Positions 1 through 64,000 of a stretch of 64,000 nucleotides of DNA are shown piece after piece. The notes beneath the pieces are model-generated. The model saw only the letters and a list, made by a program, of their open reading frames with translations. It was not told the DNA's origin and made no database searches. The stretch is taken from NCBI GenBank assembly GCA_022360955.1, contig JAKSBV010000309.1, positions 6,053-70,052 on the forward strand, read 5' to 3'. The translations under genes and the position numbers were made by a program. The first letter of the stretch is position 1, and the number at the start of each line of letters is the position of its first letter. Source of the DNA: Bacillota bacterium (lineage in GTDB: Bacteria > Bacillota > Clostridia > SK-Y3).

Positions 1-310
1 ATCGTCTGACCTTTAAAACAACGGTTATCTGTAATGTATATTACTCAATGCCATAACGGAGCATCCCGGTATATCCTACTTACTTTTCAGATATACAGCT
101 CAAGAGCGAGATTATTACATATACCTCCAACCGATTCACACCACCCATCGGCTCTCTGAATGGTCAGCACATCTTTTAACTCTTTCATCGCTTTTGTCAT
201 CACTATAAATATAATTGTTTAACATTTTACCAGTGCCTTATTGATTTGTCAACGGTGTTTTTTAATGTTCCCTGTTAAAATGTTCAGATAAAATTGAACA
301 TAATATGTTG

Positions 311-374
311 TATGGATACCCATCTTTAAAATGGCATTTATATTTACGCAAAAAATGCAGAATCATCGTTATTT
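311..374. mobile_element. MITE-A repeat, truncated copy (about the first 60 percent)
   Basis: tatggatacccatctttaaaatggcatttatatttacgcaaaaaatgcagaatcatcgtt aligns with the left part of full copies at 11595 and 52601; the right half is replaced by an F-element fragment. Confidence 0.6.
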
Positions 375-457
375 AATGGCTGGTCCATTCTCAACCCCCA
401 TCTCTTAACTATTTTTCTGCCTTGGAATCATTTTCTTCAACCCACATCTATACACCC
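375..457 (+). mobile_element. F-element fragment (arm2 plus beta terminal repeat)
   Basis: tggtccattctca...ccttggaatcattttcttcaacccacatctatacaccc matches the beta half of the complete F-element at 46493-46728. Confidence 0.6.
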
Positions 458-663
458 TGCGCTCCTTGATTGACTTGGCTCACCTTTTTAATGCTTTTCT
501 CCAGCTTCGGACGGGGTATCATCACCTGGTGTCCGCATCCCAAGCATTTAATCCGAAAATCCATTCCCGTTCTCACAATTTCCCACTGTTTATTCCCGCA
601 GGGATGTTGCTTTTTGAGCTCCACCACATCTCCAATATTGAGCTTCATAGGCACGTGCATCAC
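448..663 (-). CDS. DUF951 family small protein
   Basis: KLNIGDVVELKKQHPCG...FRIKCLGCGHQVMIPR resembles DUF951/YyzM-like proteins; the last codons GV-stop lie inside the repeat terminus. Confidence 0.75.
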   Translation of the reverse strand: MMHVPMKLNIGDVVELKKQHPCGNKQWEIVRTGMDFRIKCLGCGHQVMIPRPKLEKSIKKVSQVNQGAQGV

Positions 664-1523
664 CTCTTATCATTGATTACTACAATTTTATTATAGGGTA
701 TCTCAATCTCTTCTCGATCAAAAGTATCTTTAATCCGCTTTCGCAATTCCCTCTCAACACTCCACTGCTGCCCTGCAACGGTCTTTGCAAAAATCCGTAT
801 CACTACGCCGGAATCACCAAGATCCATAACCCCCAAAACCTCAGGCCCTTTAACAATAGAAGCGATTTCCTTCGAGGCTGTCTCAGATACCTGCGTTAAG
901 ACGGAAATGACATCATCTATCTTTTCTTCATAGGCCACCGATACATCTACAATTGCCCCTTTACTGCCACGGGTATGGTTGGTTACTTTAGTGATTTCGC
1001 CATTGGGAATAATGTACAAATCGCCGGCATAATGTCTAAGCTTTGTAATCCTCAGACCCACTTCTTCGACCGTTCCCATCATTTTGTCGATGGTAATCAT
1101 ATCTCCGACTGCAAATTGATCTTCCAACAGGATAAAAAAGCCCGTTATAACATCTTTCACCAGACTTTGGGCTCCAAAGCCTACGGCCAAACCGCCTACC
1201 CCTGCCGCCGTAATAATCGTGGTCGTTTCTATGCCAAATACGCTCTGCAGCGTGGTCACAATGGCAATAAAATATACGGCATACCGTAAGATGCTGATAC
1301 AAAGGGTAGAAAGGGTATCGGTTCTCTTATCATCCAATTTATATTTGAATTCTCTCTGTTTATCAAAAAATTTTTGAATCGCTAAAGAACCGAACTTAAT
1401 TGCGATGGCCGATAACAAAATAATAAGAACCGTTTGGCCTATTTTTCCCAGCCCCGCAAATATATGTCCCTCGTTTTGCATAATAGCTCTTTCAAATAAG
1501 GCTTTTAGCTGATCCCATTCCAT
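660..1523 (-). CDS. mechanosensitive ion channel, MscS family
   Basis: N-terminal TM helices then LVKDVITGFFILLEDQFAVGDMITI and a beta-domain typical of MscS; RBS GGGAGGG upstream. Confidence 0.9.
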   Translation of the reverse strand: MEWDQLKALFERAIMQNEGHIFAGLGKIGQTVLIILLSAIAIKFGSLAIQKFFDKQREFKYKLDDKRTDTLSTLCISILRYAVYFIAIVTTLQSVFGIETTTIITAAGVGGLAVGFGAQSLVKDVITGFFILLEDQFAVGDMITIDKMMGTVEEVGLRITKLRHYAGDLYIIPNGEITKVTNHTRGSKGAIVDVSVAYEEKIDDVISVLTQVSETASKEIASIVKGPEVLGVMDLGDSGVVIRIFAKTVAGQQWSVERELRKRIKDTFDREEIEIPYNKIVVINDKR

Positions 1524-1564
1524 TTATTGCCCTCCCTTCCCAGACCTTCTGTCTATCCGCTATC

Positions 1565-2107
1565 TTACTTATGACCATATTTCAAAACAAATATACTAAT
1601 GATAAAGCCGATTGTACTAATATTGTGAAACCACAGATAGAGATCTTGCAGGCGATTTTTCCACCGGTTTTCATTTTGATTTTTCTTCTTGGCTTTCCCA
1701 TTCAGCATATTATCGATAATCGTAATAATATCATACATCCAATCCGCAATCAAAATCACTGCAATCGCCCGGATGATAAACACATCGACATACACTAGTG
1801 CATATATGAAATAAAGAATAACCATTAAATTCATAGCAATCATAAACCCATATCCCAGCCTGCGTATATTGACCCCTAATATTTCTCCAATATCCGAAAA
1901 TTCCTGATCCGCATCTTCCATTTCAATCTCCTCAATATCTTCTTGCTGCTCCTGAGCGGGTGCGGTTAACCGATTTAAATTCCCGATGGATATAAAAACA
2001 AGGATCAGGGACATTATTACAAAGAATGCCTCTGCATCATAACAAATAATCATAGCAGGAAAAACAATGATCATAAAAATCATCATAAACAAATGTTTAA
2101 CAGACAT
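1565..2107 (-). CDS. hypothetical membrane protein
   Basis: 180-aa ORF with several hydrophobic segments and an acidic loop; RBS-like GTGAGG; no family recognised. Confidence 0.5.
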   Translation of the reverse strand: MSVKHLFMMIFMIIVFPAMIICYDAEAFFVIMSLILVFISIGNLNRLTAPAQEQQEDIEEIEMEDADQEFSDIGEILGVNIRRLGYGFMIAMNLMVILYFIYALVYVDVFIIRAIAVILIADWMYDIITIIDNMLNGKAKKKNQNENRWKNRLQDLYLWFHNISTIGFIISIFVLKYGHK

Positions 2108-2122
2108 AACCTCACATCCAAT

Positions 2123-2704
2123 TTATTTTAGTTTGATTTCCAGAGAATTCCTTATCATGACGGCAACCTCTCCTCTTGTAACCGGCTTATGGACATCTAT
2201 TTCCAAAGCATTCGTAATGCCTAGCTGATCCCCTAACTGCATAAAATTATCCGGCCAGTTTTCACCTTCCACATCATTGGCATAACCTAACGCTCTCACA
2301 AGCATTGTAACCACTTCCGAATACCTGATCTGATTACTCACTTTAAAAGTATCGTCGGGATAACCGGCCACAACGTTCAAGCTATATGCGGTTGCAATAT
2401 AATTGAAGCCCCAGTGATCGGAAGCAACATCGGTAAAAGGGAATGCCTCGGGCACAATAGGATCTTCTTCATAGCCCAGCATTCTGGAAATCACGGCACA
2501 AAATTCTACCCTGCTGATGGGATTTTCCAACCCTAAGCTTCCGTCCGGATAGCCTTTCAACAGGTTCAATGCCACTAACTTATTCACGGCTTCTTCCTGT
2601 ACTGCCGATGTTTCATTCTCTTGCGAAGGGACAGCCGCAGCAGGCCCCAACAGACACACAAAAATTAAGCTTATTACCATTATTCTTATTCTAAAGTTTC
2701 TCAA
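2123..2704 (-). CDS. secreted S-layer homology (SLH) domain protein
   Basis: signal peptide followed by SLH-like modules (LLKGYPDGSLGLENPISRVEF, FTDVASDHWGFNYI, VAGYPDDTFKVSNQIRYSE); start placed at TTG 2704 behind AAGGGAG rather than the track start 2722. Confidence 0.75.
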   Translation of the reverse strand: MRNFRIRIMVISLIFVCLLGPAAAVPSQENETSAVQEEAVNKLVALNLLKGYPDGSLGLENPISRVEFCAVISRMLGYEEDPIVPEAFPFTDVASDHWGFNYIATAYSLNVVAGYPDDTFKVSNQIRYSEVVTMLVRALGYANDVEGENWPDNFMQLGDQLGITNALEIDVHKPVTRGEVAVMIRNSLEIKLK

Positions 2705-2953
2705 AATATTTCTCCCTTTCAAAAATCAGAGGCAAGAAATCGGAAACTAATATTTATTGTTCCGACCCTTTCTTCATCCTCCGTTTTAAATTTTTTAATT
2801 TTCATAAATTAACAACATTATACTACTTTTTTTTTAATGATAAAAGAGAAAATACCATATAGAATAATTATTTAATAAAATTGAAATATTAAATAAGAGA
2901 ATTGCACCATGACCGACCGTCGATTCTTGAATAATATCTAAGGAGGTTATATC

Positions 2954-3451
2954 ATGTCAAAAACAGTTGTAGGCATTTTCGATTCCCAGGATCTTGCCGA
3001 ACAAGCAGCAAGGCAAGTACAGGATAATGGCTTGAGAACCAGTGACATTTCTATTATCGCAAAGGAGAACGATCAACAGGGGAATGAAGAAGCAGGCAGG
3101 TTTACCAACAACAGGGCCGGCGCCAACGATAATGTTTCCGGCGGTGCAGTGACAGGAGGCGTTTTAGGAGGTGTGGCAGGATTACTGCTTGGCATGGGCA
3201 CAATGGTTATTCCCGGGTTGGGCGTTATTGCAGCCGCAGGGCCCATTGCAGGTTTGCTGTCCGGCGCAGTAACAGGCGGCATTGTAGGTGGCCTGGTTGA
3301 CCTGGGTATCCCCGAAGAAGCCGGTCGAAGATATGAATCGGAAATTAAACAAGGAAAAATTTTATGGAGCATGTCCACTGAAGAAAATAATGCCGAACAA
3401 GTGGCTAACATTTTAAGAACTACCGGCGCAGCCAATGTGGAAATACATTAA
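2954..3451 (+). CDS. general-stress-protein-like protein (YflT/GSP17M-type N domain plus glycine-zipper segment)
   Basis: VVGIFDSQDLAEQAARQVQDNGL N-terminus, Gly-rich GGAVTGGVLGGVAGLLLG core, RYESEIKQGKIL C-terminus; strong RBS AAGGAGG. Confidence 0.5.
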   Translation: MSKTVVGIFDSQDLAEQAARQVQDNGLRTSDISIIAKENDQQGNEEAGRFTNNRAGANDNVSGGAVTGGVLGGVAGLLLGMGTMVIPGLGVIAAAGPIAGLLSGAVTGGIVGGLVDLGIPEEAGRRYESEIKQGKILWSMSTEENNAEQVANILRTTGAANVEIH

Positions 3452-3480
3452 TAGTGGGGAGTGGGGGGTAGGGAGTGGGG
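3452..3480 (+). repeat. GGGGAGT-type purine word array, begins 1 nt after a stop codon
   Basis: TAGTGGGGAGTGGGGGGTAGGGAGTGGGG directly follows TAA at 3449-3451. Confidence 0.7.
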
Positions 3481-3491
3481 CGTCAAAAGGA

Positions 3492-3519
3492 GGAAGGTTG
3501 AGTGTACACTCAACCTTCC
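3492..3519 (-). terminator. hairpin between convergent genes, overlaps the acyl-CoA synthetase stop codon
   Basis: GGAAGGTTGAG-tgtaca-CTCAACCTTCC, 11-bp stem; followed by CTCCTTTT on the minus strand. Confidence 0.45.
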
Positions 3520-5237
3520 GGGTGTTCTAAGTATCTTTTGATTTTCTTGGTTGTGGTTTTGGCAAAGTCTTCTTTGCGGATTGTGAAATCCGTCATACGT
3601 TTATAAAGAGGCATTTTGTGGTTTACTTTCTTTACTTCCTCCTCTATTAATGCCCTCACCTGTTGTTCTATATAATCTTTACCCAGTTCTTCTTCTATAG
3701 CTTCAAAATTGGGTAGTATTTGGCCGTTTACATAAGTTTCGCCGCTTTCTTCATCGTATTTGCCCCATACCAAGCTTTCGGCAACATAATCACTTCTGTT
3801 AAGATAGGTTTCCACTTCTTCCGGAAAAATGTTCTTGCCGTTTTTGGTGACAATGACATTCTTCTGTCTGCCTGTAATATGCACGAAGCCCTCTTGGTCA
3901 ATAAATCCCAGATCCCCGGTATGAAACCATCCGTCTCTGATGACTTTTGCAGTGTCGTCTTCGTTCTGAAAATACCCCAGCATGACATTATTCCCTTTGC
4001 AAATAATTTCACCGATTCCTTCTTCATTGGGATTGTCAATCTTTACTTCCATCTCCGCCAGAGGCAATCCGGCCGCATCATCTTTATAGCAACAGTCTCT
4101 ATTGACGGCGACAATAGGAGAACATTCGGTTAAGCCATACCCCTGCACAAGGGAGAAGCCTATGTCCCTAAAGCCCTTGGCAATCATCGGGTCTATACCT
4201 GCTGCTCCGCTGATGAACAACCTTAAATGCCCTCCCAGGGCATTATGAATATTTTTAAATATTTTCTTAGAAATGTCTATGCCTACGCTCTTTAACAAAT
4301 AGCTTGCTTTGATCGCTATGCGCAGTTTGTTGTCCATACCGCTTTTTTCAGCTTGTTTCCATACCTTTTTATACATGGCCTCAAAGATGAGGGGCACCCC
4401 CAGCATCACCGTAACTTTTGCTTCTTTTAGGTTCTTCACAATATGGCGCAGCCCTTCGCAATATGCGATTGTACTGCCTCGATATATTTGACATAAGAAC
4501 CCGCATGTACACTCATAAGCATGGTGTATCGGCAAAACCGAAAGAAAGACATCTTTTTCTCCGATATAAATCATTTTACACATTTCCATTAAATTTGTAC
4601 AAATATTTTTATGGGAAAGCATGACACCCTTCGCCAACGCCGTCGTACCGGAAGTAAAAAGAAGAATCCGCATTTCGTCGGGATCAATGGTCCGGTCGAT
4701 ATAACTTGTATTCCCTTGATTTAATAGCTGCTTCCCTTGCTCTATCAACTTATGAAACGAAACACTCGTATCGGTGCCTTCATCTTCATCCATATTAATG
4801 CGTAACGTTAACCCCGGTAAGGCTGCATTGATACTGTTTATCGATTCTCTATGCTTGCCCGAATAAATAATAACACTTGCCTCGGACACACCGACAAGGT
4901 GCTCTATTTCCTGTACCGGAAGCTCCTTATCCAACGGCACAATTGTTCCCACACCATTTACCACAGCAAGATAAGAAACCGCCCATTCATATCTGTTCTC
5001 GCCTATCAGGGCAATGCGTTTTCCCTGCAGTCCCAAATCCATTAACGCGGTCCCCAACGCTTCCACATCATTTTTAAACTGTTTAAAAGATATGGGCTGA
5101 TAATCATCATTTCCCTTCTCTTTTACCAGAAATGCCGTTTTGTCTCCAAACAGTTGCGTACTTTGCACCAACATCTCTTTCAAGTCCTTAATTTCTCTTA
5201 CCTCATATAATGGTGTATTCGCCCTTTTCATTTTCAA
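3510..5237 (-). CDS. long-chain acyl-CoA synthetase (AMP-forming)
   Basis: LLFTSGTTALAKGVMLSH AMP-binding motif, GYGLTE, TGDLG motifs; 575 aa. Confidence 0.9.
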   Translation of the reverse strand: MKMKRANTPLYEVREIKDLKEMLVQSTQLFGDKTAFLVKEKGNDDYQPISFKQFKNDVEALGTALMDLGLQGKRIALIGENRYEWAVSYLAVVNGVGTIVPLDKELPVQEIEHLVGVSEASVIIYSGKHRESINSINAALPGLTLRINMDEDEGTDTSVSFHKLIEQGKQLLNQGNTSYIDRTIDPDEMRILLFTSGTTALAKGVMLSHKNICTNLMEMCKMIYIGEKDVFLSVLPIHHAYECTCGFLCQIYRGSTIAYCEGLRHIVKNLKEAKVTVMLGVPLIFEAMYKKVWKQAEKSGMDNKLRIAIKASYLLKSVGIDISKKIFKNIHNALGGHLRLFISGAAGIDPMIAKGFRDIGFSLVQGYGLTECSPIVAVNRDCCYKDDAAGLPLAEMEVKIDNPNEEGIGEIICKGNNVMLGYFQNEDDTAKVIRDGWFHTGDLGFIDQEGFVHITGRQKNVIVTKNGKNIFPEEVETYLNRSDYVAESLVWGKYDEESGETYVNGQILPNFEAIEEELGKDYIEQQVRALIEEEVKKVNHKMPLYKRMTDFTIRKEDFAKTTTKKIKRYLEHPEG

Positions 5238-5371
5238 CCTCCCTTTTAATCAAAAATATCTGCATTTAGAAAAAACAAAAAAAACATTTTTGATTTGTAT
5301 ATCTTTTACTATACTCGCTCCTTGTGTGCTATGCCCTTGCACCTATTTCTTTTGCATTACTGCTAAATTTA

Positions 5372-6715
5372 TTATATAGTAAATCGTTCGACTGTACCAG
5401 TATTTTCTTGATATTCCGATCCGTGTTCCTGCTTTGCCAGCATCATTGTCAAGATAGCCGTATTTGTGTTTTTCATTCCTTTATTTCCGAGGCACCCTAA
5501 ATTTTGCAGCGTTTTCTCAACATCCAGATCTACGATACCGTCATAAGATGCGGCGCCGACTCCTTTAACGGCAAGAAAAGCGGCACGGGCCGCAGCACTT
5601 ACTGCCGTCGCTATCTTCAACGCGCACCCCGGTTTTGCCCCGTCGCATATTACCCCCGCAATGTCCGCTACCATGATTCTTATACTGCATTCTATTTGAT
5701 GCATGCCGCCCCCCAGCATATAAACAATGCCGGCGCAGGCTCCTATCGATGCAGCTATACTGCATCCGCACAGGGCCGACATCCTACCGATAAACCCCTT
5801 GGCGTGAATGGTAATCAATTCGCTTAGCGCCAAGGCCCGAAGCTTGCTCTCCCCTTCTATATTCATTTTTTCCGCAAATGCTATGACAGGCAGTGATGCC
5901 GTAAGTCCTTGGTTTCCACTGCCGGCAGTACTCATTACAGGCAATGTACTGCCTGACATTCTGGCATCCGCCGCTGCTGCCGTCAATGCAATAGCATAAT
6001 TTGTCACATCGTCACACATCAATCCCAGATCCACATTGTCCTTAATGCTTTTGCCCACCCTTAACCCATAGTCTGAGCGCATTCCGTCTTCCGCAATATA
6101 CCTGTTCATTTCAACGGTCTTTTTTAAGAAATAAAGCTGCTCAACGGGCACATTCATGCAAAAAGAATATATATCCCCTACTTTTGCGCCGTTCAAGGGA
6201 TGGTTCTGTTCTCCCCTATTTATTTTGAGGTCAGAGTCGTCGTCTTCTATGATTATATCGTCATTATAGCTTACATAGGTAAAATGATCATGTCTTTTCC
6301 GGATAATCGCTACACTGCTGTCTGCATTATGATAGCAAACGGCCCTAATATATATTTTTTCAGAACCATGGGCAATGTCTACCAATATCTTGTTTTCTCC
6401 TTTCATCCTTTTTGCTGCTTGTATTTCCCGATCACATAAACGGCTGAAAATCTGCAAGTCATATGGAGGTGTTCTGCTTATGCCTCCTATCGCTGCCGCA
6501 ATCTCCAAGCCGGTCATACCCGTTTTGGGTATGCCGACACCCTTACCGTTTTTGTAAATATATTCACTTACGTAGACTTCTATGCTATCGGGTATATCTC
6601 GATGCATTGAAGCCGCCCTAGCCACTGCCAAGGCCACTGCAGCCGGTTCCGTACAGCCCGTTGCAGGAATGATTTCTTTTTTTAAAATATTCAGATAGAA
6701 TGAATCCTTATTCAT
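5372..6715 (-). CDS. L-cysteine desulfidase family protein (UPF0597/YhaM-like)
   Basis: IIPATGCTEPAAVALAVA N-terminal motif and SAGSGNQG motif typical of this family. Confidence 0.8.
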   Translation of the reverse strand: MNKDSFYLNILKKEIIPATGCTEPAAVALAVARAASMHRDIPDSIEVYVSEYIYKNGKGVGIPKTGMTGLEIAAAIGGISRTPPYDLQIFSRLCDREIQAAKRMKGENKILVDIAHGSEKIYIRAVCYHNADSSVAIIRKRHDHFTYVSYNDDIIIEDDDSDLKINRGEQNHPLNGAKVGDIYSFCMNVPVEQLYFLKKTVEMNRYIAEDGMRSDYGLRVGKSIKDNVDLGLMCDDVTNYAIALTAAAADARMSGSTLPVMSTAGSGNQGLTASLPVIAFAEKMNIEGESKLRALALSELITIHAKGFIGRMSALCGCSIAASIGACAGIVYMLGGGMHQIECSIRIMVADIAGVICDGAKPGCALKIATAVSAAARAAFLAVKGVGAASYDGIVDLDVEKTLQNLGCLGNKGMKNTNTAILTMMLAKQEHGSEYQENTGTVERFTI

Positions 6716-8264
6716 TGATAGGCCCCCTTACTTTTTCCTGAAATTGTCCCGGTGTCATGTTGTACTTTCTTTTAAAAATTCGGATAAATTGTGAAGTGTC
6801 GTTATAACCGCACAATCCTGCTACGGACGTTACACTTAATGCCTTATCGCTCAATAATGCCCTTGCATTTTCCATACGGGCTTCCGTAAGATGATCCGTG
6901 TAATTTTTACCCGTTTTGTCTTTCAGCAAATGGCTTAAATAACTGCTGTTCAAAAAGAAGATATTCTCTGCAAGCTGTTTAAGTGAAATATTCTTATCAT
7001 AATTATTTCTAATATATTCCAAAACAAATTTTATAATAACATCGGTGGAAGACTTGTTCTCTGATTTTTGATAATCTATAATTTTGCCGAACCTTTCAAT
7101 CTTTTCTCTGAAAGATTGTATAATTTCTTCTACCGAATTATATTCCATTATGTTAAACGTTCTGTTAAAACGCGACAATTTTACCGGTAATGCCGATTGG
7201 CTGCCTGTCAGGATACCGGAAGTAATTTCATTTAAAACAATATTGATTTTATTGCCCATATCTTCAACACTATAGATGGAAATGTCCTTATGCCCGGCCG
7301 TATTCACCATGACATGCTCAATCATTTCATAGGTTCGGTGCATCATCCCCTGTTCAAGATATAACTTAAGCAGGACTGCTTCCCTGTGTCCAAAAATCGA
7401 TACATATTTTTCTCTTTTTTTGACGGTTTCATAGTAGTGCACATGATCACGATCTATCGCTTTATATTTTAAAGACAACATGGCCTCTTTGTAGGCCGTA
7501 TGGAGTTCCGAAAGTCCTTGATGTTCGCTGCTTATACCGGCATAATGTCCCTTTGAACTTTTGTCGAGAATGCTTAACACCTTCTCAGCAGACATGCACT
7601 CCCCTTCTCCTTTATTGTGCCTCAACAATAGGGTGTTCATGGTTTTATCGGTTTTTATCAGTTCACAACAAGGATTTTCACTTGCAAGGGTTGTAAGGAT
7701 ACCTGCATTTATCTCTTTTTTCTGTTTAAGCCCATTTGGAGACAGATCCTCATATATGACCATCAACGTATACCTCTTTAAAGACATATTTAATGCATGA
7801 TCGTGCTCATCGATGTAACGCATTGACGGACGGGTAATCCACTGATAAAGGCGATTTTTCATATCGAGCCGTGCATTTTGCAATTTTAATGCCTTCATGC
7901 TATCCATGGTCTGCTTTAATACTTTATAGAGTTCCTCCTGTTTAACAGGCTTTAGGATGTAGGAAGAAACCCCGTATTCCATAGCCCTTTTGGCATACTC
8001 AAATTCACCGTAACCGCTTATGATGCCCACATTGCATTGGGGATAATGTTTTTGTATCAATGAAGCAAGCTCCAGCCCATCAATATTAGGCATACGCACA
8101 TCAGTCAGAACAAGATCCGGAACCTGCTCATGAATACGGTCAAATGCACATTTCCCATCGGCTGCCTCCCTTATTATCATATCCTGGCTATCCTTCCACT
8201 CGCTTACCATTTTGACAAGGGATTTTCTTGCACAATCTTCATTTTCAACAATTAAAATGTTCAA
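6708..8264 (-). CDS. response regulator with AraC-type HTH output (YesN-like)
   Basis: receiver domain (LVLTDVRMPNIDG, YILKP) plus C-terminal AraC HTH (SVTSVAGLCGYNDTSQFIRIFKRKYNMTPGQF); TTG start behind GGAAGGTGA; 8-nt overlap with the downstream gene. Confidence 0.9.
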   Translation of the reverse strand: MNILIVENEDCARKSLVKMVSEWKDSQDMIIREAADGKCAFDRIHEQVPDLVLTDVRMPNIDGLELASLIQKHYPQCNVGIISGYGEFEYAKRAMEYGVSSYILKPVKQEELYKVLKQTMDSMKALKLQNARLDMKNRLYQWITRPSMRYIDEHDHALNMSLKRYTLMVIYEDLSPNGLKQKKEINAGILTTLASENPCCELIKTDKTMNTLLLRHNKGEGECMSAEKVLSILDKSSKGHYAGISSEHQGLSELHTAYKEAMLSLKYKAIDRDHVHYYETVKKREKYVSIFGHREAVLLKLYLEQGMMHRTYEMIEHVMVNTAGHKDISIYSVEDMGNKINIVLNEITSGILTGSQSALPVKLSRFNRTFNIMEYNSVEEIIQSFREKIERFGKIIDYQKSENKSSTDVIIKFVLEYIRNNYDKNISLKQLAENIFFLNSSYLSHLLKDKTGKNYTDHLTEARMENARALLSDKALSVTSVAGLCGYNDTSQFIRIFKRKYNMTPGQFQEKVRGPINE

Positions 8265-8289
8265 GACTTATCACCTTCCTATTTCGAGA

Positions 8290-9123
8290 TTAACTCTTAA
8301 CCGCTCCTGCCGATATCCCCGTTATTATATACTTTTGCAAAAAACAATATATGATTACGATAGGCACCATGGACATAAAATAGGCTGTAAATGACATGGG
8401 GTAATTGAATGAGTACTGGGTTTTGAAATTATATTGAAAAAGGGGCAATGTCCAGTAATCCGATGACTTGTTAAGCAAGAGCAGCGGAAGCATAAAATCA
8501 TTCCAAAACCATAGAATGTCAATGATCATAAGGGTTGCAATCATTGGTTTTATCAGGTGAACAATAATTCTTGTGTATGTGCTGAAAACATTACAGCCAT
8601 CAATGTATGCAGCCTCTTCAATATCTCTGGGGATGGCTCTTATGTATCCTACAAACAAAAAGACGCCCCGTATAAGGCTGAAAGATACATAAAGCAAAAT
8701 AAGCCCCTGACGGTTCAACAGATTCAATTTTGTCATTTGCTTTACCAAAGGAAGCATAATGATTTGAAAGGGAACAAACAATCCCAGGAGTATATAGTAG
8801 TATAAAAACCGGTAATATCTATTATTAAAATTCCTTGCAATCGCATAGGAAACTGTGGGTACAAAAAAGACTACAATGGTCATGCTTATTGTGGAAATCA
8901 TCAAAGAATTGGCTGCATAGTTCCAAAACTTATTTCTGCTGAAAAGTTCCACAAAATTGCCGATATAAAATGCCGAAGGCAGTGCAAAAAAACTTTTTGC
9001 GGCTTCAGGCAACGGTTTAAAGGCAGTAATTATCATTATATACATGGGCCCTAAAGTCAAAACAATACCAAAAATCATTACCATTTTCCCAAGCAGTTTC
9101 CAGATAGTTTTTTCTTTAATCAT
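8290..9123 (-). CDS. carbohydrate ABC transporter permease
   Basis: six TM segments and an EAA-like loop (EEAAYIDGCNVFSTYTRIIVHLIKP); ATGA overlap with the upstream permease. Confidence 0.9.
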   Translation of the reverse strand: MIKEKTIWKLLGKMVMIFGIVLTLGPMYIMIITAFKPLPEAAKSFFALPSAFYIGNFVELFSRNKFWNYAANSLMISTISMTIVVFFVPTVSYAIARNFNNRYYRFLYYYILLGLFVPFQIIMLPLVKQMTKLNLLNRQGLILLYVSFSLIRGVFLFVGYIRAIPRDIEEAAYIDGCNVFSTYTRIIVHLIKPMIATLMIIDILWFWNDFMLPLLLLNKSSDYWTLPLFQYNFKTQYSFNYPMSFTAYFMSMVPIVIIYCFLQKYIITGISAGAVKS

Positions 9124-10010
9124 TCTGAAATAACACCTCCTTTACCGGAAATTTTAATCTGTATATAGGAAAGGGTCGCAATTATGATGAATAATATAAC
9201 CGCTTCCGCGTTTGCCAAAGCAAACCTCATCTCCTGAAAGCCATGCTTGTAGATCAAAACCGAAATAATTTCCGTTGCTTTTGCAGGCCCCCCGTTGGTC
9301 ATGGCATATACATAATCAAATACCGTCAGCCCGCTTTTAAGTGTCAATACAAAATTCACCGTCAATGTGGGGATCAGGTAGGGCAGCGTAATATACCTAA
9401 AGCGCTGAAAAGAATTGGCCCCGTCAATAGAAGAGGCTTCATAAATCTCTTTTGGAATCGTCTGCAATCCGGCTACAAATATAACAATGGGTAAGGCAAT
9501 AGCCTGCCAGCTGTTCACTAGTATAACCGCATTTAAAGCCGTTTTGGTACTTGCCAAGGGACTCTGGGACAATAGCCCGATCCCCAGTCCTTTTCCTATA
9601 ACGGGAATGGCCCTGAAAAAAAGTTGATCCCATATCAATGCGACGGTTACCGAACTAAGCATCGCCGGAAAGAAAAATATGGATTTAAAAAATGTCTTGA
9701 ATCTGACGAGTGAATCCAAGATCAACGCCATTGCCAATGCCGCGCTTATCACAATGACTACCAGTGCAGCCGCATAATAGACAGTAATTGAAAGGGAATT
9801 CCAAAACCTTTCATCGGTCAGCAATCGTCTGAAATTATCAAGCCCAATGATATTATAGGAAATGTCAATGCCATTCCAATCGGTCATGCTATAATATATA
9901 CCGCATATCACACTATAAATATAAAAAAACGAATATAAAAGCAAGGCCGGCAAGGAAAACATAAAATAAATCAATTTGTTTGTATCAATTTTGCCTTTTA
10001 AGTAAAACAT
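9120..10010 (-). CDS. sugar ABC transporter permease
   Basis: EAA loop YEASSIDGANSFQRFRYITLPYL; MalF/UgpA-like topology. Confidence 0.9.
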   Translation of the reverse strand: MFYLKGKIDTNKLIYFMFSLPALLLYSFFYIYSVICGIYYSMTDWNGIDISYNIIGLDNFRRLLTDERFWNSLSITVYYAAALVVIVISAALAMALILDSLVRFKTFFKSIFFFPAMLSSVTVALIWDQLFFRAIPVIGKGLGIGLLSQSPLASTKTALNAVILVNSWQAIALPIVIFVAGLQTIPKEIYEASSIDGANSFQRFRYITLPYLIPTLTVNFVLTLKSGLTVFDYVYAMTNGGPAKATEIISVLIYKHGFQEMRFALANAEAVILFIIIATLSYIQIKISGKGGVISE

Positions 10011-10057
10011 AAAGCACCCCTTTACTATTTACCCTTCGGATAAAATTTGCCTTAAAC

Positions 10058-10096
10058 TTTCACAAGGCCTCATTTCTTTAAAGAGACCTTGTGAAA
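10058..10096 (-). promoter_or_regulatory. intercistronic stem-loop between the binding-protein and permease genes
   Basis: TTTCACAAGG ... CCTTGTGAAA, 10-bp stem with 19-nt loop; typical position for differential mRNA stability in ABC operons. Confidence 0.4.
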
Positions 10097-10242
10097 ATTT
10101 CAACATGTTGAATACTTGCTTTTTGTGTTCAATGTAAATATCTTGTTTTAAAAAATGTATGTCCCTTGGACACAAACAAAACGCTCATGCTTTTAAACAG
10201 CCTTGTTCAAATGTATGGATAGGCTGCCGTAGGCTATCTTTA

Positions 10243-11535
10243 TTATTGCAAAGCGTTTCCTATGGTTTTGTCCACATTTTCCAAGAAGGCCTCAATGTCC
10301 CTTTCAATAATCATTGCCTGTACACTTGTAAATAGATCATTCGAAATATTATTTTGTACGCTTGAGGCCATCCAGTCATGGATAGGACCTTCATTGATCT
10401 TATCTATAACAGGCAATACTCCCTTGTTTTTATAAACGGTACCCTTTATACAGGAAGGTGCACCATCCGTATCCGACCAAAGTTGTGCATTTTCAACACG
10501 AGAAATAAATTCTATAAATTTGAGGCCGGCCTCTTTCTCTTCCGGTGTGGCATCACCGGATATACATATTGCGGCATCCACTCCTGTCAGAACCGCAGTT
10601 TTATCCTGCTCATCATTAGGGATAGGAAATGCGCCAAGATTCATGTCGGGGTTGGCCATCAGTATAGTACCTCTTGCATATGAACCGGAAATAATCATAG
10701 CACTCTGCCCGTTTGCAAATAGGTCCCACATTTGATTGGCAGACATCCCAAGGGCATCTTCATTGCCGTAATCGGTTATTTCTAATATTTTTTCTGCAAG
10801 GGCTTTATAACCTGCACTGTCGGCGACCTTCTTTTCTCCTTCTATGACATCAACCGTATATTCAACTAATCCGTCATTCATGGAAATGGCCAAACTTTGA
10901 AAGATATGTCCAAGGCACCACAAATCTTTATAGGAAAGGAGAAACGGCTGAATACCTGCTTGTTCAAATTTTTGACACGCACTCATCAGCTCCGCCCAAG
11001 TAACGGGTATATCAATACTCATTTCATTAAACATATCCATATTATAGTAAATACACATATAGTTCTGACTGAGAGGCAGCGCATAATTTTTACCGTCATT
11101 GGCCTTTGACATTTCCAGTACCCCTTGATTGACACGGTTTAAAAAATCATGCCCGGTCAAACACTCAATATATCCGTTTTTAACTTTCTGTTTAAACTGC
11201 ATTTGCGTGGGGTAATCGGTAAAAATGGGCGGGGCGTCGTTAGCAGCAATCCTTGATATTAAAACATTGCCCGGGTCCGGGATCGTATTCTGTTCAATAA
11301 CAATGTTTTTATTTTCTTCCCTAAACCGCTCAATGATCTGGGCATATGCCGTTTGTGGCGCTTCTTCCCCTTTTTGCTGTAAAAATTCCAATTTAATCGT
11401 CTTTGGTTCAACATTCTTTTCATTTGTACCGGTTTTTGCCCCGTCATTTGATGATTCAGAGCTGTCACAAGCGGATAATGAAAAAGTTACCATCACTGCT
11501 GCAAGCACCAATACTAAAAATCTTTTCATTTTCAT
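10243..11535 (-). CDS. ABC transporter extracellular solute-binding lipoprotein
   Basis: MKMKRFLVLVLAAVMVTFSLSAC lipobox; family-1 sugar-binding protein features; start moved to ATG 11535 behind AGGAGG (track start 11589 is GTG inside repeat-adjacent DNA). Confidence 0.85.
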   Translation of the reverse strand: MKMKRFLVLVLAAVMVTFSLSACDSSESSNDGAKTGTNEKNVEPKTIKLEFLQQKGEEAPQTAYAQIIERFREENKNIVIEQNTIPDPGNVLISRIAANDAPPIFTDYPTQMQFKQKVKNGYIECLTGHDFLNRVNQGVLEMSKANDGKNYALPLSQNYMCIYYNMDMFNEMSIDIPVTWAELMSACQKFEQAGIQPFLLSYKDLWCLGHIFQSLAISMNDGLVEYTVDVIEGEKKVADSAGYKALAEKILEITDYGNEDALGMSANQMWDLFANGQSAMIISGSYARGTILMANPDMNLGAFPIPNDEQDKTAVLTGVDAAICISGDATPEEKEAGLKFIEFISRVENAQLWSDTDGAPSCIKGTVYKNKGVLPVIDKINEGPIHDWMASSVQNNISNDLFTSVQAMIIERDIEAFLENVDKTIGNALQ

Positions 11536-11594
11536 AAACACAAGATCCTCCTTTAAAATATTTTTTCGAAGGCCATAATGTCTTAGCACCGATG

Positions 11595-11707
11595 ATATAG
11601 ATACCCAACTTTAAAATGGCATTTATATTTACACAAATAACATGAATCAGGTGTTTTTTCAAACGCCTTATGTAAATGTATTTTTAGGTGGCAGTCGGTT
11701 ATCTTTA
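11595..11707. mobile_element. MITE-A repeat, full copy
   Basis: ATATAGATACCCAACTTTAAAA ... CAGTCGGTTATCTTTA terminal inverted repeats; 60 bp upstream of the binding-protein start. Confidence 0.75.
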
Positions 11708-11752
11708 TTATACCCCAATCCTTTGTCTAAAGACACTATGCACCTCCCTAGA

Positions 11753-11952
11753 GGGTGTATAAATTCTGGGTGAAGAAAATTATTCCAACAACTGGTATTC
11801 CAAGGCTAAGACCCTGTAAGCTTGCGCCGGGCCGCAGCAAAACTCGCTATCGCTCAAACAGTTGCTGCTTCCTCCCTCTGCTTCGCTAACAGGCTCTAAG
11901 CCTTTCCATAAGGTCATTTCCATAATTTTCTTCACCTACACTAAATACACCC
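11753..11952 (-). mobile_element. F-element, complete short variant (beta end at left, alpha end at right)
   Basis: GGGTGTATAAATTCTGGGTGAAGAAAATTATTCCAACAACTGGTATTCCAAGGCTAAG ... GGTCATTTCCATAATTTTCTTCACCTACACTAAATACACCC; both ends match the ends of the copy at 46493-46728; the centre is a different palindromic stem. Confidence 0.7.
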
Positions 11953-11962
11953 CCTCTGCTTA

Positions 11963-12003
11963 GGTGTATAAATTCTGGTTGAAGAAAATCATTCCAACAA
12001 CTA
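11963..12003 (-). repeat. solo F-element beta terminal repeat, 3' of the Cas12f/TnpB-like gene
   Basis: GGTGTATAAATTCTGGTTGAAGAAAATCATTCCAACAACTA, near-identical to 11754-11794; similarity to other copies stops after CAACAACT. Confidence 0.7.
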
Positions 12004-12012
12004 TATGTCTGC

Positions 12013-12056
12013 AAAAAACAAACAGCCCTCAACAAGATCTCTCTTGTTGAGGGCTG
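12013..12056 (-). terminator. intrinsic terminator downstream of the Cas12f/TnpB-like gene
   Basis: minus strand CAGCCCTCAACAAG-agagat-CTTGTTGAGGGCTG followed by TTTGTTTTTT. Confidence 0.75.
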
Positions 12057-12182
12057 CCGTTACATTGGTCAGATAGCTGCATTTTCATGAACATGTTTAT
12101 GCCCATGCTTACGATGTAAGCTTCAATCCGCCGATAGGACCAATCCCTGCCGGCAGATCATGGTGCAGCAGCAATAACACCA
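12057..12182 (-). ncRNA. hypothetical guide-RNA/omega-RNA-like scaffold in the 3' UTR (unproven)
   Basis: ~125 nt between stop codon and terminator with local hairpins (GCTTAC-gat-GTAAGC 12107-12121; palindrome CTGCCGGCAG 12147-12156); position analogous to TnpB omega RNA. Confidence 0.2.
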
Positions 12183-13793
12183 TTAAATAATTTGTATCAG
12201 CCGATTCAAGTCCTCTGCGCTTTCGAGTTTTTTAATCAGGCTGTACTTTTTCTTAAAATCTTTATGCTTTGTATGTTCTTCAATATTAGTACGAAAATCT
12301 TGTATGATCCTTTCGATTTCATCCCAGAACTCATCCATACAGTGATTGGAATGGTTGGCATAGTAGTTCAGACCCAAGATTTTGTTTGTAAACTTTACAC
12401 CTTTCGGCGTGTTTTCCAGCTTCACTTTCACTGTGCCCTGATAGTGCTGATTCAATCTTCTAGCCAGATTTAAGCTGCCTAATTGTTCAATATCCATCGT
12501 TTTGCCACAAGTCACACATATAAACAGATCCCTGGAAAACCTATTTTGTCCGGTATGCATCCCGCATGCAGGACATGTATAAAAAATGCCCACCGGACTG
12601 ACTCTAATAGGAACAGGCAATCCTTTCTCCGTCAATTTATATTCCAATATTCTTATCAGCTCATTATAGCTGTAAGGGCTTAAAATCGGCATATAGCTTG
12701 TATTGTCCTGGTCTTTCCACTGCAATTTGTCTCCTTTATCATAGAGAGCCTGCATGACCACTTGTGACCGTTCCCGGCAGGCAATATTTACAATCGTATT
12801 GGCCAGTTTATGGATTTCATGCACCGGTAACGGGTAACTGCGGTTTTGTACCCCTGATATGCCGTTTATCAATAGGGCCCCGCTTTCGACCACCTGACTG
12901 TCCTGATCTGCCGCGGTATAATGCACGGGGCTTTTAAGCCCTCTTGCAATCCCCAAATATGTGGTAGTTTCTACCTTTTCAGCCTCTCCTATATCAATGC
13001 TGACGGATAAATAATACTCATTTTTCTTCTTAATAAGCCTTGCCGTTTTCAGCATTTCGGATTTATGCAAGGCCTGCTTCAAATACTTTTCCTGCCAGCG
13101 TCCAAAGGAAAGAGGCAGCAATATAAACCGTTCTTTTCTGCCCGTACTTTCCAACACTTTGGACTCTTTATGGATATAGGTTAGTTCTGCATCCTTTTGA
13201 CCGGGAATTGCTTTTCTGTTTTGATCTTTCACGTTCATCAGGTAAAGCTTTGCATAGTATTTATCATTTTTGCCGTCATACAACAAGCAATAATCCCGAT
13301 TGGTTGCATATCTGCAAAAAAATATCGGCTTAACGCTGGTGCTTTTTGCAATAATTCGCTTGATCTGCCGGTCACATTCATATAAAGGCTGGGCTTCATC
13401 GGTTAACCGTGCCATTGCGTTTTCATACTTGGCTTGCCATTTTTCCTCAGATAAATAGGCAATGGGATAATTGGCATACTGCTGAATCTCGCTTAAACTC
13501 AAATAACTCGCCAGCGTCATCCCAAAATCTATTTTTAACGCATCTTTAAAAGGCTGAACATCAAAGCGATTCAGCTCTTTGCTAAGCCCTTTATCCACCC
13601 ACTTTGCGATAAGGTTGGCCCTATAATTCCCTCTAGCATCCTTATAATCTCTACGGATGTCTTCAATATGCTTACAGGCCTTATCCAGCAGATATTGATA
13701 GGCGCGGGAGTAATTGAGCATCGCTCGCTCCATAATTTCGCGCTTCCGTTTACCGGGATTATGCAGTTTTAAAGTAATCGTCCGCATCGCCAT
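12183..13793 (-). CDS. Cas12f/TnpB-superfamily protein with substituted RuvC triad (predicted nuclease-dead RNA-guided DNA-binding protein)
   Basis: TITLKLHNPGKRK N-terminus, FGRWQ motif, GIARGLKSPV (RuvC-I with Ala for Asp), VVMQAL (RuvC-II with Gln for Glu), YTCPACG...FICVTCG zinc ribbon, DIEQLGSLNLARR (RuvC-III with Glu for Asp); ~89-aa C-terminal tail. Confidence 0.8.
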   Translation of the reverse strand: MAMRTITLKLHNPGKRKREIMERAMLNYSRAYQYLLDKACKHIEDIRRDYKDARGNYRANLIAKWVDKGLSKELNRFDVQPFKDALKIDFGMTLASYLSLSEIQQYANYPIAYLSEEKWQAKYENAMARLTDEAQPLYECDRQIKRIIAKSTSVKPIFFCRYATNRDYCLLYDGKNDKYYAKLYLMNVKDQNRKAIPGQKDAELTYIHKESKVLESTGRKERFILLPLSFGRWQEKYLKQALHKSEMLKTARLIKKKNEYYLSVSIDIGEAEKVETTTYLGIARGLKSPVHYTAADQDSQVVESGALLINGISGVQNRSYPLPVHEIHKLANTIVNIACRERSQVVMQALYDKGDKLQWKDQDNTSYMPILSPYSYNELIRILEYKLTEKGLPVPIRVSPVGIFYTCPACGMHTGQNRFSRDLFICVTCGKTMDIEQLGSLNLARRLNQHYQGTVKVKLENTPKGVKFTNKILGLNYYANHSNHCMDEFWDEIERIIQDFRTNIEEHTKHKDFKKKYSLIKKLESAEDLNRLIQII

Positions 13794-13812
13794 AAGAATC
13801 TTCCTTGTATCC

Positions 13813-13842
13813 AGTGGGGAGATAGGAGTAGGGGGTGGGGAG
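13813..13842 (+). repeat. GGGGAGT-type word array (G-rich on plus strand) in the 5' UTR region of the Cas12f/TnpB-like gene
   Basis: AGTGGGGAGATAGGAGTAGGGGGTGGGGAG; complementary in character to 13987-14023; contains hairpin GGGTGGG-gaga-CCCACCC at 13833-13850. Confidence 0.7.
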
Positions 13843-13914
13843 ACCCACCCTGTTCCTTTGCACTCCTGCTCCTCTTCACACTATAATCAAAATCCAAAAA
13901 ACAGATCACAATAA

Positions 13915-13944
13915 AATATACCACACTATTGTTTTACCATGCAA
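13915..13944 (-). promoter_or_regulatory. candidate sigma-A promoter for the Cas12f/TnpB-like gene
   Basis: minus strand TTGCAT (13944-13939), 18-nt spacer, TGgTATATT extended -10 (hexamer at 13920-13915). Confidence 0.4.
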
Positions 13945-13986
13945 GTATTATTCGTTGATAAGGGACAATGGGGTAAGAGCGAGGTT

Positions 13987-14023
13987 CTCACTCCCCGCTC
14001 CCCACACCTCACTCCCCACTAAC
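13987..14023 (-). repeat. GGGGAGT-type purine word array immediately 3' of adhE (purine-rich on the sense/minus strand)
   Basis: minus strand GTTAGTGGGGAGTGAGGTGTGGGGAGCGGGGAGTGAG, starting 6 nt after the adhE TAG. Confidence 0.7.
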
Positions 14024-14029
14024 AAACAC

Positions 14030-16633
14030 CTATTTCCCAAATGCTTTCACATATACTTCTTCAAGTTCTTTAACCAATGGTAGCCTCGGGTTAGCTGTGG
14101 TACACTGATCTTCGAAAGCTTTATCGGCCAGTTCGCCCACGTTTGCCATAAACAGCTTTTTATCCACGCCGCATTCCGCGATGGTCGCAGGTATATTAAC
14201 CGCTTTCATTAAATCTTTAATGGCTTTGATTAAGCTCTTAACCCCTTCTTCGACGGTTGAGGCCGGTAATCCCAGCGCTTTTGCGATTTCCGCATACTTC
14301 TTGTCCGCAATAAAGGTCTCATATTTGGGGAAAGATACAAACTTCGTCGGTTTCTGCGCATTATACGCTACGACGTGGGGCAGCAAAATAGCATTTGCTC
14401 TTCCGTGGGGGATATGATACTCTCCGCCCAATTTGTGTGCAAGGCTGTGATTGATGCCCAAGAATGCATTCGTAAAGGCCATTCCGGCGATACAGGACGC
14501 ATTGTGCATTTTTTCTCTTGCAACACGGTCATTCCCGTCTTTATAGGCCTTTGGCAGGTATTCAAATACCATTTGAATCGCCTTCATGGCCAAGGCATCG
14601 GTATAATCGGAAGCCAAAATCGAAACATAAGCTTCAATTGCGTGGGTTAATACATCCATACCCGTATCTGCGGTAACCGAAGCCGGTACTGTCATTACAA
14701 ACTCTGGATCTATAATGGCAACATCCGGGGTTAGTTCATAGTCCGCAAGGGGATATTTTACATTTTTCTGTTTATCTGTGATCACCGCAAAGGAAGTAAC
14801 CTCCGAACCCGTTCCCGATGTGGTGGGAATGGCCACCATTTTTGCTTTTTTGCCCAGTTTGGGGAATTTAAATACCCTTTTTCTAATGTCCATAAACTTC
14901 AGGCGTAAAGCATTAAAGTCCGTTTCAGGATGTTCATAGAACAACCACATGCCCTTAGCCGCGTCCATTGCAGAACCGCCGCCTAATGCAATAATCACAT
15001 CGGGCTGGAACTTATTCATTGCATCGCAGCCTTTCATAACCGTTTCTACCGATGGGTCCGGCTCTACTTCGGAGAATATTTCGCAGTGTACATATTGTTC
15101 TCTTTTTCTGAGATAGTACAGTACTTTATCCACATATCCCAATTTCACCATGTATGGGTCGGTAACAATCAGTGCTTTAGTGATATCGGGCATTTTTTCA
15201 AGATACTGTGTTGAACCGTATTCAAAGTAAATCTTTTCCGGAATCTTAAACCACTGCATATTTACTCTTCTCCTTGCCACTCTCTTTTTATTAATCAAAT
15301 TAACTGCCGATACGTTGGAAGTTGTGGAGTTTCTTCCGAAAGAGCCGCATCCCAGTGTCAATGACGGTATGTTGGTATTGTACAAATCTCCGATTGCACC
15401 ATGGGTAGAAGGTGAGTTAATAATCAGTCTGCCCGCTTTGATTCTCTTGGAGAAGGCTTCAATCACCTGCTGATTTTCGGAATGGATAACTGCCGAATGC
15501 CCCAAGCCTCCGAATTCAACCATTTCTTCCACCCGTTTAATCCCTTGTTCCGCATCTTTTACGACATAGTAGGCCAGTATCGGGCTTAATTTTTCCCGGG
15601 ATAACGGATATTCCGCTCCGACTCCTTCCAATTGTGCAATTAAAATCTTAGTATCTTTGGGTACGTTCAATCCGGCCATCTGCGCAATATTATATGCCGA
15701 CTGACCTACAACCGCAGCATTCATTACGCCTTTCTTTTCATCAATGGCAACTTTCTCTAATTTCGGAATTTCTTCTTTACTTAAAAAGTAGCACTGATGC
15801 TCTTTCATGAAGTTCTCAAATTCTTTGGAGATTTCTTTGTCTACAATCACGGCCTGTTCCGATGCACAGATCATACCATTGTCAAAGGTCTTGGACAGAA
15901 TAAGATCGGTAGCCGCTCTTTTCACATTGACCGATTTCTCAATATAGCACGGTACATTTCCAGGTCCTACGCCAAGTGCCGGCTTTCCGCTGCTATATGC
16001 CGCTTGCACCATCCCTGAACCGCCTGTTGCAAGTATCAATGCTACACTGGAATGGTTCATCAACGCCTGTGTCGCTTCCAGGGAAGGCTGCTCTATCCAT
16101 AAAATACAATCTTCCGGCGCCCCGGCGTCAATAGCCGCATCTCTTACCACACGCGCCGCTTCTGCACTGCACTTTTGCGCCGAAGGATGAAATGCAAATA
16201 TAATCGGGTTCCTGGTCTTCATTGCAATAATGCATTTAAACATGGTAGTGGACGTGGGATTGGTTACCGGGGTAACCCCTGCTACAACGCCTATCGGCTC
16301 CGCAACTTCTACATAATCCTCTAATTCGTTTTCATGGATGATCCCAACCGTCTTGTCATACTTAATGTTATTATAAATATATTCTGTTGCAAATATGTTT
16401 TTAGTGATTTTATCTTCATAGACCCCTCGTCCGGTTTCTTCAACAGCCATTTTCGCCAAACGCATATGGTCGTCCAAACCGGCCATCGCCATCGCTTTTA
16501 CAATCGCATCCACCTGATGCTGATCTAAAGCCATAAATTTATCTAACGCGATTTGTGCTTTTGAAACCAGCGTATCAACGGTTTGCTGTGCATTGTTTTC
16601 TTGTGGTTTTTGCTTGCTTACTTTTTCTGCCAT
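14030..16633 (-). CDS. adhE: bifunctional acetaldehyde-CoA / alcohol dehydrogenase
   Basis: 867 aa; N-terminal aldehyde dehydrogenase domain (catalytic Cys context NGMICASEQ) fused to an iron-type alcohol dehydrogenase (GGGSAMDAAK, HxxxH region). Confidence 0.97.
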   Translation of the reverse strand: MAEKVSKQKPQENNAQQTVDTLVSKAQIALDKFMALDQHQVDAIVKAMAMAGLDDHMRLAKMAVEETGRGVYEDKITKNIFATEYIYNNIKYDKTVGIIHENELEDYVEVAEPIGVVAGVTPVTNPTSTTMFKCIIAMKTRNPIIFAFHPSAQKCSAEAARVVRDAAIDAGAPEDCILWIEQPSLEATQALMNHSSVALILATGGSGMVQAAYSSGKPALGVGPGNVPCYIEKSVNVKRAATDLILSKTFDNGMICASEQAVIVDKEISKEFENFMKEHQCYFLSKEEIPKLEKVAIDEKKGVMNAAVVGQSAYNIAQMAGLNVPKDTKILIAQLEGVGAEYPLSREKLSPILAYYVVKDAEQGIKRVEEMVEFGGLGHSAVIHSENQQVIEAFSKRIKAGRLIINSPSTHGAIGDLYNTNIPSLTLGCGSFGRNSTTSNVSAVNLINKKRVARRRVNMQWFKIPEKIYFEYGSTQYLEKMPDITKALIVTDPYMVKLGYVDKVLYYLRKREQYVHCEIFSEVEPDPSVETVMKGCDAMNKFQPDVIIALGGGSAMDAAKGMWLFYEHPETDFNALRLKFMDIRKRVFKFPKLGKKAKMVAIPTTSGTGSEVTSFAVITDKQKNVKYPLADYELTPDVAIIDPEFVMTVPASVTADTGMDVLTHAIEAYVSILASDYTDALAMKAIQMVFEYLPKAYKDGNDRVAREKMHNASCIAGMAFTNAFLGINHSLAHKLGGEYHIPHGRANAILLPHVVAYNAQKPTKFVSFPKYETFIADKKYAEIAKALGLPASTVEEGVKSLIKAIKDLMKAVNIPATIAECGVDKKLFMANVGELADKAFEDQCTTANPRLPLVKELEEVYVKAFGK

Positions 16634-16786
16634 AATATAAAACCCCCTATGTTTTAGTGGACATCTGACAATGGACCGTGGAAAATGACCACCTTCAGCC
16701 GTCTATAAGTATTATTGCTTTTTGTTCATTCATTTGCTTTTATATAAAATAGCTTATCGCTATTTGTTGTTACTTGATAAGGATAT

Positions 16787-16804
16787 TTGTTAAATATTTA
16801 TCAA
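16787..16804. promoter_or_regulatory. Rex-like operator upstream of adhE
   Basis: TTGTTAAATATTTATCAA, 17 of 18 matches to TTGTTAAnnnnTTAACAA. Confidence 0.5.
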
Positions 16805-16826
16805 TCCCTATTATCATTATACGGCA

Positions 16827-16844
16827 TTGTTAAAATTTTGTCAA
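16827..16844. promoter_or_regulatory. weak Rex-like half-palindrome upstream of adhE
   Basis: TTGTTAAAATTTTGTCAA; good left half, poor right half. Confidence 0.3.
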
Positions 16845-16851
16845 TGCTTTA

Positions 16852-16869
16852 TCGTTAAAATTTTAACAT
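16852..16869. promoter_or_regulatory. Rex-like operator upstream of adhE
   Basis: TCGTTAAAATTTTAACAT; perfect 14-bp palindrome GTTAAAATTTTAAC, 16 of 18 matches to the Clostridial Rex consensus. Confidence 0.55.
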
Positions 16870-16900
16870 TCACTTGAATAAAACCCCTGATATTATTACA

Positions 16901-16980
16901 CTCTAAATGGCATTTATAGTTGAATAAAAACCGTAGCACCCATCCGCTTATTTGGTCAAACGTATTTTAAGCTGTCAAAT
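16901..16980. mobile_element. MITE-A repeat, degenerate internal fragment without termini
   Basis: ctctaaatggcatttatagttgaataaaaaccg...tatttggtcaaacgtattttaag aligns with the reverse complement of the copy at 62118-62221. Confidence 0.45.
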
Positions 16981-17050
16981 ACGCTGTCCTTAACTAATAT
17001 GCATATGATTCACTTTACATGATCCCCCAAGCCTAGCTCCCCATTCCAAA

Positions 17051-18223
17051 CTAATAATACTCCATCCGGACTTCTTTCCCCATGCTTTCTAAACACTTGG
17101 CAATTTCTTTTACCAGCTTGAGCTTGATGCTCAAGTCCAAAGGAAGGTCCGGGTTCTGGTGGGCAGGGTTCATAGCCCTTCCAACAAAAAAATGTATCTT
17201 CGTGCCTTGCTCCAGCAAAATCTTCGCCATGCGGGAAGCACCGTCTTTTCGGTTTAGTTTGAGAATGTCTTTCATAGTACTTTGATCGGATTCATACATC
17301 TTTATATAGTCCAACGTTTTGCCCAAGGTCAGTACGCCCTCTGTGGCCAAATCTATGCCCTCTATTTCTGCGGTAGGCGGTATGGACGGATTAAAATAAT
17401 TAAAGTTTGTCACCATCGCCTTGCCCAATTCCCGGCTTACAATTTGTGAGGTCGTACCTCCGCACACAATTTTTTTGCCTTTTTCATCCATAAATCGGTT
17501 CACTACATAACGATCTTCGGACCTTTTCACCGGCGGTCCCACCATTACAGCCACTTGCAGCGGCTTCCTCACTTTGATGGCTACAACCGTAGTATCATCC
17601 CCGGGTTTTTGCATATATAGATTATCACAAACCGATAACAGCAGCTTTGCAATATTTTTTGCCGTCATTTCTTGTTTATACACCCTCTGAATATATTCTT
17701 TGACGTTATCCCACTGCCATCCTAAATTCAAGGTTCCTCCGATACCCGCGTGCATGACACCGTCACTGGTCATAATAAACATATCCCCGGGTACAACAGT
17801 GAACCGGCTCTCATTAATCACTTTGCCGTGAATGTTCCGCTGCTGCTTTTGCAGATCGGCAAAACAACCTTTTCTCACGAAAAATACGGAAGGATTGTCG
17901 AATTCCACCAGGTATGCATCACCCGTATTAAAAATCTGCAATATGGAAAACGTTGAATATGCGATCCCTCTTTCCTTACACTCCGGCAGCGTACTGGCAA
18001 TCGTTTCTACCGCTTCCTCGATATTTTCGCCGTTCACCAGCATTGTGCCTATAATCTTACTTGTCAGTGTGGCCAATATATTGGCTTTTACACCACTGCC
18101 CAATCCATCGGCCAGTACGACAATGACAGATTTTTCATTTCGCATGATTTCGATTTTATCACCGCATAATTCTTCATTGTATTTGTTCAAGCTTTCAAAG
18201 CTTGTTTCGACAAATAAGCTCAT
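17051..18223 (-). CDS. PP2C/SpoIIE-family serine phosphatase
   Basis: ELCGDKIEI...VLADGLGSGVKANILA and TSDGVMHAG motifs; ATGA overlap with the upstream hydrogenase-like gene. Confidence 0.85.
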   Translation of the reverse strand: MSLFVETSFESLNKYNEELCGDKIEIMRNEKSVIVVLADGLGSGVKANILATLTSKIIGTMLVNGENIEEAVETIASTLPECKERGIAYSTFSILQIFNTGDAYLVEFDNPSVFFVRKGCFADLQKQQRNIHGKVINESRFTVVPGDMFIMTSDGVMHAGIGGTLNLGWQWDNVKEYIQRVYKQEMTAKNIAKLLLSVCDNLYMQKPGDDTTVVAIKVRKPLQVAVMVGPPVKRSEDRYVVNRFMDEKGKKIVCGGTTSQIVSRELGKAMVTNFNYFNPSIPPTAEIEGIDLATEGVLTLGKTLDYIKMYESDQSTMKDILKLNRKDGASRMAKILLEQGTKIHFFVGRAMNPAHQNPDLPLDLSIKLKLVKEIAKCLESMGKEVRMEYY

Positions 18224-19941
18224 TTGTCCTCCCCTGCGTCCGCTAAAATTGAATGTTTAAGGTTGGTAAGCGCCATCTTGGTCTCTGCCGTTGTCTCTCC
18301 TAGCAGACTGGCGATTTCCTGTGCTACACGCATCTGCTTTTCAATGACCTTCTGAGCAATATCGACTGTTTCCGAACGCATCTTATACAATTGCCGCTGC
18401 TGTTTTTCTTCTTTGGACACATCTCTAATAAGGGCAATGATCAATTGTTGATCTTTAATGTATAGAATAGACTGTTCTACGGTCTTATTATATTTTTCAT
18501 AGTAGTATTTTCTATTCAAAATATTTTCGCCGGTCTCTTGGACACATTCAAAATCGGAACAATCCAATACATTATATATATGTTTTCCTACGATATCCTC
18601 TTGCCCTAATCGGAAAAGCTGTTGTGCCGCCGGGTTGAAAGTCTGTATACATAATTCCTCATTCAAGGCCAGAATCGCATTGGGTGTCGAATGTATAATG
18701 ATATTTGAAATAGATTCCGCCCTCTCTCTCATATAGGGCAAACACATGTGCAATTCCGCTTTATGGTGATATACGGCAATAGCTTTTTCTCTACAGGTGG
18801 AGTATCCGCAAGCACCGCAGTTCAGCTCTTTTGCCTGACTCGACTTCCCTATTTTGCCGAGTATTTCCCTTATTGTCTCTTCATCGGGCATGGGATAATT
18901 TTTGGACCTGTCGACAAAATGCTTGGATAAATCGACATTGATATCCGCAGCCACGGTGAGCTTTCCGTCTTTTCGACTGCTTTTTACATACTCAATCAGT
19001 TTTTCCCTCGCCTTTAACAAACCGCCCTTAATCGGTTTGATGCAGGAACCTCCCAGGCAGCTTCCCTCACATGCATTCATCTCAACAAAATGTTCGGTGA
19101 TTTCGCCTTCTGCCATTGCGCCCAAGACGTGTATGCACCGCTCTATGCCGTCTATGCTTACACATCTGTATTTTGTGCCTCTGTCCTTGCTCAATGTTTT
19201 GATAATGCCGCCGGGCGCCGGATAAAATCTCGCGATTTCATTTTTAAAGCCCTTTATCTCTCCGGCATTGTCGGCGTCCAAATCGACACCTTCACTTTCC
19301 ATCCAATCGGCCAGTTCTTCAAAAGTAATAATGGCATCTACTGCGCCTTCGTGCTGCAAATCGTTGCACTCCGCCTTTTTAGACAAACAGGGCCCTATAA
19401 ACACCACTTTGATTCTTGGTCCATAGACTGCACGCATCATTTTGGCATGTGCGATCATAGGCGATACAACCGGGGCCATTTGTTCAATGAGCACCGGATA
19501 ATATCTTTCAATTAATGAAACAGCCGTGGGACATGCCGTCGTGATGATATTCTTCATTTGACCCTGCTTTAAAAGCCTTTGATATTCTTTTGTTACCTGG
19601 GCCGCACCTATCGCCGTTTCTTCCACATGGGTAAAACCCCAATTTTTTAAAACCGCAAATATTTTTCTGTTATCCTGCATTGAGAAAACTGAAACAAAGG
19701 AAGGTGCAAGACTGACATACACCTTTTCTTTCTTCTCTATATAGGCCTTGACTTTGTCAATATCACTTCGGACACTCTTTGCATTCTGCGGACATACCCG
19801 CAAACACTTGCCGCACAATACGCATTCATCCTCTACGATTTGCGCCTGTTCTTCATTAAAAGTGATGGCATTCACGGGGCAGCTGCGAATACATTTATAA
19901 CAATTTTTGCAATTAGCCTTTTTAAATCGAATAATCCCCAC
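18220..19941 (-). CDS. sensory-type [FeFe]-hydrogenase-like protein with PAS domain (HydS-like, group C)
   Basis: two N-terminal 4Fe-4S ferredoxin motifs; H-cluster motifs TTACPTAV (Ala in place of the proton-relay Cys), GPCLSKKAE, EMNACEGSCLGGS; extra CGACGYSTC...C cluster motif; C-terminal PAS. Start set at GTG 19941 behind GGGGAGG. Confidence 0.85.
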   Translation of the reverse strand: MGIIRFKKANCKNCYKCIRSCPVNAITFNEEQAQIVEDECVLCGKCLRVCPQNAKSVRSDIDKVKAYIEKKEKVYVSLAPSFVSVFSMQDNRKIFAVLKNWGFTHVEETAIGAAQVTKEYQRLLKQGQMKNIITTACPTAVSLIERYYPVLIEQMAPVVSPMIAHAKMMRAVYGPRIKVVFIGPCLSKKAECNDLQHEGAVDAIITFEELADWMESEGVDLDADNAGEIKGFKNEIARFYPAPGGIIKTLSKDRGTKYRCVSIDGIERCIHVLGAMAEGEITEHFVEMNACEGSCLGGSCIKPIKGGLLKAREKLIEYVKSSRKDGKLTVAADINVDLSKHFVDRSKNYPMPDEETIREILGKIGKSSQAKELNCGACGYSTCREKAIAVYHHKAELHMCLPYMRERAESISNIIIHSTPNAILALNEELCIQTFNPAAQQLFRLGQEDIVGKHIYNVLDCSDFECVQETGENILNRKYYYEKYNKTVEQSILYIKDQQLIIALIRDVSKEEKQQRQLYKMRSETVDIAQKVIEKQMRVAQEIASLLGETTAETKMALTNLKHSILADAGEDK

Positions 19942-19942
19942 G

Positions 19943-20188
19943 CTATAACCTCCCCAGAATACACTCTTTGAACTTTTCTTCAACATTCGATACCGTAATC
20001 CCTTCAATGAAGTCGTTTTCTACCTTGACGGAAACACCCTGCGTACAATGTCCCAGACAAAAAGAAGCCTTTAGTTCAATCTTCTGCTCCAGTCCGTATT
20101 CCTTTATAAGCCTTTGGAATGTTTGTATAATGTGATGGGAACCTTTTAGGTGACATGAGCTCCCCACACATATATAAACCTGCAGCAT
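19943..20188 (-). CDS. thioredoxin-like [2Fe-2S] ferredoxin domain protein
   Basis: CVGSSC...CLGHC cysteine pattern (NuoE/HndA-like); start at ATG 20188 behind GGGGGTG. Confidence 0.7.
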   Translation of the reverse strand: MLQVYICVGSSCHLKGSHHIIQTFQRLIKEYGLEQKIELKASFCLGHCTQGVSVKVENDFIEGITVSNVEEKFKECILGRL

Positions 20189-20231
20189 AACAGGCACCCC
20201 CAGTATAAACAAAATTGACCGGCGTCAATTG

Positions 20232-20249
20232 TTGTTAAATATTTAACGA
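20232..20249. promoter_or_regulatory. Rex-like operator upstream of the ferredoxin/HydS/PP2C operon
   Basis: TTGTTAAATATTTAACGA, 17 of 18 matches to TTGTTAAnnnnTTAACAA; 44 bp upstream of the first start codon. Confidence 0.55.
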
Positions 20250-20402
20250 TTATTATTATAAAATACTGTTAAATCATTGTCAATGACATAGAAACTATTA
20301 TTGATACGGTTTTTGTATAAATTATTATTTAGATACGGTTTTTCAAGCAAAAACACCCCACTTCTTCAGGCAGGGTAATTGATCTCATTATAAAAATCAA
20401 AT

Positions 20403-20750
20403 TTAATCAAAAAATTTCCCCTTATAAAAATTCTCATTGCCAAGTTTCTTTGCCGTCAGTCTGAACATGACGCAGCCATCTGGACATACAATGTCCTTGC
20501 TATATTTATCATTGCCGCCAATGTTCTCTAAATCTCCGCCACTTCTAACCGACTCCATGATTGGGAACATACTCATCATAACCTTGGAACAGATACCTTG
20601 TCCATCCGAATTTGTGGGACAGCCATAGGTGCAGGTATACTTATCCCCCACTTCCTCACCGTTTCGGCAGTACCGCTCTGTGCGGTCACTGCGAAGAAAC
20701 CCAGTTACCTCAATCTCAAATTCGTACTCCTCATCATACCATTTTTTCAT
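20403..20750 (-). CDS. TIGR04076-like small cysteine-rich protein
   Basis: GDKYTCTYGCP...ICSKVMMSMFPIMESVRSGGDL...VCPDGCVMFRL pattern as remembered for TIGR04076; strong RBS GGAGG. Confidence 0.55.
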   Translation of the reverse strand: MKKWYDEEYEFEIEVTGFLRSDRTERYCRNGEEVGDKYTCTYGCPTNSDGQGICSKVMMSMFPIMESVRSGGDLENIGGNDKYSKDIVCPDGCVMFRLTAKKLGNENFYKGKFFD

Positions 20751-20787
20751 GATTAACCTCCAAATTCTAATTTATCGAACAGTTTAA

Positions 20788-20890
20788 TAAAGATAACCAA
20801 CTTTAAACTTAAAAACATTATTTATATAAACAACGATGATTCTACGTTTTTTATGTAAATATAAATTCAATTTTAAAGTTGGATATCTAT
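20788..20890. mobile_element. MITE-A repeat, full copy
   Basis: TAAAGATAACCAACTTTAAAC ... TTTTAAAGTTGGATATCTAT; 38 bp upstream of the start at 20750. Confidence 0.8.
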
Positions 20891-21121
20891 GAACAACTCA
20901 CTCGCATAATAATAGGATTGTTCAAACTTTATATGCTTATTATACATAATTGATGGATTATACGTCCAGTAATTATGTAAATAAAATTAAATTTATACAA
21001 ATATCGGTTTTCTTCTCTTAACATCCTTTACCATCGTATAGAATGCTCCCCTATACGATTATCATATAGACGTTCCAATTCGTTAGAAGTCATCCTGCCT
21101 GTGCATAATAACTCTATAACA

Positions 21122-21613
21122 TTAACATTTTTCCCAACACAACACTTCTTTCAAGCTTTTTTTGGGCGGATTGCCCTCTTGCTCCGGATACCCTATTGCA
21201 ATCAAAGATATGAGCTTATCATTTTCCGCTGCATTGAGGTATTCCGCAACCTCTTGTGCATAAAGCTTTTTATGACCGGCTACCCAGCATGAACCCAACC
21301 CATGGGCTTTGGCGGCCAATAAAATATTCTGTGTCGCAGCAGCACCGTCTTCCAGCATATACTTCGTATCTTCACACAAAACGGCTACACACACAGGTGC
21401 CTGGGCAATAAATCTGCCGTACTCACAAATATCCGCAATATGTTTTCTTCTTTCTTCTTCCGTAACCACAACAAACTTCCACGGCTGTCTATTCAGGGCC
21501 GTAGCCGCCAGTCTGCCGCAGTCGATAATATCCTCAATCACTTCTTTAGGTACGGATTTCGGCAGATATTTCCTTACGCTTCTTCTTTCCTTTAAGACTT
21601 TTAATGCCTCCAT
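21122..21613 (-). CDS. nitroreductase family protein
   Basis: LKERRSVRKY, NRQPWKFVVV motifs; start at ATG 21613 behind AGGAGG. Confidence 0.9.
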   Translation of the reverse strand: MEALKVLKERRSVRKYLPKSVPKEVIEDIIDCGRLAATALNRQPWKFVVVTEEERRKHIADICEYGRFIAQAPVCVAVLCEDTKYMLEDGAAATQNILLAAKAHGLGSCWVAGHKKLYAQEVAEYLNAAENDKLISLIAIGYPEQEGNPPKKSLKEVLCWEKC

Positions 21614-21668
21614 ACTATAGCCTCCTTTATACATAGGGGGTAACATCCCTCTCCCACCCCCGATTATT

Positions 21669-22124
21669 TTACGGCTCTATCGTGATTCTCTTATCACAAA
21701 CCATTTGCTGCCTGGAGCTATTAACGATGATTTTTCCGTTAACAACGGGATTGCTTTCTTCTCCAACCCTATATTCTCCTTCGAAAAAATTGTCATCTGC
21801 CATGATGTCACCTAGCGTACCATCATTTCTTAAGAGAATTTCTCCCGGTTGATTGGCGATTCTTGCAACGATTGTGCTTGATTTTGCCAGAGGTATTGCC
21901 GGGTTATAATGCTCAACTTCTACCGTAATACGCACGGTATCCCCCTTTTTCAAGGGGCGTTCGGCGTTATGGGTTATACCCTTGATATAGATGTCCTGCG
22001 TCTCAAAGGAGAGACTAACCGAAGAGGCCGCTTGTTGGGCAACCTTGGTGCCGGCCGTTCTTTCACAAGCCGTTAATAACAGCATACACACAATCAATAA
22101 TACTTTTCCATAATATTTTTGCAT
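21669..22124 (-). CDS. hypothetical lipoprotein
   Basis: MQKYYGKVLLIVCMLLLTAC lipobox; start at ATG 22124. Confidence 0.6.
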   Translation of the reverse strand: MQKYYGKVLLIVCMLLLTACERTAGTKVAQQAASSVSLSFETQDIYIKGITHNAERPLKKGDTVRITVEVEHYNPAIPLAKSSTIVARIANQPGEILLRNDGTLGDIMADDNFFEGEYRVGEESNPVVNGKIIVNSSRQQMVCDKRITIEP

Positions 22125-22198
22125 ACTGCCCTTTCCCCCTTCTTTCATGCCGGTATCCTTCACACCCATTATAGGTTAACGCACACTCACATTAGAGG

Positions 22199-22501
22199 TA
22201 TCATTCTATGGACCGGAGATCGGAGGTCAGAAGGCGGAGGTCGGAATCTGACCCAACAGGAGCACAAAGTAATCAACAGCAAGGTGGCATGAACGGTAGG
22301 CGGTTCATTCTCACCCCTCATCTCTCAGCCCTCAACTACTTTTTAGCCTTGGAATATCAGTTGTTGGATACTGAACTTTAAAATTGAATTTATATTTGAA
22401 CAAACAATGTAGAACCCTCATTGTTTGTTTAAATGAATTTTAAGGTATAAAGTTCGGTATCTTTGTTGGAATCATTTTCTTCACCCAGCATTTATACACC
22501 C
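22199..22501 (+). mobile_element. F-element lacking a recognisable alpha terminus and interrupted by a MITE-A copy
   Basis: arm1 GGAGATCGGAGGTCAGAAGGCGGAGGTCGGAAT, core CAGGAGCACAAAGTAATCAACAGCAAGGTGG, arm2 ...CTCTCAGCCCTCAAC and beta repeat TTGTTGGAATCATTTTCTTCACCCAGCATTTATACACCC align with 46493-46728. Confidence 0.7.
22367..22464. mobile_element. MITE-A repeat nested inside the F-element beta repeat
   Basis: GATACTGAACTTTAAAA ... ATAAAGTTCGGTATC splits CCTTGGAATATCAGTTGTTG / TTGTTGGAATCATTTTC, which is contiguous in the copy at 46676-46705. Confidence 0.75.
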
Positions 22502-23538
22502 GCATGGGACCCTTTCATTCTATCTTTTGCAATATAGATGATAATATCTTCTTTTTGTACGACTCTATCCTTATCAGGATTTACCATGATTTCGCCATTG
22601 GCAATTCCTAAAATAACCGCATCGAATTGCTCAATATATTTACAGACCAAATCTTTAAAGGTCAGTCCTACATCTTCGTCTCTCACACCGCACTCGTAGA
22701 GCTCATTGCCATAAGTGCTGGTCAGAAGTTCCTTTAACGCATGGCTGACATTTTTATATAAGGCGCTTCTCACCATGATTCTGCTGCTCATTTGATTACT
22801 GATAATGATATCATCCACATTGGCCCTGTCAAAATGGGACACATTTTCTTCATTGAGCACTTCTGCAATCAGATGAATACGGGTGTTCAGTTTGTCAACA
22901 GCCAGACATATCAAAACCGTCTTGGCATCTTCCATCCCTTCGCTCACCAGCTTTTCATCTGCAACCACAATGACCGTATTGGCAAACTGAACGTTGGCCT
23001 TTCTTAAAGTCTCATCTTTTGTCGGATCTCCATGTACAAAATAGGCATTGGGATAGTCCAAATCCAGCCTTTCCCGTTCATCAATTACAACAATTTCTAA
23101 GGCCCGGTCGTCCTGCGCCAATTCGTGTACAATGGTTTTACTTTTATTATTCCAGCCGATGACAACAATATGGTCTTTAATCTTTACATCCACCAGTCCC
23201 ATCCCTTTCTTTAATCTATTCTCAACAAAAATTGATGCTACCGCAGCGGTAATAAAGCCAAAAGCACTTATTCCTATCAGCATCAGTATGGTCGCGATGA
23301 TGCGTCCGGCTAATGTCACTGGAAAATAATCGCCATATCCTACCGTAGTAGAAGTCACAAACCCCCACCAAAATGCATCCCCTACACCCAGATCGGGATT
23401 CACAGGACTCTCAAAATAATAATATGCGCTGGAACATATAATTAGACTTATCAGCCCCACAACCAACAGTTTATAAATATTGCCTTTTTCAAAGGATATG
23501 TGCAGTGCTTTAATCACATTAATAAAAATCGATAACAT
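22492..23538 (-). CDS. potassium channel with RCK/TrkA-N domain
   Basis: TTVGYGD selectivity filter followed by an RCK domain (HIVVIGWNNKS); start at ATG 23538, because the track N-terminus translates a tandem repeat; the last codons GV-stop come from the repeat. Confidence 0.85.
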   Translation of the reverse strand: MLSIFINVIKALHISFEKGNIYKLLVVGLISLIICSSAYYYFESPVNPDLGVGDAFWWGFVTSTTVGYGDYFPVTLAGRIIATILMLIGISAFGFITAAVASIFVENRLKKGMGLVDVKIKDHIVVIGWNNKSKTIVHELAQDDRALEIVVIDERERLDLDYPNAYFVHGDPTKDETLRKANVQFANTVIVVADEKLVSEGMEDAKTVLICLAVDKLNTRIHLIAEVLNEENVSHFDRANVDDIIISNQMSSRIMVRSALYKNVSHALKELLTSTYGNELYECGVRDEDVGLTFKDLVCKYIEQFDAVILGIANGEIMVNPDKDRVVQKEDIIIYIAKDRMKGSHAGV

Positions 23539-23561
23539 AGCGTAACTTGTCACCCCTTTTT

Positions 23562-23602
23562 TTAGTTGATAGTTGACAGCTGACAGTTGACAGTTAGTAA
23601 CC
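23562..23602 (+). repeat. AGTTGACAG-type word array
   Basis: TTAGTTGATAGTTGACAGCTGACAGTTGACAGTTAGTAACC. Confidence 0.65.
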
Positions 23603-23690
23603 GGTGGGTTTTCCACTTTTTCTACCGGTTACAGACCACACCTATCACTATAAGTTTTATAGAACACTCTGCAAAAATTTTTTTGCATGT

Positions 23691-23715
23691 TTAACTACCC
23701 ACTACCCACTAATCA
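23691..23715 (-). repeat. AGTGGGT-type purine word array immediately 3' of the spermidine-synthase-like gene
   Basis: minus strand TGATTAGTGGGTAGTGGGTAGTTAA, directly after TAG at 23716-23718. Confidence 0.65.
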
Positions 23716-25248
23716 CTATCTCCCCCAAGCTTTCTGATAATATTGCAGCAGCACGGGATTGGTCAAACTGTTTATTTCCACTTGATCATAGGCAGTCTGT
23801 TCATCTTTGCCAAATTCAAATGCGGCTTTTGCTACATCGCTACTGAGGTATCGTGTGGGCACGGTAATATCAATACGGTCCTTTGACAAGGGTCTGTTGG
23901 ATGCCAGCGTAAAGCCCCAGTCCCCAAACGAGGGCACATTGATATGATATCCCGAGGTATAAAAACCTTCCGACGCAACGGTCTTTCTAATGCACCAATA
24001 GGCTTCGTTTGCATAATAGGGGCTGGTAGACTGAATGGCTGCGGTTCCGCCGTCACTCAGCCGCTTATATAGGAGCCTATAAAATAAATTGGTGTACAAT
24101 TTATTTAACGATTCGTTATTCGGGTCCGGCAGGTCTACAATAATGACATCGAAACGCTCTTGAGAGGTTTCAAGGTATTTGTAAGCATCCCCATTTATAA
24201 CCTCCACCTTGTCGTGCCGCAAAGCATTCTCGTTAAGCTGTTTAACCAACGGATTTTCTCTGCAAAATGCTACGACCTCAGGGTCTAAATCCACCAGCAC
24301 AATACGTTTAACCTGATCGTATTTAAGCAGTTCCCTGGCGGCCATTCCGTCACCGCCACCTAATATCAATACGTTTTCCTGTTGGGCTGCAAGGCTCATT
24401 GCAGGATGTACCAGGGCTTCATGATAACGATATTCATCCAGAGAGCTAAACTGAATATTCCCATCTAAAAACAAGCGCAAATCATCCCGATGTTTGGTAA
24501 CAACCATTTTCTGATACGCAGTTTGTTTGCTGTAGATAATTTGATCTCTATAGAAGCTGTCTTCTATCAGATCTGCGGTATAATCCCCTGTGATAAATCC
24601 TATTAATATAATCAAAGCAAATATGACAGCAAGTGTTTTCATCAACACAATGTTTTTTATAAACTTTTGGTATTTAAATATAACAATCATGGCAACCCCA
24701 ATATTCACCAGACCTATTAAAAAAGCCGTCCTGATTTCACCAAGATTGGGGAGTAATATAAGGGGAAATGCCAATGAGCCTAACAAGGCTCCGATATAGT
24801 CAAAGCTCAACACATTGGCAATTGTAAGCCGAAGATTATTCTCTTTCTCTTCAATAATACGTGTAATAAGCGGTATCTCCAGTCCTACCAATATGCCAAT
24901 GATAATAATCGTAAGGTACATGACCAAGTAATACATATTTATAAAAGCGTAGGAGGCAAACAGCAGTATGGCAGACAGTCCACCGACCAGGCCAATGGAT
25001 AGTTCTACCGCCACAAATGTATCAAAAAGGTTACGGCGAAATCGTTTTGATAAATAGGACCCTATGCCCATTGCGCTCATAAACAAACCGATCGTAATCG
25101 AATACTGCTTGACGCTGTTTCCTAATAAATAAGAACTGATGGCCCCTATAATTAACTCATAAATAATACCGCAAATTGCTATCATAAAAATGGCAAATAA
25201 AAGCGGAGCCGCATCAATATGTTTTTGTTCTTTTTTTTCCTGTGTCAT
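23716..25248 (-). CDS. membrane-anchored spermidine synthase-like polyamine aminopropyltransferase
   Basis: about 7 N-terminal TM helices then LILGGGDGMAARELLKY, VDLDPEVV, DLPDP motifs of the SpeE fold; start at ATG 25248 behind AAGGAG. Confidence 0.85.
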   Translation of the reverse strand: MTQEKKEQKHIDAAPLLFAIFMIAICGIIYELIIGAISSYLLGNSVKQYSITIGLFMSAMGIGSYLSKRFRRNLFDTFVAVELSIGLVGGLSAILLFASYAFINMYYLVMYLTIIIIGILVGLEIPLITRIIEEKENNLRLTIANVLSFDYIGALLGSLAFPLILLPNLGEIRTAFLIGLVNIGVAMIVIFKYQKFIKNIVLMKTLAVIFALIILIGFITGDYTADLIEDSFYRDQIIYSKQTAYQKMVVTKHRDDLRLFLDGNIQFSSLDEYRYHEALVHPAMSLAAQQENVLILGGGDGMAARELLKYDQVKRIVLVDLDPEVVAFCRENPLVKQLNENALRHDKVEVINGDAYKYLETSQERFDVIIVDLPDPNNESLNKLYTNLFYRLLYKRLSDGGTAAIQSTSPYYANEAYWCIRKTVASEGFYTSGYHINVPSFGDWGFTLASNRPLSKDRIDITVPTRYLSSDVAKAAFEFGKDEQTAYDQVEINSLTNPVLLQYYQKAWGR

Positions 25249-25422
25249 AGACAATCTCCTTAAACAGAAAAGCATAAACGCCTAGTATCAAACCATTTTT
25301 CGGGTCTTTGCTCTTTCCTCTTCCGATATAATTCCTGAAAATTTATAAATACACTCGGCAGTGATAAAGAGTAGGAGCTGAAAAAGCACTGCGCTCTTCC
25401 AACTCCCCCCACATTCCCTCTT

Positions 25423-25617
25423 TTACAGTATCACCGCACTGACCACAATGGCTACCCCTATAAATATGCCTGCAACCGCTAACCCGGCCGCTATATTGTG
25501 ATCGTCAATTTCCTTATTTAAATCAAAGGGTGTAATCATATCAAACAGCTTATATCCCAAAGCACAAAAAATCATTCCGATTGCAAAATAGACAATGGTT
25601 GAAATAATTGGATTCAT
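25423..25617 (-). CDS. DUF350 domain membrane protein
   Basis: 64 aa, two TM helices, FDLNKEIDDHNIAAGLAVAG motif. Confidence 0.75.
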   Translation of the reverse strand: MNPIISTIVYFAIGMIFCALGYKLFDMITPFDLNKEIDDHNIAAGLAVAGIFIGVAIVVSAVIL

Positions 25618-25649
25618 TTCCCTCCGACCTCCTTTTCAGTTTCGATGTA

Positions 25650-25856
25650 TTATGCTATTGCTGCCTTAATAATAATGGCCGTAGCAATAAATATGCCTGC
25701 AATTACAGCGCCTATGGCAGGGTTCTTTTCTTTAATTTCTTCGGCAAAATTATAAGGTGTAATCCAATCAAAAAACTTATACCCCACAAGCATTAACGCT
25801 AATGACAACAACGCATACACAATGGTAGCTAAAAACTCATTTGCAAGTATATCCAT
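25650..25856 (-). CDS. DUF350 domain membrane protein
   Basis: paralog of the neighbouring gene (YNFAEEIKEKNPAIGAVIAG); start at ATG 25856 behind AAAGGGGA. Confidence 0.75.
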   Translation of the reverse strand: MDILANEFLATIVYALLSLALMLVGYKFFDWITPYNFAEEIKEKNPAIGAVIAGIFIATAIIIKAAIA

Positions 25857-25947
25857 ATCACTGTCCCCTTTCTTTATGCAATAAGGTGTTGGAAATGTGG
25901 AATGGCGGTACGATGACAACCTGCCCACGACCAACTACCCTCAAAAC

Positions 25948-26610
25948 CTACTTACCAAAGCTGATGCCTCCACCCATACTACTTCTGGAACTGCTGCTGC
26001 CCGAACGTATGGAACGGGAGCTTGATGACGTACTGCTGTTTGTTCTAATTTTACCCGCCGCAGTACTGTCTGTCCGGATTTTATTATTATTTTTTGGTGC
26101 CTGAACCTCCTGTGCAGATGTATTTCTGGTTGTGCCATAGCCGCCTCCATATCGCCCGGAATCGGTTCTATAGTATCCTCTTCCCCGGTAAATATCGTCG
26201 TAGAAAATAATAACATTCGGGCTATAGGGCCTGTAAAGTCCATAGTAACCATTCCTGTGAATATATTTTCTTGAAGAAACCTGCACATAGGTTTTGCCTG
26301 CTTCACCCTTATAGATTAACACATAATGGTCGTCATACATAAGATTAATACTTTGTTCATTGTTTAAATCACTATAAGACATAGGCTTTTTTTCCTTCAT
26401 AATATACCGTGCGGTGTCCGGGACACTCATCGTCGTTGTGTACACATTTGCTCTATCGGACCTATTCATGGTTCCCGTAAGGCTGGTTGTGTACTCAAAC
26501 TTCGGATCCCTCTCGATTTTCTTTGCCACTGTCACCGAAGGTATACTCAATACGATCGTCAATACCAATATAACGGCAATAATAATATACGTTGTTTTTC
26601 TATTCCCCAC
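25948..26610 (-). CDS. DUF4247-like membrane-anchored protein
   Basis: N-terminal TM, YDDHYVLIYKGE core, Tyr/Gly/Ser-rich tail ending GGGISFGK; GTG start behind AAGGGGGGG; family call from memory and neighbourhood. Confidence 0.5.
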   Translation of the reverse strand: MGNRKTTYIIIAVILVLTIVLSIPSVTVAKKIERDPKFEYTTSLTGTMNRSDRANVYTTTMSVPDTARYIMKEKKPMSYSDLNNEQSINLMYDDHYVLIYKGEAGKTYVQVSSRKYIHRNGYYGLYRPYSPNVIIFYDDIYRGRGYYRTDSGRYGGGYGTTRNTSAQEVQAPKNNNKIRTDSTAAGKIRTNSSTSSSSRSIRSGSSSSRSSMGGGISFGK

Positions 26611-26759
26611 TGCAATCCCCCCCTTCTGTTCGGCATTGTAACATTGCTAGGGTCTGCCCTATTACTATATACGTTACAAAATTCGATATGTTTGTGAATT
26701 CTTTTAATTATTTTCCTTTTTAAGGGCTCTTCTTCTTTCTGCTTAATCCAAATACATTC

Positions 26760-27281
26760 CTAACTTCCCGGATAGATCTCTATATTATAATCTTCTATCC
26801 ATCTGCCTACACTCATCTCAACCTCTCCGTTCCATATTTCGATGGAAAGAAGGTTGTCGCCGTCTTCGTCACTGTATTGATAGTAATCCACCTGTTCCCC
26901 TTTTACGACATTGATATTGCCGGCCACTTCCTCAATGACGGCATCGCTGCCTTCCTGCATATAGTAGGTAATCCCCTTATATTCATAAACTTTCGGGGTT
27001 TCTGTGGTAATGGCCACCACTTCGTTATATAAGCTTATCTCAATATCATCATCCTGCTCCACACTCAGCCAATACGTCTTTCGGGAATCTTTCACCTTGT
27101 ATTCCGTCCATTTCCACCCATGATCATTGAATTTTAATACGGCCTGCACTTCATAATCCGTCTCTTCAATGCTTACGATATCACCCGGACGCATATTGAA
27201 CAATGTTCTGGCTTCCTGCGGCTGTGCATCAGCATTTTTATTGGCTTTCATCAGATTCTTCAACCTGTCGAATATCCCCAT
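26760..27281 (-). CDS. DUF4178 domain protein
   Basis: GDIVSIEETDYEVQAVLKFNDHGWKWTEYKV pattern; start at ATG 27281 behind AAGGAGG gives N-terminus MGIFDRLKNL. Confidence 0.7.
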   Translation of the reverse strand: MGIFDRLKNLMKANKNADAQPQEARTLFNMRPGDIVSIEETDYEVQAVLKFNDHGWKWTEYKVKDSRKTYWLSVEQDDDIEISLYNEVVAITTETPKVYEYKGITYYMQEGSDAVIEEVAGNINVVKGEQVDYYQYSDEDGDNLLSIEIWNGEVEMSVGRWIEDYNIEIYPGS

Positions 27282-27476
27282 CCAACCAGCCTCCTTATCA
27301 TTATAAGACAAATTTTTATCTTTTTCATTGTATCATATAACGTTATGAAATCAAAGCAATGGAAAATTTTTAATAAAAAAATTTATTTTTCATTTCTCTA
27401 AAACTAATCCTTGAATTTTACGTACACTAATATATAATAGAACTAAATTAAAATTGAAAAAAAAGGAGGTTTTTTC

Positions 27477-27860
27477 ATGGATATCAAAGACAAGATTGAA
27501 AGGTTCATGCTTGATATGAATCTTAGTTTTGAAGAAATTGAAGAAAATACGTGGATGATTGAAGATGAGCTATCGCATATAGATAATATCATTGTGAACC
27601 TGTCGGATCCCATTTTGTTATTTAGGGTCAAAATAATGGAAATACCAAAAGAAAATCGTGAGGAATTTTATAAAAAGCTATTGGAGTTAAACGCCAATGA
27701 TTTGCTGCACGGCGCTTATGCCATTGAAAACGACAGCGTGGTCATCGTAGATACGTTGCAGGCGGAAAACCTTGACATGAACGAATTTCAGTCAACTATT
27801 GAAAGTATCGGTATGGCACTGACACAACACTACGATCTGTTGGTGAAATATTTTAATTAG
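27477..27860 (+). CDS. YbjN-like / PspA-associated small protein
   Basis: 127 aa; IERFMLDMNLSFEEIEENTWMIED resembles YbjN-type chaperone-like domains; directly upstream of pspA. Confidence 0.5.
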   Translation: MDIKDKIERFMLDMNLSFEEIEENTWMIEDELSHIDNIIVNLSDPILLFRVKIMEIPKENREEFYKKLLELNANDLLHGAYAIENDSVVIVDTLQAENLDMNEFQSTIESIGMALTQHYDLLVKYFN

Positions 27861-27863
27861 TTA

Positions 27864-27888
27864 TTAGTGGGGAGTGAGGAGTGGGGTG
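27864..27888 (+). repeat. GGGGAGT-type purine word array 3 nt after a stop codon
   Basis: TTAGTGGGGAGTGAGGAGTGGGGTG following TAG at 27858-27860. Confidence 0.7.
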
Positions 27889-27966
27889 TAAATAACCCGT
27901 GAACCATTGAATCCGAATCTCCATTGTGAACTGCAAGTGATATATGATATAAGGAGGTTACTTATT

Positions 27967-28641
27967 ATGGGAATTTTTAGTCGTCTTTCTACGGTCATAA
28001 AATCTAATATCAATGATGCCATTTCAAAGGCAGAAGATCCTGAGAAGATGCTGAATCAAATGATCATTGACATGTCCGAACAATATAACAAAGCGAAGGT
28101 GGAAGTGGCCGCCGCTATCGCCGACGAGAAAAAACTTAAAAAGCTACTGGATGAGCACGAAGCGAAGGTGAATGAGTGGTCAAGCAAAGCAGAACTGGCC
28201 GTTTCCAAAGGTGATGACAGTCTTGCCATTGCCGCACTCAATCGCAAAAAAGAATATGAAAGTCTTGCGGAACAGTATAAGACCCAGTGGGAAGCACAGA
28301 AGGCTGCAACGGATAAACTGAAAGCCAGTCTGCGAGACCTTAGTACTAAAATAGAGGAAGCAAAACGCAAAAAGAATCTTTTGATCGCCAGAGCTAAAAG
28401 AGCGGAAGCACAAAAATCGATTCAAAAGACCATGTCGGGCCTGAATGATACCAGCGCTTTCGATTCTTTTAACCGTATGGAGGAAAAGGTCAACGATATC
28501 GAAAGTCGGGCAATGGCTGAAGTAGAACTCAACGAAGCAATGGCCGGCGACGATTTGGAAAAACAATTCTCCGAATTGGAAAATGAGAATGGTGAAGTCA
28601 TGGACGAATTAGCCGCATTAAAGGCTAAGATGGGAAAGTAA
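27967..28641 (+). CDS. pspA: PspA/IM30 family protein
   Basis: MGIFSRLSTVIKSNINDAISKAEDPEKMLNQMI N-terminus and long coiled coil; start at ATG 27967 behind AAGGAGG. Confidence 0.9.
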   Translation: MGIFSRLSTVIKSNINDAISKAEDPEKMLNQMIIDMSEQYNKAKVEVAAAIADEKKLKKLLDEHEAKVNEWSSKAELAVSKGDDSLAIAALNRKKEYESLAEQYKTQWEAQKAATDKLKASLRDLSTKIEEAKRKKNLLIARAKRAEAQKSIQKTMSGLNDTSAFDSFNRMEEKVNDIESRAMAEVELNEAMAGDDLEKQFSELENENGEVMDELAALKAKMGK

Positions 28642-28646
28642 CGACA

Positions 28647-28685
28647 TAGTAGCGTACAGTGTACAGGATACAGCATACAGTAAGG
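28647..28685 (+). repeat. GTACAGG/ATACAG-type word array 3' of pspA
   Basis: TAGTAGCGTACAGTGTACAGGATACAGCATACAGTAAGG, starting 6 nt after TAA. Confidence 0.7.
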
Positions 28686-28695
28686 TAGAATATCC

Positions 28696-28727
28696 AAAAG
28701 GTAATCCATTCGGGTTACCTTTTTTTG
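28696..28727 (+). terminator. intrinsic terminator of pspA
   Basis: AAGGTAA-tccattcggg-TTACCTT followed by TTTTTT. Confidence 0.65.
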
Positions 28728-28739
28728 AACAAAAATTTG

Positions 28740-28759
28740 GGCAGACCCTTTGGTCTGCC
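28740..28759. terminator. second GC-rich hairpin between convergent genes
   Basis: GGCAGACC-cttt-GGTCTGCC; modest T/A runs on both sides. Confidence 0.4.
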
Positions 28760-28816
28760 TTTATCGGTTTAGGCGCCTTGATCTCCTTGCGATGCATCAT
28801 GCCCCATTGATTTTAA

Positions 28817-28849
28817 CTATACGCTGTATCCTGTACACTGTATCCTGAT
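28817..28849 (-). repeat. inverted partner word array, 3' of the DUF4097 gene (purine-rich on its sense strand)
   Basis: plus strand CTATACGCTGTATCCTGTACACTGTATCCTGATT, complementary in word content to 28647-28685. Confidence 0.7.
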
Positions 28850-28870
28850 TTTAGCCGTACCCCGCATCCC

Positions 28871-30226
28871 TTATCTTTTTTTAAAGTGAATTCTCCCTGA
28901 GCCGGTTCTCACTCTAAAAGGTGTTCCCCCGCCGTTTACTTTTCCTTCCACTTCACTGTCCCTGCTTCTATCATCATTAAATTTTATCTCTGTATCATCA
29001 AACTCACAGGAAATGCGGCCGGACAATGTGCTTGCATCTATATCAAACTTAAAGTCCTCCGGTAAATATAACCTCACATCACCGGAGCGAGCGTGAACCC
29101 TATAGCCGTCCGGCGTTTCTTCAAATGCATGGGATAAATGGATATCTCCCGATCCGGTTCGGAACGAAGATCCTTTTTTGAAGAGCCCCTCTTTTATCCA
29201 TACGTCTCCCGATCCGGTTTCCAGCTCTACTTTTCCTTCGTACGATCCCACATCTATATTCGCCGAACTCGCCGAAACGCGGACGTCTGCTTTTACCTTT
29301 TGCGCCTTAATATCTCCCGAACCGGAAGTGATCTCTATTGCATCGGCCACTGCCTCATTCAACGTTAATGTTCCGGACCCCGATTGTATATGAACCGTTC
29401 CGGCCGTCATATCTGTTAATATTTTATCCCCTGAATTGGATTGAACCTTTGCGCTCCGGGCTTTAAGCCGGTCAACCTTCAAATTGCCGGAGCCGGCCTG
29501 TATCTCTAGAATATCCGTCTCAATATCTGCAAGCCTTTTGTCCCCTGACGCAGAAATAATAGCTGCCTCTTCTGCCGCAAGATGCTGCAAGTCCAAATTG
29601 CCTGAACCCGCTTCTATATTTACGGTATCTGCCTGAATATTTTTCAAGGTCTTGTCCCCGGAAGAAGAAATAACGTTCAGAACACTTTTGTTTTTCAGCC
29701 CGTCAATGTCTATCTCCCCCGAGCCGCTTTTGACCTCAATCTGTTGAAGCTGCTCCGGAAGTTCTACCTCTAGATTCAAATCCATTCTTCTCACCTTTAA
29801 ACCGTTAAAAACCATGGATTGGTAAACAACAATCCCGTCTTTTTCTTTTGTTTCACTTTTCATGCTTGAGCCGGATGCATATTGAACTTCTAAAACAATC
29901 TTATTGTCCTCTTCTCTTACATCCAAAAATATGTCGTCGATCAGCGGTCGTGTACCCCTACTCTCTATTTCTTTATGCAGCACCGCACGTACCACGTCTG
30001 CTTTTGTTGTTCTGACTGTTACATCGCCACTATTGCAGATGACTTCAATTTCTCGCTGCTCGTTCAATGTGATTTCTTCCTTTTGCGTATCTTTTTCAAG
30101 CTTGGTTTTGCCAAATACATCGGAAAAACCCGTTGCACCAACCTCTTGTCCGTTTATTGTAACGGTGCAACCACTCATAAAAGAGATGAAAATCAATAAT
30201 ACACCTATCACTACAAATTTTTTCAT
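28871..30226 (-). CDS. DUF4097 beta-strand repeat lipoprotein (LiaG-like putative adhesin)
   Basis: lipobox FISFMSGC; many SGSG(D/N)(I/L) repeat units. Confidence 0.8.
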   Translation of the reverse strand: MKKFVVIGVLLIFISFMSGCTVTINGQEVGATGFSDVFGKTKLEKDTQKEEITLNEQREIEVICNSGDVTVRTTKADVVRAVLHKEIESRGTRPLIDDIFLDVREEDNKIVLEVQYASGSSMKSETKEKDGIVVYQSMVFNGLKVRRMDLNLEVELPEQLQQIEVKSGSGEIDIDGLKNKSVLNVISSSGDKTLKNIQADTVNIEAGSGNLDLQHLAAEEAAIISASGDKRLADIETDILEIQAGSGNLKVDRLKARSAKVQSNSGDKILTDMTAGTVHIQSGSGTLTLNEAVADAIEITSGSGDIKAQKVKADVRVSASSANIDVGSYEGKVELETGSGDVWIKEGLFKKGSSFRTGSGDIHLSHAFEETPDGYRVHARSGDVRLYLPEDFKFDIDASTLSGRISCEFDDTEIKFNDDRSRDSEVEGKVNGGGTPFRVRTGSGRIHFKKR

Positions 30227-30228
30227 TT

Positions 30229-30870
30229 TTATTTCCTCTCCTGCTTCTTTGCTTTAATGATTAAATAAAACCCCAATGCTAAAAATAGTAGGGATAATGA
30301 TAGATTTTTAGCAGAAATAAGGTGCCAGGTATCAAAATATTTTTCCAATATCCGGTTCATGCTGTCTACAAAAGTACTCAAAAGTCCTAAAGCACCAATG
30401 CCGATTAAAATAGTACCCACCACATTTTTATTGGTAAAAATCTTATCGGTAACCTCCTCAAATGCAGGCAAATTAATATCCTGCAGGATCTCACCCTTAT
30501 TGAGGGAAGCACAGGAGGTAAGGCTGTCAATGAATGCATAAATCCATATCAACCCTATGATCGGACCTACCGTCGTGAAAAAATCCGTTAGCACCATTAT
30601 ACCGAAAAAAGCAAGCAAAAATACCAGTCCCTTGTTTTTAAGGCCCAAATACACATGGCCTGCGCCGGGAATCAGTGAAAGCAGAAAGCATATACCGGTT
30701 TTTCTGCTGCCTGCCACTTTCTTGCCTTCATTTCGAAAAACAGCTTTTTCGATACAGTCACGGCACACTATCCTTCCTTTGATGATAAGGGTCGCTTCTG
30801 CATTTATTGCATTGCCGCATTTTTCACAAATATTTGTTATATTATCCTGTTGGTGATTTTCACCGGTCAT
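30229..30870 (-). CDS. zinc-ribbon membrane protein
   Basis: CEKCGN...CRDC ribbon then about 4 TM helices; operon position between anti-sigma and DUF4097 genes. Confidence 0.5.
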   Translation of the reverse strand: MTGENHQQDNITNICEKCGNAINAEATLIIKGRIVCRDCIEKAVFRNEGKKVAGSRKTGICFLLSLIPGAGHVYLGLKNKGLVFLLAFFGIMVLTDFFTTVGPIIGLIWIYAFIDSLTSCASLNKGEILQDINLPAFEEVTDKIFTNKNVVGTILIGIGALGLLSTFVDSMNRILEKYFDTWHLISAKNLSLSLLFLALGFYLIIKAKKQERK

Positions 30871-31246
30871 TCCTATACGCCTCCTTCATTTTATCCAACT
30901 TCTTTTGAAAATCTTCTATCCATTTATTAAATGCTCTCACCGAATCATCCATAAATCCATTCACATAATCTGTCGGCCGCGTCATCATCTGTGTCTGCGC
31001 CTGAACCGTATGGTGAAAAAGATCTGCTTTGTCTGGCGGCAATAATACGGTGATAAATATCAGCACGGCTGTCATAACCATACTAATGCCCAGTCGTTTC
31101 ATGTCAATGATCAATGCCGCACGGGGCTTGCAATGCCGTTTTTGGGCGATCTTCCGGACCTCCCCCATCACCTTTTGCGTAAAGTGGGACGGGGCTTTTA
31201 TTTCTTCCGTACCTCCGAACAATTCATCAATGCTGTCCCGCTTCAT
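30860..31246 (-). CDS. putative anti-sigma factor (single-pass membrane protein)
   Basis: overlaps the ECF sigma gene end; central TM LGISMVMTAVLIFITVLL; start at ATG 31246 behind GGAGGTGA; no zf-HC2 motif seen. Confidence 0.45.
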   Translation of the reverse strand: MKRDSIDELFGGTEEIKAPSHFTQKVMGEVRKIAQKRHCKPRAALIIDMKRLGISMVMTAVLIFITVLLPPDKADLFHHTVQAQTQMMTRPTDYVNGFMDDSVRAFNKWIEDFQKKLDKMKEAYRNDR

Positions 31247-31811
31247 GCCATTCACCTCCATATCCGTCTAACACAAGATAGCTTTTCAATATCTTCTTAG
31301 CGCGGTACAACCGTGTTTCAACGGTTCTGACAGACAGTTCCAATATTTCCGCTATATCTCGATAGCTTAAGTGCTGATAGTAAAACATTACGACAACGAT
31401 TCTATATTTTTCATCCAATTTATTAACCGCGTTCTGCAGTGTTTTCTGTTCTTCGTTCAATATATATATTTCCTGGGGGGCAGGGGTATCTGCTTTGACA
31501 TCGTCTATTTGTCCGGTACCGCCGAAGAAGGTGAAAAAGTTTTTTCTCTTCTTGCTTCTATACCAGTCAATGCATTTATTGGATGCAATCTTATAAAGCC
31601 AGGTAGAAACGCGGGCGTCGGCTTTAAAGGAAGGCAATTTTTTATATACCGTTATAAATATTTCTTGGCAGATGTCCTCGGTTTCGCTATAGTCTCCCGT
31701 AAAGCGGTACACAAGATTAAACACCTTATCTTTGTATCTGTCTACAAAAATGGAGAACATATGGGTTTCACCCGCTATTATTTTTTGTATCATTTCTTGA
31801 TCCGATAGCAA
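31227..31811 (-). CDS. ECF-type RNA polymerase sigma-70 factor
   Basis: region 2 (FSIFVDRYKDKVFNLVYRF, DICQEIFITVYK) and region 4 (LSYRDIAEILELSVRTVETRLYRAKK); start uncertain (TTG 31811, ATG 31793 or GTG 31838). Confidence 0.9.
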   Translation of the reverse strand: MLSDQEMIQKIIAGETHMFSIFVDRYKDKVFNLVYRFTGDYSETEDICQEIFITVYKKLPSFKADARVSTWLYKIASNKCIDWYRSKKRKNFFTFFGGTGQIDDVKADTPAPQEIYILNEEQKTLQNAVNKLDEKYRIVVVMFYYQHLSYRDIAEILELSVRTVETRLYRAKKILKSYLVLDGYGGEWHEAGQH

Positions 31812-31963
31812 TCCCCATCCCCCCTTTTTGTCTTTCACTTTATTTAGACGCCGTTTATTTTAAAACTACTTCAAATGATTTTAAAAATTTTGGCGGACCT
31901 TGGGGACGAACTTTTCGATTCCTCTTTGAAGGATAAAAAAATCCGTCCCCAATATCCGTTCTC

Positions 31964-32959
31964 TTACCTTAAAAAAGGTACCGGCAGCTCCAATATATAA
32001 CAAATCTGTAGTATAAGCTCAATAAGAATAAAAATGCATCCCAGAATAAGCGGAATGTAATATGCAAACGGTACACGGCCATCCTCTCTGCTCACATCAA
32101 TAGGCCCTACGACCGTCCTCTCCGTATTATGTCTTAACAATGTCATGAGTCCCCAAAATGCGGCAGCCGCAAAGATAACAAGCAACATAAAAAATGCCGT
32201 GCTCATCCAATCGAGTTGAGGCATCTGTATGCTTTCCGCTTCCGGCAAAGGTATACTCAGCATTTGCTGCAGTTTTCTTACACCGTACGTAGCCAAAACA
32301 GCAATGCTGTTATTGGTAAAATGGGCAATAACACCGGCAAAAATGGAATTTGTCCTGTAGACCACATATCCAAGCAAGAGTCCGATCAGGAAGATGGGGA
32401 TAATGGTTTGAATATTGCGATGCATGATTGAAAACAATAAGGCCGATACAATAAGAGCGGTCTTTTTCCCAAATCTTTCATACCCTCGCATAATCACCCC
32501 TCTAGCCATTACTTCTTCACAAATCGCCGGACATAAGGCAAGAACTATAAGGCCTAAGAAAAGCTCCGTTACATTATTAATCTCGGGCAACGGGTTGGGC
32601 AGCGGTCTTCCGAAGGTGCTGATCAGCAAATGAATCAATAAATTTATAAATCCGATTAGAGGGATTGCAAATAGCGTCATCCCAAATACAATCAGCCCGT
32701 TGCTTATCGATATTTTGTTGAGCCGCAGCACCTCCTTGACATTTTTACGTCTTGCGACAATATATGCGCATGAAGGTACTAAAAAAAAGACTACTTGTAT
32801 TGCAATTGTGGAAAAACTTGTCATTTCAAGCCGCACATCTTTTATTTGAATCAATATGCCCAAACCGAAAAGAATTGCTGCCCCGATAAAAAATATCGTA
32901 TTCGCCCCTAAAATTGAGACATTTTGATCTGGGTTTCTTACTGTTTTAATTTCATCCAT
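31964..32959 (-). CDS. CPBP family intramembrane glutamic endopeptidase
   Basis: EEVMARG, FSIMHRN, HFTNN motifs. Confidence 0.85.
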   Translation of the reverse strand: MDEIKTVRNPDQNVSILGANTIFFIGAAILFGLGILIQIKDVRLEMTSFSTIAIQVVFFLVPSCAYIVARRKNVKEVLRLNKISISNGLIVFGMTLFAIPLIGFINLLIHLLISTFGRPLPNPLPEINNVTELFLGLIVLALCPAICEEVMARGVIMRGYERFGKKTALIVSALLFSIMHRNIQTIIPIFLIGLLLGYVVYRTNSIFAGVIAHFTNNSIAVLATYGVRKLQQMLSIPLPEAESIQMPQLDWMSTAFFMLLVIFAAAAFWGLMTLLRHNTERTVVGPIDVSREDGRVPFAYYIPLILGCIFILIELILQICYILELPVPFLR

Positions 32960-33205
32960 ATGTCGAACAGCCTCCAATTTTTAATAAAGAATTGCTTTCT
33001 ACTGCGTTATTATTTTTTAATAACCTCTTCTCCATGAAAATGCATACTTATATATTACAATATTGCTGTTGACATTGTCTACAAGTAATGTGAAATCCTT
33101 TATGTAAAACTTTGCTGTATACACCCAAAACAAAACAGCAGTGTGGACCCACACTGCTGCCTGTTTGCTTTCCTGCCCATTCATATAGAAATTTTTTCTT
33201 TTTGA

Positions 33206-34165
33206 TTACTGATTTACAACATTGACAGGATGACCTGCTAAGAATTGTTCCAAGTTATCTGTTGCAATATTCATAAGCCGTTCTCTGGCCTCTTTCGGAG
33301 CCCATGCAATATGCGGTGTAATAATAATATTTTTCGCCGTAATGAGCGGATTCTCCATTTTGATCGGTTCGGTGGATACGACATCTACGGCTGCTCCGGC
33401 CACTTTTCCGCTGTTCAGCGCCTCAGCCAGCTCTTCCTCTACAATCAGAGGTCCTCTGGATGTATTGATGAGCATTACACCATCTTTCATTTTTGCAATT
33501 GTATCTTTATTGATGATCCCCTTTGTACTTTCAAATAGCGGACAGTGTAAGCTGATTACATCCGATTGTGTCAACAGCTCATCCAAAGCTGCATATTTTA
33601 TGCTATCGGTTTCCAGCATTTTATTTTGATATTCATCATACGCCAATACATTCATGCCGAAAGCCTGTGCTATTTTGCCTACTGCTTGACCGATTCTCCC
33701 GAACCCGATAATCCCCATTGTTTTTCCTGCTAACTCAATCAACGGGTAATTCCAGAAGCAAAAATCCGGACAGTTTGTCCATGCACCTCTTTTAACTTCT
33801 TCATGATGGGCCCACACATGATGGCACATTTCCAATAATAAAGCTATCGTCATTTGCGCTACTGCCGTTGTGCCGTATGTCGGAATATTTGCAACCGGAA
33901 TCCCTTGTTCTTTGGCAGCTTCCACATCTACTACATTATAGCCTGTTGCCAATACACCAATCCATTTAAGTTGAGACGCCTGCTCCAATGTTTCTCTTGT
34001 CAAGGGTGTTTTATTCGTATAAACGATTTCCGCATCACCGATTCTTTCCAATATCTTATCTTGCGGAGTGCGATCGTAAACCGTTAGCTCTCCCAGCTTT
34101 TGCAGTCCTTCCCATGTTAGATCTCCGGGATTTAACGTGTATCCGTCTAATATTACAATCTTCAT
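33206..34165 (-). CDS. D-isomer-specific 2-hydroxyacid dehydrogenase (glycerate/hydroxypyruvate reductase-like)
   Basis: GIIGFGRIGQAVG NAD motif and catalytic R/E/H context (NTSRGPLI, PHIAWA); start at ATG 34165. Confidence 0.9.
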   Translation of the reverse strand: MKIVILDGYTLNPGDLTWEGLQKLGELTVYDRTPQDKILERIGDAEIVYTNKTPLTRETLEQASQLKWIGVLATGYNVVDVEAAKEQGIPVANIPTYGTTAVAQMTIALLLEMCHHVWAHHEEVKRGAWTNCPDFCFWNYPLIELAGKTMGIIGFGRIGQAVGKIAQAFGMNVLAYDEYQNKMLETDSIKYAALDELLTQSDVISLHCPLFESTKGIINKDTIAKMKDGVMLINTSRGPLIVEEELAEALNSGKVAGAAVDVVSTEPIKMENPLITAKNIIITPHIAWAPKEARERLMNIATDNLEQFLAGHPVNVVNQ

Positions 34166-34216
34166 GTCCCACATCTCCTTTTTGATTTTTGGGTTCAATT
34201 ACACATATAATCTATT

Positions 34217-35497
34217 TTACTTCTCTAAAAACAGCCTTGGCAGCATCAATACCGTATCGGGAAAATACGAAATGATTAATAACGCTCCGATCAAGGGCAC
34301 GAGGAAAGGTAATATTTCTTTATACAATTTCTCCAGCTTAACATTTGCAACCTTGCTGCATACAAACAACGACATCCCCACCGGCGGAGTCGATAGGCCA
34401 ATCATGAGATTCAGCACAATCATTACGCCCAAGTGTACCGGGTCCAGGCCTACTGCTGCTATCAGCGGCATCAGAAACGGCACGGTAATCAGCAATATCG
34501 ATAAGCTTTCCATGAACATGCCTAAAATTAAAAATGAAATGTTTAACAATAAAATAATTACATATGGGTTTGTCGTAATCGAAAGTATGGACTCCGTTAC
34601 TCTTTGCGGAATACCTTCCATAGCAATCACCCATGAAAATGCCGCAGCCGCACCGATGATGAATACTACGGTCGCAGATGTTACTACGGTATTTAAAAGC
34701 ATTTCTATCAAATTCCGAGGGGTTATTTCTTTATAAACAATAAATCCTAGAATAAATGCATAAACTGCTGCTATAACCGCCGCTTCAGTGGGTGTAAATA
34801 TCCCTGCTAAAATACCCCCTATAATGATGACCGGCGTTAAAAGTGCCAGAAATGCATCTTTAAATGTTTTCCATACCTCTCTAAAATAAAATCCCTTTGT
34901 TGTCGGATATCCCCTTTTAACCGAAATAATGTACACCAGTACCATACACATAAGCCCTAATAAAAGTCCGGGGATAAATCCGCCTAAAAAAAGTGCTCCG
35001 ATTGAGACCTCTGCTGCCGCGCCATATACAACCATCGGTATGCTGGGCGGAATAATAGGGCCGATTGTCGCGGAAGCTGTCGTGACCGCAGCGCTAAATT
35101 CCGCATCGTACCCTTCGTCTGTCATCGCCTGCATCTCCACCTGGCCTAATCCACCAGCGTCGGCAACAGCCGATCCGGACATACCTGAAAATATGATACT
35201 CGCTACAATATTCGAATGCCCGAGTCCTCCGGGTATATGCCCTACCAGTGCAGTTGCAAACCTGAAAATCTTCTTGGTAATTCCCCCTGTATTCATCAAT
35301 TGCCCTGCTAGAATAAAAAATGGGATAGCAAGTAAAATATATGAATCAATACCGGAAATGATCCTATGGACTGCCGCAACTGCCGCATATTTATCTGTAA
35401 TAACCATGGCCGATATGGTACTAAACCCCAAAGAAACAGCAATTGGTACGCCGAGGATCATCATAACAGCAAAAGCAATCATTAAAATAGAACCCAT
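34217..35497 (-). CDS. TRAP transporter large permease (DctM family)
   Basis: 426 aa, about 12 TM, typical DctM sequence (MGSILMIAFAVMMILGVPIAVSLG). Confidence 0.95.
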   Translation of the reverse strand: MGSILMIAFAVMMILGVPIAVSLGFSTISAMVITDKYAAVAAVHRIISGIDSYILLAIPFFILAGQLMNTGGITKKIFRFATALVGHIPGGLGHSNIVASIIFSGMSGSAVADAGGLGQVEMQAMTDEGYDAEFSAAVTTASATIGPIIPPSIPMVVYGAAAEVSIGALFLGGFIPGLLLGLMCMVLVYIISVKRGYPTTKGFYFREVWKTFKDAFLALLTPVIIIGGILAGIFTPTEAAVIAAVYAFILGFIVYKEITPRNLIEMLLNTVVTSATVVFIIGAAAAFSWVIAMEGIPQRVTESILSITTNPYVIILLLNISFLILGMFMESLSILLITVPFLMPLIAAVGLDPVHLGVMIVLNLMIGLSTPPVGMSLFVCSKVANVKLEKLYKEILPFLVPLIGALLIISYFPDTVLMLPRLFLEK

Positions 35498-35520
35498 TTT
35501 CTCACTCCTAATCCAAGTTA

Positions 35521-35557
35521 CATATAGATACCCAACTTTAAAATCGAATTTATATTT
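35521..35557. mobile_element. MITE-A repeat, terminal fragment
   Basis: CATATAGATACCCAACTTTAAAATCGAATTTATATTTCC; overlaps the stop codon of the DctQ gene. Confidence 0.6.
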
Positions 35558-36041
35558 CCATATTCTCTTTTTGACCTATTAGCTTAATCACCGATTCGAT
35601 AAGATGAATAACCATTAATGTCGCGCTTACGGGAAATGATGCATAAAACCATGCAATGGAAAGATTTATCGTATTATAGGATTGCGCCCATGTATCTCGC
35701 ACAATTTGAAACCCTTGTTTAATGACAACCAATAAAAATAGTATGGTCAATAATTCAATCATTATTTTTATACACTTTGAAGCTTTTGCAGAAACTGCAT
35801 TCACTAAAAAATTCAGCCTAATATGTTCTCGCCTTTTAAATGCGATACTGACTCCGATAAATATCATCCATGCAAAAGTGACAATACTGGTCTCGTACAC
35901 CCAAATCAACGGTTTTTGTAATATATATCTATATAAAACCCCTGTTGTGGTTAAGACGGTTAATATCACAACAAGTAATAATGCTATTTTCTCTGCGATG
36001 GCATTCGTAAGATCACTCAATTTACGAATAAACGTAAGCAT
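35550..36041 (-). CDS. TRAP transporter small permease (DctQ family)
   Basis: 4 TM helices, operon position; start ATG 36041 or GTG 36053. Confidence 0.85.
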   Translation of the reverse strand: MLTFIRKLSDLTNAIAEKIALLLVVILTVLTTTGVLYRYILQKPLIWVYETSIVTFAWMIFIGVSIAFKRREHIRLNFLVNAVSAKASKCIKIMIELLTILFLLVVIKQGFQIVRDTWAQSYNTINLSIAWFYASFPVSATLMVIHLIESVIKLIGQKENMEI

Positions 36042-36205
36042 ACGGACTTTCACCCTCCTTCAATACCATTTCCTATCAAGCACTGTAGGGTTATTATACG
36101 CTTCACTACTGCATATATACATTTTATAACAGTATCCGGAATAGGCTGCTACTCCGGACATTGTTATAAAATGCTGCTACAGTCCCTGCTGCGAATCGTT
36201 CTTCG

Positions 36206-37279
36206 TTATTTTACCGCTTCTTTTATTGTATCAATTAAATCTTTGCCCAATACGGATTCCCACTCTTTATAAACTTTCGCCGTAGCTTCCTGGAAAGGCT
36301 TTAGATCCGGTCTGCTTACTTGCATGCCTTTCGCTTCAAGGTCTGCCAATAGATTGGTCTCGTTTTCCTGTACCATTTTCCTATGCTCTTGTGCAAATTT
36401 TACGGCGCCTTCTTTTAATATCTTTTGAGCGTGGGCAGGCAGTTTGGCCCAAGCCTTTTCGCCTATTACAAGCGGACAGCTTTCATATTTATGGTTGGTA
36501 ATGGAAATATATTTTTGAACTTCGTCAAATTTTGCAGCATGTATGTTGGTGATCGGGTTTTCCTGCCCGTCAAAGGCCCCCTGCGATAAAGCAAGATATA
36601 ATTCTGAGAATGCCAGTGGAGCCGGACTTGCACCTAACGCTTTAAAGATTGCCAGTGTCATTTTATTTTCAGGTGTCCTTAATTTCAAACCCTTTAAATC
36701 TTCGGGCTTTTCAATAGGTCTTTTGCTATTTGTAATTTGTCGTAATCCATTTTCCCAATATCCTAAAATTCTCATGCCTTTTTCCGGAAGGTCTTTTGCC
36801 AGTTCCTCACCTACAGGTCCGTCAAGCAGTTTTCCTACTTTTTCATGTGAATCAAACAGGAAAGGAAGTTCAATTGCAGCCAACTTGGGTTCATAAGTAG
36901 CAATAATGCCATGTGCGTTTATACTCATATCCAATGTACCCATTGAAACGGCTTCCGCCATCTGTCGGTCGGTTCCGAGCACCTCTGCCGGATACAAATC
37001 AATTTGAATCATGCCCGCGCTCTCTTCTTTGACCCAATTTGCATATTTTTCCGCCGTGATATGACGCGGATTAGTTGTTGGGGAGCCATATCCTAGTTTT
37101 AACACAATATCGGCTTCCTTTTTATCTTCTTCCGACTGATCTGCTTCTGAGTCCGGTGCTTGAGAGGATTCTTCAGGCTTTTCAGTGTCTTTCGGCTTGT
37201 TTCCCAATCCGGTACAGCCTGCTGAAAATAACATAACAACTACCAATAAAATCGATACTACTACCACATTTTTTTTCAT
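36206..37279 (-). CDS. TRAP transporter substrate-binding protein (DctP family)
   Basis: lipobox FSAGC, acidic linker, DctP-type fold motifs (RQITNSKRPI, ENPITN). Confidence 0.9.
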   Translation of the reverse strand: MKKNVVVVSILLVVVMLFSAGCTGLGNKPKDTEKPEESSQAPDSEADQSEEDKKEADIVLKLGYGSPTTNPRHITAEKYANWVKEESAGMIQIDLYPAEVLGTDRQMAEAVSMGTLDMSINAHGIIATYEPKLAAIELPFLFDSHEKVGKLLDGPVGEELAKDLPEKGMRILGYWENGLRQITNSKRPIEKPEDLKGLKLRTPENKMTLAIFKALGASPAPLAFSELYLALSQGAFDGQENPITNIHAAKFDEVQKYISITNHKYESCPLVIGEKAWAKLPAHAQKILKEGAVKFAQEHRKMVQENETNLLADLEAKGMQVSRPDLKPFQEATAKVYKEWESVLGKDLIDTIKEAVK

Positions 37280-37306
37280 TATTTTTCCTCCTCTAATTTT
37301 AGAATT

Positions 37307-38062
37307 TTAATCCATGTGAGAGCCGCCGTTTATATCAATGTCTTCACCGGTAATATACGCCGCACTATCAGAAGCAAGAAAAGCAACCGTTTCCGCTACT
37401 TCCATTGCCGTACCAGGGCGTTTCATCGGAATTGTTTCCCATATGGCTCGTTCCTTTTCCATGGGAAGCCCTACTCTTATTTCGGTAGCGATTAATCCGG
37501 GTGCTACACTATTTACGGTTATGCCATGCTCCACCACTTCTCTTGCAAGCGATTTTGCAAAGCCTAATATACCGGCTTTAGCGGCCGAATAATGTGACCC
37601 TCCATATACACCTCCCCCTCTTTTCGCCGAAACAGAGCTAAGGTTAATAATTCTTCCATGCTTCTGTTCCATCATTGGTCTAAGTACCGCTTTGGAACAT
37701 AAAAACACACCTTTTAAATTAACAGCAATAACCCTGTCCCAATCGGCTTCAGTGGTATCTATTGTTTTGACCGGCTGCGTTATACCGGCGTTATTCACTA
37801 AAATATCTACTTTCCCAAATTGCCGCAAAGCCGTTCCAACCATCTGTCCTACACTTTCTTCATTCGTTACGTTGACCTCTACACCAATCGCCCTTTTGCC
37901 CAGCTCCTTTATTTCTTCTGCAACTTCTTCTGCGCCCTTTATGTCTATATCTGCCGCTACAATGTCGGCACCTTTTTGTGCCAGGCAAAGCGCAATTGCT
38001 TTTCCTATGCCTTTTTTAGAACCTGCCCCCGTTACAATGGCTACCTTTCCCTCTAAGCTCAT
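37307..38062 (-). CDS. SDR family oxidoreductase (FabG-like)
   Basis: TGAGSKKGIG, NNAG, YSAAK motifs. Confidence 0.9.
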   Translation of the reverse strand: MSLEGKVAIVTGAGSKKGIGKAIALCLAQKGADIVAADIDIKGAEEVAEEIKELGKRAIGVEVNVTNEESVGQMVGTALRQFGKVDILVNNAGITQPVKTIDTTEADWDRVIAVNLKGVFLCSKAVLRPMMEQKHGRIINLSSVSAKRGGGVYGGSHYSAAKAGILGFAKSLAREVVEHGITVNSVAPGLIATEIRVGLPMEKERAIWETIPMKRPGTAMEVAETVAFLASDSAAYITGEDIDINGGSHMD

Positions 38063-38076
38063 TGTGAATAGCCTCC

Positions 38077-39024
38077 TTATTTGCTTTTCTTTTTAAGAAC
38101 TTCTTTTGCTGCATTGACGATATCCTTGACACTCATGCCATAGTGCTCGTACAGCAGCTCCGAATCCCCCGATTCACCAAACATATCGGGAATCGCCACT
38201 CGTTTAACAATCGTAGGATAATTTTCGCTTAAGACCTCCGATACGGCACTGCCCAGCCCTCCGAAAATGTTGTGATCTTCAACGGTTACAATGCCCCCGG
38301 TTTCCTGTGCCGCTTTAATGATGGCTTCTTGGTCAATCGGCTTTATTGTATGCATTTCCAACACTTTGACATTGATGCCTTCTGCTTTGAGCCTTTCTGC
38401 AGCATCCAATGTTTTATACACCATTGCGCCCGTACCAATGATGGTTAAGTCATTGCCATTATGTTTTAACGCTACGGCTTTACCAATTTCGAACTTATAG
38501 TTTTGGTCAAAAATGACAGGTGAAGGATTTCTAAGCAATCTTATATAGACAGGCCCTTCATAATCAACGACTGCCCGTGCGGCTAATCTTGCAGAAGTGC
38601 CGTCGGCCGGATGAACAATGGCCACATTCGGAATGGATCTCATAATCCCGATATCTTCTATTGCTTGATGGGTCGCACCGTCTGCTCCGACCTGCAGCCC
38701 GCCATGACTTGCAATAATACGCACATTCAATTTGGGATAGCATATAAATGTTCTGATTTGTTCACATGCTCTCATACTGGCAAATACGCCGTATGTCGCT
38801 GCGAAGACTTGTGTGCCGGTTGTTGCATAACCTGCTGCAATCGCCATAAAGTTTTGCTCGGCAATCCCAAAGTTGTATGATCTCTCCGGAAACGCTTTAT
38901 GAAAGAGATCGGTCGAACAAGATTTTGCAATATCCGCATCCATCACTACAAAATCTTCTCTTTCTTTTCCCAGCCGAACCAATTCTTCTCCAAAAGCTCT
39001 TCTTGTAGCAATCTGTTCCAGCAT
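38077..39024 (-). CDS. transketolase, C-terminal (pyrimidine-binding) subunit
   Basis: RRAFGEEL..., FGIAEQNFMAIAAG; split-type transketolase B subunit. Confidence 0.9.
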   Translation of the reverse strand: MLEQIATRRAFGEELVRLGKEREDFVVMDADIAKSCSTDLFHKAFPERSYNFGIAEQNFMAIAAGYATTGTQVFAATYGVFASMRACEQIRTFICYPKLNVRIIASHGGLQVGADGATHQAIEDIGIMRSIPNVAIVHPADGTSARLAARAVVDYEGPVYIRLLRNPSPVIFDQNYKFEIGKAVALKHNGNDLTIIGTGAMVYKTLDAAERLKAEGINVKVLEMHTIKPIDQEAIIKAAQETGGIVTVEDHNIFGGLGSAVSEVLSENYPTIVKRVAIPDMFGESGDSELLYEHYGMSVKDIVNAAKEVLKKKSK

Positions 39025-39026
39025 GA

Positions 39027-39863
39027 TTATTCAGCCTCCTTTTCCAACTCTGCAAGCGCTTGTTTCACTTGGTCGTCATTAGGCGCCAACCCATGCCACA
39101 CCGCTACATTTTCCATAAAGGATACCCCTTTGCCTTTTACGGTATGTGCTACAATTACGACAGGTCCTTTGATTTTATGGGCTTTTTGAAACGCATCTAA
39201 AATTTCTATCATATTATGTCCGTCAATTTCTATTGTATTCCACCCGAAAGCTTCCCACTTTTCTACAACAGGATGGATATCCATAACCTCTTTTGTCCAA
39301 CCGTCAACCTGGAGTCCGTTATAGTCAACAATTGCAATAAGGTTATCCAAACGGTAGTGGGCCGCCGACATCGCTGCTTCCCATACGATACCTTCCTGGA
39401 TCTCTCCGTCGCCGAGCAATACATAGACACAGTAGTTGAGTCTATTTCTTTTGGCGGCCAAAGCCATACCAATTCCCACCGACAAGCCATTCCCCAGGGA
39501 CCCTGACGTCATATCTATCCCCGTTGTTTTCTGCATATCCGGATGCCCTTGGAGTATAGAATGAAATTTTCTCAATGTGTTCAGATGCACCATATCGAAA
39601 TAGCCCTTTTCTGCAAGTGCCGCATACCATACGGGGCATGCATGCCCCTTCGATAAAATAAATCGATCTCTTGCTTCCCAATTCGGGTTTTGAGGATCAA
39701 TCTGCATAACGTGAAAATACAGTGCGGTAACAATATCCGCCGCTGAGAGTGATCCCCCCGGATGGCCTGCATTTGCCTTGTAAATCATTTGAATGATGTC
39801 TTTCCGGATATTGTTTGCCTTTTCTTTCAAATATTTTATATCTTCTAACGTATAAGAAATCAC
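39027..39863 (-). CDS. transketolase, N-terminal (TPP-binding) subunit
   Basis: GHPGGSLSAADI, LLGDGEIQEGIVWEA; GTG start. Confidence 0.9.
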   Translation of the reverse strand: MISYTLEDIKYLKEKANNIRKDIIQMIYKANAGHPGGSLSAADIVTALYFHVMQIDPQNPNWEARDRFILSKGHACPVWYAALAEKGYFDMVHLNTLRKFHSILQGHPDMQKTTGIDMTSGSLGNGLSVGIGMALAAKRNRLNYCVYVLLGDGEIQEGIVWEAAMSAAHYRLDNLIAIVDYNGLQVDGWTKEVMDIHPVVEKWEAFGWNTIEIDGHNMIEILDAFQKAHKIKGPVVIVAHTVKGKGVSFMENVAVWHGLAPNDDQVKQALAELEKEAE

Positions 39864-39934
39864 GATAAATACACCACCCCGTTAGTACTGCTTTATTATT
39901 TTGAAATATATGTTGAAGAATCAACAAAGCAGTA

Positions 39935-40816
39935 TTAGTCTAGTCTCTTCATTTTAAATATCTCTTTGGATTTTTTAATATTCCCGGTAAAATTCTCATA
40001 ATTTCTTGTCACAATGCCTAATTGCAGAATGCTCAGAACACAAAGTTCACTAATACGAGCCGCCGGCAAATCACTTAAGAAATGTGTTGTTTTGGAACTG
40101 GTATAAAGCACGATGTCAGAATATTCTGTTATGGGTGAGTTTGCATACCCTGTTATACAGATGACAGTCGCTCCTTTCTGTTTGGCTACCTTCACAGCAT
40201 CTACGGTATTAATGGCCCTTCCGCTATGAGATATGCCAATGGCAACATCGTTTTTTGTCAACTGAGCAGCCGACGTTATTTGTAAAAACGCATCATTAAA
40301 AGCACTGCACGGTAATCCTATTTGTAAAAACAAATTAAGCGCACTTAACGCAATAGAGCCCGATCCGCCTTCACCATATAAATTGATTTTCTGTGCACCG
40401 GAAATAGCATCAATGGCCTTTTCCACTTTGCTGTCATCAAGAATCATAAGGGTATCGTCTATCACTTCTTTATTAAATTTAAATATTTTTTGTTTTAGTA
40501 CTTTGATAGAATCATTTTTATCGATTTTTTCGATTTCTCCCACCGGGGATAAAAGCTCCCTTTCAACATAAAATTTAAGCTCCGTATACCCTTTGAATCC
40601 TAATGATTGGCAGAACCTTATAATAGTAGCCGCACTCGTACCAATTTTTTCTGCAAGCATGCTGATGGGTAAATTTAAAATATTGTCTTTATTATCTAAT
40701 ATATAGTCAGCTATTTTTTTTTCCGAATCACTTAGCAAATGATAATGATTTCTTATTCTGGCCAAATACTCAATTTCATCTACACCTTTTAGAAAATTAC
40801 TGTTTTTTTCACTCAT
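39935..40816 (-). CDS. MurR/RpiR family transcriptional regulator
   Basis: N-terminal HTH (AEKIGTSAATIIRFCQSLGFKGY) plus SIS domain; start at ATG 40816 behind GGGGGAG. Confidence 0.9.
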   Translation of the reverse strand: MSEKNSNFLKGVDEIEYLARIRNHYHLLSDSEKKIADYILDNKDNILNLPISMLAEKIGTSAATIIRFCQSLGFKGYTELKFYVERELLSPVGEIEKIDKNDSIKVLKQKIFKFNKEVIDDTLMILDDSKVEKAIDAISGAQKINLYGEGGSGSIALSALNLFLQIGLPCSAFNDAFLQITSAAQLTKNDVAIGISHSGRAINTVDAVKVAKQKGATVICITGYANSPITEYSDIVLYTSSKTTHFLSDLPAARISELCVLSILQLGIVTRNYENFTGNIKKSKEIFKMKRLD

Positions 40817-41298
40817 TCTCTTCTCCCCCAAATATGCATAAAGCATCTTATTATATGGAACTAATTTCATTTTTTCGTTAATTTTATGAAAAAAGTTTCA
40901 TATAACCCATTATACGCCCCCCTTTAACAAAAGTCAACTCCATGCCTATGGAAAGACTTTGTATACATTGCAACAATATTATGATTAAATTTTTTTATGG
41001 ACCGAGTGATAGTGGCTGACTATACGGAATAAAATTCCATTTTGTGAAACATACAGATGCTTTTCATGTAGATGCTTTTATTGTGTATTGAGGGAGGGTT
41101 GAAATTCGTTTCATTTTTTATATATTAATTACGAAACAAATTCCATTGACTACATTATATATCTTTTCTATTAAATTGTCCACCCTTTTTGTGCATATTT
41201 TATAAATTAAATTTTTAACAAAGATTATCCCATCAAAAAAAAGCCAGCCCCGTGATCAAAGTCAATCAGGACCAGCCTTTATAAGCTATTATACGAAC

Positions 41299-42243
41299 CT
41301 ATTTTTCACCGGCAAGCATGAGAAGTTCTTCCCATCTGCTGTCTATTTCTGCTTGAATTTCGGCAATCATATGTTCGTTGCCTTTTTTGAATAAATGTCT
41401 GAATCTTCCCTGCGGCTTCAGATATTCTTCAACAGGCAATTTATTCTTAGGTTTATAGTTAACGGTCACTTTGCCGTTTTCTACTTCATATAAAGGCCAG
41501 ATGCAGGTCTCAACGGCAAGTTTGGATATATCCATCAATTTAGGGGTATCATATCTCCACCCTCTGGGACATGGCGCCAATACATTCAAGAAACAGGCCC
41601 CTTTGGTATAAAGTGCTTTTTCAGCCTTTTGGTGAAGATCTCTAAAGTTACCGATAGGTGCGGTCTGTGCTACATAAGGTAAACGATGATTTGCCATAAT
41701 TAAGGTAAGGTCTTTCCTATATTGACTCTTGCCCGGTATGACCGAACCCGCAGGGGAAGTAGTCGTATCCGCATATTTGGGAGTCGCAGAGGAACGCTGA
41801 ATACCGGTGTTCATATATGCACCGTTATCATAACATACGTAAACCATGTCATGTCCTCTTTCCATCGCTCCCGACAAAGACTGCAAGCCGATATCATAGG
41901 TACCGCCGTCTCCACCAAATGCAATAAACTTTGTTTCTCCGTCCGCCGGTAATTTCCCTTTTCTCTTCATCGCAACATAAGCTGCTTCAGCACCTGAAAT
42001 CGTTGCAGCAACATTTTCAAAAGCACTGTGAATAAAGGAATCTTTCCAAGCCGTATAAGGATAAAGAAATGTTGAAACTTCCATACAACCGGTTGCCGCT
42101 CCAACAACTGCATGGTCTTCCGGTTTTAAAGCCCTCAGGACCGTTCTGGAAACAACAGGAGCACCGCAACCGGCACACATTCTATGACCACCGGTAAATC
42201 TTTCCGGTTTTTTCGCTTCTTGTTTTAAATTATAAGCCATCAT
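41299..42243 (-). CDS. 2-oxoacid:ferredoxin oxidoreductase beta subunit (TPP-binding; pyruvate type likely)
   Basis: GCGAP..., GGDGGTYDIG motifs. Confidence 0.9.
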   Translation of the reverse strand: MMAYNLKQEAKKPERFTGGHRMCAGCGAPVVSRTVLRALKPEDHAVVGAATGCMEVSTFLYPYTAWKDSFIHSAFENVAATISGAEAAYVAMKRKGKLPADGETKFIAFGGDGGTYDIGLQSLSGAMERGHDMVYVCYDNGAYMNTGIQRSSATPKYADTTTSPAGSVIPGKSQYRKDLTLIMANHRLPYVAQTAPIGNFRDLHQKAEKALYTKGACFLNVLAPCPRGWRYDTPKLMDISKLAVETCIWPLYEVENGKVTVNYKPKNKLPVEEYLKPQGRFRHLFKKGNEHMIAEIQAEIDSRWEELLMLAGEK

Positions 42244-42251
42244 TGCACCTC

Positions 42252-43433
42252 CTATTCTCTTACACCAAGATAATTGTAAACTGATTTTATTTCTCCGGTC
42301 TTAACGATTTCGAGTAATGCATCGTATACAAATGCTATATCATCGGTTCTGACATCTCTTCCGCCTAATCCATAGATGTAGTTAATTACTTTTATACCAT
42401 CCACTCTTCCGTACAGGGCGCTGGTAATATCGGTAAACAGAGGGCCTCCGGCAGCATTAAAGCTGTCCGCCTTATCCATTACGGCGATCGCTTTACATTT
42501 TGAAAGTGCTGCTGTAATTTCGTCAACGGGGAACGGTCTGTAGACTCTGATTTTGATTAAACCGGCTTTTACGCCTTTTTCTCTTAATTGATCGACAACA
42601 TATTTGGCAGTACCTGCAGTAGAATTGATAACAACAATAGCAACTTCCGCATCTTCCATTTTATATTCTTCAAATAAACCGTATTTTCTTCCGGTCAGCT
42701 TTTCAAATTCTTCAGCAACTTCAAGGATTACTTTCTTAGCCTTCATCATTGACTCCGCCTGCTGTCTCTTATGTTCAAAGTAATGATTCTGCAAGTCTAA
42801 AGGACCTACGGCTATAGGATTTTCTTTATCGTTTAAGTAATGTTCGGGTTTATAGTCCCCTACAAATGCTTTTACTTTCTCGTCTTCTATCAATTCAATA
42901 TTTTCAACAGCATGACTGGTAATAAATCCGTCATAACAATTCATAACAGGCAGCAACACATCCGGGTGCTCGCCAATCTTAACCGCTTGAATCAAGTTGT
43001 CATAAGCTTCTTGGTTCGTTTCACCATATAATTGAACCCATCCGGAATCCCTTGCTCCCATAGAGTCACTATGGTCATTATGAATGTTGATAGGACCGGA
43101 CAATGCTCTGTTTACTACCGATAACGCAATAGGCAGCTTACATGACGCTGCTATATAAAGCATTTCCCACATCAACGCAAGACCGTTGGCCGATGTCGCC
43201 GTCATCGTTCTTGCCCCGGCCGCTTGCGCACCAATACATGCACTCATCGCACTGTGCTCAGACTCTACCGGTACAAATTCAGTATCTACTTTACCATCCG
43301 CAACAAAAGATGAGAAATACTGGGGTATTTCTGTGGATGGTGTAATCGGAAAAGCTGCAACAACATCCGGATTAACTTGCTTCATAGCCACTGCTACAGC
43401 TTCATTACCGCTTAATCTATCTCTAATTGCCAT
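42252..43433 (-). CDS. 2-oxoacid:ferredoxin oxidoreductase alpha subunit
   Basis: GNEAVAVAMKQVNPDVVAAFPITPSTEI N-terminus. Confidence 0.9.
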   Translation of the reverse strand: MAIRDRLSGNEAVAVAMKQVNPDVVAAFPITPSTEIPQYFSSFVADGKVDTEFVPVESEHSAMSACIGAQAAGARTMTATSANGLALMWEMLYIAASCKLPIALSVVNRALSGPINIHNDHSDSMGARDSGWVQLYGETNQEAYDNLIQAVKIGEHPDVLLPVMNCYDGFITSHAVENIELIEDEKVKAFVGDYKPEHYLNDKENPIAVGPLDLQNHYFEHKRQQAESMMKAKKVILEVAEEFEKLTGRKYGLFEEYKMEDAEVAIVVINSTAGTAKYVVDQLREKGVKAGLIKIRVYRPFPVDEITAALSKCKAIAVMDKADSFNAAGGPLFTDITSALYGRVDGIKVINYIYGLGGRDVRTDDIAFVYDALLEIVKTGEIKSVYNYLGVRE

Positions 43434-43450
43434 TAATTATCCCTCCCTCA

Positions 43451-43759
43451 TTAGTCTTCTTCTACAAAATCAATTGCATCAAACGGACAGACTTCTACAC
43501 AAACACCGCAGCCTTTGCAGTGGTCATAGTCGAACTCCGTTCTCTTGCCGTCTTCATCTATAAGAATCGAAGTATCCGGACATACAGGATAGCAAAGCAG
43601 ACATTGCTTACATTTATCCTTTAACCAGATGGGCTTCATGGAACGCCAGTCACCGGTTTTAAAATCTTCCGCATTGCCCGCGTCCAAGATCATCCCGCCG
43701 GGAGTCGTGTCTTTCCAAGTAATTTCAGGATTTATAACTTTCTTTCTCTCTTTACTCAT
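43451..43759 (-). CDS. 2-oxoacid:ferredoxin oxidoreductase delta subunit (2x 4Fe-4S)
   Basis: CKQCLLCYPVCP and CKGCGVCVEVCP motifs. Confidence 0.9.
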   Translation of the reverse strand: MSKERKKVINPEITWKDTTPGGMILDAGNAEDFKTGDWRSMKPIWLKDKCKQCLLCYPVCPDTSILIDEDGKRTEFDYDHCKGCGVCVEVCPFDAIDFVEED

Positions 43760-44334
43760 AGCCCTTTCACCTCCGTTAACGCTCTCTTGAGAGCCTGCAT
43801 GTTCCCTTCGATAACCTGTGGTTTAGAAGCAAACTTATGGGCAAATGATTCTTCCATATCTTTTACAAATGCATTTTCATCCATAATACGACTTACTTTC
43901 ACAACTGCTGCCAACATAGGCGTATTTGGAAAATACTTTCCTAACGCGTCAATAGATATGGTTCTTGCGTCTACCGTACAAATTTTTCCCTGGTAGCCGT
44001 TTAATTTTTCTCTGATTTGTTCAGGTGATTTTTGAGTATTAACAATAATAGCGCCGTTTTCTTGAAGACCTGCAGTGACATCGACCGAGCCGATCAGCGT
44101 TTCGTCTACAACCACAACATAGTTTGGTTCATAGATATTACTGTGCACAGTAACCCTTTCGTCGCTGATTCTGTTGTATGCAGTAATCGGAGCACCCATT
44201 CTCTCCGGACCGTATTCCGGAAAACCCTGGATATACTTCCCCGTATTGAATGCTGCATCTGCAAGCAACAGCGAAGCCGTCTTTGCGCCTTGTCCGCCTC
44301 GACCATGCCATCTGATTTCAACAACTTTTGACAT
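43756..44334 (-). CDS. 2-oxoacid:ferredoxin oxidoreductase gamma subunit
   Basis: EIRWHGRGGQGAKTAS motif; start at ATG 44334 behind AAGGAGGG. Confidence 0.9.
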   Translation of the reverse strand: MSKVVEIRWHGRGGQGAKTASLLLADAAFNTGKYIQGFPEYGPERMGAPITAYNRISDERVTVHSNIYEPNYVVVVDETLIGSVDVTAGLQENGAIIVNTQKSPEQIREKLNGYQGKICTVDARTISIDALGKYFPNTPMLAAVVKVSRIMDENAFVKDMEESFAHKFASKPQVIEGNMQALKRALTEVKGL

Positions 44335-44750
44335 AAGGTATTCCCTCCTTACTCGATTATCTAAAATATATATTGTAAAATAAGGTAAAACATACATATG
44401 TAGGGGTTTTTAAAGGGTATTGTTGTTATTGTATACAGTATACACGGCTGCGTAAACCTACATATTGTTTCCCATAAAATTACCTCAGCATAAGTATATC
44501 AACCTGTTATTTTATTGTCAAGGAGGATTTTCCGATAATACTTGCATTAGCTGATTTGCACAAATATAAAAAGTGATTATTATATACAATAACCACTTTT
44601 GTACTTCAAAAACCATTTTATACCTTTTTTCCGGACCCCCTTGGCGGGGATTTTTATGTCAGAATACCAGACCTTTGTCCCATATTTTAAAGTGAAAGGA
44701 GCTGCTAATATCATTCTTTTTTCGTTCAACCCATAATGCCGGAGCACACA

Positions 44751-45026
44751 CTAGGTTTTAAAAATAAGCTGCAATATCAAAAGCAATACGACCCCCGGGA
44801 TTCCCAGCACACCTGCTGTTAATGCCGTAAGAGGATTTACACCGATATGTATATTCATAAAGCTTCCTATTACATTGATGACGATTAAGATGATCCCGCC
44901 CAATATACCGTTATAAATTAACTTGATGACTATTTTCAACGGAACCAACAGAACCCATCCTACTATGTATAAGAGGATCAGGCCGAATACATAGGCGATA
45001 ATCACATTAAATTCTATTACCGGCAT
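44751..45026 (-). CDS. bofA: pro-sigma-K processing inhibitor BofA
   Basis: IYNGILGGIILIVINVIG...GVNPLTALTAGVLGIPGVVLL; synteny recR-yaaL-bofA as in Bacillus; start at ATG 45026. Confidence 0.85.
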   Translation of the reverse strand: MPVIEFNVIIAYVFGLILLYIVGWVLLVPLKIVIKLIYNGILGGIILIVINVIGSFMNIHIGVNPLTALTAGVLGIPGVVLLLILQLIFKT

Positions 45027-45100
45027 TTTTATCACTCCTGTAGTTTTTGTTCGGAGTCTGGCGTTCGGGGTGCGGCACGTACAACTTTTGGAGATCATAA

Positions 45101-45172
45101 GACGCAGGGAGAATATGAGTGTTTCTCCTATACGCTGAAATCAACTCTTTGCTCTCAGCCCTCAACGCTCAA
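45101..45172 (+). repeat. possible F-element remnant
   Basis: contains CTCTCAGCCCTCAAC (45152-45166), identical to the arm2/beta junction of the copies at 22322 and 46651; the rest is diverged. Confidence 0.3.
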
Positions 45173-45298
45173 CAATGACTTCAACTGTAAAGTATAACCT
45201 ATTACATTTATACTACTTACTTCAGGATAATATGATAAAAATTTTGGACAACGGTTAAAGAAAAACCGAAGCTCATTGCGCATTCGGTTTTTTTTGCA

Positions 45299-45652
45299 TT
45301 ATTCTGCCACTGTTTCTTTCGATCTTTTTAAAGGTTCCACATTGATCTTTTTTTCTTTAGCCTTTTTTAATAAATACTGATATCTTGTTTGCGCAGCCTT
45401 CATCTGGTAAATATAAAAATCTATTAGCTCCTGTTCCTGCACAAATTCAAAGTTTCTATTGGCTATTTCCAGTTCTTTTTGCGCCTGAAGAAGATTATCA
45501 AGGATTTCTTTTGCTTCTCCGTCGTCCTCATCCATCTCCATTTTTATGGGTGTTTTTTGCTGAAGGAAAAAATTATGTAAAAAAGGCAGCTTAGGATTTT
45601 TATTTTTTTTAGGTTCTACATTATACATCTTTAGTGCAGCAGATTTATTCAT
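45299..45652 (-). CDS. yaaL: DUF2508 (YaaL-like) protein
   Basis: LQAQKELEIANRNFEFVQEQELIDFYIYQMKAAQTRYQYLLKKAK; synteny; start at ATG 45652 behind GGAGGG. Confidence 0.7.
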   Translation of the reverse strand: MNKSAALKMYNVEPKKNKNPKLPFLHNFFLQQKTPIKMEMDEDDGEAKEILDNLLQAQKELEIANRNFEFVQEQELIDFYIYQMKAAQTRYQYLLKKAKEKKINVEPLKRSKETVAE

Positions 45653-45881
45653 GGTGTCCCTCCAATTAGTTTTATTTTCATTTGCTATGGACTGCATTAC
45701 ATATGCATATCTGTCACATCATTTGTAATTATATCCAATTTTGATGTTTTTATTACCATACGAACTATAAAAGTTACAATTGATGTTTATATTACATTAT
45801 ATGTGGAGAAGCTAAATATATACCTTCGCTCATTTATCAAAATGACAAAACAAGGAACACTTTATCTGCTTTTGAATATAC

Positions 45882-46022
45882 TAGAGATAACCAACTTTAA
45901 ATCTAAAAACATATTTACATAAGGCGTTTTAAAAATGCATTATTCATATCCAATACTAATAACATCGGAAGGGTATTGAACCTTTTCGATTTATGAATTC
46001 GATTTTAAAGTTGGTATCTATA
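45882..46022. mobile_element. MITE-A repeat, long variant
   Basis: TAGAGATAACCAACTTTAAATC ... GATTTTAAAGTTGGTATCTATA with extra internal sequence. Confidence 0.75.
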
Positions 46023-46129
46023 GTTTAGAGAACTGGCGAATATAGAATTGCTTTTTCCAAATAATTGTGTTTAAGCATCTATTGTGCCATTTTCATTTTT
46101 ATGAAAACAGGGTTGCAGGAGGGATAAAA

Positions 46130-46318
46130 TTGTATTTTGAAACGATTACCTACGAAAGAAACGAACGTTTTTGTCCGGTATTGCAAAAAAATGTGCTCAT
46201 GGATGTCAATGAAAAACATTGCGCCGGACATACCACCGTCGATGTGAAATGCTGCAATGAAAGTCAATGTTCAAAACAATTTGGCAAATGTACGAATACA
46301 GTCATACAAGGCATGTAA
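46130..46318 (+). CDS. hypothetical small cysteine-rich protein
   Basis: 62 codons from TTG 46130, 6 nt after AGGAGGG; 7 Cys; no family recognised. Confidence 0.4.
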   Translation: MYFETITYERNERFCPVLQKNVLMDVNEKHCAGHTTVDVKCCNESQCSKQFGKCTNTVIQGM

Positions 46319-46438
46319 TGTCCACAGGCCTGTATAAAAAGTTTAGTTGATGTAATATGATTCCGGCAAAAATCATGAACGTTAAGTCCGGCATCCAACA
46401 ACCGATAAAGTATGCTCTTCATTCGGCAGTATAAAAAT

Positions 46439-46490
46439 GACGCCAATCGTCACTTAAAACGGCTGGCGTCTTGATCTTTTTGCTTTTTTC
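46439..46490 (+). terminator. possible terminator of the small plus-strand ORF
   Basis: GACGCCA ... TGGCGTC (7-bp stem, 18-nt loop) followed by TTGATCTTTTTGCTTTTTT. Confidence 0.35.
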
Positions 46491-46492
46491 AC

Positions 46493-46728
46493 GGGTGTAT
46501 TCAGTGTAGGTGAAGAAATTTATGGAAATGACCTTATATACCGGAGGTCGGAGATCAGAGGGCGGAAGTCGGAATATAACCAAACAGGGACGCAAAGTAA
46601 TCATAGACAAGCGTATCGTAAATGGTGGGTGGTCCATTCTCACCTCTCATCTCTCAGCCCTCAACTATTTTTTAGCCTTGGAATATCAGTTATTGGAATA
46701 ATTTTCTTCACTTCAAATTTATGTGCCC
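46493..46728 (+). mobile_element. F-element, complete copy with 9-bp target-site duplication
   Basis: alpha end GGGTGTATTCAGTGTAGGTGAAGAAATTTATGGAA, beta end (reverse complement) GGGCACATAAATTTGAAGTGAAGAAAATTATTCCAA; flanked by TTTTTTCAC at 46484-46492 and 46729-46737. Confidence 0.85.
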
Positions 46729-46873
46729 TTTTTTCACTATCTGCTTGACAGGGAGCACTTTATGAGGCTTTACCCATGGTGACCATGATTTCCGATAAGA
46801 CTTTATTTACATTTAATAATACTTTATTTTTTACGACAGAAGTTTTTTGGTACTGTACAACCGCGCACCGAGC

Positions 46874-47473
46874 TTAAATCTCTCTCCGCCCTTCTATCGC
46901 TTTCGTAAGGGTTACTTCATCGGTATATTCCAAGTCCCCTCCGATCGGAATGCCGTGAGCAATTCTGGTAACTTTAATACCCAGAGGCTTTAAAAGCTTG
47001 GAGATATACATAGCCGTTGCTTCCCCTTCTATATTAGGGTCTGTTGCCATAATGACCTCCTGGATTTCATTATTTTTGACTCTATCCAAAAGCTCTTTAA
47101 TCTTGATGTCTTCCGGCCCTATACCACTCATAGGCGATATGGCACCGTGCAGCACGTGATACAAACCATGATACTCTCTTGTCTTTTCCATTGCGATTAC
47201 ATCTCTGGGATTTTCAACAACACTGAGAAGACTGCCGTCTCTTTTACTATTACTGCATATTCTGCACGGATTGATATCGGTAAGATTTTGACAGCACGTG
47301 CAATAGCTTATGTTCTTTTTGGCACTATCAATCGCTTTAATCATATTATCTACTGCAGCCGCAGGCATATCAAGTACGTAAAATGCAAGACGCTGGGCGG
47401 TTTTATGCCCTATCCCCGGCATTTTCTCAAATTCTTCTATCAGTCGTGCTACCGGTGCAACGTAATAACTCAT
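46874..47473 (-). CDS. recR: recombination protein RecR
   Basis: [18 protein letters not shown]4 zinc finger [12 protein letters not shown], Toprim domain. Confidence 0.97.
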
Positions 47474-47630
47474 CCTATCACCCTATTTTCTAATTTGAAT
47501 TGATAAAGTATCTTTCATAAAAGCCGAGGAAGGCTACCCTCGGCTTTTATCATTACTATACGTACTTTTAGCTCAGCTTTATACATTTACAAGCCTGTTG
47601 AGCATTACCTTCTTTATTCATTTTTCTTCC

Positions 47631-47660
47631 CTAATTCTTCATTCTTAATTCTTCATTAAT
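47631..47660 (-). repeat. GAAGAAT/GAATTAA-type purine word array immediately 3' of ybaB
   Basis: minus strand ATTAATGAAGAATTAAGAATGAAGAATTAG directly after TAG at 47661-47663. Confidence 0.6.
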
Positions 47661-48008
47661 CTAAAACATTCCCGGCAGATTCATACCACCTGTGATTTTT
47701 CCCATCTCTGAAGACATCATTTCTTCCGCTTTTCTAATTGCTTCATTTACAGCCGCCATCACCAAATCCTGTAACATTTCTACGTCATCGGGATCTACAA
47801 CTTCAGGATCTATCTTAATCTCCTGAATCTCTTTCTTTCCTGTGGCAATCACCGTAATAGCGCCTCCGCCCGCAGAAGCTTCTACTGTCTTTTCTTCCAG
47901 CTCTTCTTGGAGTTTAGCCATATCTTGCTGCATCTTTTGTGCCTGCTTTAACATTTTGTTCATATTTCCCATTCCACCCATGCCTGGGAATCCACCGCGT
48001 TTTGCCAT
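47661..48008 (-). CDS. ybaB: YbaB/EbfC family nucleoid-associated protein
   Basis: [27 protein letters not shown]...; start at ATG 48008, 7 nt after GGGAGG. Confidence 0.95.
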
Positions 48009-48026
48009 TGTCAAACCTCCCTGATA

Positions 48027-48058
48027 TTAGTGGGGAGTAGGGAGTGGGGAGTGGGGAG
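48027..48058 (+). repeat. GGGGAGT-type word array (four G-runs) upstream of ybaB
   Basis: TTAGTGGGGAGTAGGGAGTGGGGAGTGGGGAG. Confidence 0.7.
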
Positions 48059-48168
48059 TTGTTGTGTCCCCCATAATACCCGGACTGCCTATCCCAAATC
48101 ATCTGAATCACTATTTTATACTATAATAACGTATATGCATAAATCTCTCAAGTATTAATTGCATGAAA

Positions 48169-48345
48169 GGATATATAAATTCCTGTTGAAGAAGATTATT
48201 TGACCAAATAATATTCCAAGGTCAAAAAATAGTTTAAGGCTGAGGGCTGAACATGAACGGCCCACCGCTCATACTTTACTCTTTATTCTACAATCACTCA
48301 TAACCTAATTCTTAATTATTCATTATTCATTATTAATTATTCTTT
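48169..48345 (-). mobile_element. F-element, diverged copy without alpha terminus, 3' of dnaX
   Basis: GGATATATAAATTCCTGTTGAAGAAGATTATTTGACCAAATAATATTCCAAGGTCAAAAAATAGTTTAAGGCTGAGGGCTGAAC aligns with the reverse complement of 46640-46728; ends in an AT-rich word array. Confidence 0.6.
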
Positions 48346-48358
48346 GCCCTTCCCCTCC

Positions 48359-49987
48359 CTACTCATCATATACCTCTATCCTATCTCCCCATTCATCTTT
48401 TCGGCGCAGGATTTGCTCCAATTTGTCTTCTTCCTCTGCTTCCTGCTGCTTTTCCCCTGCTTCTCTTGCCAATAAGCACTGTATCTTTACCGATGTACCC
48501 GATAATTTGGCTATAATTTCTTCTAACAATTGCGTATTATCACTTTTTGCAACCATCATTCTGTTGGTTGCAAAAGCATTTTTAAATATGATGCCGATCC
48601 CTTCATTGGCAGGCTCTACCCTTGTATCGGTTAAATAGCCGAACAAAACCAATTTTCCGCTTTTTTTTACTTCAGCGATTATTTCCGGCCATAGATGAAT
48701 CACTTTATTGACCTCTTCACTATTGGGAGGAACCACTTTCTTCTTAACGGACGCTTTTTGAGGAGAGACCGAAGGCGTTTGTTTTTTGGCAGGCTCCCGT
48801 TTTGCCGGAACGGGTTCCGTTTTAATGGCTATGGTTCCTGTCATAAGCTTATGTTCAAGCTCGGCGATTCTATCCATAAGTGCTTCCGGTGATGTATCCA
48901 GTCTGGCTTTAGATAATTTGAGCAACGCCATTTCAAGTATAATCCGCGGATTTGCCGCCCATTTCGCCGTAGCTTGTGCCTCTGACAATACGTTAATACA
49001 ATATATCATTTTCTCCTGACTAAAGTGCGTTCCATGTTCTTTTAATCGCGCGATGCCCTCCGGGGCCATATCCAAAACATTTTCAGGTTTGTCTAAGGTT
49101 TTACACATCAGCAAATTTCTGAAATGCCGAATGAAATCATCAATAAAATGATGGACATCTCGCCCTTCCATGATAAGCTGCTCAATAAGCTCCATCAGCT
49201 TATTGGCGTTGTCCTCTATAATCCCCTGAGACATCTGAAAAAGAAACGTATGATCCACAACACCCAAAATAGAGGCTACGTCTTCATATTGAATAAGTTC
49301 TCCGGTGAAAGCCATACACTGGTCCAGAATACTTAAAGCATCTCGCAGAGAACCGTCGGAGGCACCGGCTACCAGTCTTAATGCCCGGTCATCAATACGA
49401 ATACCGTCATCGGTTATTATTTTCTTGATCCTGCCTATCATATCATCTGTTGAAATACGTTTAAAATCGAATCTCTGGCAGCGAGACAGGATGGTTGCAG
49501 GAATTTTGTGCGGCTCTGTGGTAGCTAACACAAACAATACATGGGAAGGCGGTTCTTCCAATGTTTTTAACAGCGCATTAAAGGCTCCTGTAGATAGCAT
49601 ATGGACTTCGTCAACAATATATACTTTGTATTTTCCTTTTGCAGGCGAATAGGCTACTTCATCTCTAATCTCCCGTATGTTGTCAACCCCATTGTTGGAA
49701 GCGGCGTCTATTTCTACTACATCCATAATACTGCCATTCATAATGCCTTTGCAAATGTCACAGACATTGCAGGGATTACCTTCTTGATTGTTCATACAGT
49801 TTACGGCCCTGCTGAATATTTTTGCCGTTGAAGTCTTTCCCGTTCCTCTCGTGCCGCAAAAAAGATAAGCATGTCCTATTCGCTGTGAATGAATTTGGTT
49901 TTTGACGGTTTGGGTAATATGGTTTTGACCCACCACATCCTCAAAAACCTGCGGCCTCCATTTTCTATATAAAGCTGTATACGCCAT
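48359..49987 (-). CDS. dnaX: DNA polymerase III subunits gamma/tau
   Basis: LYRKWRPQVFEDVVGQ, GTRGTGKTS Walker A, zinc module, VYIVDEVHMLS. Confidence 0.97.
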   Translation of the reverse strand: MAYTALYRKWRPQVFEDVVGQNHITQTVKNQIHSQRIGHAYLFCGTRGTGKTSTAKIFSRAVNCMNNQEGNPCNVCDICKGIMNGSIMDVVEIDAASNNGVDNIREIRDEVAYSPAKGKYKVYIVDEVHMLSTGAFNALLKTLEEPPSHVLFVLATTEPHKIPATILSRCQRFDFKRISTDDMIGRIKKIITDDGIRIDDRALRLVAGASDGSLRDALSILDQCMAFTGELIQYEDVASILGVVDHTFLFQMSQGIIEDNANKLMELIEQLIMEGRDVHHFIDDFIRHFRNLLMCKTLDKPENVLDMAPEGIARLKEHGTHFSQEKMIYCINVLSEAQATAKWAANPRIILEMALLKLSKARLDTSPEALMDRIAELEHKLMTGTIAIKTEPVPAKREPAKKQTPSVSPQKASVKKKVVPPNSEEVNKVIHLWPEIIAEVKKSGKLVLFGYLTDTRVEPANEGIGIIFKNAFATNRMMVAKSDNTQLLEEIIAKLSGTSVKIQCLLAREAGEKQQEAEEEDKLEQILRRKDEWGDRIEVYDE

Positions 49988-50054
49988 GATTACACCTTCT
50001 TTAGTATTAATATTATAATCATATCATAATTCTTTAAATTGAAAAAGATACATA

Positions 50055-50074
50055 GGTGTATAAATTTTAGTTGA
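50055..50074 (-). repeat. F-element beta-terminus remnant
   Basis: GGTGTATAAATTTTAGTTGA matches the first 20 nt of the beta repeat; 10 bp from the XRE gene stop. Confidence 0.45.
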
Positions 50075-50083
50075 TATCCTCTG

Positions 50084-50413
50084 CTATTGTGAGTCCAAAT
50101 GCCCGAACATAACTTTGATGACATCAATCGCCATCTTCTTTTCTTTGTCAGTCCTATTGCCCATAAGCTGCAACCATTGATTGATCACTATGTCATCTCT
50201 AGATTGGATAGTATCTTTCATTAGATAATCTATCGTTACGCCTAAAGCATCAACTATTTTAATAAGTGTCTTGACTGTTATATTTTTTTCTCCTCTTTCA
50301 ACACGTCCCATATACGCTACTGAAATTTCTGCATATTCCGCCAACCGCTCTTGCGTTAACCCTACCTTTAAACGTTCTTCGCGAATCCTTTTGCCTAATG
50401 CTATCGGCTCCAT
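50084..50413 (-). CDS. XRE family HTH transcriptional regulator
   Basis: LGKRIREERLKVGLTQERLAEYAEISVAYMGRVERGEKN. Confidence 0.85.
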   Translation of the reverse strand: MEPIALGKRIREERLKVGLTQERLAEYAEISVAYMGRVERGEKNITVKTLIKIVDALGVTIDYLMKDTIQSRDDIVINQWLQLMGNRTDKEKKMAIDVIKVMFGHLDSQ

Positions 50414-50572
50414 ATAAAATCACTCCCTTATGGTTACTTTAACCATAAAAAGAAGAAAATTTAACGATCTATATGCCTTATTTTATATTGACTATAGGTC
50501 GTTTTGTGTGTTAAAATTTAATACATATCCAAATGATTAAGCGTATGAAAGTTTACTTGGCAGGCGTTACAA

Positions 50573-50676
50573 TAAAGATAACCAGCTTTAAACCTTAAAA
50601 TACTATTTATACAAACAACGGCGATTCTGCGTTTTTTGTGTAAATATAAATTAGATTGTAAAGTTGGGTATCTATA
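50573..50676. mobile_element. MITE-A repeat, full copy
   Basis: TAAAGATAACCAGCTTTAAACC ... GATTGTAAAGTTGGGTATCTATA; 29 bp upstream of the start at 50706. Confidence 0.8.
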
Positions 50677-50705
50677 GGAGAAAACAAGCAAAAGGAGGGA
50701 CTTTC

Positions 50706-51233
50706 ATGTTTTGTCGAAACTGCGGTTCAAGCATTGATCATTATTCAAAATGCTGTGTGCATTGCGGCACACCACTTCTAAACAATCCGAAATATTGTCC
50801 CGTATGCGGCAGCAAAATGACTAAAATCGAGGGATTTGATACCGGAAGCAAGCAAAATGCAACTCCTTGCCTTCATAACGGTAATCGGCCGCGCACCATA
50901 TATCAAGTACTTACTGATAAGGACAATATAAATACCGACTTTTCTCCGCTCCCAAAATACTATCAGGAAGAGTTTTTCAAAATTTTAAAGTCAAATGAGA
51001 CTTACAAAGGAAAGTTGAATTGGGCCGCTTTTTTCTTCGGTATATTTTGGGCTCTCTCTAAAGGCCTATGGTGTACTGCCGTTATCGGTGTGATTTTATC
51101 ACTGCTTACCTATGGCATCGCCGGAATCATATATGGGTTTGTTTTAGGCTTTCGGGGCAATTACATATACTATAATGCATATGTGAAAATGAAACACGCT
51201 AAAACGCATGTGAACAAGCAGCCATGGTTCTAG
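50706..51233 (+). CDS. zinc-ribbon plus DUF2628-like membrane protein
   Basis: CRNCGS..CVHCG and CPVCGS ribbons, then WAAFFFGIFWALSKGLW TM region; start at ATG 50706 behind AGGAGGG. Confidence 0.55.
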   Translation: MFCRNCGSSIDHYSKCCVHCGTPLLNNPKYCPVCGSKMTKIEGFDTGSKQNATPCLHNGNRPRTIYQVLTDKDNINTDFSPLPKYYQEEFFKILKSNETYKGKLNWAAFFFGIFWALSKGLWCTAVIGVILSLLTYGIAGIIYGFVLGFRGNYIYYNAYVKMKHAKTHVNKQPWF

Positions 51234-51443
51234 GTTTTTTGTTCCCATATCAATTTGATTTTAAAGTTCGGCATTCATATCTGACTGCCTCACATACACG
51301 TGAATGGATACTAGACTTTCTATTAAATAGATTACTATCACCGGCTAAGCTTTCTATGCCCGTTAACAAAACAAAAACAGTGATAAGCCGGTGAAAAACA
51401 CGCTCCTCACACCCTACTCTCCACTGTCCGTTACAATATAAAA

Positions 51444-51716
51444 GGCCGTACACCCTTTCTCGAATTATCTTCATATGCGTTACTCCTGCAGTTAGCTCAG
51501 ACCAGGCACCCTCACGGCACACGAAGGGGTTCGCTTATCGCTGCTTCGTTCCCGACCTGACGAGGTTCACGAGTCTCCGTTGCGTAAGACCCAATCTTCA
51601 TCACCACTTACAAAAGCCGGACCATACAAAAAATAACCCTCAAAAGAGCATTCACCCTTGCTATAGCGGATTGCAAGTACAGGGCACCGCTACCTCCCCG
51701 GCTAGTACGACCAAAA
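51444..51716 (-). ncRNA. ffs: signal recognition particle RNA, long Bacillus-type (scRNA)
   Basis: minus strand GGTCGTACTAGCCGGGGAGGTAGCGGTGCCCTGTAC (Alu domain) and GTCAGGTCGGGAACGAAGCAGC (domain IV) closely parallel B. subtilis scRNA as remembered; T-run after the 3' end. Confidence 0.9.
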
Positions 51717-51878
51717 TTTATTTCATCATAAGATCTTGTCAACTATAGAATCACCATTAACCGTGAATTCTATACACTGCAAAATCATCGGATGAAATTT
51801 TACCAATATTATAAATTGTCACAAAGAACATTATAATATATATGCTGCAATAATTCAACTAGTATTTTTATGCAATTT

Positions 51879-52436
51879 CTATTCATCGTGACCCCAGCTC
51901 TCTTTCAACTGAAAATCGCTGCGATATAGTTCAAAATACTTGCAATGCATCTTAAAAATCTCAATATTTTTTTGATAGATCAAACCGATTTTCGTTAATA
52001 CATTAGCAGATTTGTGATTGCTTATTTTTGTAAGACCTATGATTTTATCAAGTTTTAATCGTTCAAATCCGTATATAAGCGTTGCATAAGCTGCTTCCGT
52101 GGCATATCCTTTCCCCCACGCCTCTTTGTCCAGCAGATATAGCACTTCCGTTTCACCCAAACTTTCTATCCTGTTCAGTCCGCAATTTCCCAGCATTTTA
52201 TTTCTTTCCTTATCCATAAGGGCCCATGTTCCGAATCCGTCTTCCTTCCACGATTCAATAATTTTATTTAGCCATTTTTGCGCTTCACTTCTTGTGTATC
52301 CCCTTCCTTTAGGGAGTTGCTCGCCCACTTCGTGCTGGCCTACAATTTCCGCAAAAGCATCAATATCCCTTTCACAAAACCTTTTCAATAGAAGTCTTTT
52401 TGTTTCGATTTCATTGTTTTTCAATTGCCTAAACAT
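51879..52436 (-). CDS. GNAT family N-acetyltransferase (RimJ/RimL-like)
   Basis: ETKRLLLKRF..., GNCGL...WGKGYATEA motifs. Confidence 0.9.
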   Translation of the reverse strand: MFRQLKNNEIETKRLLLKRFCERDIDAFAEIVGQHEVGEQLPKGRGYTRSEAQKWLNKIIESWKEDGFGTWALMDKERNKMLGNCGLNRIESLGETEVLYLLDKEAWGKGYATEAAYATLIYGFERLKLDKIIGLTKISNHKSANVLTKIGLIYQKNIEIFKMHCKYFELYRSDFQLKESWGHDE

Positions 52437-52600
52437 ACAATCCCCCTGCTTAAACGTATTCTATCATATTGCTTCATAATACTAATATATCATATGTTTT
52501 TACTTTATTATACAGTTTTATAAATTTTAGCATCTCATTTTTTATAACCCATCAAAGGCAATCCGATGTGTGCTTTCTGTCGGTCTAAATTTTTGACCCC

Positions 52601-52705
52601 ATATAGATACCCAACTTTAGAATTGAATTTATATTTACACAAAAAACATAGAATCATCGTTGTTTGTGCAAATAATATTTTAAGGTTTAAAGTTGGTTAT
52701 CTTTA
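52601..52705. mobile_element. MITE-A repeat, full copy
   Basis: ATATAGATACCCAACTTTAGAA ... GGTTTAAAGTTGGTTATCTTTA. Confidence 0.8.
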
Positions 52706-52734
52706 AAGAAAGCCTAGCGCTTTTAAGCACTAGG
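52702..52734 (-). terminator. terminator of asnB
   Basis: minus strand CCTAGTGC-ttaaaa-GCGCTAGG followed by CTTTCTTTAAA. Confidence 0.5.
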
Positions 52735-52742
52735 AATGCTTT

Positions 52743-54581
52743 CTACATCATCCTTACCTTATATGCCCGCAGCCATATATCCACCTGTACCAGATAAGCA
52801 AATATCTGAGCACTCGCCATCAATTGCCCGAACCAGGGTTTGCCGAAACCGGCACCATCAGTATCCAGCATCTCTTGCACCGCTTGAACATTGATCAGCT
52901 GCAGCAAGGGTGAATTTTTATCATTCAGCACTTCCTGCAATAATGCCTTAGTCCCCTGATAATAGTTTGGATTGTGCGTTTTGGGATAGGGACTCTTCTT
53001 ACGCCAAATAACATCATGAGGCAGTATACCTTCCAAGGCTGTGCGAAGCAGACCTTTTTCACGCCGGTTATAATATTTCATGTCCCACGGCACATTCCAC
53101 ATATATTCTACAATACGATGGTCGCAAAAGGGGACACGCACTTCCAGCCCGGCGGCCATGCTCATCCTATCTTTGCGGTCGAGAAGTGTGGTCATAAACC
53201 ATGTAAGGTTCAGATATATCATCTCTCTCATACGCGCTTCCTTCTTGCTTTCTCCCTGGAGCTTCGGCGTCTCTGCAACGGTATCCGAATACCTTTGATT
53301 CACATATGCCATAGCATCGCCCGGCGTCCATGTTGTTAACAATTCCGCTCGTTCTCGGGTTGCCCTTGACCACGGAAAGCCGGGAGTATTGAGCATTTCA
53401 TCCCTATAGTACCACGGATAACCCCCGAACACTTCGTCCGCACATTCGCCCGATAATGCAACGGTGGCATCCTTTTTGATTTCATGACAGAACAGATATA
53501 ATGAGGCATCCACATCGGCCATCCCGGGCAAATCCCTGGCCAGCACTGCCGTTTTCAATGCCTCCATCAACTGGGGCGTATCGATTCTTATATCGTGATG
53601 CTGCGTCCCTAAATAGTCAGCGACACGTTGTACCCAGGGTGCATCGCTGTTTGGCTGAAAGGCACTGGGTTTAAAATATCTATCATTATCCAGGTAATCG
53701 ATTGAGAACGTATGCAGCGGTCCTAACCCCTTTTCTTGATATACGTTCCTTGCAACAGCACTGATAGCACTGGAATCCAGCCCTCCGGATAAGCATGTGC
53801 AAACAGGTACATCGGCTACTAGCTGACGCTTGATCGCATCTTGTACCAATGTCCTTACCTGTTCCTTCGTACGCTCCATATTATCCCTATGCGTCCGGCT
53901 GTCCAGTGACCAATACTTTTGCACCTGCATGCCGCTGCGACGATAGGTGAGCCAATACCCGGGCCTCAATTCATATATCCCGTGAAACACACCGCATCCG
54001 GGGGTGCGCGCAGGTCCCATCAGAAATATTTCTGCCAGCCCCTCCCTATCAATAAGGGGCTCTACTTGAGGATGGGCCAGCAATGCCTTTAATTCGGAAC
54101 CAAAGATCAAAGCATCTCCTTGACGGGTATAAAAAAGGGGCTTCACCCCCATACGGTCACGGGCAAGAAACAGGCACTGCTCTGTCTCGTCCCAAATACC
54201 GAAGGCATAGATCCCGTTAAAGTATTCTACACATTTCGAACCCCATTCCATGTAGGATAGCAGCAGTACTTCCGTATCGGAATGGCCTTCAAAAGCATAC
54301 CCCTTAGCTTGCAATTGTTCTCTCAGCTCATCGGTATTATAAAGTTCTCCGTTATACGTCAGCACATAAGTATGATTGCCCCGTTTACGCACCATTGGCT
54401 GTTCTCCCCCTGCCGGGTCAATCACGATCAACCTTCTATGGACGAGCCCTGCGCAAGTAGAAACCCAAATACCCGATGCATCCGGGCCTCGATTTACTAA
54501 AGTGCTTCTCATCCCTTCCAAAACAGACTGCTGTTTCGATAAATCCCTCTGCCAATCAATCCATCCGGCAATACCACACAT
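52743..54581 (-). CDS. asnB: asparagine synthase (glutamine-hydrolysing)
   Basis: MCGIAGW N-terminal nucleophile, SGGLDSS PP-loop; 612 aa. Confidence 0.95.
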   Translation of the reverse strand: MCGIAGWIDWQRDLSKQQSVLEGMRSTLVNRGPDASGIWVSTCAGLVHRRLIVIDPAGGEQPMVRKRGNHTYVLTYNGELYNTDELREQLQAKGYAFEGHSDTEVLLLSYMEWGSKCVEYFNGIYAFGIWDETEQCLFLARDRMGVKPLFYTRQGDALIFGSELKALLAHPQVEPLIDREGLAEIFLMGPARTPGCGVFHGIYELRPGYWLTYRRSGMQVQKYWSLDSRTHRDNMERTKEQVRTLVQDAIKRQLVADVPVCTCLSGGLDSSAISAVARNVYQEKGLGPLHTFSIDYLDNDRYFKPSAFQPNSDAPWVQRVADYLGTQHHDIRIDTPQLMEALKTAVLARDLPGMADVDASLYLFCHEIKKDATVALSGECADEVFGGYPWYYRDEMLNTPGFPWSRATRERAELLTTWTPGDAMAYVNQRYSDTVAETPKLQGESKKEARMREMIYLNLTWFMTTLLDRKDRMSMAAGLEVRVPFCDHRIVEYMWNVPWDMKYYNRREKGLLRTALEGILPHDVIWRKKSPYPKTHNPNYYQGTKALLQEVLNDKNSPLLQLINVQAVQEMLDTDGAGFGKPWFGQLMASAQIFAYLVQVDIWLRAYKVRMM

Positions 54582-54601
54582 TATTTTTCACTCCTTTACA
54601 T

Positions 54602-54654
54602 CAAAAAATGACACCCCAAATAATCTACCGTCGGATTATTAAAAGGGCGTCATT
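54602..54654 (-). promoter_or_regulatory. leader terminator/attenuator hairpin just upstream of the asnB RBS
   Basis: minus strand AATGACGCCC-[AATAATC..GATTATT inner stem]-GGGGTGTCATT followed by TTTTTT, about 20 nt before AAAGGAG-ATG. Confidence 0.45.
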
Positions 54655-54750
54655 GTCCTCAAATAATACTCATTCTCATTTTATAAAGTGATCCAGTACT
54701 ACTATATGAATACTTTGATGATTTGGTGACAGTAAAGATCGCGCACTTTA

Positions 54751-54800
54751 CACCTAAATACATTTGAACAAAGGTGTTTTAAAAAATACATGATTCATTC
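54751..54800. mobile_element. MITE-A internal fragment
   Basis: cacctaaatacatttgaacaaaggtgttttaaaaaatacatgattcattc aligns with the reverse complement of 11640-11690. Confidence 0.4.
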
Positions 54801-54994
54801 ATTTTACTTACGTCCAATGGTCTGTATATTCTATTTTTCGAAACACATTTTGATCGGTTATGGATTGATTAACACATTTTTCTATAAACTGTATCAAAAG
54901 CTACAAAATATACATTTTTTATAGTATAATAATTTATGTATTATGAACATCGACATTTAAAATGCGTTATCTATAGAAGGTTGGAGGGAATAAA

Positions 54995-55267
54995 ATGCAT
55001 TTATTGGTTGGGGCAATCGTTTTTGTGATCGGCGTGTTTATTTTAAACCTTGGCGTTACTGCAAATATAACGGAAGAGTATGCTATCTTATATTTAGCAT
55101 CTGTTATTGCTATATGTACATCATTCCTCGCTCGCACCATAAAAGAAACCAAGCAAAGTCAGCACAAAAGTACAATAAAGGGCTCATCATCCTATTTGAA
55201 TGATTTTTTAGAAGAGTTCAATAAATCTAAAAAGGATACTAAAAAGGCTCCAAAGGATACTTCATAA
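54995..55267 (+). CDS. hypothetical small membrane protein
   Basis: two TM helices then a Lys-rich tail; RBS GGAGGG. Confidence 0.5.
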   Translation: MHLLVGAIVFVIGVFILNLGVTANITEEYAILYLASVIAICTSFLARTIKETKQSQHKSTIKGSSSYLNDFLEEFNKSKKDTKKAPKDTS

Positions 55268-55400
55268 AGCATCTCTATCTGCAGCCCTCTTAGTCTTTTC
55301 TATTTTTCATTCAAAAGTGCTCACATATAACCTCTAAAGCCTGCTCCGGAGGTTACAAATGCACTTCCTATTATTTTAGCCCTTTTTTACATGACATGGT

Positions 55401-56981
55401 TTATTTCCTGTTGGCCGGTTCAATATTAATTTTACTTCCTTTGATGCTATTGTCCTTCATGAGTACCAATACTTCTCTGGCATATTCTCTGGGTACTTCG
55501 ACAAAAGTATACTTATCGTAAATATCAATGGTTCCGATTACTCTCCCGGAAATCCCCGTATTGCTGGCAATGCTCCCTACAATATCTTTTGCTTTTATTC
55601 TATGGTTACGGCCTACATTAATAAATAATCTCACCATACCCGCTGCCGCACCGGTATCATTATAATCGTCTTCGACCGTATCTTCTTTATTCTCACTTGT
55701 TACGGCTATTTTGAGCAGCGCTGCCGCGATATCCAACGAAGTATACTCTTCTTCTGTCAGCTTCTCGATCCAATGGACATATTGACTTAAATGCCCTTGT
55801 TCTACCGTTTCTTTCACTTTTTCTATAAATTCGCTTGTCTTTACCTCTTGTACATCGCTGATAGACGGAACCTGACGCAGTTTGATTTTTGTTTTAGCAT
55901 ATCGCTGTATATCTCTTAACTTATAGATTTCCCGTCCTACTACAAAAGTAAAGGCTCGTCCTGTTCTGCCCGCTCGTCCTGTTCTGCCGATTCTGTGCAC
56001 ATAATATTCCTCATCCTGCGGAACATCATAATTAAAAACAGCCTCTACATCATCAACATCAATCCCTCTGGCCGCCACATCCGTTGCAACAAGGATATCA
56101 ATCGTCCCGTTCCTAAACTTGGTCATTACCCGGTCCCTTTGCTGCTGCTTCATGTCTCCGTGCAAACCGTCCGCAAAGAATCCCCTTATTTGCAGGGTAT
56201 TTACCAGCTCATCCACCTTTTTCTTCGTATTACAAAAGATTAGTGATAATTTCGGATTGTACATATCAATTAAACGGCATAAAATTTCTGCTTTCATCTT
56301 TTGTTTTACTTCAAAATAGATCTGTTCGATGCTGGGCACGGTCAATGCCTTATGCACTACCTTCACCAGTTGCGGATCCTTTTGATATTTTTTGGTTAAG
56401 TCTAAAATGGCTCTGGGCATTGTAGCTGAAAACAAGATGGTCTGTCTGTCTTCGGGAATCTTATCCAATATGGTTTCAATATCTTCTCTAAAACCCATAT
56501 CCAGCATCTCGTCGGCTTCATCTAGAATAACCTTTTTAACTGTACCCATCTTTAGCGTCCTGCGCCTCATATGATCCATGACACGTCCGGGCGTCCCAAT
56601 AATAATTTGTATCCCTTTTTTCAAAGCCTTAATCTGGCGCTCTATCGGCTGTCCACCATAAATAGGTAAAATCCCGATGTCCTTTTTATATTTAGACAAT
56701 CTTTTGAGCTCTTCCGCTACCTGAATGGCTAATTCTCTTGTAGGGCATAAAATAACGGCTTGAGGGACTCGGCTCTCCAAGTCTACCATCTCTAAAATAG
56801 GGATACCGAAGGCCGCTGTCTTTCCGGTGCCCGTCTGGGCCTGTCCGATTACATCTTTGCCTGTTAAGATATACGGGATAGCCTGGGACTGAATCGGCGA
56901 GGCTTCTTCAAAACCCATATCCTCAACTGCTTTATTAATCTCTTCTGACAACTTTAGATCTTCAAACTTCCATTTTTCCAT
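55401..56981 (-). CDS. DEAD-box ATP-dependent RNA helicase with DbpA-type C-terminal RNA-binding domain
   Basis: Q motif, AQTGTGKT, DEAD, SAT, HRIGRTGRAG motifs. Confidence 0.95.
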   Translation of the reverse strand: MEKWKFEDLKLSEEINKAVEDMGFEEASPIQSQAIPYILTGKDVIGQAQTGTGKTAAFGIPILEMVDLESRVPQAVILCPTRELAIQVAEELKRLSKYKKDIGILPIYGGQPIERQIKALKKGIQIIIGTPGRVMDHMRRRTLKMGTVKKVILDEADEMLDMGFREDIETILDKIPEDRQTILFSATMPRAILDLTKKYQKDPQLVKVVHKALTVPSIEQIYFEVKQKMKAEILCRLIDMYNPKLSLIFCNTKKKVDELVNTLQIRGFFADGLHGDMKQQQRDRVMTKFRNGTIDILVATDVAARGIDVDDVEAVFNYDVPQDEEYYVHRIGRTGRAGRTGRAFTFVVGREIYKLRDIQRYAKTKIKLRQVPSISDVQEVKTSEFIEKVKETVEQGHLSQYVHWIEKLTEEEYTSLDIAAALLKIAVTSENKEDTVEDDYNDTGAAAGMVRLFINVGRNHRIKAKDIVGSIASNTGISGRVIGTIDIYDKYTFVEVPREYAREVLVLMKDNSIKGSKINIEPANRK

Positions 56982-57373
56982 TATTGTTTGTATCTTCCTT
57001 TCACCTAACTATATTTAATGCAAGTCGTTTTATGTGGTAAATTCTTCCCAAAACCGTAAGAACCCGATGTCTTTTCGATTTTAGCATGATCTTGTAAGCA
57101 CGACTCATTTTACATTCATAAACGGCACGCAGAGTTATTGTATGTCACTACTCACGATTTGTCAAAGGGAAAAGAAAAATTTTTTTATTATTTCACGCTT
57201 TTTATAGAACTTAATGTGTAACTTTATAAAGACATGGGAAAAATATATATTATCCAACCATTGTGAATTCGCGAATACTGTGATACACTATAGCTAACAT
57301 TCAGGATCGACGTATAATACCATATTAAACACACTAAATGTTTTATATTTTGAACTATAAGGAGCACGGGTTT

Positions 57374-58321
57374 ATGCAATTAAAGGATTTAAAGATCGGA
57401 AATTTTGCTGTCTCATCACCTATCATACAGGGCGGCATGGCGGTACGTATATCCACTGCCTCCCTCGCAGCCGCAGTAGCCAACGAAGGCGGTATCGGTA
57501 TCATCGCAGGTACCGGCATGAGTCTGGACGAACTTAAATCTGAAATCCGCAAAGCAAAGGAACTGACTAAAGGAATCATCGGCGTAAATGTCCTTTTTGC
57601 AGTAAGAGAATTCGCCAATTTGGTTAAGGCTGCAATTTCTGAAAAAATTGATTTGATTGTTTCAGGTGCCGGGTTTTCCCGGGATATGTTTACTTGGGGC
57701 AAAGAAAACGGCGTCCCTGTTGTCCCTATCGTATCATCTGCAAAACTGGCTGTACTTGCAGAAAAACTGGGCGCTTCCGCTGTGGTCGTAGAGGGAAAGG
57801 AAGCCGGGGGACATCTGGGCACAAATCTACCGTTAAAGGAAATACTGCCGGAGGTCTGCAAGGCTGTTAAAATCCCTGTGGTCGGTGCCGGCGGCATCAT
57901 GGATGGTAAAGATGTCGCGGATGTTATAAAGCTTGGTGCCAGCGGCGTCCAAATGGGTACTCGTTTCGCTGCCAGCATTGAATCCAATGCCTCGGAGCAG
58001 CTTAAGGCTTTATATATCAAAGCGCAGAAAGAAGATGTCGTCCTTGTCAAAAGCCCTGTAGGCTTACCGGGTCAAGGTATAAAAAATCACTTTTTTGATT
58101 TGATCGCGGGGGGAAATACCCCTAAAATCGAAAATTGTGTGAACTGCTTAAAGCGGTGTTCCCACAGCTTTTGCATTATGGATGCCTTGAAAAATGCATG
58201 TAAATCCGGCGATAACGAGAAAGCTCTGGTTTTTTCAGGTGAGTATGTGCATAAAATCAACGAAATTCTCCCTGTAAAAACCATTTTCAAAAAGTTGTTG
58301 GCCGATATAAGAAGTGCTTAA
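57374..58321 (+). CDS. nitronate monooxygenase / FabK-like FMN oxidoreductase
   Basis: PIIQGGMA, GGHLG, AGGI motifs; start at ATG 57374. Confidence 0.8.
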   Translation: MQLKDLKIGNFAVSSPIIQGGMAVRISTASLAAAVANEGGIGIIAGTGMSLDELKSEIRKAKELTKGIIGVNVLFAVREFANLVKAAISEKIDLIVSGAGFSRDMFTWGKENGVPVVPIVSSAKLAVLAEKLGASAVVVEGKEAGGHLGTNLPLKEILPEVCKAVKIPVVGAGGIMDGKDVADVIKLGASGVQMGTRFAASIESNASEQLKALYIKAQKEDVVLVKSPVGLPGQGIKNHFFDLIAGGNTPKIENCVNCLKRCSHSFCIMDALKNACKSGDNEKALVFSGEYVHKINEILPVKTIFKKLLADIRSA

Positions 58322-58382
58322 GCTGGGCTTTTGCATAAACGCGTGCGTAGCACCCTTTATGAAAGAAATAACGGGTGCTGCT

Positions 58383-59138
58383 TTATGCGACTTTCATTTG
58401 AATTCTGATATAAAGTGTCTTATTGTCAAAAATCGATAAATTAGTGTCTTCAATAATCACAAGTTGTTTGACGAGATCAATATTGTTTGCAATCGCATAA
58501 TCAAAAAATTTTAAGACGCCCGTGTTCAGTTCTTCAAGGCTGTCAATCGTGATATCATAGCAAAGATAGTTTCCCTTTTCCAATATATGTTCTCCTTGCG
58601 TTTGGACTTCTGTACAAAGACAGCAATAGTCATCATAATATACTTCATAAATATGACTGTCATGCTTGGTCTCCACTTTTCCTATAAAGTTATAATAGTC
58701 CAAGGCCGTAGGCACATAATCGATAGTACATCTCCAGACTTCGCATAGATTCCTTGTACTCAATGCTTCAATTCTAAAGTTTGTATTGGCATCTTCCAAT
58801 CCTTCCGATGATTTGATAAGCGCATTGGTTTTCTGCTTCAACGCCTCTAAAGCCTTGATTTGTGCTTCAATCTCTACAACAGATTTTTTCATGATCCCCA
58901 CATAATCGTCTTTATTGTCAATGTCAAACAGCTCTTTAATTTTACCCACCGAAATACCCAATGCCCTTAGTGATAAAACATGTGATAGGATATAAACTTC
59001 CTTCAACCCATACATCCTATAACCGTTTTTTTCTATGGATGCAGGAACCAATACCCCTTTTTCTTCAAAATATCTAATTTGATGCGTGGATACCTTCATT
59101 AATTTAGCCAATTGCCCTATTGTTATTTTATCTTTCAT
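58383..59138 (-). CDS. MerR family transcriptional regulator with C-terminal effector domain
   Basis: ITIGQLAKLMKVSTHQIRYFEEKGVL HTH and coiled coil; start at ATG 59138 behind GGGAGGGG. Confidence 0.85.
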   Translation of the reverse strand: MKDKITIGQLAKLMKVSTHQIRYFEEKGVLVPASIEKNGYRMYGLKEVYILSHVLSLRALGISVGKIKELFDIDNKDDYVGIMKKSVVEIEAQIKALEALKQKTNALIKSSEGLEDANTNFRIEALSTRNLCEVWRCTIDYVPTALDYYNFIGKVETKHDSHIYEVYYDDYCCLCTEVQTQGEHILEKGNYLCYDITIDSLEELNTGVLKFFDYAIANNIDLVKQLVIIEDTNLSIFDNKTLYIRIQMKVA

Positions 59139-59600
59139 AGCAACCCCTCCCAAGGATATGATGATAAATGCAAAAACCCGGGAACCGCTTCACCTATTTT
59201 TAATGGCATCGACCTATCATTCCTTCTCATCAAAATTATAACAATGACATTCCGAAAGCGCAATCTCTCCCGCGTCCCTCCACATTTTAAATAATACGCC
59301 GAATTTTCAAGGCACGAATCACCTGTTTATACATTGATATAGCTTGCAAAAAAGAATATGCCACTACCAACCCAAATATTAAGTAATATAGAAAAATATG
59401 TTCAAAAACTTTAAGTCTGTTATTAGATATGTTATAGTGAAATATAATAAGGAAACGTTACGTTTAAGACATTAAAAATCCGCAGCAACATTGTCGTCAG
59501 CATACATATCAGGGAAAAATGATGTCATCAATTTATAATACAAAGATTACGTATAACCAAATGAAACCTTAGGCCAAAATAATGATAAGGTGGGGAAAAG

Positions 59601-60509
59601 ATGGACAGAAAAAAAATAATCTTAGGCTGGACGGGTGTCGTCATAACCGTACTATTTTCAAGCTTTTGGGCTTATTGGGGCGCTTTCGAGAACTTCCACG
59701 AAGGCTGGTACACCGCTTCCCTTTGGGAAAATATCCTTATGCTGATTTTTCAATACTTGATATTGGCTATCATATTTGTTTTATTAGCTTTAACCTCCTT
59801 AAAGTGGAAACGTATCGGGCTCCTGCTCCATATTGCTTTAGGTATCTTTTGTGTTTGGTTTTTTTCCGGAGCTACTTTTAATACGCTGGGGCTGCTCATC
59901 GTCATCCCTTTTCTTGTGCTGGGACTGGTTTATTATTTTGGCGATCCCTATCCTAAAAAATGGGCCTATCGGCTTATCATATTTGTACCGCTGATTATTG
60001 TTTTAGCCATTTCAATCCCTCAAGGGATTAGGGTATCGCAAAGGGTTAATGACGGCAATTTTGGCATCAGAATCGTTGAAGGAAACGGCATTACACTTGC
60101 CTGGGCCCCAAGGGGACCGGGATGGCCGGACAAAGGCGTGTCATGGGAAGAAGCACAGGACATTTGCAGGTATTTGTCCGAAGATGGCATGACAATTATG
60201 ACAGAGGCCCAAAATATCTGGCGTTTGCCGACAGCTGACGAAGCGGTTCGCTGCATGGCCATTCATGGTGAAAATGCCGGTGGAACGTGGCTTGCGGAAG
60301 AAGAAAAGGCGGTATATAAGAAAAGGCCGGATAAGGAGACGCCTTTATGGGATGTACATTCCAAAGTGATTTATTATTGGACAAACGATACATCCATAAA
60401 GGATGGGCAAAAGGCTTATATTATTACCTATCATGGCGGCGTATTCCCTAAAAGCAAAACAAATCGTCAAAACTATCAGAGTTTCAGGGCTGTTAAAGAA
60501 ACCAAGTGA
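59601..60509 (+). CDS. membrane protein with DUF1566-like C-terminal domain
   Basis: about 5 TM helices then WRLPTADEA motif typical of DUF1566 (Lcl C-terminal) domains. Confidence 0.6.
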   Translation: MDRKKIILGWTGVVITVLFSSFWAYWGAFENFHEGWYTASLWENILMLIFQYLILAIIFVLLALTSLKWKRIGLLLHIALGIFCVWFFSGATFNTLGLLIVIPFLVLGLVYYFGDPYPKKWAYRLIIFVPLIIVLAISIPQGIRVSQRVNDGNFGIRIVEGNGITLAWAPRGPGWPDKGVSWEEAQDICRYLSEDGMTIMTEAQNIWRLPTADEAVRCMAIHGENAGGTWLAEEEKAVYKKRPDKETPLWDVHSKVIYYWTNDTSIKDGQKAYIITYHGGVFPKSKTNRQNYQSFRAVKETK

Positions 60510-60540
60510 AACAGGGGACGGTTCTCTGTTTCACTTTCAG
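60506..60540 (+). terminator. hairpin terminator between convergent genes
   Basis: GTGAAACAG-gggacggttct-CTGTTTCAC then TTTCAG; overlaps the TGA stop. Confidence 0.5.
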
Positions 60541-60568
60541 CATATTCCTTTTCATTGAATCAAATGTT

Positions 60569-60808
60569 TTAAAATAACTCTTCAATTTTCTTACCGTCAA
60601 TCTCATATACGCATAGTTCGGTTGTCGGACACCAGCCTATATTTCCGCTTTCATCACACACAGCAGCCCGCTCTAATGTGCCGGATTCTTCTTCCGGAAG
60701 CAGATTTCCAAAAAAGAGGCCCGGTCGTGTCGCTTTATAGGCTCCAAGACCTGTTCCCAAAAGAATATATATCTTTCCTGTCGACCTATGTTTTACTTTA
60801 ATCGCCAT
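60569..60808 (-). CDS. hypothetical protein
   Basis: 79-aa ORF with RBS-like AGAGGGGTG upstream; no family recognised. Confidence 0.4.
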   Translation of the reverse strand: MAIKVKHRSTGKIYILLGTGLGAYKATRPGLFFGNLLPEEESGTLERAAVCDESGNIGWCPTTELCVYEIDGKKIEELF

Positions 60809-60976
60809 TTTAACACCCCTCTAACAAAACTTTATTATATCAATTGTCCTGCACAAGTTACCATAAATAATTATACAGCAAAAGCTGCGTCGAATTCTGT
60901 CAGATATTGCGGAATGCCATGATTCATTTTATGCCTCCAATATAGTCTGACCTATTACTATTTGACACATAAAAGT

Positions 60977-61273
60977 TCATTTGCATAAGGCGAATTGCTC
61001 TGCCCATTTGCAAAAGACCTGCCACTCATCTAATTTATGGTCTTTACGGGCCCAATATATTGTATAGATATTTTCATAATTCATGGTACAAGTTCTAAGC
61101 TGATTATAGCTTGAGGGCAACAACTGTATTATGTTATACCAAATCTCTCTGTCTTTGGTGTCTAAATATGTAGTCCTCAGTTTTTCCAAATAATCTACCA
61201 CGTCAGATAAAAATGCAGATGATTGAGCCGTTAATCCACTGGTTTTTATATACCAATAACACTTGCTTGTCAT
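60977..61273 (-). pseudogene. possible 5'-truncated gene fragment (hypothetical)
   Basis: 98-aa ORF without RBS; the conserved-looking segment LLPSSYNQLRTCTMNYENIYTIYWARKDHKLDEW looks like the C-terminal part of a larger protein. Confidence 0.3.
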
Positions 61274-61386
61274 TAACTAAAGCCCTATCCATCATTTTCT
61301 TTTTCACATCTTGTTTAATTTTAATATTATCGTTAACTTTTGTGGTATATTTATAATAAACATTATGTTTATAGGCGGGTGTATAA

Positions 61387-61758
61387 ATGACTTTTGGTAA
61401 ACGTTTACGGGCATTAAGAGAAGAAAAAAATATGTCTCAGATAGAGCTTTCCAAACAACTTAAAATTACAAGCCAAGCGTTGTCTCAATATGAATTAGGT
61501 AAACGTATGCCCGATACTTTTATGCTGGAAAAATTGGCAGATTTTTTTGATGTCACCATTGACTATTTGCTGTATAGAGTCAACATACGAAATCCTTATC
61601 AGGATAAAAGAGAATCAGGATTTGTGTCCAAGGTCCATTATAATCTTGATTTAGCCGGATTATCCGATGAGGATATTAAACAAGTTGAAGATTATATTGC
61701 TTTTCTTAAGACAAAGTATAATCCGGACGGGGCGTTGAAAAAAAACAATCTTCCTTAA
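61387..61758 (+). CDS. XRE family HTH transcriptional regulator
   Basis: FGKRLRALREEKNMSQIELSKQLKITSQALSQYELGKRMP. Confidence 0.85.
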   Translation: MTFGKRLRALREEKNMSQIELSKQLKITSQALSQYELGKRMPDTFMLEKLADFFDVTIDYLLYRVNIRNPYQDKRESGFVSKVHYNLDLAGLSDEDIKQVEDYIAFLKTKYNPDGALKKNNLP

Positions 61759-62117
61759 TCAAAAGCAAGAGAGTGCATTCGGGTTGAGGCGAATAGGCTT
61801 GGATATTTGATCTATCGTTGTTCTTCTTATGATAAAGCATTTTGATATTAAGTTTTTAACCGGATTAGTCGGAACATAATACTTACAGAAACAAACAAAA
61901 TAGAAAAAGAAATTTTCCTTATAATGCAGTGTAATATAGAGCCGGTTGTTTTTCTCTAGTGAAGTCATTCCTAGATAAATGAATCCACAATATTCCATGC
62001 AGCAGCAAATGCAATTGGTCCTGCAATTGCCATTGTGATATAGCTGTATGATACATTCTCTAAAAGCACATATCTGCCTGTTAACCATTCAAGTATCGGC
62101 TTTAATATTACTTTCAT

Positions 62118-62221
62118 TAAAGATAACCAACTTTAAACCTAAAAATACATTTGGTCAAACAACGATGTTTCTCCGTTTTTTGTCCAAATATAAATGCCAT
62201 TTTAAAGTGTGATATCTATAT
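62118..62221. mobile_element. MITE-A repeat, full copy
   Basis: TAAAGATAACCAACTTTAAACC ... CATTTTAAAGTGTGATATCTATAT. Confidence 0.8.
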
Positions 62222-62600
62222 GTCCGACCTTTTTCTATTATATGTTTATACACAATCACTATCGTAAGAATATACATTATAGATTTTGCCGCATTAGTTG
62301 CAAAAATAAAAATCGTGAGTAACGCATTGATTCATAAGAAGCCTGATGGCGTTATTCAGCCCTATATTATGCCTTGGTTACGATCAGGGGATCGTATTGC
62401 GTTTATTGTGGTTGCAAATGAAACGACATATTCCCTGCAAGTTTGTTGGTCATAAGCGATATCGGTCTGAAAGAAGCTGCACAACCAAAGTTATGGGCAC
62501 AATAGAATTAATCAAATTATTGATATCCTAAAAGGGTAAGATATATATCATCAGCATTAGATATAGACACGGTAGCTTATACTGCCTAAGGAGGAGTAAA

Positions 62601-63281
62601 ATGATAAACGTACTAATCGTTGAAGATGACCCCATGGTAGCAAAACTAAATGAGAGATACGTTGAAAGCATCTATGGATTCAATGTAAAAGGTATACTAA
62701 CAAATGGAGAAGAAGCCCTAACATTCTGTAAGCACAATCAAGTAGATCTCATTATACTTGATCTATACATGCCAAGGTTAGATGGTGTAAGTTTTTTAAA
62801 GGAACTTAGAAAGACATTTATGATGATAGATGTTATCTTGGTCACTGCTTCAACGGAAACGCAAAACATAGATGCAGTATTAAAGCTGGGAGCAGTAGAT
62901 TACTTGATAAAACCCTTTGATTATGAAAGACTAAAGAACTCCCTTGAAAGCTATGCCAATAGATATCATATTCTTCACAACGCCGAAACAGTAAAACAGG
63001 AGGATCTTGACCAACTGACAAAGGTATTTAAAAATAATAGGGGCACTAGTCTTGCAAAAGGACTCCATGAAAAGACCCTTGAAAGAATCAGGCTGTTTAT
63101 GAAAAAAAATTCTAAGAACTATCTTTCCAGTGAGATGGTTGCCGCGGAGATGACATTATCCAAAGTTACCGTAAGAAGATATTTAGAATACTTAGAAGCT
63201 ATTGGAGAAATAAAAATAGAAGTAGCATATGGCTCCGTAGGGCGTCCATCCCTTAAATATAAATATGTTGGAGATCAATAA
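62601..63281 (+). CDS. two-component response regulator, CitT/DcuR (CitB) family
   Basis: VLIVEDDPMVAKLNERYV, DLIILDLYMPRLDG, YLIKPF receiver motifs and C-terminal HTH; RBS AAGGAGGAG. Confidence 0.9.
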   Translation: MINVLIVEDDPMVAKLNERYVESIYGFNVKGILTNGEEALTFCKHNQVDLIILDLYMPRLDGVSFLKELRKTFMMIDVILVTASTETQNIDAVLKLGAVDYLIKPFDYERLKNSLESYANRYHILHNAETVKQEDLDQLTKVFKNNRGTSLAKGLHEKTLERIRLFMKKNSKNYLSSEMVAAEMTLSKVTVRRYLEYLEAIGEIKIEVAYGSVGRPSLKYKYVGDQ

Positions 63282-63549
63282 CAGGTTTAAGTGATAAGAG
63301 GAACTGTTAATAAATTGTCATAATATTTTTTATGTATTAAATTTTTAGAATATTTTCTAAAGGTATTTTATTTTCTTGGAGTCATATAAAATGTATTTAA
63401 AGTACTATAGGACGTATGAATTATGCTGAAAAGAGCTCAAAAATTCACGAAGAGAATAAGGACAAGTATGGGGTCTGTGGTAAAATGAGGGAAGCGCATT
63501 GTCACAAAAATATAACATGCTTCCCAAAATATAAAAAGGAGGTTTTACA

Positions 63550-64000
63550 TTGAGCAATATGGCTAAAGAAAAAGAAGGCTTCAAAATCATGGGCATGTCA
63601 ATTCCAATTTTTATTTGTGTTACCTTGGTCGTTTTCATTGCTACTTACATGGGTGCTCTGCCAAAAGGAATGGTTGGTGCTTTTCCGCTCATGATGATCA
63701 TTGGGGCAATATTCGATGAAATTGGTAACAAAACACCTTTTGTGAAGGATTACCTTGGCGGAGGACCTATCGTCATAATATTTGGTTCGGCCTTTTTAGT
63801 CACCTATGGTATCTTACCGGAGCAAGCAGGGGAGATTGCAACAAATTTTATGAAGGGTGAAGGATTTTTAAATTTTTATATTGCTGCACTTATTACAGGC
63901 AGTATATTAGGTATGGATAGGAAGTTATTGGTTAAAGCATCGATAAGATATTTGCCTGCTATCATTGGCGGAGTCATCGTTTCGTTAGGCTTAGTCGGAA
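63550..64000 (+). CDS. 2-hydroxycarboxylate transporter family (citrate/malate:cation symporter), partial, continues beyond the window
   Basis: open frame to the window end: ...GFKIMGMSIPIFICVTLVVFIATYMGALPKGMVGAFPLMMIIGAIFDEIGNKTPFVKDYLGGGPIVIIF...; TTG 63550 (7 nt after AGGAGG) or ATG 63559; not in the supplied ORF track. Confidence 0.8.
   Translation, partial: MSNMAKEKEGFKIMGMSIPIFICVTLVVFIATYMGALPKGMVGAFPLMMIIGAIFDEIGNKTPFVKDYLGGGPIVIIFGSAFLVTYGILPEQAGEIATNFMKGEGFLNFYIAALITGSILGMDRKLLVKASIRYLPAIIGGVIVSLGLVG

What the first reader, a model, noticed from the sequence alone, without database searches (positions are those of the whole stretch)
11943..12182. Candidate guide-RNA locus 3' of the dead nuclease, with two testable models for the guide
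Seen: between the stop codon (12183) and the terminator lie about 125 nt with local hairpins. These include GCTTAC-gat-GTAAGC (12107-12121) and the palindrome CTGCCGGCAG (12147-12156). A 14-bp-stem terminator with a U-tract follows (12013-12056), then the beta repeat, which ends at 11963.

Established: the TnpB omega RNA runs from the ORF 3' end to the element's right end, and the guide is the flanking DNA. Cas12f tracrRNAs lie next to the gene and can contain internal U-runs.

Inference, model 1: the RNA ends at the terminator and the guide is the last ~20 nt before the hairpin (about 12057-12080).

Inference, model 2: the RNA reads through to the beta terminus and the guide is the flank at 11943-11962 (TAAGCAGAGG followed by GGGTGTATTT). 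That flank is the alpha terminus of the neighbouring F-element, so one guide would match many alpha ends in the genome.

I cannot discriminate between the models from sequence alone.
Basis: inference. Interest (0 to 1): 0.7.

Follow-up and report, generated by a model that had tools for sequence, protein, structure and literature searches.

The report
Guide RNA of a dead TnpB regulator
The stretch after the dead nuclease gene encodes a conserved, knotted partner RNA whose short 3' tail probably steers the protein to DNA sites in front of hydrogen-sensing and fermentation genes, which suggests how these bacteria may link hydrogen sensing to gene control.

Summary
Window 12184-12071 (- strand) encodes a structured RNA, followed by a 12-nt linker and a strong terminator (12058-12021).

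A covariance model finds exactly one copy, directly 3' of the gene, in 79 of 81 genomic loci. Covariation supports two stems and a pseudoknot. No Rfam family matches.

The protein has a Cas12f/TnpB fold, and the first RuvC aspartate is lost in every homologue aligned. In about 70 of 80 loci it is the last gene of an operon: 2Fe-2S protein, HydS-like sensory [FeFe] hydrogenase, PP2C phosphatase, and sometimes adhE.

Model 2 (read-through to the repeat) is not supported. Model 1 is roughly right but mis-set. GCAGC (12080-12076) is the pseudoknot strand, and the guide most likely starts at the near-invariant UAUCU (12075-12071). In most homologues the terminator hairpin begins 0-8 nt later, so the guide is very short.

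A DNA motif AAACC-N-TATCT(A) is 12-fold enriched and strand-specific near these loci. It occurs twice just upstream of the window's hydS promoter. It co-varies with the RNA tail in three lineages, and one metagenomic locus shows a 14/14 match.

The H2-sensing link and the direction of regulation are inferred, not shown.

The parts
12183..13793 (-). Gene for a 536-aa nuclease-dead TnpB/Cas12f-like protein
   Evidence: Pfam PF07282 TNB domain at 1.8e-7. NCBIfam guided_TnpB at 2.6e-17, below its cut-off. AlphaFold model with pLDDT 87; best Foldseek hits are Cas12f (7wju, E 9.5e-16), CasX, TnpB and dCas12f. RuvC-I Asp is replaced by A283 (GIARG) and is never acidic in 22 homologues. RuvC-II Glu is Q347 here and variable in the family.
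12076..12184 (-). Scaffold of the partner RNA. P1 is 12183-12177 with 12166-12160. Pseudoknot 5' strand GCUGC is at 12172-12168. P2 is 12159-12125, P3 is 12121-12107 and P4 is 12106-12087. Pseudoknot 3' strand GCAGC is at 12080-12076.
   Evidence: Covariance model R1 scores 72 bits here (E 3e-18) and finds no other copy in the window. It finds one copy per locus in 79 of 81 sources. On 78 distinct sequences there are 179 double-change cells against 57.5 +/- 10.7 in shuffles. Pseudoknot pairs read GC 67 / AU 10 and CG 67 / UA 6. No Rfam family matches.
12071..12075 (-). Near-invariant single-stranded UAUCU, proposed as the seed and start of the guide
   Evidence: UAUCU in 68 of 81 tails (UAUUU 7, UAUCC 3, UAUCA 2, UGUUU 1). 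It sits between the pseudoknot and the terminator and was unpaired in the folds of the downstream stretch. It is identical to the pentamer that follows AAACC-N in the DNA operator, and it co-varies with that pentamer in three lineages.
12059..12070 (-). Variable linker GACCAAUGUAAC, a possible extension of the guide in this organism
   Evidence: Identical in the 98%-identical relative L081. Only GAC is shared with L001-L004. No match in the 64-kb window beyond chance.
12011..12058 (-). Intrinsic terminator: stem 12058-12021 and U-tract 12020-12011. This is the 3' end of the RNA and of the gene's transcript.
   Evidence: 17-pair stem plus T-run. A homologous hairpin begins 0-8 nt after UAUCU in about 70 of 79 loci, and its arms change in a compensatory way.
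20325..20341 (-). Distal operator-like site AAACCG|TATCTAAATAA upstream of the hydS operon promoter
   Evidence: The motif A[AT]ACCNTATCT occurs 22 times on the operon strand and 0 times on the other strand in 80 loci, against 1.8 expected from shuffles.
20296..20312 (-). Proximal operator-like site AAACCG|TATCAATAATA. It lies 29 nt after the distal site and ends 12 nt before the -35 box.
   Evidence: Tandem pairs with 30- and 42-nt spacing occur at the same place in L004 and L003.
20232..20283 (-). hydS operon promoter: -35 TTGACA at 20283-20278, -10 TATAAT at 20260-20255, and a Rex-box-like TTGTTAAATATTTAACGA at 20232-20249
   Evidence: 12 of 12 match to the sigma-70 consensus. Repeat D14. 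Rex-type k-mers are the commonest upstream of hydS operons.
17051..20188 (-). Upstream operon genes: 2Fe-2S thioredoxin-like protein (19943-20188), HydS-like sensory [FeFe] hydrogenase with PAS domain (18220-19941) and SpoIIE/PP2C phosphatase (17051-18223)
   Evidence: Pfam hits. Annotation of L081. Conserved order upstream of the dead TnpB gene, with HydS in 64 loci and PP2C in 70 loci. ORFs.
14030..16633 (-). adhE, inserted between the PP2C gene and the dead TnpB gene. It has its own promoter (-35 at 16839-16844, -10 at 16816-16821) and a Rex-like box at 16787-16804.
   Evidence: adhE holds this position in 13 loci of several clades.

Best explanation
Window 12184-12011 (- strand) is the gene for the dedicated partner RNA of a domesticated, nuclease-dead TnpB/Cas12f-like protein.

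Shown:
- The RNA has a roughly 109-nt scaffold: stem P1, whose loop forms a pseudoknot with GCAGC next to the 3' tail; a variable stem P2; a conserved C-NGA-G hairpin P3; and a variable stem P4.
- After the scaffold come the single-stranded tail UAUCU-GACCAAUGUAAC and an intrinsic terminator, which ends the RNA.
- The RNA-protein pair is conserved as a unit across Clostridia. It sits as the last gene of an operon encoding a HydS-type sensory [FeFe] hydrogenase and a PP2C phosphatase.

Inferred:
- The guide starts at UAUCU (12075). It pairs with DNA sites of the form 5'-AAACC-N-TATCT(A/G)-3', where AAACC-N acts as the target-adjacent motif.
- Usually only about 5-9 nt pair, although one relative reaches 14 nt.
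- In this window the best candidate targets are the two tandem sites just upstream of the -35 box of the hydS operon promoter (20341-20325 and 20312-20296). The ribonucleoprotein would then autoregulate the hydS-PP2C-(adhE)-dTnpB operon.
- In relatives it would also regulate hydCB, ldh and a small Cys-rich gene.
- Its activity is plausibly set by HydS/PP2C signalling.

Whether it represses or activates cannot be told from sequence.
For: Partner RNA:
- One copy per locus, always directly 3' of the gene and on the same strand, in 79 of 81 genomic sources and 36 of the 46 metagenomic loci. There is only one copy in the window.
- Covariation of P1, P3 and the pseudoknot far exceeds the shuffled and slid controls.
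- Fold z-score is -5.8.

Protein:
- Full-length Cas12f/TnpB fold, with the RuvC-I Asp lost family-wide.

3' end of the RNA:
- A terminator follows 0-8 nt after UAUCU in about 70 of 79 loci.

Guide and operator:
- A[AT]ACCNTATCT occurs 22 times on the operon strand and 0 times on the other strand, against 1.8 expected.
- It sits in promoter regions of the hydS operon (window, L003, L004, L011, L012, L014, L019, L034, L079). It also sits 115-195 nt before hydC/hydB, ldh and the 90-aa c6 gene.
- The operator pentamer equals the RNA tail pentamer. They change together in the Caproiciproducens-like clade (UAUUU/TATTT in L072-75, L108, L111, L113), in L069 (UAUCA/TATCA) and in L077 (UAUCC/TATCC). 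Permutation gives P = 7e-4, not corrected for phylogeny.
- In L092 the tail UAUCUAUAAAAUAA matches 14 of 14 bases of AAACCA|TATCTATAAAATAA inside its own hydS gene. The motif-proximal end faces the promoter. Wiegand et al. report that orientation as effective for TldR roadblocks.
- Guides of 9-11 nt are documented for oppF-associated TldRs.

Operon context:
-.
Against: - The window's own sites share only 5 nt (TATCT) and 4 nt (TATC) with its tail. The conserved G at tail position 6 faces an A in the site, which allows at best a G-T wobble.
- Across loci, matches between a tail and its own sites are no longer than matches to tails from other loci, apart from the shared 5-7 nt and L092.
- Counter-examples exist. 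L008, L009 and L049 have TATTT, TATTA or TATAT sites with UAUCU tails, and L007 has a TATCA site with a UAUCC tail.
- About 45 loci, such as those of Ruminiclostridium, show no such site within +/-4 kb.
- The DNA motif stays conserved (AATAAT) beyond the part the RNA can explain.
- A 5-7 bp R-loop would be shorter than any documented case.
- The window sites lie upstream of a perfect consensus promoter, so a roadblock is impossible there.
- There are no expression or binding data.
Confidence: 0.55

Rival explanations
1. Classical guide, the reader's Model 1 taken literally. UAUCU belongs to the scaffold. The guide is the variable stretch after it (12070 downward, running into the terminator arm). 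It targets a fully complementary site somewhere outside this 64-kb window.
For: The window clade has an unusually long single-stranded linker of 12 nt here and 4-11 nt in L001-L004. It is identical in the 98% relative L081. In L092 the match continues 9 nt past UAUCU.
Against: In 19 of 79 loci the hairpin starts no more than 1 nt after UAUCU, and in about 70 loci within 8 nt. The hairpin arms co-vary with each other, as in an ordinary terminator. The linker has no anchored match above chance in the window or in +/-4 kb of 80 loci. This model does not explain why operator and tail pentamers co-vary.
Confidence: 0.15
2. Structural cofactor only. The RNA is kept because the protein needs it to fold, and it guides nothing. 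The AAACC-N-TATCTAATAAT element is read by protein alone, either this protein's TAM-reading surface or an unrelated transcription factor. The identity with UAUCU is coincidence.
For: The shared stretch is only 5-7 nt. Matches to a locus's own tail are no longer than matches to other tails. The DNA motif is conserved beyond the RNA-matching part. There are several counter-examples to covariation. The terminator abuts the tail.
Against: There are three independent tail/operator co-changes. L092 has a 14/14 match with a correct AAACCA flank; the expected number of such matches over all loci is about 0.01-0.1 before the flank is required (my estimate from sequence length and composition, for the hit). 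The tail lies exactly where TnpB and Cas12f RNAs carry their guide, directly after the pseudoknot.
Confidence: 0.2
3. Transcription reads through the terminator to the end of the beta repeat (11963). The guide is the flank at 11943-11962, which matches many repeat termini.
For: The repeat termini (GGGTGTAT...) are multi-copy in the window.
Against: A strong terminator of 17 pairs plus a U-run lies in between. None of the 125 loci from other organisms carries the repeats after the RNA, and the conserved unit ends at the terminator. The repeats have terminal inverted repeats, as MITEs do, not IS200/IS605-type ends (I24). Between the window and L081 the repeat is the fastest-changing stretch.
Confidence: 0.02
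4. A protein-independent 3'-UTR element, such as an mRNA stabiliser or cis-regulatory structure, that happens to follow this gene.
For: It may be co-transcribed with the gene. No separate consensus promoter was found on this strand.
Against: It is coupled to this gene family across genomes whose downstream genes are unrelated. Its pseudoknot-plus-tail layout is typical of TnpB and Cas12f guide RNAs. It keeps conserved single-stranded sequence motifs.
Confidence: 0.05

Closest known systems
TldR (TnpB-like nuclease-dead repressors) with adjacent guide RNAs (Wiegand et al. 2023/2024, bioRxiv 10.1101/2023.11.30.569447; Xiao et al. 2026, 10.64898/2026.09.22.753285)
   Same: - Domesticated TnpB-family protein with a broken RuvC site.
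- No transposase and no transposon ends.
- Stable association with host genes.
- Guide RNA encoded directly 3' of the gene.
- Short guide (9-11 nt in oppF-TldR).
- Candidate targets flanked by a motif in promoter regions of the associated operon.
   Different: - The protein is larger (about 490-545 aa) and closest in fold to Cas12f.
- The RNA does not overlap the ORF and ends in a terminator hairpin that abuts the guide.
- The first five guide bases are nearly invariant family-wide.
- The putative motif AAACC-N is not T-rich.
- It is associated with a HydS/PP2C operon, not with fliC, oppF or csrA. The TldR preprint does not contain 'hydrogenase', 'phosphatase', 'SpoIIE' or 'adhE', and no paper in the library holds both 'hydrogenase' and 'TldR'.
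TnpB omega RNA (IS200/IS605, e.g. ISDra2)
   Same: A scaffold of about 100 nt with several stems and a pseudoknot next to the guide. The guide is at the 3' end. The protein reads a motif 5' of the target.
   Different: - This RNA is not in a transposon.
- The scaffold starts at or after the stop codon and does not lie inside the ORF.
- The guide is fixed rather than set by the transposon flank.
- The nuclease is dead.
dCas12f-sigmaE RNA-guided transcription (Hoffmann et al., Nature 2026, PMC13472631)
   Same: A nuclease-dead Cas12f-like protein with a guide RNA encoded downstream. It regulates itself and host metabolic or transport genes. The window's candidate sites lie upstream of the transcription start, as in activation.
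   Different: - No sigma factor is encoded here; the partners are HydS and a PP2C phosphatase.
- Those guides are 14-16 nt with a 5'-G motif.
- That system is from Bacteroidetes, not Clostridia.
- Here a perfect sigma-70-type promoter is present.
HydS / hfsABCD putative H2-sensing systems (Zheng et al. 2014 as cited in PMC5707799; PMC13104023)
   Same: A group-C type [FeFe] hydrogenase with a C-terminal FeS cluster and PAS domain sits next to a Ser/Thr phospho-signalling gene. It has a genetic link to adhE and fermentation balance.
   Different: No output regulator is known for these systems. The hfs operon of Thermoanaerobacterium ends in hfsD, not in a TnpB-like gene.

Membership tests
TldR-type RNA-guided nuclease-dead TnpB regulators | TnpB-family fold with an inactivated RuvC catalytic triad | tested here: met
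   Foldseek and HMMER hits to Cas12f and TnpB. RuvC-I Asp is Ala in the window protein and never acidic in the 22 sequences of alignment A1. RuvC-II is variable, and RuvC-III is mostly Glu or Asp.
TldR-type RNA-guided nuclease-dead TnpB regulators | Loss of transposon context (no tnpA, no ends) and stable association with non-transposon genes | tested here: met
   Conserved order HydS - PP2C - (adhE) - dTnpB in about 64-70 of 80 loci. Genes downstream are not conserved.
TldR-type RNA-guided nuclease-dead TnpB regulators | Adjacent non-coding guide RNA with a conserved scaffold | tested here: met
   Covariance model R1 finds one copy per locus, with covariation.
TldR-type RNA-guided nuclease-dead TnpB regulators | Guide complementary to a motif-flanked target in the promoter region of the associated genes | tested here: inconclusive
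   AAACC-N-TATCT sites are enriched, strand-specific and lie at promoters. Covariation is seen in three lineages, and L092 has a 14/14 match. The window shares only 4-5 nt, and matches to a locus's own tail are no better than to other tails.
TldR-type RNA-guided nuclease-dead TnpB regulators | RNA-dependent DNA binding and transcriptional repression | not testable with these tools
   Needs RIP-seq, ChIP-seq and reporter assays.
TnpB omega RNA | Scaffold overlaps the 3' end of tnpB and ends at the transposon right end; the guide is the flanking DNA | tested here: not met
   The scaffold starts at the stop codon here and 0-120 nt after it in relatives. There is no transposon end. The tail is followed by a terminator.
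CRISPR-Cas12f (type V-F) with tracrRNA and crRNA | CRISPR array and tracrRNA next to the effector gene | tested here: not met
   There is no repeat array in the window. A single RNA with a fixed tail is present.
Any Rfam 15 family | Match at or above the gathering score | tested here: not met
   The only gathering-level hit in the window is SRP RNA. Region 11900-12400 gives only sub-threshold noise.
HydS-type sensory [FeFe] hydrogenase operon | Fe_hyd_lg_C plus a C-terminal FeS domain plus PAS, next to a Ser/Thr phospho-signalling gene | tested here: met
   Pfam PF02906, PF04060 and PF00989 on 18220-19722, and SpoIIE PF07228 on 17051-18223. This domain layout is described for group C HydS in PMC13104023.

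The most novel reading that the evidence does not exclude
The RNA-protein pair is the missing output of the HydS hydrogen sensor. HydS senses H2 and the PP2C phosphatase relays the signal. The dead Cas12f/TnpB-like ribonucleoprotein then reads AAACC-N-TATCT operators through a 5-14 nt hard-wired guide, and so sets transcription of the sensor operon, bifurcating hydrogenase, ldh and (through operon context) adhE. This would be the first RNA-guided transcription factor placed under a gas-sensing phospho-relay. It would also have the shortest natural guide known.
Probability: 0.35. Interest if true: 0.9.

Novelty: new variant of a known kind. Interest (0 to 1): 0.75.

Why it matters
Nuclease-dead TnpB relatives acting as RNA-guided transcription factors were described only in 2023-2026, and for flagellin, peptide-transport and sigma-E contexts.

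This clade is widespread in Clostridia: 162 homologues and 126 loci were retrieved here. It is welded to the HydS/PP2C operon.

The signalling output of that operon has been an open question since HydS was proposed as an H2 sensor. Recent literature still calls the enzymes 'putative sensory' (PMC13104023). The hfsB-adhE regulatory link is also unexplained (PMC5707799).

The finding turns that question into concrete experiments, with a defined RNA, a defined operator and defined mutations.

It also shows an unusual guide design: a family-wide fixed seed that abuts a terminator hairpin. That design bears on how short a natural guide can be, and on the engineering of compact regulators and of ethanol/H2 balance in cellulolytic Clostridia.

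Tried and rejected
1. I searched for targets of the variable linker (GACCAAUGUAAC and longer) in the window, exactly and with up to 2 mismatches, and in +/-4 kb of 80 loci. Nothing rose above chance.

2. The 11-mer CAGCCCTCAAC in the terminator arm matches three copies of repeat D12. The expected number of such hits is about 1, and the three copies amount to one event, so I treated it as chance.

3. I looked for extra orphan copies of the RNA in the window and in the loci. None were found.

4. MAFFT plus RNAalifold recovered only P1 and P3. P2 and P4 vary too much in length to align, so they rest on single-sequence folds.

5. AACCATATCTATTGAC at 43963 (- strand) looked like an operator but lies inside a coding region. 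Other ACCGTATC hits in the window are also coding.

6. I tested whether guides match their own loci better than foreign loci beyond the shared heptamer. They do not, except in L092.

7. No domain could be assigned to the PP2C C-terminal 170 aa, the 90-aa c6 protein, the 115-aa Cys-rich ORF or the C-terminal 95 aa of the dTnpB.

8. I could not check whether this clade appears in the TldR paper's data sets, because no supplements are held. Accession searches found nothing. Zheng et al. 2014 is not held.

9. L081 is too close to the window to map the 3' boundary by synteny break.

Full report
**1. The observation**

- GCTTAC-ATC-GTAAGC lies at 12121-12107.
- CTGCCGGCAG lies at 12156-12147.
- A 17-pair hairpin at 12058-12021 is followed by TGTTTTTTGC.
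- A 40-nt repeat copy lies at 11963-12002.

The 175-nt stretch folds at -74 kcal/mol, against -49.5 +/- 4.2 for shuffles, a z-score of -5.8.

**2. The protein**

ORF 12183-13793 (-) encodes 536 aa.

- It hits the Cas12f1-like TNB zinc-ribbon domain. It also hits TnpB, Cas12e and C2c8 models below their cut-offs.
- An AlphaFold model (pLDDT 87) aligns over its full length with Cas12f, CasX, TnpB and dCas12f structures. The best hit is 7wju at E 9.5e-16.
- HMMER alignments to TnpB 9nzp and AsCas12f place A283 (GIARG) at the RuvC-I aspartate.
- In 22 homologues that position is never acidic, and it is followed by an invariant Arg.
- The RuvC-II position is Q here and E, Q, K, H or Y elsewhere. 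RuvC-III is mostly E or D.

The whole family is therefore nuclease-dead. The family holds 162 proteins at E <= 1e-3, all from Clostridia-type genomes and metagenomes.

**3. The RNA**

Downstream of the stop codon, all homologous loci carry the same sequence pattern. It reads GGUGYUUUUGCUGCCGCACC ... CUUAC-NGA-GUAAG ... AAAGNGCAGCUAUCU, and then sequence identity collapses.

A covariance model built from 26 copies gave these results:

- It scores the window copy (12184-12071) at 72 bits and finds no second copy in 64 kb.
- It finds exactly one copy, always directly 3' of the gene on the same strand, in 79 of 81 genomic sources.
- It finds one in 36 of the 46 metagenomic loci.

Pair counts on 78 distinct sequences show 179 double-change cells, against 57.5 +/- 10.7 in shuffles, and far more than any slid register.

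- P1 pairs GGUGY with RCACC.
- P3 is paired in 100% of cells in the seed alignment.
- A pseudoknot joins GCUGC in the P1 loop to GCAGC next to the tail. Compensatory variants GCUAC/GUAGC (10 sequences) and GCUGU/ACAGC (6 sequences) support it.
- P2 (12159-12125) and P4 (12106-12087) vary in sequence and length but fold in the window RNA.

No Rfam family matches and there is no CRISPR array. This is an omega-RNA-like scaffold, but unlike TnpB omega RNA it does not overlap the ORF.

**4. Where the RNA ends**

In about 70 of 79 loci a terminator hairpin starts 0-8 nt after the final U of UAUCU. Its arms change in a compensatory manner between relatives.

The repeats beyond it (the composite at 11750-12002) belong to MITE-like families scattered through this window. 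They recur only in the 98%-identical L081 and L082. Between the window and L081 they carry 5 substitutions in about 40 nt, while the tail carries none.

Model 2 is therefore rejected.

**5. Where the guide is**

A classical 16-20-nt variable guide does not fit, because most family members have no room for one.

- The window's linker GACCAAUGUAAC has no target in the window.
- The linkers of 80 loci have no anchored match above chance within +/-4 kb.

The near-invariant single-stranded UAUCU (68 of 81 tails) sits exactly where TnpB and Cas12f RNAs begin their guide, directly after the pseudoknot.

A DNA element AAACC-N-TATCT(A)(A) carries the same pentamer.

- A[AT]ACCNTATCT occurs 22 times on the operon strand and never on the other strand in 712 kb, against 1.8 expected.
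- It lies in the promoter region of the hydS operon. It is a tandem pair in the window (29 nt apart), in L004 (30 nt) and in L003 (42 nt). It is single in L011, L012, L014, L019, L034 and L079.
- It also lies 115-195 nt upstream of hydC/hydB-like genes (L002, L004), ldh (L013) and a 90-aa Cys-rich gene (L017, L026, L030, L035, L043).

Where the RNA tail deviates, the DNA deviates with it.

- UAUUU pairs with AAACCA-TATTT in L072-L075, L108, L111 and L113.
- UAUCA pairs with TATCA in L069.
- UAUCC pairs with TATCC in L077.
- A naive permutation gives P = 7e-4. With phylogeny taken into account, this amounts to three independent events.

In the metagenomic locus L092 the tail UAUCUAUAAAAUAA matches 14 of 14 bases of AAACCA|TATCTATAAAATAA. 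That site lies inside the PAS-coding part of its own hydS gene, on the coding strand. Its motif-proximal end faces the promoter, the orientation reported as effective for TldR roadblocks.

**6. Caveats**

- The window's own sites (20341-20325 and 20312-20296) share only TATCT and TATC with the tail.
- The clade-conserved tail UAUCUGAC meets A at position 6, which is at best a wobble.
- Run-lengths against a locus's own tail are no longer than against other tails, apart from the shared heptamer and L092.
- L007, L008, L009 and L049 are counter-examples.
- About 45 loci show no site within +/-4 kb.
- The DNA motif is conserved (AATAAT) beyond what the RNA explains.

The guide assignment is therefore the best-supported reading, at about 0.55, and is not proven.

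**7. Context and mechanism**

In about 64-70 of 80 loci the dead TnpB gene is the last gene of an operon. The operon order is:

- a 2Fe-2S thioredoxin-like protein;
- a HydS-like hydrogenase (Fer4, Fe_hyd_lg_C, C-terminal FeS, PAS);
- a SpoIIE/PP2C phosphatase.

In 13 loci of different clades, including the window, adhE is inserted before the dead TnpB gene.

The window's hydS promoter is a 12/12 consensus (-35 at 20283-20278, -10 at 20260-20255). A Rex-type box lies over the start region. The two operator-like sites lie between the upstream terminator and the -35 box, centred near -55 and -84.

That position fits activation or occlusion of the UP element. It does not fit a roadblock, whereas L092 fits a roadblock. 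The sign of regulation is therefore open.

It is an inference from operon membership that HydS and PP2C control the RNP.

**8. Comparison with the literature**

- TldRs are nuclease-dead TnpB relatives with adjacent guide RNAs. Their guides are 9-11 nt in the oppF clade and target motif-flanked promoter sites. The described clades associate with oppF, fliC and csrA/fliC.
- dCas12f-sigmaE uses 14-16-nt guides and a 5'-G motif.
- No paper in the library links TldR or TnpB with hydrogenase, HydS or PP2C.
- HydS enzymes are still called putative sensors with untested signalling.
- Deleting hfsA or hfsB raises adhE expression by an unknown route.

**9. Verdict**

The finding is real.

The guide starts at 12075, and GCAGC belongs to the scaffold.
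- Model 2 is wrong.
- The system is a new variant of the TldR kind. It has a distinctive RNA design and a potentially important physiological link.

Noticed in passing
window 20232-20249 and 16787-16804: Rex-box-like operators lie at the hydS operon promoter (TTGTTAAATATTTAACGA) and the adhE promoter (TTGATAAATATTTAACAA). Rex-type k-mers are the commonest words upstream of hydS operons in 59 loci. These operons therefore seem to be under both Rex control and the putative RNP control.
   Followed up: partly
L092 3453-3472 (hydS ORF 2101-3819) and L092 6602-6615: The guide tail of this metagenomic relative matches 14 of 14 bases of a site with an AAACCA flank, inside the PAS-coding part of its own hydS gene. 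This suggests autoregulation by roadblock in that lineage.
   Followed up: partly
window 11750-12002, also 422-457, 22466-22501, 46494-46728 and 48170-48209: These are MITE-like repeats with terminal inverted repeats (GGGTGTAT...). They are organism-specific and unrelated to the RNA, and a composite copy sits just after the terminator.
   Followed up: partly
window 13809-13836 and 13985-14022; also 3449, 27862 and 48025: G-rich AGTGGGG-type repeats form an inverted pair in the adhE-dTnpB intergenic region. Their role is unknown.
   Followed up: no
window 20403-20750 (-); L017 5849-6121 and relatives: Two small Cys-rich proteins have no Pfam family. One is a 115-aa ORF just upstream of the hydS operon. 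The other is a roughly 90-aa gene (cluster c6), which in at least five loci (L017, L026, L030, L035, L043) is preceded by the AAACC-N-TATCT operator. Both are candidate regulon members.
   Followed up: partly
L001, L002, L005, L007, L016, L017, L022, L026, L050, L053 and the window: adhE is inserted between the PP2C gene and the dead TnpB gene in loci of several clades. This echoes the unexplained hfsB-adhE regulatory link in Thermoanaerobacterium.
   Followed up: partly
window 16941-16957 (-): TTTGACCAAATAAGCGG, upstream of the adhE promoter, shares 12 of 17 bases with the tail, but the seed is not matched. This is probably chance.
   Followed up: partly
window 51446-51710 (-): Bacterial large SRP RNA (Rfam RF01854, 218.8 bits).
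   Followed up: no
L081 11775-12476 and 18666-19367: The 98%-identical relative carries Cas6-like genes a few kb downstream of the RNA, where the window has an ABC sugar transporter. Synteny therefore breaks shortly after the repeats.
   Followed up: no

What the first reader, a model, noticed from the sequence alone, without database searches (positions are those of the whole stretch)
12183..13793. Naturally nuclease-dead Cas12f/TnpB-like protein (RuvC D-E-D reads A-Q-E) with no CRISPR array or transposase
Seen: an uninterrupted 536-codon ORF with its own promoter-like elements and terminator.

By-eye alignment to the Cas14a1/Un1Cas12f1 sequence as I remember it:
- ILLPLSFGRWQEKYLK aligns with IIKIPFGRWQVKKEIDK.
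- RuvC-I: LSVSIDIGEAEKVETTTYLGIARGLKSPV aligns with LNLSIDVPKIDKGVDPSIIGGIDVGVKSPL. This puts Ala at the catalytic Asp (D326 in Un1Cas12f1, from memory).
- RuvC-II: SQVVMQALYDK aligns with GTVQMENLESM, putting Gln at the catalytic Glu.
- The CxxC...CxxC zinc ribbon is retained (YTCPACG...FICVTCG).
- RuvC-III: CVTCGKTMDIEQLGSLNLARR aligns with CEKCNFKENADYNAALNISNP, putting Glu at the catalytic Asp (D510).
- About 89 extra residues follow RuvC-III, a helical-looking tail absent from Cas12f.

Established: Cas12f and TnpB need this triad for DNA cleavage. Naturally inactivated relatives (Cas12k in CAST systems, TnpB-like TldR repressors) act as RNA-guided DNA binders.

Inference: this is a domesticated RNA-guided DNA-binding protein, acting as a regulator or in element targeting. 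It sits between adhE and a sugar ABC operon. At 536 aa with a novel tail it is larger than the TldR proteins I know of. It is also associated with a TIR/TSD-type repeat family rather than IS200/IS605 ends.
Basis: partly seen in the sequence, partly recalled or inferred. Interest (0 to 1): 0.9.

Follow-up and report, generated by a model that had tools for sequence, protein, structure and literature searches.

The report
Nuclease-dead TnpB in hydrogen-sensing operon
This gene encodes a naturally inactivated relative of the CRISPR enzyme Cas12f that keeps its partner RNA, is the last gene of a conserved operon with a hydrogen-sensor-like protein and a phosphatase, and probably acts as that sensor's gene switch; the protein family was already described by computer analysis in 2023 but has never been tested.

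Summary
The ORF is real (12183-13793, minus strand, 536 aa) with a Cas12f/TnpB fold. Across 118 homologues RuvC-I is never Asp. All 81 loci have intact ORFs, dN/dS is 0.05-0.19, and the sister clade keeps D-E-D.

It is not a new family. It belongs to the "SpoIIE-TnpB" clade of Altae-Tran et al. 2023 (PNAS), described only computationally.

New here:
1. A pseudoknotted RNA supported by covariation, about 80-120 nt long (118 nt here), lies directly 3' of the gene. There is one copy per locus, in 78 of 80 loci. It ends in UAUCU(R)A and runs almost at once into a terminator, so there is no normal-length guide.
2. A DNA element, AAAAACC(G)TATCTAATAAT, lies 55-57 nt (and 25-26 nt) upstream of the -35 box of hydrogenase-operon promoters, including this operon's own.
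3. The element's core equals the RNA end, and both switch C to T in one clade.

Best reading: a short-seed RNA-guided transcription factor that is the output of an H2-sensing pathway. This is inferred, not shown. The flanking TIR repeats are genome-specific and incidental.

The parts
12183..13793 (-). CDS of the nuclease-dead TnpB/Cas12f-like protein (536 aa). RuvC positions are A283, Q348 and E436. R284 is invariant, lid-insertion D355 is present in 117/118 sequences, the zinc ribbon is C407/C410/C426/C429, and the extra C-terminal domain spans about residues 447-536.
   Evidence: ORF; Pfam and NCBIfam; PDB sequence and profile alignments; column counts over 118 homologues; AlphaFold pLDDT 90.7 and Foldseek Cas12f hits; dN/dS 0.05-0.19.
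12067..12184 (-). Conserved omegaRNA-like scaffold directly 3' of the stop codon. It has a 5' stem whose loop (GCUGC) pairs with the 3' GCAGC to form a pseudoknot, a variable hairpin, a conserved hairpin (GCUUAC-AUC-GUAAGC) and a further variable hairpin.
   Evidence: nhmmer and MAFFT conservation; 67-sequence alignment A2; covariation score 0.294 against 0.170 for shuffles (0 of 500 reach it) and at most 0.092 for slid controls; covariance model hit of 63 bits, E=7e-16, the only hit in the window; one hit per locus in 78 of 80 loci; no Rfam family.
12069..12075 (-). UAUCUGA, the conserved nucleotides just after the pseudoknot strand (family consensus UAUCU[A/G]A). This is the candidate short fixed guide or seed.
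   Evidence: Position counts after AGCUAU are C72/78, U75/78 and A52+G23 of 78. It is identical to the core of the DNA element. RNA and DNA both switch C to U/T in Caproiciproducens.
12021..12058 (-). Intrinsic terminator hairpin (17 pairs) with a T-run, 8 nt after the end of the covariance-model match (about 10 nt after UAUCUGA).
   Evidence: Terminator scan; fold. In relatives the stems change by compensatory substitutions, so they are selected as hairpins. The median linker is 6 nt.
14030..16633 (-). adhE (bifunctional aldehyde/alcohol dehydrogenase), inserted between the PP2C gene and the dead-nuclease gene. It occupies the same position in 9 loci from divergent lineages.
   Evidence: ORF; Pfam families of the identical-length gene in L081; cluster c10 and gap sizes of 13-100 nt.
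17051..18223 (-). SpoIIE-type PP2C phosphatase (390 aa) with an uncharacterised C-terminal half.
   Evidence: Pfam PF07228, E=5e-17. It lies directly upstream of the dead-nuclease gene in 74 of 81 loci, with a median gap of 38 nt.
18220..19941 (-). HydS-type sensory [FeFe]-hydrogenase-like protein (573 aa): Fer4 clusters, Fe_hyd_lg_C, an FeS domain and a PAS domain.
   Evidence: Pfam; present in 76 of 81 loci.
19943..20188 (-). Small thioredoxin-like [2Fe-2S] protein (81 aa), the first gene of the operon.
   Evidence: Pfam PF01257, E=3e-8; the same gene is called in L081 and L082.
20323..20346 (-). Cis-element site A, TTGAAAAACCGTATCTAAATAATA. It holds the only perfect CCGTATCTAA in the 64-kb window, and its CCG lies 55 nt upstream of the -35 hexamer.
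   Evidence: Pattern search; weight-matrix score of 26.8 bits against a next-best 11.9 elsewhere; fixed spacing across loci.
20294..20317 (-). Cis-element site B, TACAAAAACCGTATCAATAATAGT. It is a weaker tandem copy 29 nt downstream of site A by these coordinates (30 nt between the two copies in L003 and L005), with its CCG about 25 nt upstream of the -35 hexamer.
   Evidence: Sequence; 9.9 bits; the same tandem arrangement occurs in L003, L005 and L081.
20232..20283 (-). Predicted operon promoter, TTGACA (20283-20278), a 17-nt spacer and TATAAT (20260-20255), followed by a Rex-operator-like palindrome TCGTTAAATATTTAACAA (20249-20232).
   Evidence: Read from the sequence and from the hexamer search. 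The likeness to a Rex box rests on my own knowledge of the clostridial Rex consensus TTGTTAANNNNTTAACAA.

Best explanation
WHAT IT IS (shown). The gene encodes a member of the non-mobile, nuclease-dead 'SpoIIE-TnpB' clade of Cas12f/TnpB-like proteins. It is the last gene of a conserved operon: small 2Fe-2S protein, HydS (a PAS-containing sensory [FeFe]-hydrogenase), a SpoIIE/PP2C phosphatase, adhE in some lineages, then the dead nuclease. A single pseudoknotted omegaRNA-like RNA, about 80-120 nt long (118 nt here), follows the gene.

HOW IT MOST LIKELY WORKS (inferred). The protein and its RNA form a ribonucleoprotein that binds DNA without cutting it. It recognises the element AAAAACC(G)|TATCTAATAAT. 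The protein reads the A-rich/CC flank in a TAM-like way. The first 5-9 RNA nucleotides after the pseudoknot (UAUCURA) pair with the TATCTAA core. The guide is therefore short and hard-wired rather than programmable, because a terminator hairpin follows within a median of 6 nt.

The element sits at fixed positions, with its CCG 55-57 nt and, where a second copy exists, 25-26 nt upstream of the -35 hexamer. These are canonical sigma-A-type promoters that also carry Rex-like boxes. They head hydrogenase operons: the module's own operon, hydCBA-type bifurcating hydrogenase operons, monomeric hydA operons and a small Cys-rich gene. This geometry points to modulation of RNA polymerase recruitment, most simply activation, rather than promoter occlusion.

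HydS would sense H2 or redox state, and the PP2C phosphatase would relay the signal to the ribonucleoprotein. The extra C-terminal domain and the invariant Arg284/Asp355 pair are candidate interfaces. The ribonucleoprotein would thus be the missing DNA-binding output of the H2-sensing pathway that tunes hydrogenase and adhE expression.
For: Identity:
- Fold and homology.
- RuvC-I is S60/A30/C14/T9/G4/V1 and never D; R284 is invariant; D355 is present in 117 of 118.
- The sister clade keeps D 29/31, E 30/31 and D 28/31, and lacks the C-terminal domain.
- 81 of 81 ORFs are intact and dN/dS is 0.05-0.19.
- All this matches the published description of SpoIIE-TnpB.

Context:
- PP2C lies directly upstream in 74 of 81 loci and HydS in 76 of 81.
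- adhE sits inside the operon in 9 loci with gaps of 13-100 nt.

RNA:
- Covariation supports the pseudoknotted scaffold.
- There is exactly one copy per locus, always 3' of the gene, in 78 of 80 loci, including 11 loci not used to build the model.

Cis-element:
- 34 weight-matrix hits, 33 on the operon strand and 30 intergenic, where intergenic DNA is about 11% of the sequence.
- The spacing to the -35 hexamer is fixed at 55-57 nt or 25-26 nt.
- The window has a single strong site, in the hydS-operon promoter.

RNA-DNA link:
- The core TATCTRA equals the RNA's post-pseudoknot nucleotides.
- In Caproiciproducens both RNA (UAUUUA) and DNA (CCATATTTA) carry T at the same position. Over all loci the pairs are TATCT/TATCT 22, TATTT/TATTT 3 and TATCT/TATTT 1.

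Physiology:
- Deleting the HydS homologue hfsB raises adhE expression by an unknown route (PMC5707799).
- The module encodes no other candidate DNA-binding protein.
Against: - No experiment shows DNA binding, RNA binding or regulation.
- RNA-DNA identity is only 5-9 nt. Each locus's own RNA matches its own site barely better than other loci's RNAs do (6.07 against 5.61 contiguous matches, p about 0.03 strict, not significant when wobble pairs are allowed).
- The C-to-T covariation is a single clade and so a single evolutionary event.
- The element was found in only 28 of 80 loci within the +-6 kb held. Ruminiclostridium and Christensenella loci show none.
- DNA positions 6-11 (AATAAT) are conserved, but the matching RNA positions are not, so part of the element must be read by protein or by another factor.
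- A seed of 5-7 nt is shorter than any characterised TnpB, TldR or Cas12 guide (9-16 nt).
- Altae-Tran et al. note an apparent loss of the bridge helix that normally contacts the RNA-DNA duplex.
- Activation as opposed to repression is inferred from geometry alone.
- No kinase partner for the PP2C phosphatase is conserved in the neighbourhood.
Confidence: 0.5

Rival explanations
1. TldR-like repressor. The ribonucleoprotein binds the same element but lowers transcription. It could block an UP-element or an activator site, or act as a roadblock at targets elsewhere in the genome that I could not see.
For: Every experimentally characterised TnpB-derived factor that lacks a sigma partner is a repressor. 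Deleting the HydS homologue hfsB raises adhE expression, which fits a repressing pathway. Autoregulatory sites upstream of the factor's own operon are common for repressors.
Against: The sites lie upstream of the -35 hexamer at fixed, helically phased distances of 55-57 and 25-26 nt, and do not overlap the -35, the -10 or the start site. A separate Rex-like operator already occupies the repressor position after the -10.
Confidence: 0.17
2. The DNA element belongs to an unrelated, unidentified transcription factor. The dead nuclease and its RNA do something else. They might act as an RNA-protein scaffold that regulates, or is regulated by, the PP2C phosphatase, with the terminator hairpin filling the guide channel and no DNA targeting at all.
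For: In many loci only 0-7 nt separate the scaffold from a stable hairpin. The hairpin stems evolve by compensatory change. Searches for ordinary guide-target matches were negative. Own-RNA to own-site specificity is marginal. The bridge helix is reported lost, and a protein-protein interface with SpoIIE is predicted.
Against: The element's core is identical to the RNA end over 5-9 nt, and the two co-vary in one clade. The element accompanies this module's own promoter. No other DNA-binding protein is conserved in the module.
Confidence: 0.22
3. The protein keeps some enzymatic activity through a rearranged site, the invariant Arg284 paired with lid Asp355. It would act as an RNA-guided nuclease, nickase or RNA-processing enzyme rather than as a pure binder.
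For: R284 is invariant and D355 is present in 117 of 118 sequences. About 41% of members (48 of 118) keep Glu at RuvC-II and about 91% (107 of 118) keep Glu or Asp at RuvC-III. Altae-Tran et al. raise this possibility.
Against: The RuvC-I Asp is essential in all studied RuvC nucleases (established knowledge). It is replaced here by Ser, Ala, Cys, Thr or Gly without exception. RuvC-II drifts freely between Gln, Glu, Tyr and His, as expected for a relaxed former catalytic position. The Arg is inherited from the active sister clade's GVDRG motif, so its conservation need not mean new chemistry.
Confidence: 0.06
4. A decaying transposon relic or pseudogene with no function.
For: It is annotated as 'putative transposase' or 'zinc ribbon domain-containing protein' in public records. 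It is flanked by MITE-like repeats in this genome.
Against: 81 of 81 loci have intact ORFs of 479-561 aa, and dN/dS is 0.05-0.19. Each of the 80 loci comes from a different assembly, and the operon context is conserved. No tnpA is present. The repeats are absent from all other loci.
Confidence: 0.01

Closest known systems
SpoIIE-TnpB clade (Altae-Tran et al. 2023, PNAS; PMC10691335)
   Same: Every published feature matches. [quoted passage not shown]
   Different: Nothing in the protein differs; this is a member. In this window adhE separates it from the phosphatase. Several points were not found in the parts of that paper I read or in my literature searches: the RNA structure and its near-absent guide, the identification of the hydrogenase as a PAS-containing sensor (HydS type), and the promoter element with its spacing and its match to the RNA end.
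TldR, TnpB-like nuclease-dead repressors (Wiegand et al.; 10.1101/2023.11.30.569447 and 10.64898/2026.09.22.753285)
   Same: Both are domesticated nuclease-dead TnpB relatives with an adjacent guide RNA. Both have short guides (9-11 nt in the oppF clade), conserved rather than variable targets in promoter regions, and fixed associations with host genes.
   Different: The lineages differ: Altae-Tran et al. derive this clade from a Cas12-like intermediate and the TldRs directly from mobile TnpB. This protein is larger (about 480-560 aa) and has an extra C-terminal domain. Its partners are HydS and PP2C rather than oppF or fliC. The candidate seed is only 5-9 nt. The sites lie upstream of the -35 hexamer at fixed phase instead of overlapping the promoter.
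dCas12f-sigmaE RNA-guided transcription system of Bacteroidota (PMC13472631)
   Same: Both are nuclease-dead Cas12f-like proteins derived from a CRISPR effector, with a guide RNA encoded 3' of the gene, autoregulation of their own operon plus control of a small regulon, and target sites upstream of transcription start sites.
   Different: There is no rpoE partner here. The promoters have ordinary -35 and -10 hexamers. The flank-to-start distance is about 90 or 60 bp rather than 46 bp. The guide would be 5-9 nt rather than 14-16 nt. The partner is a phosphatase plus a sensor rather than a sigma factor.
HydS/HfsB sensory [FeFe]-hydrogenase signalling modules (R. albus HydS; T. saccharolyticum hfs operon, PMC5707799)
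   Same: Both have a PAS-containing hydrogenase-like sensor encoded with Ser/Thr phospho-signalling genes next to hydrogenase genes, and a reported regulatory link to adhE and ethanol formation whose DNA-level effector is unknown.
   Different: According to the paper I read (PMC5707799), those modules involve a kinase, or a kinase plus a phosphatase. I did not check them for a TnpB-like gene (Thermoanaerobacterium is not among the 80 loci). The module here ends in a dead Cas12f-like ribonucleoprotein.

Membership tests
SpoIIE-TnpB clade (Altae-Tran 2023) | TnpB/Cas12f fold with a zinc-ribbon (TNB) domain | tested here: met
   PF07282; Foldseek hit to AsCas12f at E=7e-17 with a model of pLDDT 90.7; four invariant Cys.
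SpoIIE-TnpB clade (Altae-Tran 2023) | Canonical RuvC site inactivated, with a conserved Arg in RuvC-I and a conserved Asp in an insertion (the lid) after RuvC-II | tested here: met
   Position 283 is never D; R284 is present in 118 of 118; D355 in 117 of 118, inside a segment that is a gap in the Cas12f and TnpB alignments. The spatial pairing of Arg and Asp was not checked because no coordinates were available.
SpoIIE-TnpB clade (Altae-Tran 2023) | Distinct extra C-terminal domain | tested here: met
   89-93 residues follow RuvC-III, against 9-55 in the sister clade. The region is modelled as beta-strands plus helices and has no Pfam match.
SpoIIE-TnpB clade (Altae-Tran 2023) | [quoted passage not shown] | tested here: met
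   PP2C in 74 of 81 loci and a HydS-like gene in 76 of 81. In the window they lie at 17051-18223 and 18220-19941, with adhE between them and the gene. All 80 loci come from different assemblies of Clostridia-type genomes.
SpoIIE-TnpB clade (Altae-Tran 2023) | Neighbouring non-coding region encoding an omegaRNA-like RNA | tested here: met
   A structured RNA with covariation support lies 3' of the gene in 78 of 80 loci.
SpoIIE-TnpB clade (Altae-Tran 2023) | [quoted passage not shown] | not testable with these tools
   No multimer prediction was available.
TldR (TnpB-like nuclease-dead repressors) | Nuclease-dead TnpB homologue with an adjacently encoded guide RNA | tested here: met
TldR (TnpB-like nuclease-dead repressors) | A guide of at least 9 nt complementary to a TAM-flanked site within a promoter | tested here: inconclusive
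   Identity between the RNA end and the conserved element is 5-9 nt. One covarying position was found. No longer matches were found.
TldR (TnpB-like nuclease-dead repressors) | Binding overlaps promoter elements or the 5' UTR and represses transcription | tested here: not met
   The candidate sites lie 25-26 and 55-57 nt upstream of the -35 hexamer. Repression itself cannot be tested here.
TldR (TnpB-like nuclease-dead repressors) | Membership of the described oppF-, fliC- or flagellin/csrA-associated clades | tested here: not met
   The neighbours are HydS, PP2C and hydrogenase genes. No oppF, fliC, flgL or csrA appears among the conserved clusters.
dCas12f-sigmaE RNA-guided transcription system | Adjacent extracytoplasmic-function sigma factor gene (rpoE) | tested here: not met
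   No sigma factor appears among the conserved neighbours.
dCas12f-sigmaE RNA-guided transcription system | A 14-16-nt guide, and a promoter-independent transcription start 46 bp downstream of the TAM | tested here: not met
   At most 5-9 nt of identity. Canonical -35 and -10 hexamers sit at a fixed 55-57 nt from the flank. Reference values come from PMC13472631.
Mobile IS200/IS605 or IS607 TnpB | tnpA or a serine recombinase partner, LE/RE ends, multiple copies per genome, intact D-E-D triad | tested here: not met
   No transposase neighbour; fixed synteny; triad lost.
Type V CRISPR effector (Cas12f, or Cas12k in CAST systems) | An adjacent CRISPR array, and for Cas12k Tn7-like tnsB/tnsC/tniQ genes | tested here: not met
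   No array in the window. There is a single RNA copy per locus and no repeats of it. No Tn7-like genes appear among the neighbours.

The most novel reading that the evidence does not exclude
This would be a third mode of RNA-guided transcription control. A dead Cas12f-like ribonucleoprotein has a guide reduced to a hard-wired seed of 5-9 nt. It binds at phased positions upstream of ordinary sigma-A promoters and is switched by a sensory [FeFe]-hydrogenase through a PP2C phosphatase. That would make it the long-sought DNA-binding output of bacterial H2 sensing in Clostridia, controlling hydrogenase genes and, in some lineages, adhE.
Probability: 0.35. Interest if true: 0.85.

Novelty: new member of a known kind. 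Interest (0 to 1): 0.62.

Why it matters
If the model holds, two open problems meet here.

1. How do HydS-type sensory [FeFe]-hydrogenases pass their signal to gene expression? This has been unclear since they were first noticed. The reported effect of hfsB deletion on adhE and ethanol yield has no known effector. A ribonucleoprotein encoded in the same operon, together with a defined promoter element, gives a directly testable circuit.

2. How far can an RNA-guided DNA binder be reduced? A domesticated Cas12f-like protein that relies on a fixed seed of 5-9 nt plus protein-read flanks, and that is controlled by phospho-signalling, would extend the known range (TldR repressors, dCas12f-sigmaE activators).

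There are practical angles too. These are hydrogen- and ethanol-producing, cellulose-degrading Clostridia, so the circuit bears on metabolic engineering. It could also yield a compact, signal-responsive DNA-binding scaffold.

The protein family itself was already reported. The interest lies in its mechanism and regulon, not in its existence.

Tried and rejected
1. Ordinary guide-target search. I looked for exact matches of at least 11 nt between the 25-45 nt after the scaffold and the +-6 kb of each locus. The result was 12 loci against 3-9 in swapped controls, and 25 against about 19. There is no enrichment.

2. Seed-anchored search. I tested 9- and 10-nt seeds at every offset from -8 to +30, restricted to intergenic DNA. 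There is no convincing signal, apart from a faint excess at offsets -5 to 0, which led to the cis-element.

3. The 11-mer CAGCCCTCAAC. This is the 5' arm of the window's terminator, and it recurs at 22326, 45156 and 46655. I rejected it as a target. Two of the sites (22326 and 46655) lie in copies of a genome-specific MITE-like repeat, and the third (45156) looks by eye like a diverged copy. All three sit next to unrelated genes for a K+ channel, BofA, DUF2508 and RecR.

4. Near-matches of the linker sequence in the closest relatives, and matches to adhE promoters. Nothing was found.

5. An apparent hydA match in L050 and L052. It does not co-vary in sister species, so it is chance.

6. A 19-nt match in L020 between sequence downstream of the scaffold and the region just upstream of hydS. 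It is degenerate in the sister locus L015 and is not seen elsewhere. It remains unexplained.

7. Using the synteny break with the 98%-identical relative L081 to define the RNA's 3' edge. Homology runs on through the MITE and breaks at its outer end, so the comparison is uninformative.

8. Own-RNA against own-site swap test. The result was only marginal.

9. Rfam at gathering and at permissive thresholds. No family matches the RNA.

10. HMMER's single-sequence alignment placed the RuvC-II Glu opposite K360. I rejected this in favour of Q348 after the profile alignment and the secondary-structure register.


Full report
**1. The observation**

The window holds an uninterrupted 536-codon ORF at 12183-13793, on the minus strand. 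Pfam finds the Cas12f1-like TNB zinc-ribbon domain (PF07282, E=1.8e-7). NCBIfam finds the guided_TnpB model (E=2.6e-17, below its curated cutoff) and weaker Cas12e and C2c8 matches. phmmer against PDB sequences hits a solved TnpB (9nzp, E=1.5e-7) and AsCas12f. An AlphaFold2 model built on 118 homologues is confident (mean pLDDT 90.7). Its best Foldseek matches in the PDB are all Cas12f, CasX, Cas12k, TnpB or dCas12f structures, led by AsCas12f 7wju at E=7e-17.

- HMMER aligns the query 'giArG' with 'gvDlG'.
- A family profile aligns 'vi-v[E/Q]kl' with the Cas12f and TnpB 'iqmEdL' strand, and 'iE..GSLN' with 'aD..asfN'.
- HMMER's single-sequence alignment had placed the RuvC-II Glu in the following insertion.

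The terminator is real (12058-12021, minus strand, 17 pairs). No sigma70-like promoter was found on the minus strand between adhE and the gene. There is no CRISPR-like array in the window.

**2. The family**

A word-indexed search found 162 homologues, nearly all full length (about 480-550 aa), from Clostridia such as Petroclostridium, Caloramator, Pseudobacteroides, Ruminiclostridium, Christensenella and Caproiciproducens. Across 118 aligned sequences:
- The RuvC-I position is S60/A30/C14/T9/G4/V1 and never Asp.
- It is followed by an invariant Arg.
- RuvC-II is Q52/E48 plus a few Tyr and His.
- RuvC-III is E65/D42.
- An Asp in the insertion after RuvC-II (D355) is present in 117 of 118.
- The four zinc-ribbon cysteines are invariant.

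An exhaustive profile search of 1.84 billion representatives found 161 clusters at E<=1e-30. Below E of about 1e-57 the matches stop at profile position 425 or so. These sister proteins keep D (29/31), E (30/31) and D (28/31) and have only 9-55 residues after RuvC-III, against 89-93 in the family.

All 81 loci carry an intact reading frame, and 13 pairwise comparisons give dN/dS of 0.05-0.19. The family is therefore a selected, domesticated derivative of active nucleases, not a pseudogene.

**3. It is already described**

Altae-Tran et al. 2023 (PMC10691335) describe a 'SpoIIE-TnpB' clade. It is non-mobile, found in diverse Clostridia, and adjacent to an uncharacterised type V branch. [quoted passage not shown] It has a lid insertion over the active site, a conserved RuvC-I Arg paired with a lid Asp, a distinct C-terminal domain, a neighbouring non-coding region that could encode an omegaRNA-like RNA, and a predicted interface with the phosphatase. 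The authors proposed a role in transcription regulation. Every sequence-level feature matches this gene. A full-text search found no other paper that combines these terms. The clade appears uncharacterised experimentally in the library I could search.

**4.

I clustered the ORFs of the 80 related loci plus the window.
- A SpoIIE/PP2C phosphatase lies directly upstream in 74 of 81 loci, with a median gap of 38 nt.
- A [FeFe]-hydrogenase-like protein with Fer4, Fe_hyd_lg_C, FeS and PAS domains lies upstream of that in 76 of 81 loci. This is the architecture of sensory hydrogenases (HydS/HfsB).
- A small thioredoxin-like 2Fe-2S gene often heads the operon.
- Bifurcating-type hydCBA genes or monomeric hydA genes commonly flank the module.

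In the window the order on the minus strand is:
- 2Fe-2S protein, 19943-20188
- HydS, 18220-19941
- PP2C, 17051-18223
- adhE, 14030-16633
- the dead nuclease, 12183-13793

adhE occupies this position in 9 loci from divergent lineages, with gaps as small as 13-33 nt, so it is part of the operon there. Independently, deletion of the HydS homologue hfsB in Thermoanaerobacterium raises adhE expression by an unexplained route (PMC5707799).

**5. The RNA**

The 115 nt or so directly after the stop codon are conserved even where the proteins are only about 40% identical. The upstream region is not conserved. In 67 aligned scaffolds the proposed structure has three parts:
- a 5' stem;
- a pseudoknot between that stem's loop (GCUGC) and the 3' GCAGC;
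- a conserved internal hairpin.

The structure is 82% paired. Its covariation score is 0.294, against 0.170 for column shuffles (0 of 500 reach it) and at most 0.092 for slid controls. The internal hairpin is 94% paired, with compensatory changes at 5 of 6 pairs. The pseudoknot pair G-C becomes A-U in 11 sequences with no mispairs.

A covariance model finds exactly one copy in the 64-kb window (12067-12184, minus strand, 63 bits, filters off). It finds one copy per locus in 78 of 80 loci, always 3' of the gene on the same strand, including 11 loci not used to build the model. Rfam has no matching family.

After the pseudoknot strand the RNA reads UAUCU(A/G)A. It then runs into a stable hairpin with a T-rich tail after a median of 6 nt (range 0-23). 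Among close relatives these hairpins change by compensatory substitution, so they are selected as structures. There is thus no room for a conventional 14-20-nt guide.

**6. Target searches**

Conventional searches for guide-target matches were negative. An 11-nt match of the window's terminator arm to three sites in the window is best explained by a genome-specific repeat family.

Seeds that start inside the conserved UAUCU end did reveal a DNA element, consensus AAAAACC(G/T/A)TATCTAATAAT.
- A weight matrix finds 34 hits of at least 14 bits in the 80 loci plus L081, L082 and the window. Of these, 33 are on the operon strand and 30 are intergenic, where intergenic DNA is about 11% of the sequence.
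- The hits fall upstream of four kinds of unit: the hydS operon, hydCBA-type operons, monomeric hydA operons headed by a small Cys-rich gene, and another small Cys-rich gene.
- The element's CCG lies 55-57 nt upstream of a -35 hexamer in more than 20 sites. Second, tandem copies lie 25-26 nt upstream.
- A palindrome resembling the clostridial Rex operator follows the -10 hexamer in many of these promoters. The Rex comparison rests on my own knowledge.

In the window the only perfect CCGTATCTAA is at 20338-20329 on the minus strand. It scores 26.8 bits, against 11.9 for the next-best site anywhere in the window. A weaker tandem copy follows about 30 nt downstream. Then come TTGACA, a 17-nt spacer, TATAAT and a Rex-like box, upstream of the 2Fe-2S/hydS operon.

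**7. Does the RNA read the element?**

The element's core TATCTRA equals the RNA's first nucleotides after the pseudoknot. In Cas12 and TnpB RNAs this is where the guide begins (established architecture). Contiguous identity between each locus's RNA and its own site is 5-9 nt, or up to 11 nt if G-T wobble is allowed.

A swap test shows only marginal locus-specific matching: 6.07 against 5.61 contiguous matches, p about 0.03 strict, and not significant with wobble. Any pairing is therefore confined to the family-conserved seed.

One covariation event supports pairing. Caproiciproducens loci, whose RNA reads UAUUUA, have a perfectly conserved element AAAAACCATATTTATAAT upstream of hydS. Over all intergenic, operon-strand elements the RNA/DNA pentamer pairs are TATCT/TATCT 22, TATTT/TATTT 3 and TATCT/TATTT 1. 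Because one clade is one event, this is supportive but not decisive.

The element was detected in 28 of 80 loci. In several clades the first promoter of the hyd cluster probably lies beyond the 6 kb held.

**8. Mechanism**

Shown:
- a nuclease-dead Cas12f/TnpB-like protein under purifying selection;
- a dedicated structured RNA;
- a fixed operon with a sensory hydrogenase and a PP2C phosphatase;
- a phased promoter element upstream of hydrogenase operons, whose core matches the RNA end.

Inferred:
- the ribonucleoprotein binds that element through a protein-read flank and a short hard-wired RNA seed;
- the position upstream of the -35 hexamer implies modulation of RNA polymerase recruitment, most simply activation;
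- HydS and PP2C control it in response to H2 or redox state.

The geometry differs from TldR repressors, whose sites overlap promoters and whose guides are 9-11 nt. It also differs from dCas12f-sigmaE, which initiates 46 bp from the TAM without promoter hexamers and uses 14-16-nt guides.

The main rival reading is that the element belongs to another factor and the ribonucleoprotein has a role that does not involve DNA targeting. I cannot exclude this.

**9. The repeats**

The MITE-like element at 11750-12003 and the inverted repeat at 13800-14029 recur elsewhere in the window but match none of the 80 other loci. The 98%-identical relative L081 shares the MITE, and its synteny with the window breaks exactly at the MITE's outer end. 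The repeats mark genome rearrangement in this lineage. They are not a property of the gene family.

**10. Verdict**

The protein is a new member of a family already described by computation. The added value here is the defined RNA, the near-absence of a guide, the hydrogen-sensor context, and a candidate regulon with a specific, testable binding site.

Noticed in passing
window 11750-12003; related copies near 22340-22500, 46490-46725 and 420-456: A MITE-like element with 34-nt terminal inverted repeats, plus an extra 40-nt solo end. It belongs to a dispersed repeat family in this genome. The synteny break between the window and the 98%-identical relative L081 falls exactly at the element's outer end (about 11752), which suggests that the repeats mediate rearrangements.
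   Followed up: partly
window 13800-14029; also 3452-3483, 27861-27886, 48027-48059: Heptamer arrays, (AGTGGGG)n or the complement (CACTCCC)n, form an imperfect inverted repeat (13813-13842 / 13991-14020) between the adhE stop codon and the start of the dead-nuclease gene. Similar arrays lie elsewhere in the window. Their function is unknown, and they are absent from the other 80 loci.
   Followed up: partly
window 16787-16844 (minus strand): adhE has its own strong promoter, TTGACA (16844-16839), a 17-nt spacer and TATAAT (16821-16816), followed by a Rex-operator-like palindrome TTGATAAATATTTAACAA (16804-16787). It has no copy of the AAAAACCGTATCT element.
   Followed up: partly
L020:2880-2898 and L020 about 7604-7622; L015:2965-3010: In Candidatus Clostridium stratigraminis, a 19-nt stretch (CCACATGAGTTATTACTTA) lying 22 nt after the RNA scaffold is repeated exactly about 60 nt upstream of hydS, just after a TATAAT. 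The sister species has a degenerate version. No explanation was found, and it is not seen in other clades.
   Followed up: partly
L081:11022-11723 (relative GCA_028280005.1): In the closest relative, the DNA downstream of the module carries an HTH protein and a Cas6-family gene instead of the sugar ABC transporter seen in the window. I did not examine whether a CRISPR-Cas system lies there.
   Followed up: no
loci L016, L024, L029, L033 (c15); L074-L077 (c23); L018, L026, L027, L031, L037, L047 (c9): Small Cys-rich proteins of 90-125 aa with no Pfam match head monomeric hydA operons or stand alone just downstream of the RNA. Each is preceded by the AAAAACCNTATCT element at the same distance from its promoter. 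They may be unrecognised members of the hydrogenase regulon.
   Followed up: partly
window 20403-20750 (minus strand): A 115-aa Cys-rich ORF with no Pfam match lies just upstream of the element and promoter of the hydS operon. It is conserved in L081 and L082.
   Followed up: no
window 51446-51710 (minus strand): Bacterial large SRP RNA (Rfam RF01854, 218.8 bits). It is an ordinary housekeeping gene.
   Followed up: no

What the first reader, a model, noticed from the sequence alone, without database searches (positions are those of the whole stretch)
28642..28870. Purine-rich oligonucleotide 'word arrays' start within a few nucleotides of stop codons on the sense strand, with different words at different loci
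Seen: after pspA (TAA) comes CGACATAGTAGCGTACAGTGTACAGGATACAGCATACAG. After the convergent DUF4097 gene, on its own sense strand, comes ...AATCAGGATACAGTGTACAGGATACAGCGTATAG. The two arrays are inverted partners that flank two terminator hairpins.

The same architecture, with other 7-8-nt words, follows six more stop codons.
- gsp-like gene (3452): GGGGAGT words.
- adhE (14023-13987): GGGGAGT words.
- SpeE-like gene (23715-23691): AGTGGGT words.
- ybjN-like gene (27864): GGGGAGT words.
- ybaB (47660-47631): GAAGAAT words.
- dnaX (48358-48300): GGAGGGG then GAATAAT words.

Most begin with a T(T/A)AGT-like lead-in. Similar arms (GGAGGTCGGAGATCAGAGG and its pyrimidine partner) form the variable centre of F-elements.

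Inference: this is a modular 3'-UTR element class whose position and strand bias are conserved while the repeated word varies. I do not recognise it as a described repeat family. Possible roles are RNA stability, protein binding platforms, or long-range pairing between arms.
Basis: seen in the sequence. Interest (0 to 1): 0.6.

Follow-up and report, generated by a model that had tools for sequence, protein, structure and literature searches.

The report
Heptamer-repeat arms welded to gene ends
The short 7-base "word arrays" after stop codons are real and occur genome-wide, but they belong to an already described class of bacterial heptamer repeats; here they prove to be the same 4-5-unit inverted arms that enclose a small four-helix-bundle ("rRNA intervening-sequence") gene, which gives a testable lead on where such repeats come from.

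Summary
The genome is a 4.6-Mb draft Clostridia genome whose nearest named relative is Wukongibacter. It holds about 430 period-7 arrays, against almost none of period 8-11.

Of 316 arrays that are not part of the F-element MITE, 112 have the 5' end of their purine-rich strand within 15 nt of a same-sense stop codon (14.5 expected). A further group lies 16-28 nt upstream of start codons in antisense. Arrays are typically 4-5 units long with a (T/A)TAGT lead-in.

This is not an undescribed 3'-UTR class. Rehm et al. 2015 described the same rules in Xanthomonas and Nostoc: four units, sense strand after stops, antisense before starts, and convergent pairs.

New here:
- Words turn over at orthologous stop codons across three genera, and by 14-nt and patch changes between strains.
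- The four-unit rule also holds for AT-rich words that cannot form G-quadruplexes.
- Both PF05635/TIGR02436 genes of this genome are enclosed by inverted arrays of two of its abundant word families.
- 49 of 61 related genes in metagenomes are bracketed the same way.

Other windows of this scan reached the same link before. How the arrays spread and what they do as RNA remain inferred.

The parts
28646..28682 (+). Lead-in (ATAGTAGC) plus a four-unit array GTACAGT GTACAGG ATACAGC ATACAGT. It starts 5-13 nt after the pspA stop and forms the 5' arm of the inverted pair.
   Evidence: Nearly invariant in six other samples of the species: one A>G change (GTACAGG to GTACGGG) in two of them.
28696..28729 (+). 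Terminator-like hairpin (AAAAGGTAATCC/GGGTTACCTTTT) with a T-run, downstream of pspA and inside the loop between the arms.
   Evidence: (I6)
28740..28759 (-). Terminator-like hairpin GGCAGACC/GGTCTGCC with a T-run, for the convergent DUF4097 gene and inside the loop.
28816..28847 (-). Second arm. On the minus strand it reads AATCAGG ATACAGT GTACAGG ATACAGC GTATAGT, with the same unit order as the first arm.
   Evidence: In the other haplotype an A>G change repairs the single C.A mismatch of the stem.
28848..28870 (-). Gene-proximal lead-in and decayed heptamers between the DUF4097 stop (28871-28873) and the arm. About 23 nt are replaced as a patch, in heptamer register, in other strains.
   Evidence: (D1)
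3452..3480 (+). TAGT + GGGGAGT x4 array directly after the TAA of the gsp-like gene.
13987..14023 (-). TTAGT + GGGGAGT-type array x4.6, 11 nt after the adhE stop.
13813..13842 (+). Partner arm of the adhE array (G-rich on the plus strand). On the minus strand it is the pyrimidine-rich arm just upstream of the next gene.
23691..23715 (-). GGGTAGT array after the SpeE-like stop. It has 2.6 units here and two more units (+14 nt) in a 98%-identical strain.
23564..23595 (+). AGTTGAC x4.6 array. Its lead-in side faces the start of the minus-strand gene to its left, so it is the antisense-before-start type.
   Evidence: gene model in L172
27861..27888 (+). TTAT-TAGT + GGGGAGT-type array x3 after the ybjN-like stop. 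It is a solo array, invariant in six other samples.
47609..47660 (-). AT-rich array (AAGAATT/AAGAATG words) starting at the ybaB stop.
48300..48358 (-). Weak GGAGGGG lead, then a GAATAAT-type array x4 after the dnaX stop.
48029..48059 (+). AGTGGGG x4.4. On the minus strand this reads (ACTCCCC)4-ACTAA directly upstream of the ybaB ribosome-binding site.
46538..46670 (+). CGGAGGT-type and CTCATCT/CAGCCCT-type four-unit arms inside an F-element MITE. This is a separate dispersed element that carries a heptamer hairpin in its centre.

Best explanation
**What it is.** The word arrays are the arms of heptamer-repeat hairpin elements. Each arm is a degenerate AT-rich lead-in ending in TAGT plus about four 7-nt units, 28-35 nt in all. 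The topology is always 5'-(NNNNAGT)n ... (ACTNNNN)n-3', so the lead-in end faces the neighbouring gene.
- After a stop codon the sense strand therefore reads the purine-rich arm.
- Before a ribosome-binding site it reads the pyrimidine-rich arm.

**Forms of the element.** The full form encloses a roughly 120-aa four-helix-bundle gene (PF05635/TIGR02436). This is the S23p/IVP gene of 23S-rRNA intervening sequences, related to the DGR accessory protein Avd. The finding locus is a gene-less pair that encloses the two terminators of pspA and the DUF4097 gene. Most arrays in the genome are solo arms.

**Shown here**
- the anatomy, placement and topology of the arrays
- inheritance at orthologous stop codons, with replacement of the word
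- changes in 7-nt register between strains
- bracketing of both IVP genes of this genome, and of most metagenomic homologues, by such arms.

**Inferred**
1. The arrays are maintained and rewritten by copying from other arrays (gene conversion or re-insertion), possibly with the IVP protein, rather than by local slippage alone.
2. Where both arms are transcribed, they form a stem of about 28 bp that RNase III cuts, as it does in rRNA intervening sequences. This would uncouple the decay of neighbouring cistrons.
3. Solo arms are largely tolerated remnants.
For: **Excess and placement**
- Period 7 is in excess and the arrays are intergenic.
- 112 arrays abut same-sense stops against 14.5 expected. 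The 3' ends almost never abut genes.
- Complementary partners lie 41 times downstream and 0 times upstream.
- Unit number peaks at 4-5 in every word family.
- The lead-in is TAGT in 67 of 114 arrays.

**Copying rather than independent growth**
- Identical imperfect unit orders recur at dispersed loci. GGGGAGTGGACAGTGGGGAGT occurs at 12 loci in G003 and GGGGAGTGGGGGGTGAGGAGT at several in G000.

**Turnover**
- In the ribosomal-protein operons of G009, G005 and G003, four-unit arrays are welded to the same stop codons but carry different words.
- One spacer is empty in G003 and filled differently in the other two.
- One hairpin is intact in G003, while in G009 its distal arm has decayed.
- Between strains that are 98% identical there is a +14-nt change and a 23-nt in-register patch, both at the gene-proximal end.

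**Link to the IVP gene**
- G000 has two PF05635/TIGR02436 genes.
- One follows pyrG and is flanked by GGGTAGT arms, with pyrG's TAG stop lying inside the arm.
- The other lies between two FlgK-like genes and is flanked by AAGAATT/AAGAATG arms.
- Both arm words are among the genome's abundant word families.
- In metagenomes, 49 of 61 homologues are bracketed by inverted repeats (control 6). The best period is 7 in 56 of 61, the median arm is 32 nt, and the left arm is purine-rich in 39 of 42. In 27 of 34 cases the upstream same-strand ORF ends within 20 nt of the arm.

**Literature**
- The Coxiella IVS has a 28-bp terminal stem, tandem GACAGAT heptamers of variable number, and RNase III cuts in the stem (PMC4990558).
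- Rehm 2015 gives the same placement rules in Xanthomonas and Nostoc.

**Fold at the finding locus.** The arms pair, with z = -7.8 and -7.6 on the two strands.
Against: - Only about 13% of arrays have a complementary partner within 1 kb, so most cannot form the stem.
- At the finding locus each transcript meets a terminator-like hairpin before the second arm. The stem would therefore form only on read-through.
- No IVP gene with GGGGAGT, GACAGTT or GTACAGT arms exists in this assembly.
- Both IVP cassettes sit at the same loci in other strains, so no mobility was seen directly.
- No clean filled-versus-empty junction or target duplication was found.
- Eight of 21 more distant relatives have a PF05635 match but no GGGGAGT arrays.
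- No RNA data could be examined.
- Why the arms are welded to stop codons is not explained.
Confidence: 0.6

Rival explanations
1. The arrays are selected cis-acting 3'-UTR or intercistronic RNA (or DNA) elements: G-quadruplexes, protein-binding platforms or stabilisers. On this view position and strand are kept by selection for a function at gene ends.
For: - Four-unit arrays persist at the same stop codons of ribosomal-protein genes across three genera.
- The ybjN array is invariant, and the pspA arm nearly so, in six other samples.
- A mutation in the other haplotype repairs the one mismatch of the stem.
- GGGGAGT x4 fits the G4 motif, and Rehm 2015 showed G4 folding in vitro for similar words.
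Against: - The words are replaced wholesale at orthologous sites, and some spacers are empty in a relative.
- Only 22 of 545 period-7 arrays contain a canonical G4 motif. AT-rich and GACAGTT words show the same 4-5-unit preference.
- Terminator-like hairpins are no more frequent after array-bearing genes: 21 of 112 against 121 of 590.
- The adjacent genes share no functional theme (pspA, adhE, dnaX, pyrG, flgK, ribosomal-protein genes).
Confidence: 0.2
2. The arrays are ordinary long simple-sequence repeats made in place by replication slippage (7 nt being favoured by the polymerase, as Mrazek proposed) and merely filtered by selection out of coding and promoter DNA.
For: - The structure is tandem, and a 14-nt (two-unit) length difference exists between strains.
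- Copy number varies in the Coxiella IVS.
- Heptamers are the commonest LSSR class in many genomes.
Against: - The narrow 4-5-unit length is not what slippage gives.
- The lead-in is fixed and the topology is absolute, 41 against 0.
- The same imperfect unit orders recur at many dispersed loci.
- The two arms at the finding locus share unit order.
- Placement is 8-fold over a null that already restricts arrays to their own spacers.
- The arms bracket one particular gene family in 49 of 61 metagenome loci.
Confidence: 0.1
3. The arrays are terminal or subterminal inverted repeats of transposase-driven MITEs (or REP/REPIN-like elements moved by a RAYT), inserted with a target preference for TA-rich stop-codon contexts.
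For: - The CGGAGGT and GAGGGTT arrays really are internal arms of a dispersed MITE of about 200 bp (note e1-2992506).
- A related 258-bp MITE is polymorphic between strains at window position 33001.
- 79 arrays lie at contig ends, as dispersed repeats do.
Against: - For the other word families no conserved sequence lies beyond the array.
- No target-site duplication is seen at the finding locus or in the three-genome comparison.
- Loops range from 20 nt to several hundred nt of unrelated sequence.
- Most arrays are solo.
- Rehm et al. also found no link to IS elements.
Confidence: 0.1

Closest known systems
G-rich heptamer repeats of Xanthomonas (GGGAATC) and Nostoc (GGGGAYT), Rehm et al. 2015, PLoS One, PMC4692102
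   Same: [quoted passage not shown]
- Over-representation between genes.
- Placement within 50 bp after a stop on the sense strand, or upstream of an ORF on the antisense strand.
- Overlap with stop codons.
- Convergent inverted pairs.
- Position conserved between related species.
   Different: - Here one genome carries many unrelated words, including AT-rich and GACAGTT-type words that cannot form quadruplexes.
- The lineage is Clostridia.
- The words turn over at fixed sites.
- The arms are shown to bracket the genome's PF05635 genes, a link that paper does not make.
23S-rRNA intervening sequences carrying an S23p/IVP ORF (Coxiella burnetii, Leptospira and others; Warrier et al. 2016, PMC4990558)
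   Same: - Inverted terminal repeats forming a stem of about 28 bp.
- Tandem heptamers in the stem, whose number varies between strains.
- The enclosed gene family (PF05635/TIGR02436) is the same as in the two full cassettes of this genome.
   Different: - These elements lie between protein-coding genes, not in 23S rRNA.
- The finding locus and most copies carry no gene.
- RNase III cleavage is not shown here.
STRR heptanucleotide repeats of heterocystous cyanobacteria (own knowledge: Mazel et al. 1990) and heptameric LSSRs (Mrazek et al. 2007, as described in PMC4679880)
   Same: Dispersed intergenic tandem heptamers, with several word families in one genome and no known function.
   Different: The words and the phylum differ. 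I did not find the placement rules or the link to a gene stated in those descriptions as available to me.
TAACTGA repeats of marine Beggiatoaceae, Cyanobacteria and Bacteroidetes (MacGregor 2015, PMC4679880)
   Same: - Intergenic heptamer direct repeats of 2-6 units with a strong orientation rule relative to start codons.
- Some overlap upstream stop codons.
- One metagenomic IVP cassette found here (L148) has TCAGTTA (= TAACTGA) arms.
   Different: That family has a single word, placed mostly directly upstream of start codons, and is interpreted as a translational operator.
REP/BIME and REPIN elements of Gammaproteobacteria
   Same: Short extragenic palindromic repeats at the 3' ends of genes and between cistrons. 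This is a functional analogy: stem-loops that can shape mRNA decay.
   Different: REPs have a conserved sequence and a RAYT transposase and no 7-nt periodicity. None of these defining features was met or tested here.

Membership tests
Heptamer repeat class of Rehm et al. 2015 / heptameric LSSR | Tandem units of 7 nt in excess over other periods | tested here: met
   - TRF gives 626 rows for period 7, against 116 for period 6 and 214 for period 8.
- Strict arrays: 213 for period 7, against 1 or fewer for periods 8-11.
Heptamer repeat class of Rehm et al. 2015 / heptameric LSSR | Preference for four units | tested here: met
   The mode is 4-5 units in the GGGGAGT, GGGTAGT, GACAGTT and AT-rich families.
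Heptamer repeat class of Rehm et al. 2015 / heptameric LSSR | Placement close after stop codons on the sense strand and close upstream of ORFs on the antisense strand | tested here: met
   - 112 arrays lie within 15 nt of a same-sense stop (null 14.5).
- 30 lie within 30 nt of an antisense start (null 19.5).
- The opposite orientation is depleted.
Heptamer repeat class of Rehm et al. 2015 / heptameric LSSR | Convergent inverted pairs occur | tested here: met
   41 arrays have a complementary partner, always 3' of the purine-rich arm. At the finding locus the arms are 27 nt and 93% complementary.
Heptamer repeat class of Rehm et al. 2015 / heptameric LSSR | G-tracts able to form a G-quadruplex | tested here: not met
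   Only 22 of 545 period-7 arrays carry a canonical G4 motif. The finding's own GTACAGN words have none.
Heptamer repeat class of Rehm et al. 2015 / heptameric LSSR | Repeats are transcribed | not testable with these tools
IVS-type cassette with S23p/IVP gene | Terminal inverted repeats forming a stem of about 28 bp | tested here: met
   - Finding locus: 27-nt arms that pair in the fold.
- The IVP-1 and IVP-2 cassettes have arms of 27-33 nt.
IVS-type cassette with S23p/IVP gene | Heptamer periodicity of the arms | tested here: met
   In metagenome cassettes the best period is 7 in 56 of 61.
IVS-type cassette with S23p/IVP gene | Encloses a PF05635/TIGR02436 ORF | tested here: not met
   - The finding locus encloses only two terminator-like hairpins.
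- The feature is met at two other loci of the same genome.
- The finding is therefore at most a gene-less derivative.
IVS-type cassette with S23p/IVP gene | Inserted in a 23S rRNA helix | tested here: not met
   All the loci examined here lie between protein-coding genes.
IVS-type cassette with S23p/IVP gene | Excised by RNase III | not testable with these tools
   No RNA data were available. This is known for rRNA IVSs only from the literature.
MITE | Conserved terminal inverted repeats plus target-site duplication | tested here: not met
   - There is no direct repeat next to the arms at 28646 and 28870.
- There are no clean junctions in the three-genome comparison.
- This is true only of the F-element that carries the CGGAGGT arms (note e1-2992506).
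REP/REPIN | Associated RAYT (TnpA-REP) gene and a conserved REP consensus | not tested
No single consensus exists across the word families.

The most novel reading that the evidence does not exclude
The pentameric four-helix-bundle protein (IVP/S23p, an Avd relative) is the factor that recognises and rewrites heptamer arrays. One subunit would read one 7-nt unit, since the lead-in plus four units make five units. It would do so by a copying mechanism that acts at the transcribed ends of genes. If so, STRR/LSSR-type heptamer repeats across many phyla would be the footprint of a new kind of protein-dependent genetic element without a transposase, and rRNA intervening sequences would be one special case of it.
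Probability: 0.2. Interest if true: 0.85.

Novelty: new member of a known kind. Interest (0 to 1): 0.5.

Why it matters
Heptamer repeats have been known since 1990 (the STRRs) and the S23p/IVP protein since the 1990s. Both lack an explained origin or function.

This genome makes three points:
- The 'four units, welded to gene ends' rule holds for words that cannot form quadruplexes. This undercuts the main published rationale for the rule.
- Arrays stay at the same stop codons for long periods while their words are replaced.
- The arms are the same objects that enclose the IVP gene, both in this genome and in most of 61 metagenomic loci.

Together these turn an old descriptive puzzle into experiments: IVP binding, RNase III mapping, and array turnover with and without the gene.

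Practically, the arrays break assemblies (79 lie at contig ends). They also shift predicted starts and stops: the pspA start is 60 nt downstream of the longest ORF, and the stop of pyrG lies inside an arm.

Tried and rejected
- **Rfam.** No family covers the arrays or the F-element; the only hit in the window is SRP RNA.
- **Named relatives.** Wukongibacter has no arrays after pspA, so it gave no help on orthology.
- **Ungapped partner search.** It gave 37 partners against 7 in the control. I replaced it with a local-alignment search.
- **Three-frame stop idea.** The idea was that arrays are tolerated after stops because they stop all frames. I rejected it as a general explanation: GGGGAGT and GTACAGN arrays contain no stop codons (read directly).
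- **G-quadruplex.** Rejected as the reason for the four-unit rule.
- **Terminator association.** No enrichment.
- **All-subfamily IVP alignment.** It was too divergent for a collection scan, so I used the IVP-2 subfamily alone.
- **Mobility of the IVP cassettes.** Look-ups of the exact proteins found the cassettes only at the same two loci in other strains.
- **ybaB look-up.** It found nothing.
  - a generic AGT(N4) pattern count against PF05635 presence across the class
  - TRF on sampled DNA of the 30 relatives
  - a read-level look at RNA ends.
Full report
**1. What is at the coordinates**

pspA really begins at the ATG at 27967, which has an AAGGAGG ribosome-binding site. The longest ORF starts 60 nt earlier. 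The gene ends with TAA at 28639-28641.

After 12-13 nt (CGACATAGTAGC) come four heptamers, GTACAGT GTACAGG ATACAGC ATACAGT (TRF 28655-28682).

The convergent DUF4097 gene (28871-30226, minus strand; Pfam) is followed on its own sense strand by about 22 nt of decayed heptamers. Then come AATCAGG ATACAGT GTACAGG ATACAGC GTATAGT.

The two arrays form a 27-nt inverted repeat, 93% complementary and 134 nt apart. They have the same order of unit variants, so they are copies of each other and not two chance arrays.

Between them lie a terminator-like hairpin with a T-run for each gene. Folded as RNA, either strand pairs the arms into a stem of 21-27 bp around the two hairpins. The energies are -82.6 and -90 kcal/mol, with z = -7.8 and -7.6 against shuffles.

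**2. The phenomenon is genome-wide and far from chance**

The window lies on contig C351 of a 4.64-Mb, 522-contig genome of about 40% G+C. The nearest named relatives by PspA are Wukongibacter (Clostridia, Peptostreptococcales), at 76-79% amino-acid identity.

- TRF finds 626 period-7 rows, against 116 for period 6 and 214 for period 8.
- A strict detector (at least four units, at least 81% self-match) finds 213 arrays of period 7. It finds 43 of period 5, 20 of period 6, one each of periods 8 and 9, and none of periods 10 and 11.
- The main words are GGGGAGT, AATAATG, AAGAATT, CGGAGGT, GGGTAGT, AAGAATG, GAGAGTT, GACAGTT and GAGGGTT.
- 371 of 429 arrays are intergenic, and 79 lie at contig ends.

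The CGGAGGT, GAGGGTT and GAGAGTT arrays are embedded in conserved flanks.

For the remaining 316 arrays I oriented each on its purine-rich strand.

- The 5' end lies within 15 nt of a same-sense stop codon in 112 cases. Random placement and orientation inside the same spacers gives 14.5.
- A second group has its 5' end 16-28 nt from an opposite-strand start codon, just beyond the ribosome-binding site.
- The 3' end almost never abuts a gene: 8 cases against about 25 expected.
- A pyrimidine-rich end next to a stop is depleted: 2 cases against 14.8 expected.

Stop codons next to arrays are TAG in 49%, against 27.5% genome-wide. In roughly a third of cases the stop lies inside the array or its lead-in.

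The lead-in is a C-poor, AT-rich heptamer. It ends in TAGT in 67 of 114 GGGGAGT-type arrays; TTAGT occurs 31 times and ATAGT 26 times.

**3. One topology explains both strand rules**

Where an array has a complementary partner within 1 kb, the partner is always 3' of the purine-rich arm: 41 cases against 0. An element written 5'-(NNNNAGT)n ... (ACTNNNN)n-3' reads the same on both strands.

Any gene that ends next to it therefore sees the purine-rich arm after its stop. Any gene that starts next to it sees the pyrimidine-rich arm before its ribosome-binding site. Examples are the adhE spacer and (ACTCCCC)4-ACTAA in front of ybaB.

The arrays are thus not specifically 3'-UTR elements. They bound intergenic spacers, with their lead-ins outward.

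Only about 13% of arrays have a complementary partner, so most are solo or face an arm made of another word.

**4. Length**

Unit number peaks at 4-5 in every family, including the AT-rich and GACAGTT families. Only 22 of 545 period-7 arrays contain a canonical G-quadruplex motif.

The four-unit preference therefore cannot be explained here by the need for four G-tracts. That was the rationale offered for the Xanthomonas and Nostoc repeats.

**5. Relatives and strains**

GGGGAGT arrays occur in four other genomes of the same family (G003, G005 and G009, with two copies in G001). They occur in none of 26 other relatives searched.

At the orthologous ybjN-pspA locus, G003 lacks both arrays of this genome but has a GGTTCAC x5 array in the ybjN leader.

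A three-way comparison of a ribosomal-protein operon was informative. It used G009, G005 and G003, whose genes are 80-89% identical.

- The same stop codons carry four-unit arrays in all three genomes, but with different words.
  - After one gene the words are GGGGAGT/GGACAGT (G009), GGGGAGT/GGAAAGT (G005) and a GGGTAGT-like word (G003).
  - After another, G005 and G003 read TAA-TTAGTGGGTAGT..., while G009 reads TAA-TTAATTAATAATGAAT... at the same junction.
- One spacer is 27 nt and empty in G003 but holds two arrays in G009 and two quite different ones in G005.
- Where G003 has an intact GTTCAC x4 / GTGAAC x4 hairpin, G009 keeps the stop-proximal arm and only a decayed distal arm.

Within the species I compared contigs about 98% identical from six other samples and one other MAG.

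- The pspA arm is nearly invariant: two samples carry one A>G change.
- The ybjN array is invariant.
- An A>G change in the other haplotype turns the single C.A mismatch of the stem into C-G.
- The 23 nt nearest the DUF4097 stop are replaced as a patch that keeps the 7-nt register. The replacement resembles GTACAGC-TGACAG units found at another locus (C50).
- The SpeE-like array differs by exactly two units (14 nt).

Position is therefore conserved, while words and unit numbers change mainly at the gene-proximal end.

**6. Copying rather than independent slippage**

The same imperfect unit orders recur at dispersed loci. GGGGAGTGGACAGTGGGGAGT occurs at 12 places in G003, and GGGGAGTGGGGGGTGAGGAGT at several places here. 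The length is narrow, and the lead-in and topology are fixed. Slippage alone would not give these features.

**7. The link to a gene**

Earlier notes of this scan, made on other genomes, suggested that such arrays are the arms of a cassette carrying a small four-helix-bundle gene. I tested this.

The genome has exactly two PF05635/TIGR02436 genes.

- **IVP-1** lies directly after pyrG. It is enclosed by inverted GGGTAGT/GGGTGGT arms, and pyrG's TAG stop lies inside the arm.
- **IVP-2** lies between two FlgK-like genes. It is enclosed by AATTAAG/AAGAATG arms that touch the upstream TAG and its own stop.

Both arm words are among the abundant word families of the genome.

In related genomes:
- The genes of G003 and G009 are flanked by GTTCAC-type heptamers, a word also common in their spacers.
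- In a sister genus the gene is flanked by 11-mer arrays instead.

A scan of metagenome contigs with the IVP-2 subfamily returned 80 loci. Of the 61 loci with enough flank:

| Measure | Result |
|---|---|
| Gene bracketed by an inverted repeat | 49 of 61 (control 6) |
| Best period of the arm is 7 | 56 of 61 |
| Median arm length | 32 nt |
| Distance between arms | 344-555 nt, just the gene |
| Left arm purine-rich | 39 of 42 |
| Upstream same-strand ORF ends within 20 nt of the arm | 27 of 34 |

One cassette (L148) has TCAGTTA arms, the TAACTGA word of Beggiatoaceae.

The proteins match the pentameric structures 2GSC (Xanthomonas XCC0516) and 2RLD. PF05635 is regarded as related to the DGR accessory protein Avd (PMC10053308).

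**8. What is known**

- Rehm et al. 2015 described the four-unit preference, both placement rules, overlap with stops and convergent pairs in Xanthomonas and Nostoc. They also reported transcription and conservation of position between species. They found no link to mobile elements.
- MacGregor 2015 described the TAACTGA repeats and summarises Mrazek's heptamer-rich LSSRs.
- Warrier et al. 2016 reported on the Coxiella 23S-rRNA intervening sequence, which encodes S23p. It has a 28-bp terminal stem, tandem GACAGAT heptamers whose number differs between strains, and RNase III cuts in the stem.
- A search of the held library for TIGR02436, PF05635 or S23p found no paper that ties this gene to dispersed heptamer repeats.

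**9. Verdict**

The arrays are a new-lineage, multi-word member of a known repeat class.

The best-supported reading is that they are arms of IVS-type hairpin elements, in gene-carrying, gene-less and solo forms. The evidence for that reading is:
- shared anatomy
- shared placement
- co-residence with the IVP genes
- the metagenome survey.

Three things remain inferences: that the IVP protein acts on the arrays, that paired arms are RNase III substrates in mRNAs, and how the arrays come to be welded to stop codons. No mobility event was caught, since both IVP cassettes sit at the same loci in other strains.

This prevented the wider co-occurrence test and any look at RNA.

Noticed in passing
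window 27907-27966: The longest pspA ORF starts at a TTG at 27907. The real start is the ATG at 27967, behind an AAGGAGG ribosome-binding site. The extra 60 nt belong to the ybjN-pspA spacer.
   Followed up: yes
window 33001 (spacer between the Rce1-like and 2-hydroxyacid dehydrogenase genes): Two other strains (L172, L174) carry a 258-bp insertion here. Its left end (CTAGAATTAGAAGTATAATCGTATG) matches the F-element end, but its centre lacks the heptamer arms. This is a MITE insertion polymorphism within the species.
   Followed up: partly
window 29157-29310: One TARA metagenome strain (L173) has an in-frame deletion of about 150 nt in the DUF4097 gene, giving 395 aa instead of 451.
   Followed up: no
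L062, L063 (G008, G004; sister genus): The PF05635 genes of this genus are flanked by tandem arrays of period 11 (AACAATGGTTT / GTTCAACGATG types) instead of 7. These genomes have no GGGGAGT heptamers.
   Followed up: no
L148 (metagenome contig JAESFG010000123.1): This IVP cassette has TCAGTTA x5 arms. That is the reverse complement of the TAACTGA repeat described in marine Beggiatoaceae, Cyanobacteria and Bacteroidetes.
   Followed up: no
window 46538-46670 and about 60 other loci: The F-element MITE carries in its centre a pair of four-unit heptamer arms (CGGAGGT-type, and pyrimidine-rich arms that read GAGGGTT-type on the opposite strand). It looks as if a heptamer hairpin had been captured and then amplified by the MITE.
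   Followed up: partly
L061 1900-1957 (G000 contig C73): Inside the IVP-1 cassette, between the 5' arm and the gene, lies a perfect 14-bp hairpin (AGGAATTATTAATC / GATTAATAATTCCT) of unknown role.
   Followed up: no
genome-wide: 79 of the 429 period-7 arrays lie next to a contig end, which suggests that the arrays fragment the short-read assembly.
   Followed up: no
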